Origin: the human T2T-CHM13v2.0 reference genome, Homo sapiens
Direction: 5' to 3' (one strand)
Assembly (NCBI RefSeq): GCF_009914755.1
Contig: NC_060945.1
DNA length: 64,000 nt
Notes under the pieces: model-generated
The model's input: only the letters and a program-made list of their open reading frames with translations
What the model was told of the DNA's origin: nothing
Databases searched by the model: none
Shown here: positions 1 to 64,000 of the stretch, piece by piece
Position numbering within the stretch: the stretch's first letter is position 1
How the letters are laid out: every line of letters begins with the position of its first letter
Translations under genes and position numbers: made by a program

Positions 1-678
1 ATAGGAACACATTTACACTGTTGGTGGGACTGTAAACTAGTTCAACCATTGTGGAAGACTATGTGGCGATTCCTCAAGGATCTACAACTAGAAATTCCAT
101 TTGAGCCAGCCATCCCATTGCTGGGTATATACCCAAAGGATTATAAATCATGCTGCTATAAAGACACATGCACATGTATGTTTATTGTGGCACTATTCAC
201 AATAGCAAAGACTTGGAACCAACCCAAATGTCCATCAATGATAGACTGGATTAAGAAAATGTGGCACATACACCATGGAATACCATGCAGCCATAAAAAA
301 TGATGAGTTCATGTCCTTTGTAGGGACATGGATGAAGCTGGAAACCATCATTCTGAGCAAACTATTGCAAGGACGGAAAACCAAACACCGCATGTTCTCA
401 CTCATCAGTGGGAATTGAACAATGGGAACATCTGGACACAGGGCAGGGAACATCACACACCAGGGCCTGTTGTGGGGTTGGGGGAGGGGGGAGGGATAGC
501 ATTAAGAGAAATACCTAATGTAAATGACGAGTTAATGGTTGCAGCTCACCAACATGGCACATGTATACATATGTAACAAACCTGCACATGTACCCTAGAA
601 CTTAAAGTATAATAATGGAAAAATAAACAAAGAAACAAAGACAGATAAAACAAACAAAATCCTGTAAAAAAAAAAAAA
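1..678 (+). mobile_element. L1PA-type LINE-1 3' end (ORF2 C-terminal remnant, 3'UTR, A-rich tail), cut by the window start
   Basis: ORF 49-303 gives the L1 ORF2 C-terminal text ([36 protein letters not shown]). It is followed by the G-rich L1 3'UTR, CTTAAAGTATAAT at about 601-613 and an A-rich tail. Confidence 0.95.
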
Positions 679-730
679 GTACATAGCTTGAGTGAGTATC
701 CATACTTGAACCAGGCTGTATGTAGTAGAC

Positions 731-984
731 CAAGGGTGTATTACCCTGTAGCCCATGATGGCTTTGAATGTGGCCTTGACGGCTTTGAATGTGGCCCCAC
801 ACAAATTCATAAACTTTCTTAAAATATTATGAGATTTGTTTGTGATTTTTTGTGTTTTTGTTTGTTTGTTTGTTTGTTTTTAGCTCATAAATTATACTTC
901 GTGTTAATGTATTTTATATGTGGTCCAAGAAAATTCTTCTTCTTCCAGTGTGGCCCAGGAAGGCCAAAAGATTAGACACCCCTA
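731..984 (-). mobile_element. MER30-like hAT DNA transposon with 8-bp TSD
   Basis: Reverse complement resembles MER30 (GGGGTGTCTAATCTTTTGGCC...TGGAAGAAGAAGAATT). Flanks TAGTAGAC (723-730) and GAGTAGAC (985-992) match 7/8. Contains an internal ~21-bp tandem duplication GGCTTTGAATGTGGCC. Confidence 0.8.
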
Positions 985-1135
985 GAGTAGACTGAAGAAA
1001 CTTCATTCACTTTACAAATATTTATTGAGAGTCTACTACGTTGAAAGTATTATGCTAGCTGCAGAGGGAGGATATGTGGTGCTTACTTCAATATTAGGTC
1101 ATTTTTTAAAATATTTGAATATTAAGAAAGTTGTT

Positions 1136-1341
1136 AGCCTGGACAATCTAGCAAAACCCCCATGTCTACAAAACATATAAATACTAGCTGAGCATGGTGG
1201 TGCAGGACTGTGATTCCAGCGACTCGGGAGGCTGAGGCAGGAGAGTCACATAAGCTCAGGCATGCTGACGCTGCAGTGAGTGGTGATTGTGCCTGCACTC
1301 AAGCCTGGGTAACAGAATGAGACCCTGAAAAAAAAAAAAAA
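1136..1341 (+). mobile_element. Old 5'-truncated Alu (AluJ-like) followed by a (GGAA)n tract
   Basis: Alu right-arm motifs (CTCGGGAGGCTGAGGCAGGAG, GCTGCAGTGAG), poly-A, then GGAA repeats to about 1386. Confidence 0.85.
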
Positions 1342-1995
1342 GGAAGGAAGGAAGGAGAAAGAAGGAACGAACGGAAAAGAAAGAAAGTTTTTTTACAATT
1401 GTAGGTGTTGACATGTGTGTGGACGCCTAGAGAGATTTCTTTGATGAACTTCCTGCATAGTCAGAGACAGGAATGACGATTTCTAAACTTACAGACGCTC
1501 TTACAGACATGGTTTCCCTGATCTCCATAAACTTTAGCTGGCAATTCAGGTGGAAACAGAAATAATATCTACAGTCCTGTTGCTTATAAAGGCAGTATAT
1601 TAAGAACAGAAGTATTGGAAATTAACATATTTCATGTCAGTTTCATTTTTCATCTAACTCTGTGTCTTCTTCAAGGTAATTGACCTTCCTTATGCCTTAG
1701 GCTCTACATATGAGGCTAAATAAGAGTCATTCTCTCACAGTTGTTACAAATATTAAATAAATTAGTGTACAAAAAGCTGTAAGCACAGCAACTGACATGA
1801 AAATAAACCAATGATAAATATAGAAAAATAAAATATTTTAGTTGGAAAAACAGACAAGGAAAATTGTTATGTTCTATAATTTAAGCATTTATAGAGTGTA
1901 ATGCAATAACATCTCATCAAATCTGAATATTGTATATGCTTAAAAGTTTTTAAAATCACTATCAGTAATGGACACTAGTAGTAAGAGGTAAAACA

Positions 1996-2310
1996 GCCAG
2001 TTGTGGTTGCTCATGCCTGTAATCCCAGCACTTTGGAAGGCTGAGGTGGTTTGAGATGGGAAGATCACTTGAACATAGGAGTTTGAGACCAGCCTGAGCA
2101 ACATAAGGAGACCTCATCTCTATAAAAAATTAAAAATTAGCTGGGCTGGTGGCATGGTGCCTGTGGTCCCAGCTACTCAGGAGGCTGAGATGGGAGGTAG
2201 CTTGAGTCCACCCAGGAGGTTAGGGTTAGGGTTAGGGTTATGTGATTGCACCACATCAACTCCAGCCTGGGTGACAGAGCAAGACTCTGTTTCCAAGGTA
2301 AAGGCAAAAT
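1996..2310 (+). mobile_element. AluJ-like element with an internal telomeric-repeat insertion
   Basis: Dimeric Alu. GGTTAGGGTTAGGGTTAGGGTTA at 2218-2240 interrupts the right arm. Confidence 0.9.
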
Positions 2311-3393
2311 TCAAGAATAAAGATAACAGTACCTTGCATGTATGTTAAGCAAGCCTATTTTTAACTAACCTAAGTACAGAATACTTAACTATTATTCTCC
2401 TATTTCTTTTCTAATTTGGAATTTATCTGTATACAGTAGAGAGTTCTGAGACACACATTAAAGCCCTTAGAAGTTATTAACATTCCAGTACATGCAATGG
2501 GTTTCTTTTGTAATAATTCTGCAAGAGTTTACCAGTTTCTGTTATAGAATATCTCTGGTCTCTGCCTCTCAGCCTATACTGTAAGTGTCTTACAATAAAT
2601 TTGAATGCTACTCTTAATTATGAGCTATTCAAAGGAGAGAACCTATACTAAAAATAGAGAAAGAGAGAAATAAAGGATGAAAAAGAGGGTACACTAATGA
2701 TAACACTACACATGGTAAAACTGTATTTTAACATGTATTTGGATTTACTCTTTTTAAATTCATGAACATGTTTATCGATAAGTTTTAGGAATATAAGAAA
2801 ATAATGAATTATTTTTGATATAGGACTGAAAATCTATTGCTACATATTATATAAATGAATGTTTTGAACCTTCTCATAACTGTAAGACCTATTTGAAAAT
2901 ACTAATAACAAAATCTTTCTCCATTAGCTTTCAATTGGAAAGTTTGATCATTTTTAATTGAGGTAACATTAGTTATAATATGCATTGCATTTGAATTGTC
3001 CAATAGGTCACTTGAAATAGAACCAATGACAGTTAACAAAAGCTAAATGATTAAATATTTTCTTCATTTTTTATATTGTCAGTTTTTACCCTACTATAGG
3101 ATTTACAATTTAAAAAAAAACCACAAAAACAAGAAAATTCCTTTCACAAATTCTGAGAGTATAGTATGAAGAGTTTATGTTTCTTGGTTAGGAAATTTTG
3201 TAAACTAATATCTGGTATGTAGTTAATCAGTGAAGACAGTGATTCCCTATATTTCAGACCAATTTCTTGATGGTTCTGTTTCTAAACATAGACCCTTTCT
3301 AGACACAATTTCTCTTCAGTAAATGAAAGGATTTGCACTCCTTTTTCTATGAGCCTTTTATTTGTAGGGATTATCACAGCATCCACCTCTGCC

Positions 3394-3691
3394 AATTTTT
3401 TTTCTTTTTGAGAAAGGGTCTTGCTCTGTTGCCCAGGCTGGAGTGCAGTGGCACGAACACGGCCCACTGTAGCCTTCAATCTCCTGGTCTCAAGCAATCT
3501 TCCTGCCTCAGCCTCCTGAATAGCTGGTACTACATGCACGTGCCACCATGCCCAGGTAATTTTTGAATTTTTTGTAGAGATGGGGTTTTGCCACATTGCC
3601 CAGACTGGGCTAGAACTCCTGAACTCAAGTGATTTACGCACCTCGGCCCTGCAAAGTGCTGGAACTACAGGTGTGAGCCCATGCACCTGGA
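3394..3691 (-). mobile_element. AluJ-like element
   Basis: Poly-T, then reverse-complement Alu (GTTGCCCAGGCTGGAGTGCAGTGGC ... CAAAGTGCTGGAACTACAGG). Confidence 0.9.
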
Positions 3692-5544
3692 CAGATACTG
3701 CTCTTTATTCATATAATATGCAAAGAAAATTACCCACCAAAATAAATGTGAATTATGAGGAAAGGAGTTATTTTAAGACATAATTACAAATGGAAAAATA
3801 TCACTTCCATGTTAAAAGGAAACAATCCAACTGAATGTATGAAAAACATGCCTGTGCCTCTATATTCACATCTCTTTAAATTCATGCAGAATGAAACCAT
3901 CTGTCTAATGAAAATAAGAATTCATTCACAACAAAACTTAGCATTTCCAATGTGACCATTTTCTGTGATATGTTTTGTTCAAAGATGTATATTTTTTCAA
4001 AATTTTTTTTATTTTATGAATAAGGAAGTCAAGATTAACAATATTCCAAGTGTATTATAATAGTTACTGCTCTTAAGCCAAATGATGATGATGGAGTAAA
4101 GTATCATTTTGACAATAGTTTAATGTTGTAAATATGACTCTAACTCACTATAAAATACAGGCTTTATTAAATACTCTCTCTTTAGATTTTAAATACTTTG
4201 AGGTATATCATTCTCCATATTAACTTTTATGATCTTCCCTAAACCTACTATTGTTAACTATTTGTTGTACTTAATCAAGTAAATATCATATAAAATTAAT
4301 CTTAAATGGAAGCACAAGCCATGCTTTTAAAAACTTTTCTGTATTATTTGGAAAATGTTACTTTGAGTTTTTCTTATATTAGGGAAAAAGAAATCATGAT
4401 ACGTTATCTAGCTACATTTTAAACTAAAGATGCTTGTCTATCCATTATTATGCATATGTGTCAGAAAGAATTAATATTCAAAATCATTTATTCTCAGTTT
4501 CCAAAGATAAGAAATCATTTATTTTTGTTTCCTTCAGAAAAACTTGGATGGTAACTTCCAAAGAGTTTCAAAATATTGACCATTGTTCAATGTCTCATCA
4601 ATTCAAAAGGTCATAACAAATGAAATAAACCAATCTCTTTCTCTGAAAATGGGTGCCTAACATATAAAGACTGATAGACAATAAATCAATCCTTAAAAAA
4701 AATCTGGACTCAGCTATTGTTTATCTCAGAAAGAGACTAAAAATTGTATTTACCTGAGAAAAGAAATGTACAAGTATTGGAGAAATTTTCTGACATTGGT
4801 ACTTTGTAAATAGTTGTTTTACGTTATTAATAAATCTAGAGTTCTACAATAGAATTTGAACTTTATCCCATGTTATACTTTTTTTTTAAAAGTAGCACTT
4901 ATTGCCAAGACAAAGAACAGAGTAACATTCCACATATTACCAATTTGTCAAGTCTACCAGTATATGGTGTTTTGATGCTTCTCAAAACACAGCCCGATTT
5001 TTTGTGTAGTAATAACATTAGTTCGAGAGAATAGCAAATATACATCTTTACAACGAGCTATCATGATTTAACATTCAAAAATGAGAAAAGTCTTATATTT
5101 AACCATAACATTTCCATTTTACAACCTTCTTATAACTCTATTTTGAAGAGCTAATTACTTAAGAGATAAAATTCATTCAGTAGACTGTTCAATAGACGTT
5201 GACAATCTCATAGTCATTAAAAACATGCAAGAAGATTTTATAATAACAAACACTCAGAGACCACTAAATTGATTTTCTTGAAGTTGAACTGAACTCAAAC
5301 TTCACTTACAGATGTAAATGTTCCAATATGCACCATAAGACAAAATTACAGAGACAATAATTGCTAGGTGTGATTTAAAATCTAACTTTGCAATTTAATT
5401 TTTCCGTATTTGCCATGAGGCATTAAACCCTATGTTTGACTTATGACTGACAGATGAGAACATTGTATGTGTTCAAACACACATATGTGTTTATTTTCTA
5501 TTAAATAGTTTGATTTTATTTAACTATGTATGAAATCACCTTAC

Positions 5545-5601
5545 CTTTGGTTTTTGATGTTTCTCCTTCTCTGAAACATTGGATGGCTTTCTCTTGAGCA
5601 T
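5545..5601 (-). CDS. SAMSN1: SAMSN1 canonical first coding exon (19 codons, MLKRKPSNVSEKEKHQKPK), phase 0 donor
   Basis: Minus strand reads ttcaaaATG CTC AAG AGA AAG CCA TCC AAT GTT TCA GAG AAG GAG AAA CAT CAA AAA CCA AAG|gtaagg. The peptide matches the SAMSN1/HACS1 N-terminus as I recall it. 57 nt, consensus donor. Confidence 0.95.
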
Positions 5602-5780
5602 TTTGAATTCTGACTACTCCTAGTGAGTGCACTTTCTGCTGTTACAGAAACAACTGAAAACAGTCAGCAGTGTGCTGTCTAATGCACAGCATCAGATAAG
5701 GTTGAGCCCAGGGACCTGCCACTTCCTCCTTCGGTCAGGATATGACTTCAACATTTACATGGGTAATTTTTTTTTCTTAC
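5602..5780 (-). promoter_or_regulatory. SAMSN1: SAMSN1 proximal promoter and 5'UTR with haematopoietic motifs
   Basis: Directly upstream of the ATG. PU.1/ETS site GAGGAAGTG (minus, 5720-5728), GATA site AGATAA (5694-5699), half-MARE TGCTGACT (minus, about 5662-5669). No CpG island. The exact TSS cannot be read from sequence. Confidence 0.65.
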
Positions 5781-5988
5781 AGTAATTCTTTGGTAACTCT
5801 TTATTGTCTTGCTATTTTCTATGAGGTATGTTCCAAATCTCATATTTAGACATGCCTGCAGTTATGAGAGCCATAAGGATTTCAAAACAAAACTCATTTT
5901 CTTGGTTTATATAAAAGTAAAAATTTACAATGCATTCCATGGGTAGAAAAAAGAAAAAATCAGAGCCAATAACTGAAATAAAACTTGA

Positions 5989-6330
<342 letters not shown>

Positions 6331-9300
6331 GTATATTTCTAAATAAACACAGTTAGAAGATAAAATAAATAAACAATGTTAGAAGATAAAATAAGTTAGA
6401 ACTTAAACAATACTAATCCTACTTAAAGCATGTATGCATATATTTTAAAATATGGATTAGACCCATTCTAAATATAAATGGGAACATGACTAAAAGTAAA
6501 TGTTTATCATATGTTACTTTTCTAATGTATTAAGATGTTGTAAAGTTCTGGTTAACAAAGAGATCAATTAAACAGAACCCCCAATTAACCATATGTCTTT
6601 GTGCTACAAACGATGCCATATACTGATAATTGCTGCCCTGGTGATGAGCCAATGGATCAACGGTTTCTTCAAATAAAACACCCAGAACCTCTATTTAATA
6701 GTCCTGGTAGAGCTAATATGACTTATTAAGAGTTTCCCCATGGTTTAAAAATGTTTATGATAATGAAAAAAGCAAAATACCCAGAAGTAAAAGCAAAAAG
6801 TTCAAGCTTTATTGTTAAATGGGGATTTACCAAAGGGAGATTTGCAAAATATATGAAACTCTGGTTCCATTTGAGCAACCCAGATTAAGAAAATAAACCT
6901 AGATTTCTGTTTATAAATCCTCTGAATTGAAAAGTGTAGTGCCATATTCTTAATCAGCAGCTTTTCCACGTGACAAATCTACTGACTCTATTTCTCAAAC
7001 TTCCCTCACACTTCTAAGCTCCACCCCAAGGCCCAAATTTTACTAATTCATTTAACAAATGAGATTCAAATTTCACTAATTTATTTAATAAATATTAAAT
7101 TGATTGTCTATTATGTGCAATTTGACAATATTTCAAACCTCTTGACTAGCTAAAAACAACCTGTTTTTGTTCTATAACAGAATTGAAAGAATATACTTTT
7201 CAAGATTATGGTTAATATGCCTATTATTTTATTACCAGATAATAAAAGCAGACTTTGATTTTTGAGAATTATTGAGTTAGTGTTTTCAAAATACTGACAC
7301 AGACAGAGAACACTGGAAAACCTGAGAATGTTGAGGTGGGGTAATTCCCCAGAAATACATCTTTTAGACTTTCAGTTTGGGCTTGGGTTAAGAAAGTTGG
7401 CTAGGCAGATCTTTTGCTTCATCTCTTAAGAAATTGAAAGTCATAAAAATACGTTTTTAAGTGAACCATTTGCACCCTCGACGCCCTCTTTTCTTCATCT
7501 ATGAATAAAAATTTAATTATGGAGTTCAATCAGTAATAAAATGGCAATGATAATGCTTGCACTTAGTACATGGTAGAGTTTTGTTGATAGTAAAATGAAA
7601 TACCAATAAAGGACATACTTATTAGATGATTCATCATTTCAGTAATGTTTTATGTCAAAAAATGTTTGTGAACTCTAAAAAGGCATGAAGTTTCAGTTTG
7701 AGGTGGTGCTTGCTATAGGTTACATTTCTCCAATGTTTCTATAATACAGTGCTAAAGAATAGAGAACACTCACATTTATGAGACCCATATCTGGACTAGA
7801 TGCAGTTTTTAAAAGCGTTATACTGAAGCAAACAAAAAATATATATCCATTTATGGATCTCTAGGCACTTCACCATCTTTAACATTACAAGAAATGTTTA
7901 AAATGTAAACAAAATAAATATTTTCCTTCAAGTACGGGTGGAAAAGGAATTTTCCAATCTTTCTTTCACTCAAGAAAAATGTTTTCTGGGGCTTAAAAGA
8001 CAGATGTGACATTTGAGGTCCCATTCATTATCTAACTATGTTAAACTTCTTGATCCCCAAAAAGATCAAGTGACAAGGTTACAAATGTTTTTATCAATTA
8101 TCTACTATTTTATGGTATTTGGAGGACACCGAGATATTTAGTGAGTGACACAGAGTGACCCAGCAAGCTCAAAAGTCACAGATGGACAGAACAAGAATGA
8201 AGCAGAGAGTCAGTACAGAGCACACCTCACTACTGACCATGATTAAACCACTAGCAACCCTGTTGCTTAACATGTATTCTGAAATAGGGAAATTGCAAAA
8301 GCACAGTCTTGGTGCTTTACAATACCTTAATGGTCTTACATCCCAGACAGAATGGAACTTTGTGTACTATCTCTGTGTCATGAATCATGAGTAAAAATTT
8401 TGAAGAAATTGCAGTCAAATGACAAAGATTGAGGTGTATTTTTCGGGAAAGTAAGGTGAGCCATAAAAGGATTGCTTCAGCAATCCAACAAATATTTATT
8501 TAGTGTATTGCTAAAACACAAATCATAAAATTCGAAGCATAGATAGAAGGAAATTAGAGATCATGGGACATTCAAAGTGATGTCCTCGATTCTGAGACAT
8601 TGAGGATCTCCATCTACATCTCTCTGCCTTCTGCCATCAGGTTGAAGGATACAATTAGATAGTAGTTTGGATTAATCCTACTCTACATTTTATTTTAGGA
8701 CATGTACACTGGTTCAATGGATGAAGGGTTTTAAAATCAAATCTTTTAGAATGAAAGTAGATTCTCTGCATTGCTCTAATAGTTAAAACTTCTCTAACAT
8801 GAAGAGTTGGTTGGGCACAATCTTATGCATGCCTCTGTGTATTGCTGGGTCAACCATGACCAAGGGATATTTTATTAACTCTAACCAAAAATACTCCTGA
8901 CTATACCTCAAGTGTTTTGTTACAGGAGGAAAACAGAGAGACCAATTTCAAGAATTTGAAAATAAGCAAAATAAGGTTGTCATCACAGAACCCAACTCTG
9001 AAATTAAGATTTAATGTAAGAATAATCATTTTATAGAAAAAAGAACTGTATTCCATTCAAACCTGCAGAATTTACTCATCTATGATTAAGAAAAGGAGTC
9101 AATCATAAAAGTAACTTAACCTTGATAATTCCTCTCTTCTTTTTGGCCCCCTCAGAGTAGACTTCTTTCTATAGTACAGGGAAGAGAATTTTATTCAAAG
9201 AAGTTGAGTGGGGATATTGTGTTCCTACCTGTTTGGGGTTTCACGGAAGTGGAGATCCTACAATATCAAAAAAAAAAACTCTTTCTTTCTCAGTGTTTCC

Positions 9301-11039
9301 TGAAATAAGTACACATTGCCATCTGATGACGTTCTCTGCAATTCTGTATTTAATAATTCAGATGTTGGTGCCAAGCTATATAGAGGGGCCTTGGTGTTGT
9401 ACCCTCCTCTAGTTATCTAGCTTATTCTTACCATAGGTGGATTAAACATCTCAACACCTCCTTGTTTGGATTTGGGAGTTTAAGAGAAATGACGGGATGG
9501 ATATTCCCCCTGGCCTATGGGAGGAGTTAAGGAAGTGGGGGGACCGTTTCTTCCTTGTGAATCTCCTATATTTCCTAACTCTCTAAAGTCACTTACCCAT
9601 TCTATGTCTGGAGTTCCTGTTTACTAATTCCTTTCTCTAAGGGACCCAGCCCTACCCAGCTCTTGAAATCCCTTCTAATGTGTTACTAATTGAAAAGCTG
9701 TGCAGTGACTTTTCTGCTTCTCCTGGTGACCTGCTCCAGGAAGTGACAAGCTCATGTTTTGGGGAGATTAGGGGAAGATAAAATTCTGATTCTATTAACA
9801 GGAAGTGGCAAGAAGATGGGAGCTACTGAGGTTTGCCATTTCCAACAAGACGTGAAATCAAGCATATCTATCACCAGGATTAATTTCTTCTAAAAACGGA
9901 CCTGAAGTCTACATGATAAATTAATATTCCACCTGTTGACTTCTCCTTATAAGACCCTGCCTGAGTTTCATTGCCTGAGTTCCCATACATTCAACTAACA
10001 AGGATGAGGTGATGCCCAAACAACTTCTAAATAATTAGGAAGGTTAGGGAGAATCTGAATTCATTTTACCTCAAATAGAAAAAAGACAGTAACACAGACA
10101 AATACTGGAAGGTTCCTTTCAAGTTGCTGAGTTAAAGGAAAAGAGAGCTTAGTGAGCTTTGAGTATCTTAATTCTCCAGACAAGATAATCTATTGCATGG
10201 AGATGAACATATCATGCAAATTTTAGCTGGATTTCAGTAAACAAAATATGTGTTTAACTATTTTCCTTTGTTTTTATTTTAAGCTCTATGCATAAATGAT
10301 GATTTGGCTCCTTGGGTAGATATGTCTATAGGAGACAAAGGCAGCATTCATATGGACATCAAGTACCTGGAATCTGAGATTGCTATTTCTCATTACAAAT
10401 TTAAATACTGCCAAAGTGGTTAACTAGAATGTATTGACAGAAAAGGATCTACCCTTGATGTGCTCAAAATACTATGTTTCTGAGTGGTTAGAGTTGCTAG
10501 TCATACTCTGGATATCTTGGGAAGCCTCTTAGAGAGCCTGGCCTGGCAAAATTACTGCTTATTTTAAATTTCCAAAGAGATAATGTAACACATTATCTTG
10601 TTATCTCAGTTATAGAAGAAACAGATCATTGGGATAAATAGAAGGGACCAATGGCCTAAGATGAATGGTGAACCTAAAGAATCATACAGGATAAAACTGC
10701 CTTGAAGAGACAAAGAACTTCATAAATTACAGCTATGCCTTACAAGATGTTTGAATGTAAGAGAAGACTGGGTACCAAGAATGAGTAGTATCAGTTCAAA
10801 GTGACTGGAAAAATTAGGGAGGCTGATAAAGTTTAAGATTCAAAATAAATGCAAATTACTCAGATTACTTCAATAAATTATAAGTATTTCCTTTCTAAGT
10901 GGTTTTAAAGTCATATAAGGGCCATATTGTGGTTGGCATAACAAATAATGATAAAATTTAATCCATTTATGATTAAAAGTTGTAATTTTCATGAAGTAAT
11001 ATTATTCTACAAGTTAATAATATTAATAATAATGACTGT

Positions 11040-11250
11040 CATCTTGAGTGTTTATTACATAACAGAAATTATGCTGTGTGCTTTATAAATATTTTCAATA
11101 TAATCTTCACAAAAATCTTCATGAGCTGGTACTAATATTATCATTCTCAGCTTCCTGGTGGGGTTTGGTAACGTGTCTAGTTTGCACAGCTAGGAAGTGG
11201 TGGAGTCAGGATTCAATCCAAAGCCTCAGCTCATAACCATCACTCTATGT
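11040..11250 (-). mobile_element. MIR SINE remnant
   Basis: MIR-like segments TTAATCTTCACAAAAATC and CACAGCTAGGAAGTGGTGGAGTCAGGATTCAA. Confidence 0.6.
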
Positions 11251-11664
11251 CATAAGTAGGTCTTGGCATACCTAAATACCTGGCATAAAATGGGAATGAT
11301 TAATTTGACTGTTCGGGTCAGGAATGCTAAGGGCTAGGGGGAGGGTAATGTTGAGTTGCTGGCTTCTGGTTGAAAAGAGAGTTGGTTCAATCATTACATG
11401 TGTAAAAAAATTTGAAACCAGTAAATCTGCAACCAATCCAGAACTCTTTTCTATAATTAAGATTCAGTATCATGGGGACAAATCTGCATTTCAGGCCCCT
11501 CTCCAACCCAAGCTACCTTGTTGAGACACTTATTGGCCCTCAATTCTACCCTTGATAATAATCATTGTCTCTAATTTTATGCTTACAAAAATGGGTGTAG
11601 GTAATCAGAGTAGAAGCACAAATGAGACTTATGCACACTTTATGAAATTCCTTTCTATGAAGTT

Positions 11665-12035
11665 CCTTGGTCTGAATGTTTGTGTGGTCCCAAAATTCAT
11701 ATGTTGGAATTCTCACCCGCAAGGTGGAAGGTAATAGTAGGTAGGGCTTTTGGGAGAATTAGGTCATGGGGACAGAGCCTTTATGGATTGCATTAGTGCC
11801 CTTATAAAAGAGGCTAGAGAGACATCCCTTCACTCCCACTTTTCCACCATGTGAAGACATAGCAAGAAGGTGCCATCTATGACCCAGGAAACAGGCCCTC
11901 ACCAGAAGAGAAATCTGCTGGTGTCTTCATCATGGACTTCCCAGCCTCTAAACTGTGAGAAATGAATTTCTGTTGTTTGGAAGCTACCCCAAGTTTATGG
12001 TATTTTATTATAGCAGCCCAAATGGACTAAGTCAC
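11665..12035 (+). mobile_element. MaLR solo LTR (MLT1A-like)
   Basis: TGGTCTGAATGTTTGTGT...AAAATTCATATGTTG start, GGACTTCCCAGCCTC, and end TTATAGCAGCCCAAATGGACTAAG. Confidence 0.8.
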
Positions 12036-12199
12036 CTGTTTTTGATAAGGCATCTGTCCGTAAAGTTACTACCATAAGCACATTCCATTTGCTCGAGTTG
12101 GAGGTTTAGCTCTCCAATTTCTATTTCTAAAGAGCGTTTATTATTCCCTCAATCTTTTGCTCTTAATTTTGTGTTTTTGCTTGCCTCAATATCAAATCC

Positions 12200-14700
12200 A
12201 AATTGTGATTATCATCTTCACATTTCTACAATATTGTTCTTTTCTATATTTCTAAATGTCATTTAAAGTTTTGCAAATATAAAAATGCTTACACTAAAAA
12301 AGTTAGAAAACACAAGCACCCTCTCCCATCCTTCTCTATTCCTAGACTTCCTATTTCAACTCTTTTTCTGATCCTTCCAATATTTAAAAAAAAAATGTTT
12401 CTAGTTGGTTAGATTTATTTTTCTAGATAATATATTTTCTTGATTTATGCATTAGGCATTATCTATTTATTCCTTTTTTTATCCTTGAGGATTTTGTACT
12501 CTTCTTACTTCCCAACTACCTTATAATTATTTTGTTAAATCATTAGTCACTATTAACATTATCATGGTATAAATAATATTATTCATGGCTGAGTTAAATA
12601 TTGTTTAATGCTTTATGTTCCTCTTTTGCCCATTTTTGGAATTAATAACTGTCTTTCTTTTTATATGATTGGTTCTCTATATATTGTTAATATTTCACCA
12701 ATAAATACTCTGACAATTATTTCAAGTGATTTGTTTCAAATATTTAATTTCAAACATCATACTTGTCATTGCAAATGCTCAAACACTTTAGATGTTTTTT
12801 CTGTTCTAATGTGTTCTAATGTGGTTTAGTTGTTCTCCGTTGAGGATAGAATGGAATTTCTCCTTAATCACTTCCAATTATCTCTGGTCTAAGTCTCACA
12901 TCATGTTTCTTTTTGTCTGTTCTCTCATTTGCAGAAACATATCTCCTTAACAGAAAAAGGGCACTTACATCCTTTTAGATCCTTCACATTTGAATGCTAT
13001 ATTGACTTGAAATCGAATTCTAGCCTGGAAATCATTTTTTTCTCAATATTTAGAAGGCTTCTCCAATTGTCTTCTAGCTTTCAGAGTGTTGAGAAGTCTG
13101 CAGAAGCCATTGTGATTCCTGTTTTGTTGTGTATGGCCTGTTTTTTCTTTCTTTTTCTCTGCCTCTTTCCTCTGGATTTTCTTCGAATCTTTGGTATATC
13201 CTAAAATGTCATATTATGTGTGTTGATATGGGTTATTTAAAAACTTCTCTTTAGGCCTATGTTCCCTTGATAAGTTCTTCATCTCTCTTTGTTCTCTCCA
13301 TCTGGAAACGGATTAGTCCAATGTTGAACATACTGGATTGATACTCTCATTTTATTATATTGCTCTCTGATTTCATTTATTTGACCTTTTGTTTTCCAGG
13401 AAAATTCCGTTACTTTTTCTACTAATTACTATAATAAATACAATAAATATTTTACTTTAGCTAGATTTTTAATTTGCAGAAATGCTTTCTGATTGTTCAC
13501 TTTTCATAACATTCTGTTCTTAAGTTTTGGAAAGGCAGTGACATGTAATGGTTATGAGGGTAGACTTTAACCACACTGCCTAGGTTCAAATCCTGACTCT
13601 GTCATTTACCTGGGTGCCCTTGACAAGTTATTTAGCCTTTCCATAAAGTGCACATGACAGTAATGCTTGAAAGATATTGCTATGAGAATGAAAAGAGACA
13701 CTATTATGGTGTTGTTGGAAAAGTGCCTGGTACATAATAAACACTAGATAGTAACAAGCAAATACTTGGAATATATTCCATTATCTTTCTGAAGTTATTA
13801 ATTATCATTTTTACAATTTTCCTTCTATTCCCTTCATTATCTTGTTTTATTCTGACTTCTTCTGTTTGCTTTGATTTCAGTCTTTCATATTTAAGCTGTT
13901 GTCATATGTCTGGAGATTGTGCTCTCTGGATACATTACTAAAGATCATGGTATGAAAAAACCCGACTGGAAGTTCTATGTAAATGGGTGGGCTTGTCAGG
14001 TGATCAAGTAGCAGTTAAGTCTTTTGTTTTCTTTTTCTTTTTTTTTTTTTTTTTGAGACAAAGTCTTCCTCTGCCACCCAGGCTAGAATGCAGTGGCACA
14101 ATCATGGCTCACTACAGCTTTAAACTCCCAGGCTCAAGCAATCCTCTCACCTCAGTCTCCTAACTAGCTGGGATTACAGACATGCACCATAATGTCTGGT
14201 TTATTTTCTATTTCTTGTAGAGATGGGTTCTCACTGTCTTCCCAGGCTGGTCTTGAACTCCTGGACTCAAGAAATTCTCCTGCTTGGCCTCCCAAAGTGC
14301 TGGGATTACAAGCATGAATCACCACACCTACCCCAAGGAAACTTTTTCATCAGAAGACCCTCAAATGACAGTTTCTGGAGTTCTTTTCTTTGAGACTATT
14401 CAGGTCTGCAGATACTAACCTTTCCATGCCCTGCTGGGCTGTGGAGAAAAGAAAGTAGTTTCCTTGCTGCCTTCAAAGGCTGAGCCTCTCAGGGCCTCTG
14501 TGATGCACACTGACTCATTTCATTGCAGCCTCCTTGTCTACAACTTCTGAGATTGCAACGTGCTCCAACTCTCCATTCACCTTTTATTATCCAAAACATT
14601 AGTTGACATCCTTTCTATCCTTCTCCCAAATCTCTTTGTCTCTTTAGGTTTGCATCTTCTTGGTAAGTGTATGTAGCTATTTAAACAAAATCTAGTTTTG
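12200..14700 (-). mobile_element. Highly decayed ancient L1 (L1M-type) region interrupted by a MIR (about 13530-13750) and an Alu
   Basis: T-rich antisense L1-like composition with phrases such as GTTGAGAAGTCTG...ATTGTGATTCC. Subfamily and boundaries are uncertain. Confidence 0.5.
14020..14333 (-). mobile_element. AluJ-like element
   Basis: Poly-T plus reverse Alu (CCCAGGCTCAAGCAATCCTC, CTCCCAAAGTGCTGGGATTACA). Confidence 0.9.
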
Positions 14701-16497
14701 CCAACTATATTCCTTCACATTTTTATTAACTCCAAGTCTCTTCCTTCACCCTGCCTTTTAAAACATTTGGACATATTTATCTTATTTGCTCAGCTCCTAA
14801 CTATATGAAACATATAGCAGGTATTGATTCCTGTCAATACCACCCCTACCTTACAGTTTTCAGATTGGCATAGGGACATGGCAGAATGACACAGTAGGAA
14901 GAAAGCAACACACACAGATGAAGCCTTTCCATTGAAGCCCATTCTTACATGTAAGTGATTGTGCTCTCTCCACATTTTCATATTCTTCTCACAAGCACAA
15001 AAATACAGTATTCTGTGGAAGAGTTTGCCTTTTCATTCTTTATAAACAGGATAAAACAGTCGAAGCTCAAGTTTTTATTAAAAATCTTCAAAATAACTTT
15101 TAAACTTAGAATATTATTCAGTACCACTGAATCGTGCCTCATTTGGCAGAAAGGCAATTCTGTCCATATTACAATACTGACAGAACAAATTGATCTAAAT
15201 TTTGCACAGAAGTGCTTTGTTATAAATTTTGTTATTAACTTTTATCTGAACATAGTACACCTCGTGTATAATATTAAAATTGCCTGCTTAATTCATACTT
15301 TATTCCCCAGAAGCAAAGAGGAAAGTAGATTGTACTGATCAATAGACCATGATTTCCTGTCTCTACCTACTGAAGAAAAATGCAATCAGTAGAATTTCAT
15401 GGAAGAGATATATATGAGCTTCCTTTCCTCAGAAACGCTATTCTTAAACAGGAAGAACAAGATCATTTCTATTTCCTTTCTATTTTCACTCATCAGAAAA
15501 ATTTATAGCAGATTCAAGAGTGACCAGATTATTTTTCAGGCCTGATCATTTGAAACTACATCAAAGTTGTAAAGCTATAGGAGAGGGTAAGTGTATTGTC
15601 TACTTCTTAAAACAATCAAAAGCCTCATATGATCTTCATGCCATCATCTTTGAGAACAATATAATTATAAGATGAAATACTCCAATTGCATGTCAGTTTA
15701 ATTACAAATAAATAGAAAATAATTACGGTGGATGTTTTTAATGAAAAAATGTGTATCACAGCTAAATCAAATTTCCTATGTATATTACATAAATCTGCAT
15801 ATATACTTAGGTATATATGTATGTGTATATGCATGCGTGTGTTCATACACATACACATATTAGGCTGTTCCAATTAAATGGAATTCCACCTTTTCTTTTT
15901 AACATAAAGGGTAATAAAAGAGCTTCTTAGGAGACTGAGTATATTGTAAATAGATGCACATTGCCTTCTCCCACCCAACACACACAAAGTGAGGTTTATA
16001 CATGAAGTGCAAAGCCACAGTGAGGCATGCTGCCTCGGAAGCCTACCTGCATTCTAACTGAAAGCATCTGCATGTGTTATTTGTGGGAAGAGGAAACAAA
16101 AATCAAGTGATCATTGACAGGATTTTAGAAACATGTTACCTGCAACTCAATTCTATTTTTTCTCAAATAAGAAAACTTTTCCATAACATTTGCAGCCATG
16201 TTTATGAGAAATGAAAGAAAGATCTGGTTTTGTCAACTGAATATACAATAAACCGAATATCCAAGTTAACATCTGTGCCCAGCAACACCCTCTCCAACCA
16301 AAATAATAATAATAACTGATTAACTACAAACCAATATCTGGTTGGAGAGAAATCAGATTTCTTGTTATGTTTCCAAGAGCATGTAATTCTGACCTCCTGG
16401 AGTGGCCCCTGCAAGCAGTGAAACACTCAGACTGTTTTCTGCTGAGCAGGCCTGGCAGAAGGGTCTGCTTTTCCTCGTTCTACCCATCCACGGAGAA

Positions 16498-16720
16498 CCT
16501 GTGGTGTGAAGAGAGCATGTGGACTTTGGAGGAGTGATGTAGAGTTGAGTTCAGACAAGCTACATGAACTTGAGCCTGACACCTGTCCTCTCCAAGTCTC
16601 AAATTTCCTCATTAATTAAAAGGAGAAAATAACATTTCCTCATGAGATTATTGTTGGGATTAAATTGTGCAAAATGTATAAAATTCCTGACACAGAGACA
16701 GTCTTAACAAATACTAATTT
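16498..16720 (+). mobile_element. MIR SINE remnant
   Basis: GTGGTGTGAAGAGAGCATGTGGACTTTGGAG start, MIR core-like TCTCAAATTTCCTCATT, GATTATTGTTGGGATTAAAT. Confidence 0.55.
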
Positions 16721-17069
16721 CATCCTCTCTCCTTCAGGGACAAAGGTAGAAAGCCTGAGATTCCTAGGAATTCACGCCCCATACTTCTTCTAGGACGTGG
16801 TCATAGTGTGATCCAGGTTCCTGGGAACATGTTCAACCCCTGTTTTCAAAGCCTGTACACACATCATTGCTCTTTTTACCTGGTGTTTTCTTGCTGTCAC
16901 ATGCTCTAATGATATTTGAATATGCTATTTATCCCCAGCTACCAGTTAAGGGAAATTTCTACGGGGAATTCACTTCTGCTTTCACTTAGATTTAGCATTT
17001 AGCTGTGGATTTGCAAATGCACTTGACACAAACTCCACACTCTTTTCCATCACCAGGAAGGCTGGAACG

Positions 17070-17530
17070 TCTCTGGTCTTTGCCTATCTATGCCATTCTC
17101 CTCCTTTCTTTCTCTGATCTGGTCACGCTGATCTCTCTGCACTTGGACTACCAGTCAGTTCTTACCTGTCCTGGGATTTTGCTCAAGCTCTTCCATCTGC
17201 GGGAAGTGCTTTTCCCTTTACTTTTGACATGGGTGGCTCCTTGTCATCAAAGCCTGCTTTCCTTCAGGCCACCTGTCCGTGGAGGTCCTGTGGTGTGATG
17301 AGAGCATGTGGACTTTGGAGGAGTGATGGCATAAGCCTTCATGTCACCTCCACAAAGGGCTTTCTCCAATCAAACACATATAGGTGCTTGATTGTTTTTA
17401 CTGTTTTGATGATTTGTTGTGTTGTTGGTTTATTTTGGTTACTGGAAGGCAGAAATTAGGCCTATCGCTAGCACTAGCATAGAACCTGGCAGACAGGGGC
17501 TCAGGAAATGGTTGTTGAATAAACGAATCG
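17070..17530 (+). mobile_element. L2 3'-end remnant carrying a 42-bp duplicated insert
   Basis: ATGTCACCTCCACAAAGGGCTTTCTC and terminal CCTGGCAGACAGGGGCTCAGGAAATGGTTGTTGAATAAACGAAT resemble the L2 3' end. Confidence 0.5.
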
Positions 17531-17733
17531 TCTCAACTGTATAGGTGTGCACGTTTTAGGCCACCTCCTTGGATTGACAAGTAACAGGATTAAAATTGCA
17601 GAATCCGTACCCCTCAAAACTCAAAAGGATTATGGCAGGTAGAACAAATGTTGAATTAGACAACATGAGAAAAAAATCCAGCAAAAATTTGGAAACACGC
17701 ATGCTACGAACTATTTAAAAAAAAAACACTTTC

Positions 17734-18060
17734 AGCTGGGCGCAGTGGCTCACGCCTGTAATCCAATCACTTTGGGAGGCTGAGGCAGGTAGATCCACAT
17801 GAGCTCAGGAGTTCCAGAGCAGCCTGGGCAACATGGGGAAACACCATCTTTACTAAAAATACAAAAAAATTAGCCGGGCGTGGTGATGCATGCCTGTAGT
17901 CCCAGCTACTCGGGAGGCTGAAGCAGGAGAATTGTCTCAACCCAAGAGATGGAGGTTGCAGTGAGCCGACATCGCATCACTGCATGCCAGCCTGGGTGAC
18001 AGAGTGAGACTCCATCTCAATTAAAACAAAAACAAAAACAACAACAACAACAACAACCAA
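17734..18060 (+). mobile_element. AluS-like element with (AAAAAC)/(AAC)n tail
   Basis: GCTGGGCGCAGTGGCTCACGCCTGTAATCC start, full dimer. Confidence 0.92.
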
Positions 18061-18849
18061 AACTTTCTCCTGTATGGAGAAATTCATAAGATATGTCAAA
18101 ATACCTTCCTAATGATGATAATGATCTATTATTGATCTTTATAACATTCTGTCCCATGGCTTCAACATCTTTTAAGATAAATTATTTTATTCTAACAGCT
18201 TTCCTGTGAAGTACTTATTCTGATTTTTACGCATATGAAAAACTATTTGAATTTCCTTTTCTACCGACTCAGCTCCTGATTCCAGGACTTCTAATTCTGA
18301 ACCCACGAGTTTTCCTGCAAAGCATTCATTGAAATGAAATATCTCCTCACCCATTGAAAGAAATTATGTCGGTCCCATCTCCACTAAAATCCTGGCCCTA
18401 TAATTCTCTGAATATTAGAGCTTGACTTGAATTTGCCAACTCCTGTTTGTGCAGATAGTGTGTTAGAAAAGTAACACTTCTCCTTTGAAAAAGAAAAGAA
18501 ACTTTCTTTACAAGATAATAAATATATAGGGGAAAAACATGGGCTTTTGTTTTTCTAGTTTATGGTGCAATCAGTATGTCATGTGGTTCATGCAAAGGCA
18601 GCTTCTTTATTTCAGACAGCAAAGGTCATCTCTTCTGACAACCAGTAGGTGAGCAGAATCCACTCAGTAGTATCACCTTACCAAGGCAGCAATGGGGAAA
18701 CTACAGAAGTTTGTTGCTGGTCTTTAAACCAGCACAGCTTTGATCACCACCTTGGAAAACCCTAATAAGCTTAAGAGTCTTTTCTATGACTGACTAATGT
18801 CTTGACTAGTGAAGGTCCCTTGGGAGAATCTGTCTCTTTCTGTCTCTCT

Positions 18850-19143
18850 TCTTTTTCCAGAGAGTGGGGCTCTCTCAGTCACCCAGGCTGGAATTCAATA
18901 GCATGATCATGGCTCACTGCAGCATTGAACTCATGGGCTCCAGAGATCCTTCTAGTCCTCCTGTATTGCTAGGACTACAGGTGTTGGCCACCATGCCTGT
19001 CTAATTTTTTTTTTTTCTTTTCTGCAGAGACAAGGTTATCCCTATGTTGCCCAGACTGGTCTTGAACTCCGGGCCTCAATTTATCCTCCCATTTCTGCTT
19101 CTCAAAGTGCTGGGATTACAGGTGTAAGCCACCAAGCCTGGCC
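18850..19143 (-). mobile_element. AluJ-like element
   Basis: Diverged reverse Alu dimer ending AGCCACCAAGCCTGGCC. Confidence 0.85.
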
Positions 19144-19645
19144 TCAAAATCCCTCTTTTAGGCAGACAGAGATAAGAATGAATGGGATTTGAATTCCCCA
19201 CAGGCATAATATATTGTTTCTGGGCTCTTCCCAGCATTCTTGTTATGCTGCAAGATTTGGAAGGAGGTGGTCTCATCTTATTTGTTTAACAATTATTTAC
19301 CAAATATCTATTATGGGCCTGGGACTCTGTCAGGTGTCCAAAGACGGAAAGGTATGAACTGTGCCTTCCAAGACTTTACAGTTCAGTGGGAAGACAGGCA
19401 GATCAACAGAGAGTGAGAATCCAATGTAACATGTTCTGTATCAATCTGAGGTGTAATAAGCAGTGAAAGCATAGAGGGTAAATTGTTAATTTGCCTGGAG
19501 AAGTTAGGAAATGTTTTACTAAAAAGGTAATTCTTGAGAAAACATTTAGTGAAACAGGAATTTGTCAGGTGGACAAGAAAAATGGGGGGCATATTCTAGC
19601 AATGGGCAGAGTATATGATATTAGAGGCATGAAATTGTTTGGTAC

Positions 19646-20805
19646 TGAAACCATCTTTGCAAGATTATGGCAGCAAGAAATCTGACATAGCTGACTCCAT
19701 CTTGCTTCTGACCTCCAAGCTGTCCTTGATCATTCCTGAGTGTAGGCCAAGCTAACTTTAGGAAGAATTTAGTATATAGTTTAATCTTAGAGCAAAGATT
19801 AAACTTCAAAACATGTCTCTTTCTTTGTTCAGGTAACATTATGCAGACAGGAGAGCTCTAATATAACATTTTGGACCAAACTGAGAGAGAAGAGGGGTGA
19901 TCTTTTCTGCATTCTGTTTGTCTGTTTCATAGACAAGAAAACTCTGAGGAAGTTTAGTAATCAACAAGCTTTAGAAATTTTGAAAACTGGAAGAAAGGTA
20001 TATCTCTCTATTTCCCATCTCTACTTCATGCTCCACATTTTAGTCAGTGCCTTTTATCTAACCACAAATCTAACTGTGTCCCTCTCTTGCTTCACAATGG
20101 TTCTTCAGTGGTTCCCCACCCCATGTAAATGTATACATGCTCACCTTACATTCAGCTCTACGCTATTGAGCATAGTATATTAGTTTTCCAAGGCTGCCAT
20201 AACGAAGTCATACAAACTGGGTGGCTTATAGCAGCAGATATTATTGTCTCAGTATTGGAGGCTAAAAGTCCAAAACTAAACCGTCTTTGCAAAACTAATG
20301 AAAGGCCACATTGTTAGGCTTTTATGAGAGGGTCTTGAACACTGATAAGATAGACACAGTTTCTACCATTCCTTACTGCTCAGGGGTCATGTAGCCAGAG
20401 GTTACAATATTTGTGACTTTCCTAATTTCTCCTGTAGATAACATCACTATTGTAGAATCTAAGATTGGTTTTTTGAGGTATCTTTCACGCTGCCCCACCC
20501 AGACTCATGACTCAACTGGTCATGTGGCCTCATCCAGAGGCAGACTCAGTGCCCGAGGACCATTTTCAACACCCTGTGATTTCATTCCCCAGCCAATCAG
20601 CAGCACCCATTCCCTAACTCCCTGCCCACAAAATTGTCCATAAAAACCACCTCCAAGCCTTTGGGGAGCCTGATTAGAGTGATAACTCTAGTTCTTCTGC
20701 ATGGGCTGGCCTCAATCAATTAAATTCTTCTCTACTGCAATGCCATAGTTTCAGTGGATTTATGCTGTTTGCGTAGTTGGCAGGAAAACCTGTTGGGCAA
20801 ATACA
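19646..20805 (+). mobile_element. ERV1-class solo LTR (LTR26/LTR8-like) split by a 479-bp foreign insert
   Basis: TG...CA termini. 5' TGAAACCATCTTTGCAAGATTATG...GACTCCATCTTGCTTCTGACCTCCAAGCTGTCC. Resumes at CAAAACTAAACCGTCTTTGCAAAACTAATGAAAGGCC. CCAATCAGC box, end CTGTTGGGCAAATACA. Confidence 0.8.
19797..20275. repeat. Left arm of a 479-bp inverted duplication (derived copy)
   Basis: Ungapped reverse complement of 21319-21797 with 24 mismatches counted by hand (about 95% identity). Confidence 0.95.
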
Positions 20806-20929
20806 ATATGGTCTAGAACTGAGGAATAATTCCCTACATCAAATGTGTATGATAAATAAGGAGAAAGACATGGGAGGGGGATGACAGGTGTTAGTTTACA
20901 GCCAGATTCTGAAGCATTTGGATGGCATG

Positions 20930-21418
20930 TGTTATGGGTTGAACTATATGGCCAAAAAAGATATGTTGAATTCCTGACCCCCAGCACCTCAGAATGTGAC
21001 CCTCTTTGGAAATACGATTGTTGCCAATATAATTAGTTTAGTTAAGATGAGGTCATATGAAGCAGGGTGAACCCTTAATCCAATAAAACCAGTGTCCTTG
21101 AAAGAAGAGGGAAACTTGGACACCCACATGCACAAAGGGATGACCATATAAGAACAAACAGGGAGAGACTGGCCATGTGAAGATGGAGGCAGGAAGTGGA
21201 ATTATGCCACCATGAATCAAGGAATGCCTAATGCCCAGGGCTATCAGAAGCTGGAAGAAACAAGGAAGGAGTCTCTCCTAGAGGCTTTGAAAAGAGCATG
21301 GCCCTGCCAATACCTTGATTTTGGACTTTTAGCCTCCAGAACTGAGACAATAATATCTGTGGCTGTAAGCCACCCAGTTTGTATGACTTTGTTATGGCAG
21401 CCTTGGAAAACCAATATA
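20930..21418 (+). mobile_element. MaLR solo LTR (MLT1B/C/D-like)
   Basis: TGTTATGGGTTGAAC start, CCTCAGAATGTGACC, GTTAAGATGAGGTCATA, end TTTGTTATGGCAGCCTTGGAAAACCAATATA. Confidence 0.8.
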
Positions 21419-21797
21419 CTATGCTCAATAGTGTAGAGCTGAATGTAAGGTGAGCATGTATACATTTACTTGGGGTGGGGAACAATTGAAGAACCATTGT
21501 GAAGCAAGAGAGGGACACAGTTAGATATGTGGTTAGATAAAAGGCACTGGCTGAAATGTGGAGCATGGAGTAGAGATGGGAAATAGAGAGATATACCTTT
21601 CTTCCAATTTTCAAAATTTCTAAAGCTTGTTGATCACTAAACTTCCTCGGTGTTTTCCTGTCTATGAAACAGACAAACAGAATGCAGAAAAGATCACCCC
21701 TCTTCTCTCTCAGTTTGGTCCAACATGTTATATTAGAGCTCTCCTGTCTGCATAATGTTACCTGAACAAAGAAAGAGACATGCTTTGAAATATAATC
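21319..21797. repeat. Right arm of the 479-bp inverted duplication (donor)
   Basis: Contains the 3' end of the intact MLT1 LTR plus its unique flank. Reverse complement of 19797-20275. Confidence 0.95.
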
Positions 21798-24189
21798 CTG
21801 CCAGGTCCCCTTATTTAGTGATGGGAATGTCATAGTGAAAAATGATAATACTAATACTATCTATACTATATATATTTATATATATGTATGTATATAATAC
21901 TATATAATATGGACTCTTAAAATGATTTTGATATTGATATTTTTATGATTAAAAAATTCAGTTGAAAACTCATCACCATGAAATGAATAAAGTAATATTC
22001 CAGTATCAAGCAATTTGACTTCCCAGAATTGTTTTTCTTGATCTTTATCCTAATTGGAAAAATGAATTCATATCCATATCTTGAACTATCTACTCCAATG
22101 CAAGCAAAAATCCTAAGAAGCATTCTCCAAGTAAGATCAATACTAAGGATACTGTAATACAGCTGTAATTTTCTGTTACGTATATTTCTTCCAATGTAAT
22201 GAACTGTTATGATAATTGGTAGCTTTAATGAAAGCAAATGACTTCTTTCTAATTTGGGTAGGTTGTATTCCAAGCTCTGATGTTCCTAAGTCTATGTACT
22301 CTTTAGCTGTTTCTAGTCTTGGATGGTTTAAATAGTTCTTATTATAAATGCAGAAAAATTGAGTATGTTTTCAGTATTTCCAACAACATAAATGCACATG
22401 CACAAACTTTACAAGTCATATATCTTTACTGAAATGACCAGATTCACTAGAGAGCAAGGAGACACTGCTAAAGCATTCTGATTCATATTCTGCAATGAGA
22501 CACAACATGTCTTTGCATATATGAGTAAATAATTTAACAACTGTAAGATATGTCCCAAAATATCTTTCATTTCATTTACTGGAATACCATAACTGACACT
22601 GATGCCAAAATATTAATTATATGACATAGCCAAAAATGTAAAGTATATGTTTCTAATTGAATTATATTGAAGGAGAAATTTAACATGACTTCACTTTGTT
22701 TTGAATGCAAATTACACAATGATATTATTAAATTAAGACTCTGTAAGTATGAAAAACTTTTGTGTACACAATTTAGTATTCAGTTGTCTTTGGTATTTTT
22801 ATGTAAAATCATAAAATTTATTTGGGAAAGTTAAGGCTCAGAGAAGAGCTGGAGAAGCTCAATTTAAGGGGAAAAAAATAAAGCTGAGAGCAGCACTGGG
22901 TCTAGAGCCCAAGTGTCTCTACTTGTGGTACAAATGTAGTGTAGTCTTACCATGTGAGTGAGCTTCTTCCCCAGTAACTAAGCCCTGGGTACAAAAACAA
23001 CAGTGGTTCCTATACTTCGTGATTCATACAAAGTTATATTTTAGAGAGATTAGTGGCCTTAAACAGAATTTCACAATAGTTTCTTACCCTGCAAATCAAA
23101 TGTTCTCCAAGGAAAGAACAGGTATAAAATACTTGGAAGGAGCTGTGAATGCCCCGTGTCAGCAATTGACATATGTGTCAGCATAAGTAGTGGTAGAATA
23201 ACCTAAGTAGGAAAAGACTTAACAAGAATATAGGTACAATTAAGAATGGTAGCAAAAGTGAACCAAAAATAGCTTGTATCTGCATGGGGTGGCCAAGTTG
23301 GGTATACACACCTACTGGCATTCATTCATTTTGTCATTCCTTTACCCCAACACCATTTTCGAGTTCCTACTATATGTCTAGCATTGGTAAATACATTCGT
23401 TTTTTAAAAGTCTGATTTGCTTACACTATCTGGATTTTTAAAATGAGTAATGTCTGGTTCTGAACCCATGCAATTGATTTCAAATCAGATAATCTAAGAG
23501 GACCTTAGATGCCTACATACTGACTTGAAGAAGGGTTTTATGGAGACGCCGATGGAGAATATGGATTATATGTTTTAAAGCCACCATTTCCCATACTCTT
23601 ATACTCAGTCTCATTCATTATTAAAGCCTAGAAGTAGATGAGAAGAAGGGAGATTTCTTGGAAGAGAAAAAATGAGCAAAATGAGCAAACATTTATTGAT
23701 AATCTGCTATAGATTACTGCATCTCACTAAATCCTCTTAACAACAGTATCAAGTGTTATTGTCTCCTGTGTTGCAAAGAGAAAACTGTGGTACAAAACAG
23801 CTAACTCACCTAAAGACAAAAAGCTAACAAGTAGTCAAGAGTTAAACCCAGGCCTGTCTGACACCACTGTACCACACAGCCAAACCTGTTATGCAGAATA
23901 AAACTCACAAGATAATTAGTGGAGAAAGATGATAAGCCAAAAGCAACTCCATGCATTTCTTTAGCAGTTGGCTGTACATCTAAAGCTTTATTTTATAGTC
24001 AAAGAAGATCGCCTCTTTATCCTATCCCTCCTTCTCTTCCTCTGGTTTCTTTCAATTCATTTTCCACTTTGTAATTCCTTTCCAAGTGCTCACTATGTTG
24101 TCACCTTCTCCTAAGACCCAAGGGAGTATTTTTAGGAGCAGTCAGAGGAAGAAACCGAAGGCTGGGGAGGATCACTCCAAATCCACTCA

Positions 24190-24626
<437 letters not shown>

Positions 24627-25867
24627 CATGTTTTGGTTTGTATACCTCACAGAAGGCCTCCAAGACGCAGGGAAAATATCTTCAATGACTCATCCTCTAT
24701 TGATAACACTAGCTTTTACACCAGGAGTCATGCTGAGAAGTTCAGAGACAGTGTTAAACTGCCACAACAAGTCAATGAACTCAACAAAATGCATTGCTTA
24801 CACATAAATCTACAATTGCCTTGCTGGTTTTGTGATGCAGCTTTCTGAAATATGTATTTGTTTCCTTTTAACATGGGTTCTTGGCCTCCATCTATATACC
24901 AAGCAGAGATCTAAGCACCAGCACATAAAATATCTCTTAGCATCCTAACAATAAGTCTGAGAGAAAGCTTTATTTTTCCCACCACACAGAAAGAGACTGT
25001 GGATCAGAGAGTAGTGTGACTGCGGATGTCATCGATTCCAAATTTAAACTCAGGATTCCTTCCTTTAAAGTCTAGTGGTCTTTCCATTATACCATGCTAC
25101 ATAAACTTCTCAACATCACAATGAATAAATACAATGCTAGCCACAATAAAAGTGCAAAAATGCTCTGAACATATGAGGAGTTTAATAAATATTTGGGGAT
25201 TGGTAGATTTGTATAATTTCAAAAGGCAAACCAACAAACCTTGTCTCCTTGCCAATGGGACGTATGTCTTGACAATGAAAATAACAGGAAGACATAATAA
25301 TTTATTCACTTCCAATTACCTATCTGCAGATGGACTTGCTAATTGGTTCTGTTTTCGTTATTAGTAAAGACATAATCTTACCTTTTTAACAATTTTCCCA
25401 GATACACAAAGGGCAAGCTGCTACTCTCATTGACAACTCATTGGCAGTAACCACATTTAAAGTCAGTTGTGTTTTAGTCAAAGGAGACTTTTCTCCACTT
25501 GCATCTGAATTGAAGTAATGCACAACAAATATAGCTATCAAATTTACTAATTGTGTTAAATAAGGATATCCAAGTGTTGCAAGACCATCAGAAAAAGCAC
25601 ACTACAAAAGCTAAGTAGTCAATTTCAAAAAGCCTTTTAACATAAGTATTTCAAAATCATTAATTTTGTTACCATTTAACACCAGTGATTTTCATTTCCC
25701 ACAATCTATTCTGACATTTAAAGGAAGATTTTTAAAGTATCTCTTGCATCATATAAGACTACCACCATATAATGCCACTTAAAAATTACTGCATTTTACA
25801 AAGGTAAAGGCAGGGGGAGGTTGGCCCATGAAAAAATCTAATAAAACCTTCCATATATATATATAAA

Positions 25868-26160
25868 ATTTTTTTTTTGAGACAGGGTCTCACTTTGTCG
25901 CCCAGGCTATAGTGCAGTGGTATGATTTTGGCTCACTACAACTTCTGCCTCCCGGGTTCAAGCTATTCTCTTGCCTCAGCCTCTCAAGTAGCTGGGGTTA
26001 CAGGTGTGCACCAACATGCCTTGCTAATTTTTGTATTTTTAGTACAGATGGGATTTCACCATGTTGGCCAGGCTCGTCTTGAACTCCTGATCTCAAGTGA
26101 TCTGCCCACCTCGGCTTCCCAAAGTGCTGGGATTACAGGGGTAAGCCACTGCTCCTGGCC
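25868..26160 (-). mobile_element. AluS-like element
   Basis: Reverse dimer. ORFs 25922-26269 and 26056-26286 are Alu-derived. Confidence 0.92.
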
Positions 26161-27309
26161 TTTCTCATATTTCTTTTTGAGCCATGTTAGTGTTATCCAG
26201 TACAAAGAAACACACACATGCACACCACCTAGAGACCTATTGTCATGGTTCAAACATCTTAGGATATAGAGATCATGACCAAACAATATTGGAAACTCTT
26301 ACTAAAGTAAGTAGGCTTTATGATTAGTAAACTGGGCATTTTCTTTGATCCTCTGACAGAGGAGATGACTTTTGCTCCTCAATGATTGGGTTGAATGCTA
26401 TGCCAGGTGCCTTCGGTCATACAGAGTGGTATTGACAGAGGGTTTCATGGCTCCTAGAACCACAAGAAAGCCATCCACTAAAACATCTGTACCAGGGAGG
26501 TGTTGTCAGAAGACAGAAAGGAAAATAACAGTAAAGAACATAAAAGAGTAGCCATAAATAAGAGGAAGTTGCACGAGTAAGTCAGGTGAATGGTTTTTAA
26601 TCCGGCTTGGACGGCAAGCTTGAAAAAAAAAAAACACAAAAAATGACCCAGTCCAGAGCATCAGATTTTATTTACATAAATATCAAAAAAAGATTATGTT
26701 AAAATGATAAAAATTATTTAATTTAAAAGCATTTTGTAAAATCTGGAAGATATATGCTAAGTGAACTTGTGGTTTGTTAATACCCTTTGCTTGGGGATTT
26801 TTCTACTCCACAATTTATGAAAAGTCCCAAATATTCTCTAATGGGATTTTTAGCCCAGTCGGTTGGAAAGCACAAAACTATCTCTGGGGATTTATCCACT
26901 GCACCCATTAGAGGCTCTGTACACTCTTCCAGCTGATCATAAAGGCCTTGAGTACTGAGCATTACCAAGGGACACCCAGTCCATTCCTGGCGTCCTGGTG
27001 TCCTTTTTTCTTTTCTGTGTTCTTAGTGTGAGGTCCTAAGGTGATGTGTATGGCAAGAATGGGACTAAGAAGACCTTGACTGAAACCGCAGCTCAGCCCT
27101 GAAACTGACTGACCTTGGGCGAGTTCCTCAATCTCGGTGCCCTGTTGCCTCTCATTTGGAAAATTCAATTGCCTACTTTACAGGATTGTTGTACCTTCTG
27201 GATTTAATAACTTGTGAAAATAATATACATATGAGAGATTCTCAAAAAGACTTCTTGGATAGGTGAAAATGAAACTGAAAAATCAGAGAATAAAAAATGG
27301 TGTTCCTCT

Positions 27310-27460
27310 ATTCAGAAGTTGTTCTAAAACTTTGGTGAGCATAAAATATCACCTAAGCAGCTTTTGAAATGATGTCCATTCTAGAAATTTTGATTGAGTA
27401 AGTCTGGATTAAGCAAGCATTACTAATCATGGAACCACACATTGGGAAATACCGCTTTAG
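27310..27460. mobile_element. MER5A-like DNA transposon remnant
   Basis: GTTCTAAAACTTTGGTGAGCATAAAATATCACCT ... GAACCACACATTGGGAAATACCG resembles MER5A. Confidence 0.5.
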
Positions 27461-28331
27461 AACATAGTATTCTATCAAAATTGTAAAACAAATATTGGTT
27501 TTATTTGAAAACATTACATGAAGTGATTCTTTCTTTAATGACATGTCTCTCACTTAAGTGTTCAGGTTTATAAGGCCTCTGATTCTCAATTAGAATGAGT
27601 TCCCTATATCCCCCTCATAAATAGAACTATATCAACCTTTCACATCTAAGCAGCACTGAGCTCTAATAAGTGTGCCACTGTATGACAGCCAAGTGTGGAA
27701 AGGCGACTGGAAAAACACCACATATTATTTCTTGCCTATTTATTTTAAAACTGAGTAATAAAAGGTGTTCAGCATTTTGCCATATAAGGTACTAAGTTCG
27801 GAAATATTTTCACGGGAATCAGGTCTTCCCCCCAGTGATGGCTTAATATAATCCACAAGTACTCTTCATTCCTTCATAAAGTTGATCCATGGATATTTAT
27901 TCATAGAAGAGGTCTTAGTGGTCATCTAGTACTATCCATTTATTTTACAGCTAAAGAAACCCCAGCTAATGTCAGCTGGCTTGTCCTCCAACCCAGAATC
28001 TTCACAAATGAAGAAGTTTCCCTCCCAAGGGAAGCCTAATTAAGAGCCAAGTCTACACTCAGAAAGATTTCTCCACTGAAACTAACTTTGCTATCCAGTG
28101 TTAAAAGGGAATCTAGTGTCTTAAATCATAGTATTAGTAGTAATTCCTTCATGTAAATAAATGCACAACATTTGGGTTAACCTCCTTCATAGTATCTTAC
28201 TGATTGATAATATAAGAAAGCAGGATGACAGATTCATTTCACACAAAAATGCACTCCTTCAAAATAACAAAATTAACCAGAATTCATTTTACTTCAGATC
28301 CTGAAAGTCCAGCATTAAAAAACATTAAAAA

Positions 28332-28630
28332 GGCTAGGCATAGTAGCTTCATGCCTATAATCTCAGCAGTTTGGGAGGCTGGAAAGAGGATCACTTGAAT
28401 CCAGGAGTTCAAGACCAGCCTAGGCAACATAGCAATACCTCATTTCTATTTTAAAAAAAAATAAAAATAGCTAGGCGTGTTGTTGCATGCCTATAGTCCT
28501 GTCTACTTGGGAGGCTGAGGTGGGAGGATGGCTTGAGCCCAGAAGATAGAGGCTGCAGTGAGCTGTGACCGCACTACTGCAGTGCAGCCTGGGCAACAGA
28601 GCAAGACCCTATCTCTAAACAAAAACAAAA
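28332..28630 (+). mobile_element. AluJ-like element
   Basis: Dimer with J-type GGATGGCTTGAGCCCAG...GAGGCTGCAGTGAGCTGTGA. Confidence 0.9.
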
Positions 28631-28711
28631 TGCATTTAAAAGTTACTTCTTCTGAAAAGATAATTCTCTTCCACATTACACAGTAAAATAAATGAATTCA
28701 TTTTGGCTGAC

Positions 28712-28763
28712 TGCTGTTTTGGGTTATTTCCCCATTTTGCTGTTTTGGGTTATTTCCCCAATT
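28712..28763. repeat. 26-bp tandem duplication
   Basis: TGCTGTTTTGGGTTATTTCCCCA(T/A)TT x2. Confidence 0.9.
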
Positions 28764-31700
28764 TCCTTAGATGTGTACAAAAAAATTAGTGCTGATGATA
28801 TTTTTAATCTTAACCCTCATCTGCTTTTTTGATAGATTTTTTTCCCAGATTTTTTCTGTTAACCCAAGCCCACACAGCCAGCAAAACTCCCAAGAACTCT
28901 TGCAACCAATTTTTCCTTTTCAATTGTATAAAGCTTTGAAAGTTATTGATTCTGCAAATGTGAAAAATTAACTTATCAAAAAATAGCACACATAAAATGG
29001 GAACTGACCAAAGAAACACAAAGAATATTGTTTTAACTGGAAGTTCTATCATTAACTGCTACAACTACTGTATTCCTGATATGGCTTTTTGCAATATATT
29101 TATCACTATATGGGAACGATTTAATCTGCTCCATAGAGAGAGCAGTAGGAGCTCTCAGTGGCCTCAAAATATGATGGTTCTTACCAAAAACAACGAATCT
29201 AAATTTCTTGCAGATGGTAGGCCTAACTTTTTTTTTTCTAAAAGGAAATAACTCTCCTCTAAAAGTCAAATTTGTTTTTAAAACTGTGGTGTCTTTAACC
29301 ACTTTCCCCCCCCCAGTTTTTCACTTGACACCTTGTCATGAGTTACAGTGGCTTGCATCAATCATTCTGGGTTCACACAGAAAATATTTTGTGGTGGTTG
29401 ACTATCACATGCGAGAAACTAAGTGCCCTTTGCGGGTGACTGCGCAGGTACCTCTGATTTCTTGCCAAATCATTCAGAATGCCGCAAGTCCATTAAATCT
29501 CTCCACAGGGAGGAAAAAGTTCCCGCATTCTAGAGAGAGAATTTATGAGTTCATTTCAATCACCACAAATGAAAGCCACCCTTAATATTCATTAGAGATT
29601 TTACAGTGGCAATATGCATTATCTATTCATATGCCCCTCTAAAAGGCCAATTTCCCTTGAAACCTTGCATGGCTCCAAGCCACTCTTTGTAGAAACAATG
29701 GCCTATGTCCAAGTGGAATCAGGGGAGGCAAATGGATGACATTTCCTTATCCATTGGTAGTAATTCCACTAAGCCACTATGGTGGCTATGAGTTTCTGAG
29801 CTTTAAAAATTAAAGGACAGATTTGGAATGTGCAGTCGTGTCATTGTATCACTTCTCTGCTGTCATCTGTGACCATATGTCCTAAATTGAATAGAGCTTT
29901 TCGGTTGGCATCACAAGAGATGACTTTTGAAACTGACATTTCTTTCATTTGGAGAAATGTATATGTTGGAGACATAATCCTATGAGCCTGAGAGCTTTTC
30001 ATTAATCTCTGTCTTTCTACCACCATAGTTCACGCCACCATCATCTTTCATCTATTTTTCCCTTCAAATCTATTTTCTTCACTGTATGTAGAGTGATCTT
30101 TCCAAAATATCAACTCAAGCCTCATATCCTCAACAAATCAACAAGAAATATCAAAATAAGCCCTTGGCTTAAAACAGTTCTTGCTTAGCTTCCTCATTGC
30201 TTTTAGGGAAGACACAGCAAAACAGCATAACCTGTAAGACCATATGTGGTCTGACTCCTTCCTCAGGCTTACCTTATCCCACATCTCCGTGTTTTCTCTC
30301 CCAGCTATTATGAATTCTCATTGTCCTTATTATCAGTTAGTTAACTCTTCTCTTCCATCACATTTGAACTCTATCATCACTACCCATGAAAGCATTTTCT
30401 GACTCCTCGCCTATTATTGGCCTTCACAGAACCATGTAACAATCATAGCTCTTATCAAAGCTGGCATTTCATGTTTATTTATGTGATTAAATATATTTTT
30501 GTTTCTAATTAGACTATAAGGTTCACAATAATCTGTTTCTACCCAACAGTTTATCCTCCTTAACTGGCATGATGTAAATACTCAAAACAAATTGTTGAGT
30601 AAATGAATAAATCAGTTCTTGATTTTAACGTATCTTGTGCCCTGGATAAAAAATCCTTTCTATGAGTGAGACATGGGCTTCCACTGGGGTTGGGCTTGAG
30701 GTGAGCTGCAATAAAGCCATATTTCTAATCCAATTATTCATCACTATGGTTGTATTTAATAGCTGGGAACCATGAGATGCATAAAGATCTTACACTGAAT
30801 ATTCATAAGGGTTTTTAGAGTGAATTCAACCACTTGCTTTACAACTTCCCAGGAAGGAGAGGGAACATGAATTTCTTTCCTTCATTTTTCATTCTTTCTG
30901 AAAAAGGTGGTTATGACTGAGCGATATATTATGACTTTGAAATAAAATATCATGAAATGCATATGTGATGTGGCTACTATAAAATATATGAGAAGAGTTT
31001 TAAAAAGGTAACATCATTTTACATATGCAAGACACTGTCAATACAGTCACAATTCGGGAGGTCAGAAAAGGGCAACGGTGATGCCAGCATGTGCACTCCA
31101 GCCTCTTCTTCTTTTTGTCTGTTTTCCCCAGTCTCTCACAGGCATGGGGTCAGTAGAGTACCCCCAAGAAGCTAAAAGTAAACTCTCACCCGTTGCTCAC
31201 TGTATACATTTCAGTGAGTTAGCTCCAGCTTTCTTAGTTCCAGGGAGATAATTGGGCAAACTATATGAAATAATCTTAAAAACTACTGGAAACCAGTAAT
31301 GTAAATTCAGTGCAACATTTTCTCGTGTAATACAGAATTGTTGATGGTGACATCCTAATGCAAGAACCTGTCTTTGTCACCATTGTGGCCACACAGCTCA
31401 GGGAAATACCTGATATATCATCGACATTATGCTGTTGTTACTGAATGACAAATAATTAGAAACATATAATAATAAATTATAATTAAATGATAAAAATTTC
31501 CCTTGAAAATAATAGCTTTTCTTCATTAAGTTCCAATTAGGTGTCAGGTACAGTTAAAGATGTTACATACATTATCTAGTCCAATTCTTACTAGAATTCC
31601 ACAAAGAAATCTTTGTGTTTTCCATTTGGTAGATAAGAAACTGAAACTCTGAGAAACGAAGTGACTTAACAGTTACACAGACAGTAAATGGTGAGGCCAC

Positions 31701-34700
31701 AGTTGAAGTCCAGGCTTATTTGACTCATGGAGTTTCCACCATATGCTGCTTCTCTTTACTGCCATGGTTATTTATAGATCTACTGCAAAATTTAAAGACA
31801 ACTTAGTGATGGGAAAAGTCAGGACTAAGAGTTAGGAGGATTATGTTCAGCATCAGCTCTGCCATCATGTGCTGTTTGGGATCTCAGGTAATTCACTTAA
31901 TCTTCATGCACCTCAATTTCTCTATCTGTAAAATGGCAGTAATGCTTTGCCTAATTCCTAGAGCTAGTAGAAGAGCAAATGTGAGAAAAGTTATATTGCA
32001 CCTTGAAGGCAGGGTCTCTAATTATCAAGCTGTTAAACCCTTACTTTTAATTAGCCCTTTCACATCCAAGGTGTCATTTCATACTGCAAGCTGGGAGCTG
32101 ATGTCTCCATTTTTATAGATGAGATAAGTAAAGGTAAGTTACTAGCCTAGTCTCAAAAATTACAAAGCCATGATCTTTGCAGAAAAACTTTGGATTATAT
32201 GTAGATTTCAGCTTAAAATCCTGCTCTGCCACCTGCATAAATCGGTTATCCTCTTTGAGCTTCAGATTTCTACATATAAAATAGAAATAATGATACCATG
32301 ATACTGTCTTACTGAATCATAACACAATTAAAAGAATACATAAAATTACCTGAAATAAAGTCAAGTGCTAAGTCAATGGTGACCATGATTATCACAATGT
32401 GTCTCTGTGCTGAAAACAAGATTTCAAAGGCATGAACCACTCAAGGTGGCACCTAGTGTGTATGTGATGATGGGTGGGAGTCAGGGTGATGGTGGCAAAA
32501 GCAGATGTCTCTCTCCAACCAAGCACTCTTTATACCGCACAGACCCTGATCTTCTGCTCCCTTCTACAGTCTTACTTAAACTTCACCCATCCATTTTTTC
32601 AAAGCAGACTTTACTCCTCTGAAATAGCATTTAAAAGGATTTTTAAAGTACTTCTTGTTAGAATGGTGAGAGCTCCTGAGAATGAAAATGGAAATTCTGG
32701 TTCATGAAGAAGTTTCTGTAGCCCTGAAGTGAATTCATATGCATACTTGCTGGTTCTGACTTACATTGTTTAAGTCATGGCTGATGCATCCAGAGACCAT
32801 GAGGGAGAGAGAAAGGAGATGGCATAGAGGAAGTATAGTTGTTCAGAAATCAAAACAAAAACAAAAACAAAACCCTAAACCTAAACCAGCTGAGGTAAAG
32901 GTAAAAAATGTAGAAATACGGCCAACAGGCATCATCTGAAGAAAATTGCTTTGAAAAATTAGAAAGAAACCTTTATATACAAAACTTTTTCTGCACATAT
33001 AATTTATCTTCCTCATTGTATCCTTATGACCCAAACTATTGAAGACAGCAAGGATCTTAAAAATCATTGACATTCTCCTCCATTCCAAAGATGAGGAGGT
33101 AGAAGCCCATGGAGATTAGGCAATTTGATCCAAAGAGATCCTACTATGACAGAGCTAAGCTCATAGCTGACTCTTCTGGCTTTGAGCAGTATTCCCTTAA
33201 GGGTATAACACAGCTTCTAACACACCATGCTACACATGCAAAATATGTCTTTTCTATAGTTTGCTTAGCAGTATTTGAATTATGAACATATTTCTTTGCA
33301 ATAAAAGAAAATTTGGCAACACTTGGAGCATTTGCCAAGGCTCATTATATGTTCTAATGAGCTCCTTCAAATGTTCTAACATTCAGGCTTCTCTCCTGCC
33401 AAAGATTGATGTCCAGCTTTGGTGATTTGCTTCCTTCTGTTGGAGCATGCAAGAGAGGCTCTAAGTAAAAAGGACATTTAGGTCTTTCATGGCTAATAAG
33501 CATATTGGGCCCCCACCTCAGATTGTCCATAATTGTCTTCCTCCTTCTATTTGAGAATCCAGTGAAACGTATTCCAACTGTCTTGTGAAAGCCAAAATGT
33601 AGTTATACTTGATTATCATGGATCTTATTTCATGATCATAGGAACTAATCTAAATTACAAATGTTTTATGATAACTTTAGGAAGATTTTACTATAAGGAA
33701 TATCAATTCAACTTTCTCCTTAATATGATGCCTTTGAGTAAACAAGCACAGAGTGAAAACACATGAAGAGAGAAAAGGAGCAAAATCCTTAGGGTAATTC
33801 ATGAAGAAGAGGGATTCTTGGTTTCCATAACAATTCTATAACTAGATCACAGGACTATTGTTTTCACATATGCATGAAGTTTGTGTAATTGGGAAAAGCC
33901 AAACATCAACCCAAATAATTTGACTGGTTTGAATGCTACATTGCTGTGTCTCAAAAGTCTATTTTAATATTACCTCTATTTATCCTGGGTTTCTAGACTA
34001 ATACTTCACACTTACAGAGAAATTACATTTTCTCATTTTATCTTTATTTTTATTGTAAAATGTTTTATTGGAAAAGACACTTAAACATTTTATGCACATT
34101 TATGATTTACTTCATATTCAACCTAAGGAATTTCCATAAACCTGACATCTTCTACTATTATAATATCTCATATTTTATGTGTTTATTCTACAAGCTCTTC
34201 TTTATCTAATAAAAAATGTGTTTGCATGTCTGGCGAGACCTTTTTTCAGGCTTATTTTATATACAGGTACTACAAAGTGTTTGCCATATTATTGAATTTT
34301 TACACCAAAAATTGCTATTACTTATTCTTCCGTTTTACCGTTTTCTTTTAATAAGATCACGTAAACTCTCTTGTCCACCCCTTCTCCTAACACACATGCA
34401 TACTTCTAAGCTCTCAAGTTCATAGACTGGATGGCTTAGGAGGCACCTTACGTGACTTTGCTAAATGAGTGAATGAATGGATAAATGAATGAATAAGCCA
34501 TGCAGAATCTCCTAATTTTCAAATTCTTCTCTTGGGTAAATGCTGATTCTCCTAGCATCAAATATTAAATTGGTCATAATTAAAATTTCATCATGTAAAA
34601 TTGTCATAATTAATGATTATTTTCTTGCTCACCTTAAGTTTATAAAATTATTTTTAGAATCTTTATTGTCAAGTATATTAATTTTAGCACAGACTGTAGT

Positions 34701-36354
34701 GAGTATAGATATGTTTTGGCATTTTTGCATCACATTTTCCTATTTATCTTTTCAAAATTCTCAGTCCAGATTACCATTTATGATGCTTTCTTTTCCATAA
34801 GTGGTCCAAACACATTTGCTGAAACTTTTTACCTTTCCATCCCACAATAATTCCACTGCAAAAAAGTAAATTTAAAGCTGTTCCAACAACTGATTTTTGA
34901 CGTTGGAGATGAAACACAAGGATGTTAAATTATGAGGAATTATGCATTGATAGTTCATAGTCTACCTTCTTCCGGGTGAGTGTGTGAGCTTTCTTCTTAG
35001 TATGTCTTATTATTTACCAGGTCCAAAAATAATACTACTCACCACAAATGGGAACACAGAGGTTTTTTGGCAGGAGCCTAACATCACTAAAGCACAAAGA
35101 AAATGAGAATGGAATCCGTGAATTGTTTTTCCTTTTTCCTAAACCATGTGCCTCCTTACTCACTGTCTTTTTACTGGTCCTCTCTAGCCTTAATTCTTTC
35201 TTTGCATATGTCTATTTTTCAAAGTCTACATCATGGATTCTTACTCATTCACCTACACTTTTAAACTTCACTACTGTTTATCAAATAGGTAGAGAAGAAA
35301 AGAAAGGCCAAAATGAGGAAATAGTATGAAGATGTGAAGATGGAAAAAAATATCATTGTGCTTGATGAAAGGATGATACTCACTTTGTCTGCAGTAAAGA
35401 GTGTGTAAAAAAGACCTGTGTGCATCTGGTTAGAAGGAAGATTAGGTGAATGAGTTTAGATTTGACCCTGTAGGTTGTGGGGGAGGCGTTTAAAGGTTTG
35501 TGAGGGGAGCAGGGACATTATTAGATTTGAGCTTCAGGATCATTAATCAGGGTAGCATTTATCAGTTAGAATAGTCAAGAAAATTAATCTGTTAGATTAA
35601 TCTGATAATGGTGTGTCATGTTGATTGAAGGGGGAAGACCAGGGTCAGAGAGACCGAGGGAGACTGCCAAGGGAGAGAATAGAGAGACAAAATGGAGGAC
35701 AGGCACAGACAGCTTATCCCGGTTAAGCTGTCTGTCTCCAGTTACCTCGTCTGTCTCCCAGAGACCTCTGGTTTTCTTGAGACATATTAAAACTTTTATA
35801 CAACTCAACAGTGAAGCTGTGTATCCTAAGAGCACTTTCCCATGTCAATAATTAGCATCCACTGCTGCACGTTTGAACTGAAAGAATTGTAAAACCTTTT
35901 GTTACTCTATTTATTGGTGAACATTAGCAGACCACCTGTTCCTCCAACTGAAACAGTTGCGTAAAGAATTTTTCCATCATCCACACGGTTTGTCACCATT
36001 GTGATGAGTTCATACAAGATTCCAAAAAAAGTCTCATACTTGCCTTAGATACCTTTAAGTACAGCTTTGTTTATGTTCTCACCTTCAGATGCTGTATATC
36101 AACTACACTCATTTTTCTTTGATTTTTGTTATATGATTCTGTCTCTCACTATTACAATTTTTCTCACTATACTGTTTGAATTCTTCTGTAAGCAGGTCTC
36201 TGTTCTGTTCTTTTGGGTCTTTGACTTTGCCTCTTCCTGAAAGATCTTTTGTTACTGTCACTTTTTAAACATTTTCACACTATATAAAATGGGTTTGAAA
36301 ATATTTTAGAAATTTGAGAGGAGGAATGGATATTTGCTCCTTGTTTATGTCTAG

Positions 36355-36728
<374 letters not shown>

Positions 36729-37772
36729 CCATTTCTTAATCTTATAAAAATAATTTGTTTATCCTTATAAATCTGAAAAAGTCTCCCAGATTTTGAAAAA
36801 TATATGTGTTATTATAAAAACATATGAAAGGAAGACTTTGTCTCCTTCACAGCCCACAAACTCTATCCTTTCTTACCCTCATTCCCTACCAAGCCTATGG
36901 CTCATTTTCCTCCTTTTGTTAAGATGTTCCATGCTCTTAGCTTACAGAGCTTCGTAAGTACTCTTCAGTTATTCTTCTTATAAATTGATTTGAAACACTT
37001 GGCTTCAAAGATTATTTTTGGTCACCTCGACTATTCCCTTTCTTAAGATGCAGCTGAAATCCCCTCTCAACACCACTCATCTCAGATGTTAGAAAAGATC
37101 ATCATCCTTGGTTTTTCCTTTCCCATTTCTCTTGTGGAGTATACCCTTTCATAAATCTGATCTTTTACCTTTCTCAATTTATATCAATTCCATAATCACA
37201 AATATTTCTTCACTCCCTGATCCCACAGACACTACAAACAACTTAACTTCATGTTAAACATCTCTGTATCTCATTTTCTGTTGACTTCTGTGAAGAGCCC
37301 TTGACAAATAATACATTTCCCTGTCTGATTCCGTTTGTTTATAGTATCTCAACGGAATAAAATGTTCCAATCTTACAGACCTCTGGGTGCTTTGATTTTT
37401 GCAATAAATATTACTTACTATAGATGAATCCCAACACTATTTCACTAAATTTTTCTAATAGATATTAATAACCTTGCTTAACTACTGGGTGTTTTTGGTA
37501 TGCAAAGAGTTACTCAGAGGAAAGAGAGTGAGTAGGACTGAAACCACCTTACAGAGTTGGAATTAGTGGGTGAAAGAGGGTAAGGAGTTTACTCAAGCAC
37601 ACTCTGCCGGCAATGTCGGAGCTGCATTAAATCCATCAGCACCCACCTTGAGAGTGGGAGGCTACAGTGGGCTTAGCAGGAAGCATATCTGGGTGAACAA
37701 GGACTTCCTCAAAGATGAGTTAATTTCAGGCCACCTAAAAACTCTGATGTAATAATAGAATCAAAGACACCA

Positions 37773-38018
<246 letters not shown>

Positions 38019-38676
38019 GACACAAGAATGTACTATTCCTAAAATTTTTGAAGTCAAGGAGAAACTAGTGTCCTTGTAGATTAGATTCATTTCCCATGAA
38101 ATGTGGGGTTTAGGCCCAGCTCCATCATATCTGCATATCTTGGCACGTATATTTTTAAAAATATAATCACACTCTTACCCTTTTAAATTGCAAAAATGTC
38201 GCCTCTGACTACCTGCCATTAATAGTAAGTAACATTCATTACAGAAGCACATCTTTTCAAACCCCAACACTGCCTCCTTTACATTCTATAATATGAAAGT
38301 TAAATAACCTAAATAATAACCCTGCAATTACTATTGAAAAAAATACCAGCTATGCTAAAATGAAACTGGATATTTTTCACTTGTTGTTGTTATAGAATAT
38401 ATGTGTAGAATACAAAAATAATAATTTGCACTCATCCAACTTCTTTCACTTTAGTGTCTCAAATCCCGGAGTGTAAGTGGTCTCATTAAGTTTACCAAAC
38501 CAATTTAACTCTAACATGCTCTTGAACCCTCTCTCCAAGTCCACTGAGGCTTTTCTGTCACGAATGCTGAACAATATCATCTGAAATTCTGAGCATTCTG
38601 TAGATATGTTTGACCTTCTGCAGATAAAACTCACTTAATCGTTAAGTTATATATTAAAATAGACAAAACTACCTAA

Positions 38677-39186
<510 letters not shown>

Positions 39187-40639
39187 TAATTCCAGCACAA
39201 GTGGAGTATGGTTAAGTTCCATGAAGATGAGGGCAGTGTAGATATCATTTAGCTCTGTATCTCCAGTGCCTGATATTGTGAATAGCAAATAGTAGGTTGG
39301 CAGGATGTGTTTCATGGATATGGAATGAAAGAATAATGCCCTCAAATAATGTAGAAGTTCAAAGGAAGGAGGGACTACTTCTGCCTGGTGTTACTCAGAA
39401 AAGCTTTCTAGATGATGAAGTATTTGATCTGAGTCTAAGGGATGATGGGATGGGTTCTAACAGAGAGAATTCACATATCAGGCAGAGGCCATCACACTGT
39501 CACAAAGATAGAGGGAAGAAAGTGTGAGACAGCCTTTAGGAATAGCAAATCATTCAGTTTGGCAGTTCGGCATAGGAAATCAATAAGGTGGGGGTAGTGC
39601 ACAGATAAGACTGAAAAATTAGATTGAGTCCAGACTGATGAAATCCAGAAATGCCAAGTTAGGGAGTCCAGATTTTATTCTTGAAGAAAACTCTGACTAT
39701 TTGTGTTCAGATGCCTATACAACAGCTTAGCCACTTGCCAAGGAGTCATCAGCCTTGATCCTGCTTCTGAAGATATCAGAGGGAGTCATCAGAAGCACGT
39801 CCTAATTATATTACCAGCTACTCTCCAAGAAGCTACTCTAAGAGAAAACCTGCAAAGTGCAGCAGTCCCAGAAAAGAAGATGAAGATTAAAGAAGAAGGA
39901 GGATATTTAGAAATGATTAATGTTGGTCAGTTTCATCAGTTCTAAGTCTGTTATCAGATACCTGTTATATTTACTATGGCACTTTGAACACAAGTTACTT
40001 TAATTCTAGTCTTTGCAGACTTAATGCACAAATCTTAAAAGGCAAAAAAAGTTCCAAGAGAAAATATGCCTTTTAAGAGACCTCTAAATATGTTATAAAA
40101 TGTAGCTTCTGTCTAAGAAGAGACTGATTCTTTGAGGAAAATGGTAGAGAGTAGGCTCCCTGGATACACAAAATTGTCCCATTCATTCACTGAAAACACA
40201 CATGACCAGAGGAGCTGTAGGTAAAGTTATAAAACATGCCTTGAGCAATTTACAATGAAATTGAAAAAAAAGTACCACTCTTAAGTACTAGAAGATTTAT
40301 AATATTTGACTTTAGCTTCTTGACTATTTCCATTTTTTAGTTAAGAAAGTTAAGATTAAAAGGTTTAAATAACTTATCCAAGCCCAAAAAAAAAGTAGCA
40401 CAGCCAGAATCCATCCAAATTTGTTTGACTCCAGAGAGCATACTCTTTCTCACGTATCACATAATAGCCTTAGAGTCTGCCCTCGTATATGGAAAACACT
40501 CTAATGTAGTAGCTAAAAGCAGGAGCTCTAGCTAAAAGCAAGACCTAGGTTATAGGTCTTGGCTCTACCTCCTGTTAGCTGTCTGACTTTGCACCTGTTA
40601 CCAACTTTTTGTGCCTCCATTTTCTCAACTGTAAAATGA

Positions 40640-40966
<327 letters not shown>

Positions 40967-41442
40967 AAAAATAATATTTCTTAAGGTAATATTTCATAAT
41001 GTAAGTCCTTACCTTATAGAGTTGATGTGAGATTTAAATGAGATAATACATATAAAATGCTTAGGAAAATGGCAGGCCCAAATAAAATGCTCATTAAAAT
41101 TAGCTATTATTTTTCAGTGAAATTTCATTATAATTGCAATAATTTAGACAGTTCACTTCACATTTTCTTGATCTCAGTCAACACACGAAGTCTTCCTTCA
41201 ATCAAAAAGAAATCCCTGGAAAAATTTTATGCAGTCATTAATTTGTACACAAAGGAATATATGAAATGTTAATATGGGTAAAAGTCACAAGAGTTTGGTT
41301 GCTTTTTGGAAAGACAACTCTTGCTCTGGTAACTTTTCTGAAACTGATAAATTTCACTGATTAGCACTTTTGCTATCTGTTTCTTTCCCGACAGTACAAA
41401 ACCCCAGATAAGATGACACATTTCCGTAGTCTGCAAACTTAC

Positions 41443-41795
41443 CCATGAATGTAGGAGATCCATATCTGAGCAGGAAGACTTGAGACGTGTGTGGCGAATA
41501 CAAGAGGAGCAGTGGTCCCAGGGTCCAACTTGTGCTATTTGGAAATCAAGACATGTCCAGAGAGGGTTTTCAGGAAAAAGCTTCCAGTGATGCCACATGT
41601 AAGCTTCACCTTCATACCAAGCTAATTTATCTTCCAAGTTGCAGTCATTTAAAGTGCTGGATCTACCCAGTGATGCAGAAAGAGTATCCAATCTAATCTC
41701 CATTTCTTCCTTCCTCCTCGTGCTAACACTATTCACTTTCTTTTCTCGGGACTTGGTTAATTTCAAACAAGAAATCAACGTGTCATCTTCATCTT
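41443..41795 (-). CDS. SAMSN1: SAMSN1 upstream coding exon, 353 nt, phase 1 to 0. The internal ATG at 41703 (MEIRLDTLS...DLLHSW, 87 codons) starts the alternative N-terminal isoform
   Basis: Acceptor tttctttgtcattcag|AAGATG and donor TCATGG|gtaagt. Open across the whole exon (ORF 41269-41778 frame). The peptide matches the alternative SAMSN1 N-terminus as I recall it. Ends in phase 0, like exon 1. Confidence 0.9.
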
Positions 41796-42643
41796 CTGAA
41801 TGACAAAGAAATAGGTTAAAAACTATGATTATAATTCTTCACATATAGGAATTATTCTTCCATTTATATAAGAGAAATAAATACACTGCAATGGATAAAC
41901 CAAGAAGTCATTCAATTTTATAAAATTATTTACAGCAGCATTTATTTAAAAAGCAAGTTATTTTGCTATATAAAATTTTTTGTTTTGTAAAAGTCGCATT
42001 TTTCTGACATTTTTGAAACCATAACAATTGATTAAATTCTATCTCACTGGAAAGAATGGAGGCCACATACAAATAATATGCTGAAAGATATTTGAGAAAA
42101 AAATACAATTAAAAAACCCACCTCTTATGTTTCTATTCTTAAATATTTTTTTAATTTTTAAGGTCATGTGTATAATAAAGAATTATAAGGAAATAAATAA
42201 AATTATTTGCCTTACTTAAAAGAATAAAATCTCAGTGGTTTGGACTGAAATCCTACTGACATTCTGAAATTGTCTATTTTAATATCAATCTACCAAGAGA
42301 TGTATGGATGCAGTGTGTCTCACAGTGAAATGGTTTTCAAAAAACAAGAACGACAAAAATTTAAAAAAGCCATATCTGTAATACCATAAAGTTCATTTGT
42401 GAGATCTATATTTACACAATGTGGCAAAGACTCTGATGAAATTTCTAGTAATGTAGAAAACAGTTACAGAAAATAGAAATATATATCACCCAGAGTCAAT
42501 TGCTCTATGTCATGGAATCCCTTTAAATCCAAACGTTTAATGGGTATTTTTAAAAGAGTTCGATTACTTAAGGCATGCTATTATAAATAAATAAATGAAA
42601 ATCAAAGTTGCATGCCATGGACATACCAATTTGCTATGCTTAC

Positions 42644-42790
42644 ATCAAAATTCAAATACATTGTTTTCTATGGCCAAGGAATGGCGACAGTGGACACTGC
42701 TGAGCTTCCTCCATTGCTCTCTCTCACTGTGTCTCGGAGCCCGGTCTTGAAGGCAAGGAGAAACGGGGCGGTGCATAAATACGGGGTAAA
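42644..42790 (-). promoter_or_regulatory. SAMSN1: Candidate alternative promoter and short non-coding first exon for the MEIRL isoform
   Basis: Local CpG enrichment, GC box GGGGCGG at 42765-42771, donor GAT|gtaagc at 42644/42643. The TSS position is an inference. Confidence 0.45.
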
Positions 42791-42956
42791 ATTCAGGAAC
42801 AGATGGGGATGTCTGTTTTAAAATAACTTGGCAATAAAAAAAAATCCTCAATGTTTAATGATTATCTTAAGACTTTATCAAAATGGGCTTCATTAACGTA
42901 TGCTTCCTTAGTTCTCCCTCAAAGGAGTTTTAACAGCTTATTGAGTTCTTACTTAC

Positions 42957-43083
42957 GGAGGTTTATTAATGTCGGTTTCACCTCATCCAGATTCTGCACT
43001 CTGGCTTTCTTAGTCCAAACCAGTTTCTGTAGTCGCTTTAATGTCCCCATTGATTCCACAGGGTCACTGCCTGATTTTATGGC
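42957..43083 (-). CDS. SAMSN1: Coding exon of a long SAMSN1 isoform, 127 nt, phase 0 to 1 (AIKSGSDPVESMGTLKRLQKLVWTKKARVQNLDEVKPTLINL)
   Basis: Acceptor tgtgtttgtgctag|GCC and donor CTCC|gtaagt. Stop-free and in frame with the 41795 exon (C+AA=Q). Resembles the SASH1 segment ESVKFKRLHKLV...VEEMKKP (recalled). Confidence 0.8.
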
Positions 43084-45293
43084 CTAGCACAAACACAGCT
43101 CAAGGTAAAGACAAATTATTCCTCACAAAAGATTAAATATAAAATATGTTGAGATCATAAATGTGGAAAAATTAATAATGTGACCTTAAAACCTGAAGCC
43201 TGAGTCAATTTAAGCACTAACTTGAAAGCACACCATACTTTTTGGGTTCAAAATTATAAAATATGTTACAACTGGCCAGTCATACTAAAGCAGAGTGGTT
43301 TTACCATTTTTTTTTTTTTTTACTTCAAAATACAGCAAAATGGATTGAATTCAGAAATATCTATAAATGACTCACTCCTGCCCACTGTGAAACAGCGGAA
43401 AAAAACAAGATCTTTGCAGTGTAATATAGATGGAACAAGAGGTTCAAAGTTGCTATTTGCTAGTATTGGAATAGACTGATAGTATACAAAGTCTACCTGC
43501 TAATATTAGATAAAGCAGAATTTAAATAGTCTTCATTTTCTTTTTGGAAATTTGTGGACAAACAACATTTGTTTCAAGTATGAAAATTTTTCAAATAACA
43601 TACTTTTAAAAAAATAGCCTCTTGCTTTCTAGAAGATATGCACTAAGTGAAACAAAAGATAGCCACAGCATACCACATCATGTTTTAGAATATGTGTCAC
43701 TTGTTTATTATGACAAAATATGGACAAAATATAATTAACATTGCATTAATGACTCTTGTTTTCTTTAAAAGATTCAGGAATGTTTCCCACTAGTTTACTG
43801 TTGAATTTGTATTTATACAGCTTTTACTTATTATCTTAAGTATAGTTCCTCTTAAGGATTTCAAAATACTTTGGAAATTAACTCTTTGTGTGCTAAGTTT
43901 TATAGGAATTGATAAAAATCATTGTGTTCTGTTGAATTCACTAGTTGTGATGTAATACATATAGGAATACTTTTTCATCCAGAAAGTTCTAGACTCAGAA
44001 ATATTTCTCCACCTGCTTTTGTCTCATTCTTTCCATTGAACAGCTGATAAATAGCATCTACAAAGACACTGCAGTTTTCAAGAGGTGAATATTTGCTTCC
44101 TCATTAATGTTTGAATGAGACATATTTATAATAATGCTTTCCAATCCTTTTAAGGAGACTATAAGCCCAAATAAATGTTTGGAAGTAAAGGATATCTGAC
44201 ATGCAACATTTCCAATCTTTATACTCAGCTGTTATCTTTGTTCTTTAAGAATGACTTTGCACAACCAGTATAAACTTGTTGATCTGTCTCTGCAAAATAG
44301 CACTTACGTAGGAAATGTGACGTTTTTGTCAGAGGAAGCCATACCTTTTTGCATTAAATAAGTGGGAAAATATTGAAATCATTTTAATCTTTCAGAAAGG
44401 ACTGTGATGAGATATGCTTAGAAGCACAAAATCTTCCCTCTCTTTCCAAAGGCCATGCTCTGCTCATCACAATTTCTATTGCTGTTTATTTTTTTGTATT
44501 ATTTCTCAGTGTTTCTTTTAGTGCTTTCTGAGTTACTTGATTTTATAGACCCTTTACAACTCAGGAAAGGCCATTTTCTACTCTTTAGACCCTTTCAGAA
44601 ATAATAAGATGACATTGCACAACCATTTTTTCTTTGTTGTGCTTCTATTCTTATGGCAACTTCTTGTTACAGCCAAAGCTTAATTGCTCCACTGAAACAC
44701 TGGCAACAAAAATCGTCTTCTCTTCTCCCTTTGTGAAAAAGGCTTTCACTTAATGTGGAGAAAGGTATTATATACCAGGGAAATGGAACTTTGTATAAAT
44801 GATTTTCCCCCAAGAGGAACTAAAGCATTTGGAAGGTATCTGAATTCAGGTAAGTAAGATCTCATGTCCTAGAGGTTTTAAAACAAACTGACCTTTCATT
44901 ATTTTGTTCACATTCTATTGTAGCCTTTTTAAAGCATGATATTGTTAATTTTTGTATCTTTATTCACTTTGAGTTACTGGACATCAGTCTACTGCATTTT
45001 ATTTATTTTTAAAAATCCTATGTGCCTAGGATTGTACATGGCTTAATAAATATGTACTGAATGTAAATACAATCCTAATTTTATACATGTTTTATATACA
45101 AAATGGAGTATCCATAGTACATGTTTGATACTAGACTCATTACTTTCTAGTAGCAAATTATTTCTGGACAACCTCCTCTTGTTAATAGGTACTATATATC
45201 CAAGGGATGAAATTTAGAGTTAATATTATTATAAAAGATATAGAATCATTACAACTATGTATTAAAAAGAAAATGTATTCAGATTAAAAATAC

Positions 45294-45626
<333 letters not shown>

Positions 45627-45769
45627 TCAAATAATAACCCTATTTATCTCAATTCTCTTATCCATTACCTACATATTTGTACTGAATGTGATTGATTAAG
45701 TTTTATAGTAACATACCTTTTAAATTTTAAATGTGTTCTAAGAAGATTAACCCATAAATTAAACCTAGC

Positions 45770-46400
45770 ATTCAACAAATCAATAAACTTTTATTTGAGC
45801 ACCTAGTAAATGCCAAGCACTATCTCACATTCTGGGGATATGGCATAGAGGAAGTAATATGAGATCACAGTTTTTATCAAGTCTAATTCTAGAGGGAGGT
45901 GACAGGCGATAAACATATAAACAAGTATATAAACATAAGAATGTGACATAAGAAATGCTGTATTAATAATTAACAGGGTGATTAGTGAGGATGCAAAAAG
46001 AGGGTTTATTAATATACTGATCAGGAGGAGCTTCACTGAAGATACTAAAGCTGAGGCCTGAATGATGAGAAGGAACCAGATATGTGAAGATTTAGAGAGG
46101 GTTTAGAATTCAGCAGATGGTCAGAAAGAATATTTCACCTGAGACTTGCATTGGAGAAAAAGTCAGCCAGGCAAGTAGCAGAGAGAAGAGAAGTCTTGGA
46201 ACACAATACAGTTTGCAAAGGTTCTAAAGCTGGAATTTCTGGAAGAATGCTTAGTATGTGCCCATGAAGGGAAAGAAAGGAAGAGTACCAAGAGATGAGC
46301 CCAGAGAATAACAGAGATCCTTCCAGGAAGCTTCTGTAGAGCAGGTTGAAGAATATGGAATATCTAATCAGAGGGTGATACAACTTGGTTTACAGTTTTG
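45770..46400 (-). mobile_element. L2 remnant
   Basis: CATTCAACAAAT...TTTATTTGAGCACCTAGTAAATGCCAAGCACT (antisense L2 3' end), AAGCTGAGGCCTGAATGATGAGAAGGA. Confidence 0.6.
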
Positions 46401-47057
46401 TTCTTCTCTCTCTACTGAATTTTGATTTTCCATTTCAATGGACTCTTCCCAATAGCATTCAAACGTGCTTCATGTTATTCATCTTTACTTCACCATCTTT
46501 TATTTACCACTTTTTCTATTCTTCTTTGATCCTAGGCATTTGTATCAAAAATGTGAACTATGTATGCTTCCTTTAATTCTATTAACTTCTCATCCTTTTA
46601 ATCTATCTCATCTATCAGCTTTCATCTCTACCATTCCCTTTTAATTGTCATTTTGATCTAATGAGCCATTCTTAAACTCCTTTACTATTTGATATTCAGC
46701 AATGTTGACCACAGTGACCTTCTGGAAACACTCTCTTTTCTTGGCTTCTGTGACACCATGTTCCTCTGATTTTCCTTTTGCCTTTTTTGGCCCTTCCCTC
46801 TATAACTCCTATATGCTGACACCTTCCTTTTCTTGAAATTAAATTTTGAAATTACTTAAGGATTAACCCTGGCCTTTTATCTGATATCACCACCATTCTC
46901 TTCTCATGTGCATGCATGCACACATACCACTTTTAATATCACTTATATGCTAATGACTCCCAATTTATTTCTTTCCCCAGGCCTCTCTGCAGAGCTTCAG
47001 ACTCACATATCCAACTATGTATTTAAAACAATTTTTTTTTTGTTTTATCCATCACCT

Positions 47058-47891
47058 TATTTATTTATTTATTTATTTTTTTAATTTTTTTTATTACACT
47101 TTAAGTTTTAGGGTACATGTGCACATTGTGCAGGTTAGTTACATATGTATACATGTGCCATGCTGGTGCGCTGCATTAGGTATATCTCCCAATGCTATCC
47201 CTCCCCCCTCCCCCCACCCCGCAACAGTCCCCAGAGTGTGATATTCCCCTTCCTGTGTCCATGTGATCTCATTGTTCAATTCCCACCTATGAGTGAGAAT
47301 ATGCGGTGTTTGGTTTTTTGTTCTTGCGATAGTTTACCGAGAATGATGATTTCCAATTTCATCCATGTCCCTACAAAGGACATGAACTCATCATTTTTTA
47401 TGGCTGCATAGTATCCCATGGTGTATATGTGCCATATTTTCTTAATCCAGTCTATCATTGTTGGACATTTGGGTTGGTTCCAAGTCTTTGCTATTGTGAA
47501 TAATGCCGCAATAAACATACGTGTGCATGTGTCTTTATAGCAGCATGATTTATAGTCCTTTGGGTATATACCCAGTAATGGGATGGCTGGGTCAAATGGT
47601 ATTTCTAGTTCTAGATCCCTGAGGAATCGCCACACTGACTTCCACAATGGTTGAACTAGTTTACAGTCCCACCAACAGTGTAAAAGTGTTCCTATTTCTC
47701 CACATCCTCTCCAGCACCTGTTGTTTCCTGACTTTTTAATGATCGCCATTCTAACTGGTGTGAGATGGTATCTCATTGTGGTTTTGATTTGCATTTCTCT
47801 GATGGCCAGTGATGATGAGCATTTTTTCATGTGTTTTTTGGCTGCATAAATGTCTTCTTTTGAGAAGTATCTGTTCATGTCCTTCGCCCAC
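47058..47891 (-). mobile_element. Young 5'-truncated L1PA (about 830 bp, ORF2 C-terminus plus 3'UTR)
   Basis: ORF 47276-47878 is near-consensus L1 ORF2 C-terminus ([20 protein letters not shown]...[19 protein letters not shown]...[10 protein letters not shown]). T-rich tail at about 47058-47093. Confidence 0.96.
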
Positions 47892-47994
47892 TAAGCACAG
47901 TCAGAACTGACCTCTAGAACTATGCTCCAAATATGATGCTCATCCCATCTTCTTCAACTCAGTGAAGGCCATCTTCATCCACCCAAGTGCACAT

Positions 47995-48094
47995 TCCATA
48001 ACTAAGAGTTTCATCTATTCTATCTTCAAAATGTATCTTGAATGTCCATAACTAAGAGTTTCGTCTATTCTATCTCCAAAATGTATCTTGAATG
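47995..48094. repeat. 50-bp tandem duplication
   Basis: TCCATAACTAAGAGTTTC(A/G)TCTATTCTATCT(T/C)CAAAATGTATCTTGAATG x2, 2 mismatches. Confidence 0.95.
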
Positions 48095-49577
48095 TTTCTT
48101 TTTCTCCATCTCTATTGTTACCAATCTAGTTTAATTTTCTTTCATTGAAACTACTGTCAAGTCTCTAATTGGTTTTCTTTTCACTTTTGTCTTTGTAATT
48201 TAGAGTCTTCTTTGAAAGATATAAATTTCCATCAAAATGGTAATTATATGTTAATGTAAATGTAATTTTTCATATGTATATATTTAACATGTATATACTA
48301 TGTATTTCATATATTTGTGTCTATAAACAGAAATATCTTTTAGTTCATTTTGCTCACTCTTCCTTAAGTAATACAAAAATTTTGTTAGAAGTGCTTGGTT
48401 AAATATATCTCATTTTCAGACACTTTGCTTGAATATTAATATTAGAGAATACTTTTTAGAAGATAGCATCAATGAATTATTGAACTGGATTAGTCCTACG
48501 ATCATATTTTATGAGCTAGGATGGAAATTATTAGACATCTAGTCTACCAGGCTATATAAAAAATGAGAAAACTCAGAGAAGTTAAGTGGCTTACTCAAGG
48601 AAAGATAATTTATTAATAATAGAGTTGGGATGGAAATCAAGTATTCTGACTTTTAATCCAATGTTCTTTCTTACAAGATCTTTAAATGCCAGCATAATTA
48701 CTAGTTATCTAGTATTGACAGCCAAATTAAGACCAACCAAATTCAGGGAATTTATTTGGAGGTTAAATATGGCTTTCCAAAACAGAGGATAAGTATCAGG
48801 TACTTTCAGATTTATAGGCCTATCCTCTTAAATATACATAATTAAGAAGGAAATATATAAATATATGTGTGTGTACGTATGTATATACCTACATATATTT
48901 GCTGGAAAGGCATTTAAAGCTTTTAAATCTCTCTTGATTTTATCACTTCCTTTTAAAGAAGGAAAATTTAGGCTTATGGAGACTAACAAAATCCAGATTG
49001 CGTTATCTGTCTGAATTATGTTCTCTTTACTCCACTAATGAAAAGATAGCTGAATAACACGTCAGACTTGAATGAAGTAAAAAACAAAACAAAACAAAGC
49101 AGAAAACCCTTTGTTTTTGCTCTTCTTCTTAATTTCTGATTTGGAAAAATTTTCCTCTCTAGTGTCATATTTAACAAATATTCAAATAACAAATCCTAAT
49201 AACTTGATGTCTATCTCACATAATTTCTTCAACAGGAGAAATGGAGTTTTTCAAAAATTAATATTTTGGTTTATTTTTAAAGAAAACTGTAATGGAAACC
49301 GAAACTTCAAGTAGTTTCATATGTATCACATTGACAGTTTTCTCTAAGTTTTCTGGTCTTATGACTCGTTGTTTCATTATTAAAACTGTGCCAGTGTATG
49401 CATAGGGCTTAGAAATTTTTTAATGCTCCCATGTATTAAGTGAAAAACCAGAATGTAAATTTGTATAAAAAGTACAAACACCATTATATGTGGCCTTTTT
49501 CTATCTTTATATATTCTACTCTTCTTAGTTTTCTACAGTGAAGATGTGTTAGTTTTGTAATTAGCATAATTGGGAGA

Positions 49578-49906
<329 letters not shown>

Positions 49907-52900
49907 TAAACTACAAAATGTATTTAGAAGGCAGATTTCAATAATCCAATCTATCCTTGCTAAGGACAGAAGTATTCAATTTTTTCTACTGGTAATTTGT
50001 TCTTAGCCACTTGAATGGGAAGGTGCTTAGAGACAGGAAGAAGAGAGCTACTTTCATGGTAAAACAAAATAAAGAAGAGGTTTTAAATGTTGAATTATTA
50101 AACCCCTAACTCTATATCTTCATTTCCTCCTATATAAAAGTGACTAGTCTCTATTCATGACCTAAAACATATTCTAAAAAGATAATTTTTAAGGTCACAA
50201 TGATCAATAAACATTTAGAAACTCAATGGACAGTAATAAAACCAATGGGATTATGAACTAGAATTGATCAATGCAAACACATGAAAACAAATACATTTCA
50301 CTTCAGAGGTTTATTTTATTGCTTTCTTGGAAATACAATTAATTAAAAAGACAATTTAAGATAATTTATGCAAATGAAATATTGATTGAAGAAATAATTA
50401 CAGTTGGTGGGAAAATTGCCATGTTGACATTAGATATTCATATATCATTATAATTTTAAAAATTATTATTTTTCAGTGATAGAAACTGAACTTAAACTAA
50501 GATTGGAAAAACACAATAAAGCTAGGCAAAATTTTAAGTCATCAAATAAATGAGTAATTGAATGAATTAGTTAATAAAATCAAATATATTCTCCTGGAAG
50601 GCTTATAAGACATTTATTTATTCATTTATCAGATGAGGACCTAATTTATTACTGAGGACCTAATCTACGGGAGGTGCAAAGAAGAATGAAATATTGTGTC
50701 TGCCTGTGATGCACATTGCTTAATATGAATACTAAGAAAAATAGTCATCTGTTTCTGTTCCTGTCCCCCTCACTGCAAGGTGATTTCTTTGGGGTTCTAG
50801 TACTGTTTTACACATATCACTTCCTAGAGTCAGTATGGTCAATAAATACATTCAATCTCAACAGCAGGCCAAAAATACATCTGGAGGAAAAAGTAGATGT
50901 GTCATATGAGAACTACAAATAAAATTCAATGATTATTCACAGGAGAAAGATTGCATAAGGTGAGAGTAGGGAGAAGAAATGTGCTTGGCTAGAGGATTAG
51001 CAGGTATTTAAGAAGCTAAGCAGTATAATTTAGGTTATCTAACAAAGCCATTTATGTAATAGTCTTATTCCACTGTAAAAACACTAAAACCCTTTCAAGT
51101 CCTAACATAATATTCTAGCTCCTCCTTCCTCTCAAGCAGATTTTGATGTGCATAATTCTGGTTTTGGAATAACATGCCCTCTGAGAACACAGTAAAAAAA
51201 GAAAGGAGTCTTTCAGAAGCCACACAGGCCCAATTTTCCATAGTATAATGAAGTCGCAATGTCACTGTCATTTCTCCACTTCTGCAGGGGAAGCCAAGAC
51301 TGCTTTTTGCTCACTGACCTATAGCTTTGGGTCAGTCTTTGAATGTGGACACACTGCCAAGCTAGCTGGGAGTTGCCAGGATTACACAAACCAGCATTGC
51401 AAATGGGGGTTGTGTTGATTTAAGAGAAAAGGCCACAGAAGCCACATCTTTCTTACTTCCTGCGTAATATCCTCTGCTCTGAAATTTTGAAGAAGTTTCT
51501 AGAACTACTCATAAGAACATTTCTGTTTCTGGGTACACCTCCTAGCTGACCAAAAATTATGAACAATAGGAAATTTAAGAGCCAGTATGCAAATTAATTA
51601 ATTTTTATTAAGTATCTATTGGATTCTTAGCAAGAAGAGGAGCTATGAATGGAAAATTACACAGTAAAAAAACATTTTTATCTAATATTTATTTCATATA
51701 CACAAGAAATGTTAAGAAAACCTAGAGTAAGAACCTGCCCTTGTGTGCCGACTAATGATTGTTCTGCTTTGAAAATCTGCTTTGTGACTGGCCATGTGAA
51801 CTTGAGTGAGCCACTTCTCCTCTCTGCACTTCAGCCCTTCATCTTTAAATTGAAGGATTGGATCACAGGAATTCATTGTTCCTCAAATATCCTTGGGGAC
51901 ATTTGACTAGATAAGTATCTTCTTTTGTTACTTTACATAAATTCTTGAGCCTTAGAAAAATATCAAGGAAAAAGTGAGAATGACCTACTGTTAATCACAG
52001 ATTATCAGAGTCTAAAGAAATATTCTCTACTCCAACATTTTACTTCAAAAATGTGGAAACGGAAATGCAGAAATACGAATTAAGTGGCCTAAGAGCACAG
52101 TCCGTGGTAGAGCCAAGTCCTGCAATCTAGTTCTCTTGCTTCTGTTTCTAATTAAGGAATTTCATAATCCTCCCAAATGTATAGCTTTATTTTCATCTGA
52201 AAGTCCTGTTAGTATTTACTGAGGTTCATTTGTTTGTTTCCCACAGCTTTTTGATATTTAACTAGTCATTAAAAACTCAGATAGCATGAGAAATAGCAAT
52301 AATTTTCTTTTAGGGAACAGAAGTAATATTTAAATCATAACTTTCCATCACCTCTTCCTCCTACCTAGCACAACTTAGACATCTCTTAGACAAAAAAATA
52401 CATATAGTTGAAAAGAAAACTATTATAAAAACTTAGATGTTAATAACATGTTAATAATATTGGGGAAGAGAGAGCTATAAATAAAGATATCAAAACTTTT
52501 GTATTCATACCTACATAAAGAAACATGATTTACTAAGAGTAGTTATTTCTCACAAAATTACAGTTACATTTTGGGAAGCAATGGTCAAATAAGTTGCAAA
52601 CATTAGCTTGTAGTGTTCTGAAGCCATCTAGAACAAGAACTACAAATAGGACTTATAGTTGTTTCATATCAATAATGCTATAATACTTGTTGATGTATGT
52701 GAATATCCTGGAAATTTGCCTGACCTTCTAAAACATGTCCTTTCCATGAACTTCTGTTTAGCAATATCTCAACAAGGAAAGGAAGGCAGTTGATGTGATT
52801 TTAATATCATAAGGGAGAGCTGGCACACAGAGATACTTTTTAAAAAATGGTTTTACTATATTTCATTCTATGGACTATAATCCAATTAATTACTTGATTT

Positions 52901-53310
52901 CCTGTTATGGCATACTCATGCTGTTTCCAAGTTCTCTTTTTTAGCAATGCTATAATGATGTACACTTCTCCCAGAAACATGGGATAACACCTATTTCCCC
53001 CAAAATCAGACGACATGCTTTTTAACATTATAAATTTTTTCCTATCTCAGGAAAAATTGCTAAATTTTAGGGAAAATTTTTTATATAACAACCTTTCCTT
53101 CTTTGAAGGAAATGCTTTATGTTCCTTTTAGTTCAGAAAACCACTCAGTAAGGACAAGCCTCTATTTATGTTCTTTAGAAACACTTCCATGTGGCAGCTG
53201 AAAACAGAAGTAATAAAGAACTATAGAAAACAGTGCTTGTGGCATTAAAATGAGTGGAAAAGAGATGGGAAATCCACTTAAATAGTTACATCTGGGAAGA
53301 AATGTCTCAC

Positions 53311-53376
53311 CAGTTCATCAACAGTGGTCTCAACATGTCTTTGATAGTGAAATGGACTCCAACATTCAGAGGTCAC
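53311..53376 (-). CDS. SAMSN1: Coding exon of a long SAMSN1 isoform, 66 nt, phase 0 to 0 (VTSECWSPFHYQRHVETTVDEL)
   Basis: Long pyrimidine tract tctctttttccttttctaatttctaag|GTG and donor CTG|gtgaga. Stop-free, and the phase matches both neighbouring exons. Confidence 0.75.
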
Positions 53377-54050
53377 CTTAGAAATTAGAAAAGGAAAAAG
53401 AGACAACTAATGTTAACATTCTTTAAAAAACAAAACAAAAAAACTCCACAAAGCTACCAAACTAATTGGGAAAGGATTCGCTGTCTTAATTAGAAATAAT
53501 TATCTTGTTATCAAAGTACACTGATTAATGTTTCATCAGTGACTTCATCTGCATATATACACATATATAGACAAATATGGAATATGTGTATGTATACATA
53601 GTATATACACATTATATATCCATATATGTGTGTGTGATATGTGTATGTGTCTATGTGTATTAGATTCACTCCTCAGCCCTCACATAGAGCAATTCCAATC
53701 CATGATCTCACATTTAGAAGGGTTGGTGGAAAGGGGGGATCCCGAATGTTTTATGAAGCAGCCCACTCTAATCCCTTAGTGCTCTACATTATTAGGTACA
53801 CAATGGACATCCATTTTAGATACTCTAATTGAGTTTAAACTCAAGCCAAATACACATTTGGATTAATATCTCAAGTCATAGTGTGGGATGTCTTTTATTA
53901 CATTTGGTACCTGTCAGTGTAACCTTCTAACTGTCAGCTTCTACTCCTTTTGAAAACTTTATGTACCTGATATCAAACAATTTCTACCTAGGGCACTTCA
54001 GGACTGCAGCAAAGGGCATTTGATGGAGTCTATAACAGGTAATAAAATGG

Positions 54051-54783
54051 TGCTGTGGTCTGAATATTTGTGTTGCCCCCAAATTAATATGTTGGAATGT
54101 AATACACAATATGATAGTGTATTAGTCCATTTTCACATTGCTGTGAAGAAATACCTAAGACTGGGTAATTTACAAAGAAAAGAAGTGCAATTTGCACACA
54201 GTTCTACAGGCTGTACAAGAAACATAGTGGCTTCTGCTGTAGGGGAGGCCTCAGGAAGCCTCCAGTCATGGTGGAAGGCAAAGGGGGAGCAGGTTTTCTT
54301 ACATTTCAGGAGCAAGAGCAAAAGAATGAAGGCGGAGGGGCTACACACTTGTAAACAACCAGATCTCATGAGAACTCACTTACTGTCATGAGAACAGCTC
54401 CAATGGGTTAATGCTAAACCATTCATGAGAAATCCAATCCCATGATCTAATCACCTCCTACCAGGCCCCACCTACAACACCAGGAACCACAGTTCAACAG
54501 GAGATTTGGGCAGGAACACTTACACAAATTATATCAGATTGTATTAAGAGGTGGGGCTTTTGCGGAAGTAACTAAGTCATGAGGGCCCTCATGAATGGAA
54601 TTAGAGCCCTTATAAAAGTGGTTGAGGGGAGCTGCCTTGCTCCCTTTTTGAAGCAGACACTGAATCTGCTGGTGCCTTGTCTTGGACTTCTCAGCCTCTA
54701 GAGCTGTGGGAAATATGTTTCTGTTTTTACAAATTACCCAGCCTAAGGTACTTTGCTATAGCTGCCTGAAAGAACTAAGACAA
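54051..54783 (+). mobile_element. MaLR LTR (MLT1A/MST-like) hosting a nested LTR
   Basis: TGCTGTGGTCTGAAT start. Resumes TATTAAGAGGTGGGGC at 54542 and ends TATAGCTGCCTGAAAGAACTAAGACA. Confidence 0.75.
54118..54536 (-). mobile_element. MST-type MaLR solo LTR nested in opposite orientation
   Basis: TGTATTAGTCCATTTTCACATTGCT...AAATTATATCA. TSD GATAG / GATTG. Confidence 0.85.
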
Positions 54784-55704
54784 AGGTGATTTCAAATTTT
54801 ATTCTGAGGAGAGTCTGCAATGAGATTAAGAGGAATTTAGAGACAGGGAAATATGAATATTCATTAAACATCTTGAGGGAGTATGCTCCTTTATTTAAAT
54901 ATTTATGACAATCGCAAGAAGTTTTATTGTCACTATTTTACACATAAGGAAATTGAAGCACAGAGAGTTTAAGCAACAAGTTTAAAGTCCAGTGTTTTTA
55001 CTCATATAAATGTAAGGCAAGTTTGGTTTCCATAAAGTCTAAACCCCAGCAGAATTCTGGAGTTCTAGCACACAAAATATAGCCAAAGAGCAAGAGGTTT
55101 GAAGCAGAAAACTGACAAAGTAGCTGAAGTGACTGCAACAAGTACTAAGTGGTTGGATTTTATTTTTGACACAGTATATAAGAGTGCATTTACTAGCCAT
55201 TTTCTGGGCTGCGAAATTCCTTTTTAAAAATGCATGAGAATGATGCTAAGGAATACCAAATAAGTCCTCTCAATCTTTTAGGGAAATCAAAAAGTAAAAC
55301 ACCCATACATTTATGGAGTTCATTCATAAAAATTATTTGTTAGAATCAAGTATTTCCTCTTTTTTAAATAAAAGCTAAATGTAGAGTTGCTTAAACTCTC
55401 TTCTTTAAACGTGAAAGTACACATCATTAATGCAGTATAACTTCGGATAAGGAAATGAGAGAATCCAATATGATCTTAATTTTATTTCACCGGAAACAAG
55501 AGATTTGCATTCCATTTTAATAACCTGTTTCTTTAATACCAACAAAAGCCACTCTTGAAAGTCTTCTACTATTAAAGAGGAGATTAGATTTTTTTTCAAG
55601 ATAACGAAATATAGCCCTATATTCTTTCTACCTGCAAAATAAGTTATAATCCTGCTCTTTGGAAGTAGAAAACTTCTCTGTCTATAACCTCAAAATACTA
55701 TTAG

Positions 55705-56273
55705 GTAGTTCTAGTGGTTTTAAAATACACTCACAAATTCTTTTACACTGAAGAGGTCTTCAGAAGGTGGAACCTAAGACTGCCCCTCACCCTTAGTGTG
55801 AGCTGGATTTAGTGAGTTGCTTCTAACAAATAGAATAAAATGGAAGTGATGATGTTTAACTTCTGAAATTAGATCTTAAAAGGAATTGTGGCCTCTTCTT
55901 GTTCTGTGTCTTAGATACTCACTCTGGGGAAACCAGATGACATTCTGCGAAGACACTCAGCCTCATGGATAGACCAAAGTGGCAAGGGACCTATCCCTGC
56001 AGTCAATTCCCATAAAAAAACTGAGGTCACCTACCTATAGCCATGAGAGGGAGTTAGAAACAAACCTTTCAGCCCCAGTCAAGCCTTCAGATAACACCTT
56101 GAGCGACACTAACCACCTGAGATTATAACCACATGAGAGACTCTAAGCTAGAAATGCCCAGCTATACCACTCCCCAACTCCTGACCCACAGGGACTGTGA
56201 AATAATTTTTTTTGTTTGTTTTAAGCCCCTAAATTTTAAAGTAATTTGTTATGCGTCAATAGATTTGTAATAC
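55705..56273 (+). mobile_element. MaLR LTR (MLT1F/G-like)
   Basis: TTGCTTCTAACAAATAGAAT, CAGCCCCAGTCAAGCCTTCAGAT, CTCCTGACCCACAG, TTTTAAGCCCCTAAATTTT. Confidence 0.7.
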
Positions 56274-56907
56274 AATAGTTAAAAGTCATATAATGGATAA
56301 GAAAGTACTTGAAATAAGAAACATTGATCAATACACAATATCATTATTTTGTCATAATATAATCATGTCATACATAAAGACTATCATTTGGTTGACACTG
56401 TCATTTTGGACTCTTTTTGTTTGTTTGTTTTCCCCCTTTTAGATTGTTCACACTTTTGTTTAGAACTCCCTCAAATCTGTCTGATAAAACCTAGTGAAAG
56501 ACCTGTCTCTCCTGCTTGTTAATATATCACAGCATAACCTTAAATTATTTCTCCAGTGACCCAGCGTTGTGACCTCAGTTAAGCTCATGAAAAATTGGTC
56601 CCATTTTGTCCATTCTACACGCATCTCCCAAAAATTGTGTGCTATGTTGGATACAGTTTTAATTCTGTACATAGCCAATGGGATGTGTATGGCCAATATT
56701 TTATTTGTTAGTAATCCAATTTTCATCTTAAGGACTAAATGACTAACTCTAAATGCTGGTTACACTACATGAGAACTGAAGGAGGCTAGTTTAGTTTGTG
56801 CAATAAGAGGTGAGTCTAGACACTGTTTAACTGTGGACACAGTTTTGTCTGATTGCTTACATAGAGCAGAGTTTAGCATTAGCAAAAGTGATTGTTTTAA
56901 AAATAAG

Positions 56908-57330
56908 GTATCAGAAATGTATTCGGCTTTGAGGAAGAGAATAACCAACAGTGGTGGCTTAAACAAGTATGGGGCTTATGTTTCTGTAAAATAGAAGTGC
57001 AGACATAGGGTTTCCAACCCGGGTGCCGCTTCTCAAGGATGTCCTCAGTGAATCAGGCTCTATGCATGTGCCTGTTCCACCATCCTTCATGTGTGCCTTT
57101 GCCTCACGGCTGGAAGACAGCTGCTGACTTACCAGGTATTACATCCAGCTCCAGGCAGGAAAGAGAGCAAAAAACAAAGCTTTATCCTCATGAGACTCTG
57201 CCTTATTTTTTTTATTTTCCAGAAAAGAAAGTCCTCCTCTGGAATTTCTGACTATATTTCATTGGCCACAACTGGATTCCATGGCCACCCCTAACTACTG
57301 GGGAGGCTGAGAATTCAAATGCTGAAAATT
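56908..57330 (-). mobile_element. Old MaLR LTR (MLT1J/K-like)
   Basis: AACAGTGGTGGCTTAAACAAG ... TCATTGGCCACAACTGGATTCCATGGCCACCCCTAACT...GGGAGGCTGAGAA. Confidence 0.6.
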
Positions 57331-58391
57331 GCAATCTCCATAGTGAAAGACACGAAGAAAGAAATTGATTGAAATGGGTTAATTAATTCAATTAGCAACA
57401 CTTTTTCTCAGCAAAGGAGCTGAGAAAGAAAATGTTTTGGTTCAGTCCTGGGTAGGGGTGCTTGACAGTGCTTAATATCACCAGCACTGAAGGTAATAAA
57501 TATTATCTCTCTTTTCTATCATGAATATGAATGATACTCTGAAGGCTGAATGCAACCTCAGAATTTAAGTGAGAAATGAGGCATGCAACACTTTTGAAAA
57601 TATATTAGCCCAAAGTCTGTATTACTGCATATTTTATTCCCCTTTTAATATGCTACAAAAGGTTTGAGCCATCAGCTGAATGCTGCCAGAGAAGAACAAA
57701 CAAGAACAAGAATGCAAAAATAAATGCTGGGAGTCAAGTTTTCCCAAGATGTTCTTTATAGTTGGTGTATGATCACATTTCTAAGCAGACTGCTTTGCTT
57801 CAAGCTCTACCCATCAGCACTTCTTCCACAAGCCTGGTTCTCCAGGAAGTTTATCCCGGGCTAACTATGCAGAAATATACGTGGGGCAAAGTGGGTACTG
57901 GAGAAAGCATTCCATGAACTCCTTCTTTTGCCCTGCTACCTGATTCTGTGTAACTTCTTCCATGCCTGAGATCTTCTCTTCCATTTTGAGAACATGAAGG
58001 AAACATGTTTGCTTAAGTACGTTCTGGTTGGGAATTAAATATTTAATTCTGATCATTTTTAGTGTCTGAAATATATTTCGTAAGCATGGTCATATGATAA
58101 TTATAACTATAAAATGTTTTACATTCTACAAACTTTATCCCATGTTACTAATATTCAGGAAATGATCATAGGAAAATATTTGCACTAGGATACTATTCAT
58201 TATTTTAACTCTTTCTATTTATACATAGTTTTAAGAAATTCTACAATGAATTTATATCATCTTCATAATAGGGAACAAAAATAAACTTCACTTTTTCCAT
58301 GAGGCTGTTGTCTTCCAAGACCATACCTAAGCCAAGTTTGGGTTTATAAAGTCAAAATCATGAGATATCCCATCTGTGAACAAATACTCAT

Positions 58392-59222
58392 GGCTATAAT
58401 TTGGACGTTTGTTGTTTCCAAACTTCATGTTGAAATTTGACCCTCAATATTGGATGTGGGGTGATATGGTTTCATTGTGTCCTCACAAAAAATCTCATCT
58501 TGAATTGTAATCCCCATAATTCCCACGTGTCAAGGGCGGGATCAGATGGAGGTAACTGGATCATGGAGGCAGTTTCCCCCATGCTGCTGTCATAATAATG
58601 AGTGACTCTCATGAGATCTGATGGTTTTATAAGCATCTGGCATTGCCCTTGCTTGCACTCACTTCATCCTGCCACCCTGTGAAGAAGGTGCCTGCTTCTC
58701 CTTAGCCTTCTGCCATGGTTGTAAGTTTCCTGAGGCCTCCCCAGCAAGGCAGAACTGTGAGTCAATTAAACCTCTTTCCTTTATAAATTACTTAGCCTCG
58801 GGTATTTCTTCATAACATTGTGAGAGAGGACTAATACATGGGGCCTAATGGCAGGTGTTTGGGTTATGGGGCTGAATCCTTCTACAATAGGTTAATGTTC
58901 TCCCTCAGTGGTGAGTTCTCACTCTATTAGTTCCTGCGAGAGCCAGTTGTTTCAAAGAGCTAGGGGTGCACCTCTCCCTGCCTTGCTTCCTCTTTTGCCT
59001 TGGAATCTCTGGGTCCCCTTCACCTTCAGCCATGAGTGGAAGCAGCCTGAGACCTTCACCAAATGCAGATGCCCAATCTTGAACTTTCCAGCCATCATAA
59101 TTGTGACCCAAATAAACCTTTTTCTTTATAAACTACCCGGTCTCAAGTATTTCTTTATTTTGTTTTTATTATTGTTTCTTTATTTTGTGTTGTATTATTG
59201 CAACACAAAATGGACTAAGACA
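58392..59222 (+). mobile_element. MST-type MaLR LTR hosting a nested THE1/MST LTR
   Basis: GCTATAATTTGGACGTTTG...CTTCATGTTGAAATTTGA. Resumes CCTAATGGCAGGTGTTTGGG and ends GCAACACAAAATGGACTAAGACA. Confidence 0.8.
58462..58838 (+). mobile_element. THE1-like MaLR solo LTR, nested
   Basis: TGATATGGTTT...AATCTCATCTTGAATTGTAA...GGACTAATACA. Perfect 5-bp TSD TGGGG (58457-58461, 58839-58843). Confidence 0.88.
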
Positions 59223-61320
59223 CTCACCAACTCTCTTGAATTCAAGAGTTTCATGGTTTGTGTACTGAATATTGTCACATAAAAATACCACTTCCTAGGC
59301 TCCAGTCATGACGATCCAGGTGAACAGGAGTATGGCACCAAAGTCTGCCTTTTTAAGTAATACTCCAGTTGAGGCTGATACAGACAGTTCTCAGATACAC
59401 TTGGAAAAACACTTATCTGATAGTCATTTGTTCACTGATGGAAGGCCAAGTTTCATGCCATAGTCCACTCTTATGCACACTGACAAGCCACTTTGCTACT
59501 CACACCAGCTTCTCCATTTGACAGTGGCTGCCTCTCTTCCCCATCTTTCAACAGATAGTTTGCATCTCCTTCTCCTCAGTCACAAGGAGTTAATAAATTA
59601 ATATTTTGCATAACACTCTTTGTTAAACTATTCTGTCATATAGATAAGTGTTTCTTAGTTAAATTCAATTGAATGTCTACTGTGAATAAAATTTAGATAA
59701 GACCAGTGCCTACTCCCAAACGACGATTTTTAGATTAGATGGCTCCTGCTTGTCTGTCACTAGGTATGAATTCCTTCGATCTTTAGTGATACACTACATG
59801 TCACAGTTGAATGGTTACCATTTGGAAGCACCATTTCTTGCCCAATTTTAACCTTCAGAAGCATTGTTGTTAGGGTAAAGATTTATCTTTAACCATTTTA
59901 TTCAAAGAACTTTCTATGTTACTTTCTTCTTTCCACGAAACGGGTCTATTTTTCTACGAAAAACCTACAGAAGGATTTCCTCTTGGCAGAAGGCATGTCT
60001 AGTGAGCTATTCCAGTAAACCAGCTGTTATTTTTCTCCTGGCCAGCAGACAATGCTTCACTTAGATATTATATCTGAGGTCTCATCTGAATTTAGGAAAA
60101 TGAGACTGCTTGTTTCAGAGATAATCTTCCAGCTGTGCTTGTGCAAGTCTTATTAAGCCCTTGAAAGAGTAAGAGGAGAAGGAGGGTGAGGGAGAAGAGG
60201 AAGAAAAGAGGAGGAGCAATGACAACAAATGAATTTTTGAAAGTATGTCTTAACTACCAGACATAGAACTATAGTGTTTTAATGACAGGTCTCACTGAAT
60301 CCCATGAAAGTACTGAGATATTTTTTATAGATGTATTTTACAGATGATAAAAACAGAGGCAGAGAGAGTCTAAGTAAATTGCACAATGCCACATAGCTAC
60401 TAACAGTCAAAGCAAGATTCAAACTGAGCTCTGTCTGATATCAGAGCTCTCATCCATGCACTGTGGGAGAACCCACTGGGAGATACTACAAGGGCAATGT
60501 GTTATCACATCTTGTAGCATAGGCCTATCACTCTGGTAGCATCAGAGCAGTCAGCAGAAACTCTAGTGGATCAAAATCATGATCTACCATCTAATTTATT
60601 GGAGGGCCTCCAATAGCCTCAGGAATCAGGCTGGATTTAGGAATGTGAGCCCCCCCTTCCTCACCAAATCAGCACTTTATAATTCATATGCTATGTACCT
60701 TCTATCCACTGCACCGAAGAAGTTCAGTTCTAAATTTTCTAATGAAACTATCAGAATGATTAAAGAGAACCTCATGGCTGTCAGAGAAAATATCAAAAGT
60801 CAGTCTGATGCCTGAATTGGCCTTGTTGACTCATATATCCTCTCTTGTTACAGGGTGAATAGCAAGTATTTGGCCATTGATTAATGTTACATTACTATTA
60901 TTAGTGAGGCCAAACATTCAGACTTTTTTAATTATCCAAACTCCTGGGCTAATTAATGCAGTTTTGAAAGGGATTGGTCAGGACTCACAGTTTATGTTTT
61001 TATATAAGTGTTTAGCATAGGTCTTGACAGGAACATCCCAGTATATTAATTTAATATTCCCAGAGTTACTTATCAAAAGGCTGTACAACATGATGTTTTG
61101 CAAAATCAAAATAGTTTATTATCTTATCATCATTGAATTTTTTTCATTTATATTTCAATTCACAGGGACATAAGCATATCAATTATAAAGCAACCTATAA
61201 TAACTAAATAGAAACTAGCTAAAAGGCTGTGTAAGTATTGTACACTATGCCTAATATATTACAGAGCTGAGTAACAAGACGATTTTCACAAAACACGCAA
61301 ATGCTGATTATTCACATTAC

Positions 61321-61397
61321 CTGATAGGAAGTTCCTTGTAGAGTTTTTCCTTGATAGGTATGTATGTTGTTACTTAGAAAATCATCTTCATTTAGAT
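61321..61397 (-). CDS. SAMSN1: Coding exon of a long SAMSN1 isoform, 77 nt, phase 1 to 0 (xLNEDDFLSNNIHTYQGKTLQGTSYQ)
   Basis: Acceptor ttatctcttttcttag|ATCT and donor CAG|gtaatg. Stop-free in the frame that joins the 53376 exon. The upstream partner exon lies outside the window. Confidence 0.72.
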
Positions 61398-63524
61398 CTA
61401 AGAAAAGAGATAACTGTTACATACAGAATATCAGACATTACAGGATTTAGGAAGTTTCGGTGCAATTTAACACTCATGTTTTTATTTAGTCTGTAAGACA
61501 TTACATTGGCTACGTCAAAAATATTTTTTTTTGTTAAATATATGCTATTTTTCTTTTTTTTTAACAAGAAACAGATCAAAATAAAATAGAAATTTAACAA
61601 AATAGGGATGCCGCTGACCATCTGTGTCCCTGAGGAAGTGATGGAAATTCACTGTGACTCCCTTTCTTGGTAATAATAGGATTGTGGACTAGCTACAAAA
61701 GCCACTTCTAACTTCAACATGCTATGACTCCATGCAGTTATCACCTCACCTGTTTCTATTAAACTAAGCTTTCCACCCCTGGCATTTTGAGCTTCATTAG
61801 CTTAGGTCTTCTCAACATGAATTATTTATGTTGAAATTGTTCTATGCATGCTTTAGTGAAAGCTTTGCAATGTAGCATCCATTTGCTTGCAGCTAAATGA
61901 AACCTTTTCAAATGCAGCAGCACTTCCCTTTTAGCTCCTGCAAATGGGAGCTTCATTTATTTAAGTCTGAAATATATGGTATGTTAAAAGAGGACAAGAC
62001 TTTATGGGTCACTTAATCCAAGCCTCTTATTTTACAGATAAGGAGAGTGCAACCCAACATCACCTGGTCAGCAGACCAGGGCCGTTTCCTTTCACTTTCA
62101 CTCCTATTTACTTGCAACCATTGCTTCAGTTTTCTACTATTCCTCATTCTCATATTCTGCAGTGGAAGCAGGGACAGGCAAGTCCTATCCTCCATGCACA
62201 GTGATAAATAGGTGCAGATTTTTCTCCAGATCTCCATCATAGCTATAGTTAAAAGATATGTTAAATTCACAGCTCAGTCTCAAAGTTATTTGCACCAATA
62301 ACTTAATATTTAAAATGAGAGTAACCATACAACAGAATTCCAGAAAGTACCTAAATTTTAAACTGAGCTGATTTTTTGATCTGGTTCTTTGAATCAAGAA
62401 TTTATGTCACAGGGTCAGGCTGCTAGAAGCTGAGCTTTTGCAGCTTGGTTTTTAGTTTCTGAACTGGGAAAAAAAAATATTGCCTCCCCTCTTATTCCTT
62501 TCCATCTTGTCTCTTTTAGTCACCTTTTTACAGGAATTTTGAATGACTCCTTCTATAAGCATTCTTCTAGGTGTAGAAAAAGAACAGTAAAGTGGCCTCC
62601 TGTGTTCTAGAATCTGGAATCAAGCTGAGAAAATAAGATACGAATATGTGCAATGCACTTTCATAACAACACAAGGCAGAAAAATGAGTGATTCACACAC
62701 AATACTATGGAGAGAGACCACTATGACTCAGAGAACTTGTGGAAGAGACAAGGCCAGAATGGAAGCTTGAAGAATGGATACAGTTTGAAAAAGTGGAAGG
62801 AAAGGAAAAGGTGTAAATATAGCAGTGATTCCATGAACCCTGGCCTATTATGCAGCATAAACGGAACATGTTTAATTAAGTGTAGAGATTGAGGCTGGTT
62901 AGGCCAGAGGGCAATTCTGGATATAGAGTAAGAGGAGGTAGGGCTGGATAGGTGACTGAGGCCAAATTGTAATGGGCCCTGAGTACCAGATGGAAGAATT
63001 TGGGCATAAACCATTAGACCAATGTTGTAAATATAAATATCTACAGGAATCAAATATATAACTAAATGAAGTTAATTAGATCAAGAAGGCAATGGGAATT
63101 CTACAGTGAGCTTAAAATCCAGCTCCACAGCTAAAGAGTAGCCATGGCTCTGAGCTCTCTCAGTTGAAGTCACCTGAGACTTTGGGTCCTGGATTGGAAA
63201 TTTCCCTCATGTTTTTCAAGGATATACAAATATACGGATTTTAATGTAAAATTTCCTGATTTTTAAAACGCCATATGGCCCCAAACAAGCTTTTCTTCTG
63301 AATAAATTCAGCTATAGAGGTACCATTTTACAGCCCCTGCTGTAAAAAATGGGGGACCTTTAAGGGCTGGGACTAAATTAGGCACACTTAAACCTTTGGT
63401 GTCTGGTCTTACACGTTTTTGTTTATTTATGATTCCCAAATATTACTCTCCAAAAATGTTTTATAAAGACAGAATCTATTTGGTCCTAAGTAGCAGCAAA
63501 GGCAGGAGTTGAATTAGACAATAT

Positions 63525-64000
63525 GCAGGCTATATTTTCCAAAGTTGGCCACAACCATGCCTCCCATTCCGTGTGTTTTTTTGCAAAGTGACTTTCCCAT
63601 TCCATCAAGAAATGGTGTCTAATTCTTCTCCTGTTGACTCTGGGGTGATCTTAGTGACTCACTTGTCACAGTAGAGTGCAGTGGAAGTAATATTTTGTGA
63701 CTTCCAAGGTTAGGTTAAAGAAGCCTTGTATAAGCCGGGGGCAGTGGAGGACCTATATCCCAGCTGCTTGGGACGCTGAGGCAGAGGAATGCTTGAGGCC
63801 AGGAGTTTCAGATCAGCTTGGGCAACAGAGTGAGGCCTTGTCTCAAAAAGCAAAAAAACAAAAAAACAATTACAAAACAAGAAACCTTGCAGCTTCTACC
63901 TTGGGTTCTTGGGATGTTCATTCCTTGATGCTTCTTCCTGTGATGTGTGAAGCTCCCTTGAATGTTGCACACACTTGAAACCCAACCCTGAGGCTGGGAG
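63525..64000 (+). mobile_element. MaLR LTR (MLT1G/H-like) interrupted by an Alu monomer at about 63733-63870
   Basis: CCATCAAGAAATGG, TTAGTGACTCACTTG, GTGGAAGT...TGTGACTTCCAAGG. FLAM-like GCCGGGGGCAGTGG...CTTGAGGCCAGGAGTTT...poly-A. Confidence 0.65.

What the first reader, a model, noticed from the sequence alone, without database searches (positions are those of the whole stretch)
41443..61397. Four-exon in-frame chain implies a long, SASH1-like SAMSN1 isoform
Seen in the sequence: four minus-strand exons with canonical AG/GT sites (61397-61321, 77 nt, phase 1 to 0; 53376-53311, 66 nt, 0 to 0; 43083-42957, 127 nt, 0 to 1; 41795-41443, 353 nt, 1 to 0). They splice into 623 nt without a stop: xLNEDDFLSNNIHTYQGKTLQGTSYQ|VTSECWSPFHYQRHVETTVDEL|AIKSGSDPVESMGTLKRLQKLVWTKKARVQNLDEVKPTLINL|QDEDDTLISCLK...MEIRL...KSSCSDMDLLHSW. 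The chain ends in phase 0 like the 57-nt exon 1, so it can join common exon 2. Three of these exons are absent from the ORF track. Recalled knowledge: SAMSN1 is usually described as a short SLY-SH3-SAM adaptor, whereas its paralogue SASH1 has a long N-terminus. ESMGTLKRLQKLV...LDEVKP resembles SASH1 [12 protein letters not shown]...VEEMKKP, and KSSCSDMDL...|RSSSFG parallels SRSLTEGEM...|RTCSFG. Inference: SAMSN1 keeps the ancestral long N-terminus and the immune exon 1 is an internal promoter. I recall the upstream exons being annotated as a separate predicted gene (LOC388813) and newer annotation may already join them, so the open question is the protein's existence and function.
Basis: partly seen in the sequence, partly recalled or inferred. 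Interest (0 to 1): 0.85.

Follow-up and report, generated by a model that had tools for sequence, protein, structure and literature searches.

The report
Annotated long SAMSN1 isoform, SASH1-like N-terminus
The four exons are real, conserved coding exons of a long form of the adaptor protein SAMSN1 that curated annotation already lists, and part of its extra N-terminal region matches the paralogue SASH1.

Summary
The four minus-strand exons have AG/GT sites and splice into 623 nt that are open in one frame. It is not new. The RefSeq table for this assembly holds two curated transcripts, NM_001395857.1 (669 aa) and NM_001395858.1 (701 aa). Both join exactly these exons to five more upstream exons and to common exon 2. 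The N-terminal extension is found in gene models of placentals, marsupials, platypus, birds, crocodilians, turtles, squamates and amphibians. The link to SASH1 holds only in part. The two exons next to the SPIDER region match two SASH1 exons in phase and nearly in length: 127/353 nt against 133/347 nt. No such exon pair occurs among 1,662 pairs on chr21. The SAMSN1 motif KRLQKLVWTKKARVQNL aligns with SASH1 residues 259-275, which a review lists as NLS1. The rest of the N-terminus shows no SASH1 similarity. AlphaFold2 predicts it to be disordered. Whether the protein is made, and what it does, was not tested.

The parts
61321..61397 (-). Coding exon 6 of NM_001395857.1. It is 77 nt, phase 1 to 0, and encodes residues about 108-133 of the 669-aa isoform.
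   Evidence: AG/GT sites and open frame. Exact RefSeq exon. Present in 20 of 28 placental, 31 of 38 sauropsid and 3 of 5 amphibian models; median identity to human is 79%, 41% and 35%.
53311..53376 (-). Coding exon 7. It is 66 nt, phase 0 to 0, and encodes residues 134-155. It behaves as a cassette-like exon and is the least conserved of the four.
   Evidence: Covered in only 7 of 28 placental models, but in 34 of 38 sauropsid and 4 of 5 amphibian models, at 20-24% identity to human. A W-x-P motif is kept.
42957..43083 (-). Coding exon 8. It is 127 nt, phase 0 to 1, and encodes residues 156-197. It carries the conserved island ESMGTLKRLQKLVWTKKA.
   Evidence: Present in 22 of 28 placental, 4 of 4 marsupial plus monotreme, 37 of 38 sauropsid and 5 of 5 amphibian models, at 48-79% identity. 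Same phases as the 133-nt SASH1 exon.
42988..43038 (-). Basic motif KRLQKLVWTKKARVQNL inside exon 8. It is the positional counterpart of SASH1 residues 259-275 (NLS1).
   Evidence: Translation. SASH1 numbering anchored on Y551 and the NLS1 position from review Table 3. Profile alignment. The only helix predicted in the N-terminus, residues 169-178.
41443..41795 (-). Coding exon 9. It is 353 nt, phase 1 to 0, and encodes residues 198-315. From the internal ATG at 41703 it is also the first coding exon of the 441-aa isoform NM_001256370.2.
   Evidence: Present in 28 of 28 placental, 4 of 4 marsupial plus monotreme, 36 of 38 sauropsid and 5 of 5 amphibian models, at 34-64% identity. Same phases as the 347-nt SASH1 exon.
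42627..42709 (-). Non-coding first exon of NM_001256370.2, marking a middle promoter.
   Evidence: PMC4198825 describes two human SAMSN1 promoter regions (passages seen). That this exon is that paper's upstream promoter is my inference.
50296..51950 (-). Alternative terminal exon. It ends the 160-aa N-terminus-only product of NM_001256579.3, and is also the last exon of NM_001395856.1.
5545..5655 (-). Exon 1 of the canonical 373-aa isoform (coding part 5545-5601). It marks an internal promoter of the long transcription unit.
   Evidence: Its peptide matches SASH3 exon 1 (64% over 25 aa, E 4.9e-5 in a 220-kb database).

Best explanation
The four exons are coding exons 6-9 of the long SAMSN1 mRNAs that RefSeq already curates: NM_001395857.1 (669 aa) and NM_001395858.1 (701 aa). 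These transcripts start at a distal promoter outside the window, about 112 kb upstream of the haematopoietic exon 1. They run through nine N-terminal exons and then enter common exon 2. The result is 315 or 347 extra residues in front of the SPIDER-SH3-SAM core. The canonical 373-aa protein comes from an internal promoter, whose exon 1 replaces all of this with 19 residues.

Shown: the exon chain, its place in curated annotation, its conservation across tetrapods, and the match in gene structure between the two proximal exons and the two SASH1 exons that precede SASH1's SPIDER region.

Inferred: the extension is an intrinsically disordered region that works through short conserved motifs. One of these is a basic, helix-prone motif, KRLQKLVWTKKARVQNL. 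It is the counterpart of SASH1 NLS1, so it would give the long isoform a second nuclear-import signal beside the SPIDER one. Also inferred: at least the proximal 160 or so residues predate the SASH1/SAMSN1 split, so the long form is the older architecture.
For: Exon chain and frame. Exact identity with BestRefSeq exons and coding parts. Proteins rebuilt from the genome.

Conservation: of 75 stored homologues of at least 530 aa, 73 cover at least 100 residues of the 353-nt exon and 68 cover at least 35 residues of the 127-nt exon. Conserved islands run from human to amphibians.

Gene structure: SAMSN1 has 127(0>1), 353(1>0), 72, 150, 130 and 152 nt; SASH1 has 133(0>1), 347(1>0), 75, 144, 136 and 170 nt. 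All phases are equal. On chr21, 0 of 1,662 consecutive internal coding-exon pairs fit (127±6, 353±6, same length mod 3), and 0.4% of 1,679 exons are 341-365 nt long.

Motif: the exon-8 profile scores 13.5 bits against the SASH1 133-nt exon peptide, and 1 of 5000 shuffles reaches that. With composition correction switched off for all, it ranks 1 of 13,166 six-frame fragments of 250 kb of the SASH1 locus, at E 0.16. SASH1 residues 259-275 and 452-468 come out as [17 protein letters not shown] and KKVKSVKETMRKRMSKK when numbering is anchored on Y551. These match NLS1 and NLS2 in Table 3 of PMC13467429.

Disorder: AlphaFold2 on the marmoset 669-aa orthologue with 55 other rows gives pLDDT of about 30 over residues 1-315, with one helix at 169-178. 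Pfam finds nothing before residue 316, where SPIDER begins.
Against: I saw no transcript reads, Ribo-seq or peptides, so expression and translation of the long form rest on RefSeq curation and on gene models in other species. Many of those models are automatic predictions and could copy each other's structure.

The sequence link to SASH1 is weak. Whole-genome searches with the exon peptides and with a turtle N-terminus hit only SAMSN1 itself. tblastn found nothing upstream of SPIDER. With HMMER's default composition correction, the SASH1 exon fragment falls to rank 4332 of 13,166. The full N-terminal profile gives it E 2.4, rank 4 of 10,034.

The 353-nt exon has no sequence similarity to its SASH1 counterpart. 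The distal exons have no SASH1 match in the parts I read. I located the SASH1 exon with a motif pattern taken from SAMSN1, so the motif test is not fully independent; the phase and length match is independent.

Exon 53311-53376 is missing from 21 of 28 placental models. NLS function in SAMSN1 is untested. The AlphaFold2 model is of low confidence overall (mean pLDDT 41.8), and even the SH3 domain is poorly modelled.
Confidence: 0.85

Rival explanations
1. The upstream exons form a separate small gene (the old LOC388813, with a 160-aa product). On this view the long joined mRNA is a rare read-through or conjoined transcript with no protein function of its own.
For: RefSeq holds transcripts that stop in the terminal exon 50296-51950 and encode only 160 aa (NM_001256579.3), and a further transcript, NM_001395856.1, that ends in the same exon. 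Many species carry separate models named 'putative uncharacterized protein ENSP00000383407' of 91-409 aa. LOC388813 was listed as its own gene.
Against: Exons 42957-43083 and 41443-41795 lie downstream of that terminal exon. They are coding only in the joined forms, yet they are among the best conserved N-terminal exons, being present in 5 of 5 amphibian models. Joined models of 538-738 aa exist in all tetrapod groups seen. The two exons are collinear with SASH1 exons that are contiguous with SPIDER.
Confidence: 0.08
2. The N-terminal extension is real, but its likeness to SASH1 is coincidence or convergence: a basic NLS-like motif plus a chance match in exon sizes.
For: Locus-wide and genome-wide sequence searches are not significant. 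The 353-nt and 347-nt exon peptides are unrelated in sequence. Basic motifs arise easily.
Against: The two exons sit directly upstream of four exons of undisputed homology, have the same phases, and differ in length by two codons each. No such pair occurs among 1,662 chr21 exon pairs. The motif sits at the same place within the exon and reaches p of about 4e-4 by shuffling.
Confidence: 0.1
3. The exons are non-coding 5' leader exons of an alternative promoter, and the open frame is fortuitous.
For: In NM_001256370.2 the first 92 nt of exon 41443-41795 are untranslated. Three of the four exons are too short to appear in an ORF list.
Against: Amino-acid conservation reaches amphibians, with an intact frame in 73 of 75 long homologues for the 353-nt exon. 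The start MNLFC.SLEGSMDSLYEP is conserved.
Confidence: 0.03

Closest known systems
RefSeq SAMSN1 long transcripts NM_001395857.1 (669 aa) and NM_001395858.1 (701 aa)
   Same: They hold exactly the four exons, with the same boundaries and frame, joined to common exon 2.
   Different: Nothing differs. The two transcripts differ only in their start codon.
SASH1 N-terminal region next to SPIDER, including NLS1 (residues 259-275)
   Same: There are two exons directly upstream of the SPIDER exon with identical phases and near-identical lengths (133/347 against 127/353 nt). A KRL-x-KLV plus basic-cluster motif lies at the same place. Both regions are predicted disordered.
   Different: There is no sequence similarity in the 347/353-nt exon. 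No counterpart of the distal SAMSN1 exons was found. SASH1 has about 243 residues before this exon against 155 in SAMSN1. SASH1 also has a long C-terminal linker and a second SAM domain (review).
Canonical SAMSN1 / HACS1 / SLy2, 373 aa (NM_022136.5)
   Same: It is identical from common exon 2 to the C-terminus, covering SPIDER, SH3 and SAM.
   Different: Its N-terminus is 19 residues from exon 5545-5601, in place of 315 or 347 residues from nine exons.
SAMSN1 441-aa isoform (NM_001256370.2)
   Same: It uses exon 41443-41795 and shares the last 87 residues of the extension.
   Different: It starts at a non-coding exon (42627-42709) and at the internal ATG (MEIRL). It therefore lacks the NLS1-like motif and everything upstream of it.
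SASH3 (SLY1)
   Same: Its exon 1 peptide matches SAMSN1's short exon 1, so the short start is shared.
   Different: I did not look for or see a long N-terminus in SASH3. Only 10 kb of its locus was read.

Membership tests
Curated long SAMSN1 isoform (RefSeq NM_001395857.1 / NM_001395858.1) | Exon boundaries and reading frame identical to the curated transcript. | tested here: met
   All four exons and their coding status coincide exactly. The translation matches.
Curated long SAMSN1 isoform (RefSeq NM_001395857.1 / NM_001395858.1) | The transcript and the protein are actually expressed. | not testable with these tools
   No reads, Ribo-seq or proteomics were available. The only support is the BestRefSeq status and gene models in other species.
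SLy adaptor family (SPIDER-SH3-SAM core) | PF12485 SPIDER followed by an SH3 and a SAM domain. | tested here: met
   In the marmoset 669-aa orthologue P0064: SPIDER 316-460 (E 4.3e-53), SH3_2 463-515, SAM 536-598. The human core is identical to canonical SAMSN1.
SASH1-type extended N-terminus | Exons upstream of SPIDER collinear with SASH1 in order, phase and length. | tested here: met
   This holds for the two proximal exons only: 127/353 against 133/347 nt, phases 0>1 and 1>0. The chr21 background shows 0 of 1,662 such pairs.
SASH1-type extended N-terminus | Significant sequence similarity to the SASH1 NLS1 exon. | tested here: inconclusive
   Exon against exon, 1 of 5000 shuffles reaches the score. 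Locus-wide, E is 0.16 and the rank is 1 without composition correction, but the rank is 4332 with it. Genome-wide there is no hit.
SASH1-type extended N-terminus | Similarity over the rest of the N-terminus (the 353-nt exon and the distal exons). | tested here: not met
   Exon-9 profile against the SASH1 347-nt exon: 2031 of 5000 shuffles score as well. There are no hits for the distal exons in 250 kb of the 359-kb SASH1 locus. SASH1's own distal exons were not identified.
SASH1-type extended N-terminus | Functional nuclear localisation signal. | not testable with these tools
   SASH1 NLS1 is reported as validated by mutagenesis in a review (passages and Table 3 seen). Nothing is known for the SAMSN1 motif.

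The most novel reading that the evidence does not exclude
The long form is the ancestral, full-length SLy-type scaffold of SAMSN1, and the well-studied 373-aa protein is a promoter-truncated derivative. On this reading the extension is a disordered docking region. It would carry an NLS1-type import helix shared with SASH1, and a very conserved N-terminal SMDSLYEP(I/V) motif that repeats a SPIDER motif and fits an S-x-Y-x-x-I/V phosphotyrosine-site pattern. Such an isoform could have SASH1-like shuttling or scaffolding roles outside blood cells. It would also mean that the extended N-terminus is not unique to SASH1, contrary to the 2026 review.
Probability: 0.3. Interest if true: 0.55.

Novelty: already known. 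Interest (0 to 1): 0.3.

Why it matters
The isoform itself is in curated annotation, so the exon chain is not a discovery. What may be useful is the gap between annotation and literature. A 2026 review of SASH1 draws SAMSN1 as 373 aa and calls the extended N-terminus unique to SASH1 (PMC13467429; passages and figure legend seen). In my searches of the held library, the passages I opened did not discuss the 669/701-aa protein. The evidence here is that the extension is conserved across tetrapods and that its proximal part, including the counterpart of SASH1 NLS1, is shared with SASH1. If so, work on SAMSN1 that uses only the short cDNA, or reagents aimed at the short N-terminus, may miss one form of the protein. 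The deep homology would also help define which parts of the poorly understood SASH1 N-terminus are old and constrained.

Tried and rejected
Whole-genome protein searches of the reference found only SAMSN1 itself and gave no SASH1 hit. The queries were the 127-nt exon peptide, the 353-nt exon peptide and a turtle N-terminal protein.

tblastn of the rebuilt long isoform against the SASH1 pieces found only the SPIDER, SH3 and SAM exons.

An HMM of the whole N-terminus (57 rows) against six-frame fragments of the SASH1 locus gave no significant hit. The true SASH1 exon ranked 4 of 10,034 at E 2.4. A higher-ranking hit at L029:149716998 looked random on inspection. The further pieces added nothing.

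I looked in L030 for a long SASH1 open frame to use as a protein-search query. There was none of at least 150 aa.

The three protein word searches could not reach full-length SASH1. It is reported as 1247 aa (review), and the length window of my longest query ended at 887 aa. So no SASH1 orthologue alignment and no profile-profile test could be made. Only the best 120 of 1,173 hits were listed, so I cannot say whether fishes have the extension. One listed hit named SASH1 (P0128, pangolin) is a mislabelled SAMSN1.

The Atlas search with the N-terminus gave no usable hit. Pfam has no family for residues 1-315. The AlphaFold2 model is too disordered for a fold search, so none was run.

The novel SAMSN1 transcripts of PMC3935309 looked relevant. 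However, their forward primer maps at 5656-5675, next to the short exon 1, and the two reverse primers are not in the window. They are unrelated to the long isoform.

I did not compute dN/dS or PhyloCSF, because no orthologue DNA was available. No supplementary files were opened. Supplements of PMC3935309 and of the bioRxiv paper 10.1101/136275 may hold isoform-level read data that bear on expression.

Full report
**1. Observation**

The window is chr21:12896001-12960000 of T2T-CHM13, inside SAMSN1 on the minus strand.

- Joined, they make 623 nt. Frame 2 is open and gives the quoted peptide, from LNEDDFLSNN... to ...SDMDLLHSW. The other two frames are full of stops.
- Only the 353-nt exon lies in a mechanical ORF of at least 60 aa. 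The other three are absent from the 33 ORFs listed for the region.
- None of the exons overlaps a masked repeat.

**2. It is already annotated**

The RefSeq table supplied for this assembly lists two BestRefSeq transcripts, NM_001395857.1 and NM_001395858.1. Both contain exactly these four exons as fully coding exons. Five further coding exons lie upstream of them, beyond the window end, at window-relative 68780-68866, 72174-72211, 75273-75313, 102311-102442 and 118063 onward. Common exon 2 follows.

I fetched the outside exons from the reference and rebuilt the proteins:

| Transcript | Product | Note |
|---|---|---|
| NM_001395857.1 | 669 aa | long isoform, starts MNLFC... |
| NM_001395858.1 | 701 aa | long isoform, upstream start codon |
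| NM_022136.5 | 373 aa | canonical short form |
| NM_001256370.2 | 441 aa | starts at MEIRL inside exon 41443-41795, after the non-coding exon 42627-42709 |
| NM_001256579.3 | 160 aa | N-terminus only, ends in exon 50296-51950 |

The short exon 1 (5545-5655) lies inside the intron between exon 41443-41795 and common exon 2. It is therefore an internal promoter of the long unit.

**3. Conservation**

Three protein word searches were available.

- The 353-nt exon with its read-through tail found 7 proteins among 7 candidates. All were mammalian, at 65-83% identity.
- A profile of those found 52 among 233 candidates. They included marsupial, turtle, bird and newt proteins.
- A wider profile found 1,173 among 2,522 candidates, of which the best 120 were listed.

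The last listing holds long SAMSN1 models of 538-738 aa from placentals, marsupials, platypus, birds, crocodilians, turtles, squamates and amphibians. Candidates known from samples alone were left out by the tool (14, 1,360 and 5,478 respectively).

I aligned the 75 stored proteins of at least 530 aa (out of 155 stored) with the human 669-aa protein. Clade labels were taken from the names in the search listings. Results are in the table below.

| Exon | Models covering the exon | Median identity to human |
|---|---|---|
| 41443-41795 | 28/28 placental, 4/4 marsupial plus monotreme, 36/38 sauropsid, 5/5 amphibian | 64%, 42%, 44%, 34% |
| 42957-43083 | 22/28, 4/4, 37/38, 5/5 | 79%, 54%, 55%, 48% |
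| 61321-61397 | 20/28, 1/4, 31/38, 3/5 | 79%, 31%, 41%, 35% |
| 53311-53376 | 7/28, 0/4, 34/38, 4/5 | 59% in placentals; 20-24% outside mammals |

Exon 53311-53376 is the weakest of the four. It looks like an old cassette exon that has drifted, or is skipped, in many placentals.

Conservation is concentrated in islands:

- the start MNLFC.SLEGSMDSLYEP
- ESMGTLKRLQKLV.TKKA
- L.SC.KLTKS.EKK
- W..WK.FPEN
- D.DL...W, just before the junction

These figures are lower than for the SH3 exons (88-98%) but of the same order as the SPIDER exons (54-92%). Sequence that can still be aligned between human and amphibian, in frame, argues for purifying selection on a protein. I could not run a codon-level test.

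**4. Domain content and predicted structure**

Pfam finds SPIDER (PF12485), SH3 and SAM in three long orthologues, and nothing before SPIDER. In the marmoset 669-aa orthologue, SPIDER begins at residue 316, which is the first residue of common exon 2.

AlphaFold2 was run on that orthologue with 55 other rows.

- Mean pLDDT is 41.8.
- pLDDT is about 30 over residues 1-315.
- There is a single short helix at 169-178, the TLKRLQKLVW stretch.
- The SAM domain is confident.
- The SH3 domain was poorly modelled, so the model is weak evidence overall.

It agrees with a disordered extension that carries short motifs. The review PMC13467429 describes the SASH1 N-terminal region the same way, as flexible and of low confidence (figure legend seen).

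**5. The SASH1 question**

Sequence searches do not make the link.

- Whole-genome searches with the exon peptides, or with a turtle N-terminus, hit only SAMSN1.
- tblastn found only the SPIDER, SH3 and SAM exons.

I read 250 kb of the 359-kb SASH1 locus.

A pattern taken from the SAMSN1 motif located a SASH1 segment reading ...[41 protein letters not shown], and also the RTCSFGGFD exon.

Reading the DNA gives these SASH1 exons, set against the SAMSN1 exons:

| Position | SASH1 exon | SAMSN1 exon |
|---|---|---|
| 1 (NLS1 exon) | 133 nt, phase 0>1 | 127 nt, phase 0>1 |
| 2 | 347 nt, phase 1>0 | 353 nt, phase 1>0 |
| 3 (SPIDER start) | 75 nt, phase 0>0 | 72 nt, same phase |
| 4 | 144 nt, phase 0>0 | 150 nt, same phase |
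| 5 | 136 nt, phase 0>1 | 130 nt, same phase |
| 6 | 170 nt, phase 1>0 | 152 nt, same phase |

The SASH1 exons join in frame, and all length differences are multiples of three. The last four pairs are the accepted SPIDER/SH3 homology. The first two extend the collinearity upstream.

As a background I used chr21 with SAMSN1 left out.

- Of 1,679 unique internal coding exons, 3.5% are at least 300 nt long and 0.4% are 341-365 nt long.
- Of 1,662 consecutive pairs, 0 fit (127±6, 353±6, same length mod 3).

**6. The motif**

Anchoring SASH1 numbering on Y551 (Y551D is named in the review) puts the 133-nt exon at residues 244-288.

- Residues 259-275 then read [17 protein letters not shown].
- Residues 452-468 then read KKVKSVKETMRKRMSKK.

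These are the positions the review's Table 3 gives for NLS1 and NLS2. The review reports both as impaired by site-directed mutagenesis in an N-terminal construct. I saw passages and the table, not the primary paper.

The SAMSN1 counterpart of NLS1 is KRLQKLVWTKKARVQNL, at window 42988-43038. In turtle it reads KRLQKLVRTKKASIHSL.

Statistics for the motif:

- A profile of the 127-nt exon (69 rows) scores 13.5 bits against the SASH1 exon peptide, and 1 of 5000 shuffles reaches that.
- Against all 13,166 six-frame fragments of the SASH1 pieces, the stop-to-stop fragment holding the exon ranks first (11.2 bits, E 0.16; next best 7.1 bits) when composition correction is off for all fragments.
- With the default correction it ranks 4332, because the fragment runs into a translated poly(A) tract.

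So the sequence evidence is suggestive only, and I found the exon by its motif in the first place. The gene-structure evidence is independent of that and is the stronger argument.

**7. What did not match**

- The profile of the 353-nt exon has no similarity to the 347-nt SASH1 exon: 2031 of 5000 shuffles score as well.
- No part of the N-terminal profile upstream of the NLS1 exon found anything in the SASH1 pieces. These pieces include a contiguous 130 kb, chr6:149,609,001-149,739,000.
- I could not identify SASH1's own distal exons, so their structure could not be compared.

**8. The short exon 1**

Its peptide MLKRKPSNVSEKEKHQKPK matches an open frame at the 5' end of SASH3, MLRRKPSNASEKEPTQKKK, at E 4.9e-5 in a 220-kb database. 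The short start is therefore also old and is shared with SASH3. It is not a recent immune-specific addition.

**9. Literature**

- PMC13467429 (2026 review; passages, Table 3 and figure legends seen) draws SAMSN1 as 373 aa. It says SASH1 is uniquely distinguished by an extended N-terminal region.
- PMC4198825 (passages seen) describes two human SAMSN1 promoter regions, with isoform data from Ensembl.
- bioRxiv 10.1101/136275 (passages seen) says most single-molecule SAMSN1 reads fall into two mRNA isoforms.
- LOC388813 appears only in gene lists, beside SAMSN1 at 21q11.
- Searches for a long isoform, for isoform names, for an alternative promoter, or for a family phylogeny gave no paper whose listing or opened passages treat the 669/701-aa protein. 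This holds for the held library only.

**10. Verdict**

The added value here has three parts:
- conservation of the extension across tetrapods
- the exon-structure match with SASH1
- the assignment of the conserved basic helix to the position of SASH1 NLS1

Expression, translation and function of the long protein remain untested.

Noticed in passing
window 41509-41598 (+) against 41443-41795 (-): The first exon of the antisense lncRNA SAMSN1-AS1 lies wholly inside the 353-nt coding exon on the opposite strand. The lncRNA spans the region of three of the four exons (annotation given with the finding).
   Followed up: no
long isoform residues 10-18 (exon outside the window, L011) and the SPIDER region: The hexapeptide SMDSLY occurs twice in the long protein: once in the highly conserved N-terminal island (EGSMDSLYEPIP) and once in SPIDER (SDSMDSLYSGQ). 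The N-terminal copy, SLYEP(I/V), fits an S-x-Y-x-x-I/V pattern. The pattern is recalled from general knowledge and was not tested.
   Followed up: partly
window 41269-41442 (-): The Gnomon model XM_054324759.1 reads through the donor of the 353-nt exon into the intron. This gives a 301-aa product with an unconserved tail. Several models in other species end in similar unrelated tails.
   Followed up: partly
proteins P0075, P0128, P0025: These are database labels or gene models that do not fit the sequence. P0075 is a turtle long SAMSN1 named 'immunoglobulin J chain'. P0128 is a pangolin SAMSN1 named SASH1. P0025 is a newt model whose first 220 or so residues look like a reverse-transcriptase fragment fused to the SAMSN1 N-terminus.
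   Followed up: partly
L029 1764-1790 (chr6, SASH1 intron after the 133-nt exon): A poly(A) run starts right after the donor of the SASH1 NLS1 exon. In a stop-to-stop translation it adds a poly-lysine tail, which makes HMMER's composition correction suppress the true exon.
   Followed up: yes
window 5656-5675 (-): The forward primer used in PMC3935309 to validate new SAMSN1 transcripts lies just upstream of the annotated start of the short exon 1. Transcription from that promoter can therefore begin further upstream than RefSeq shows.
   Followed up: partly
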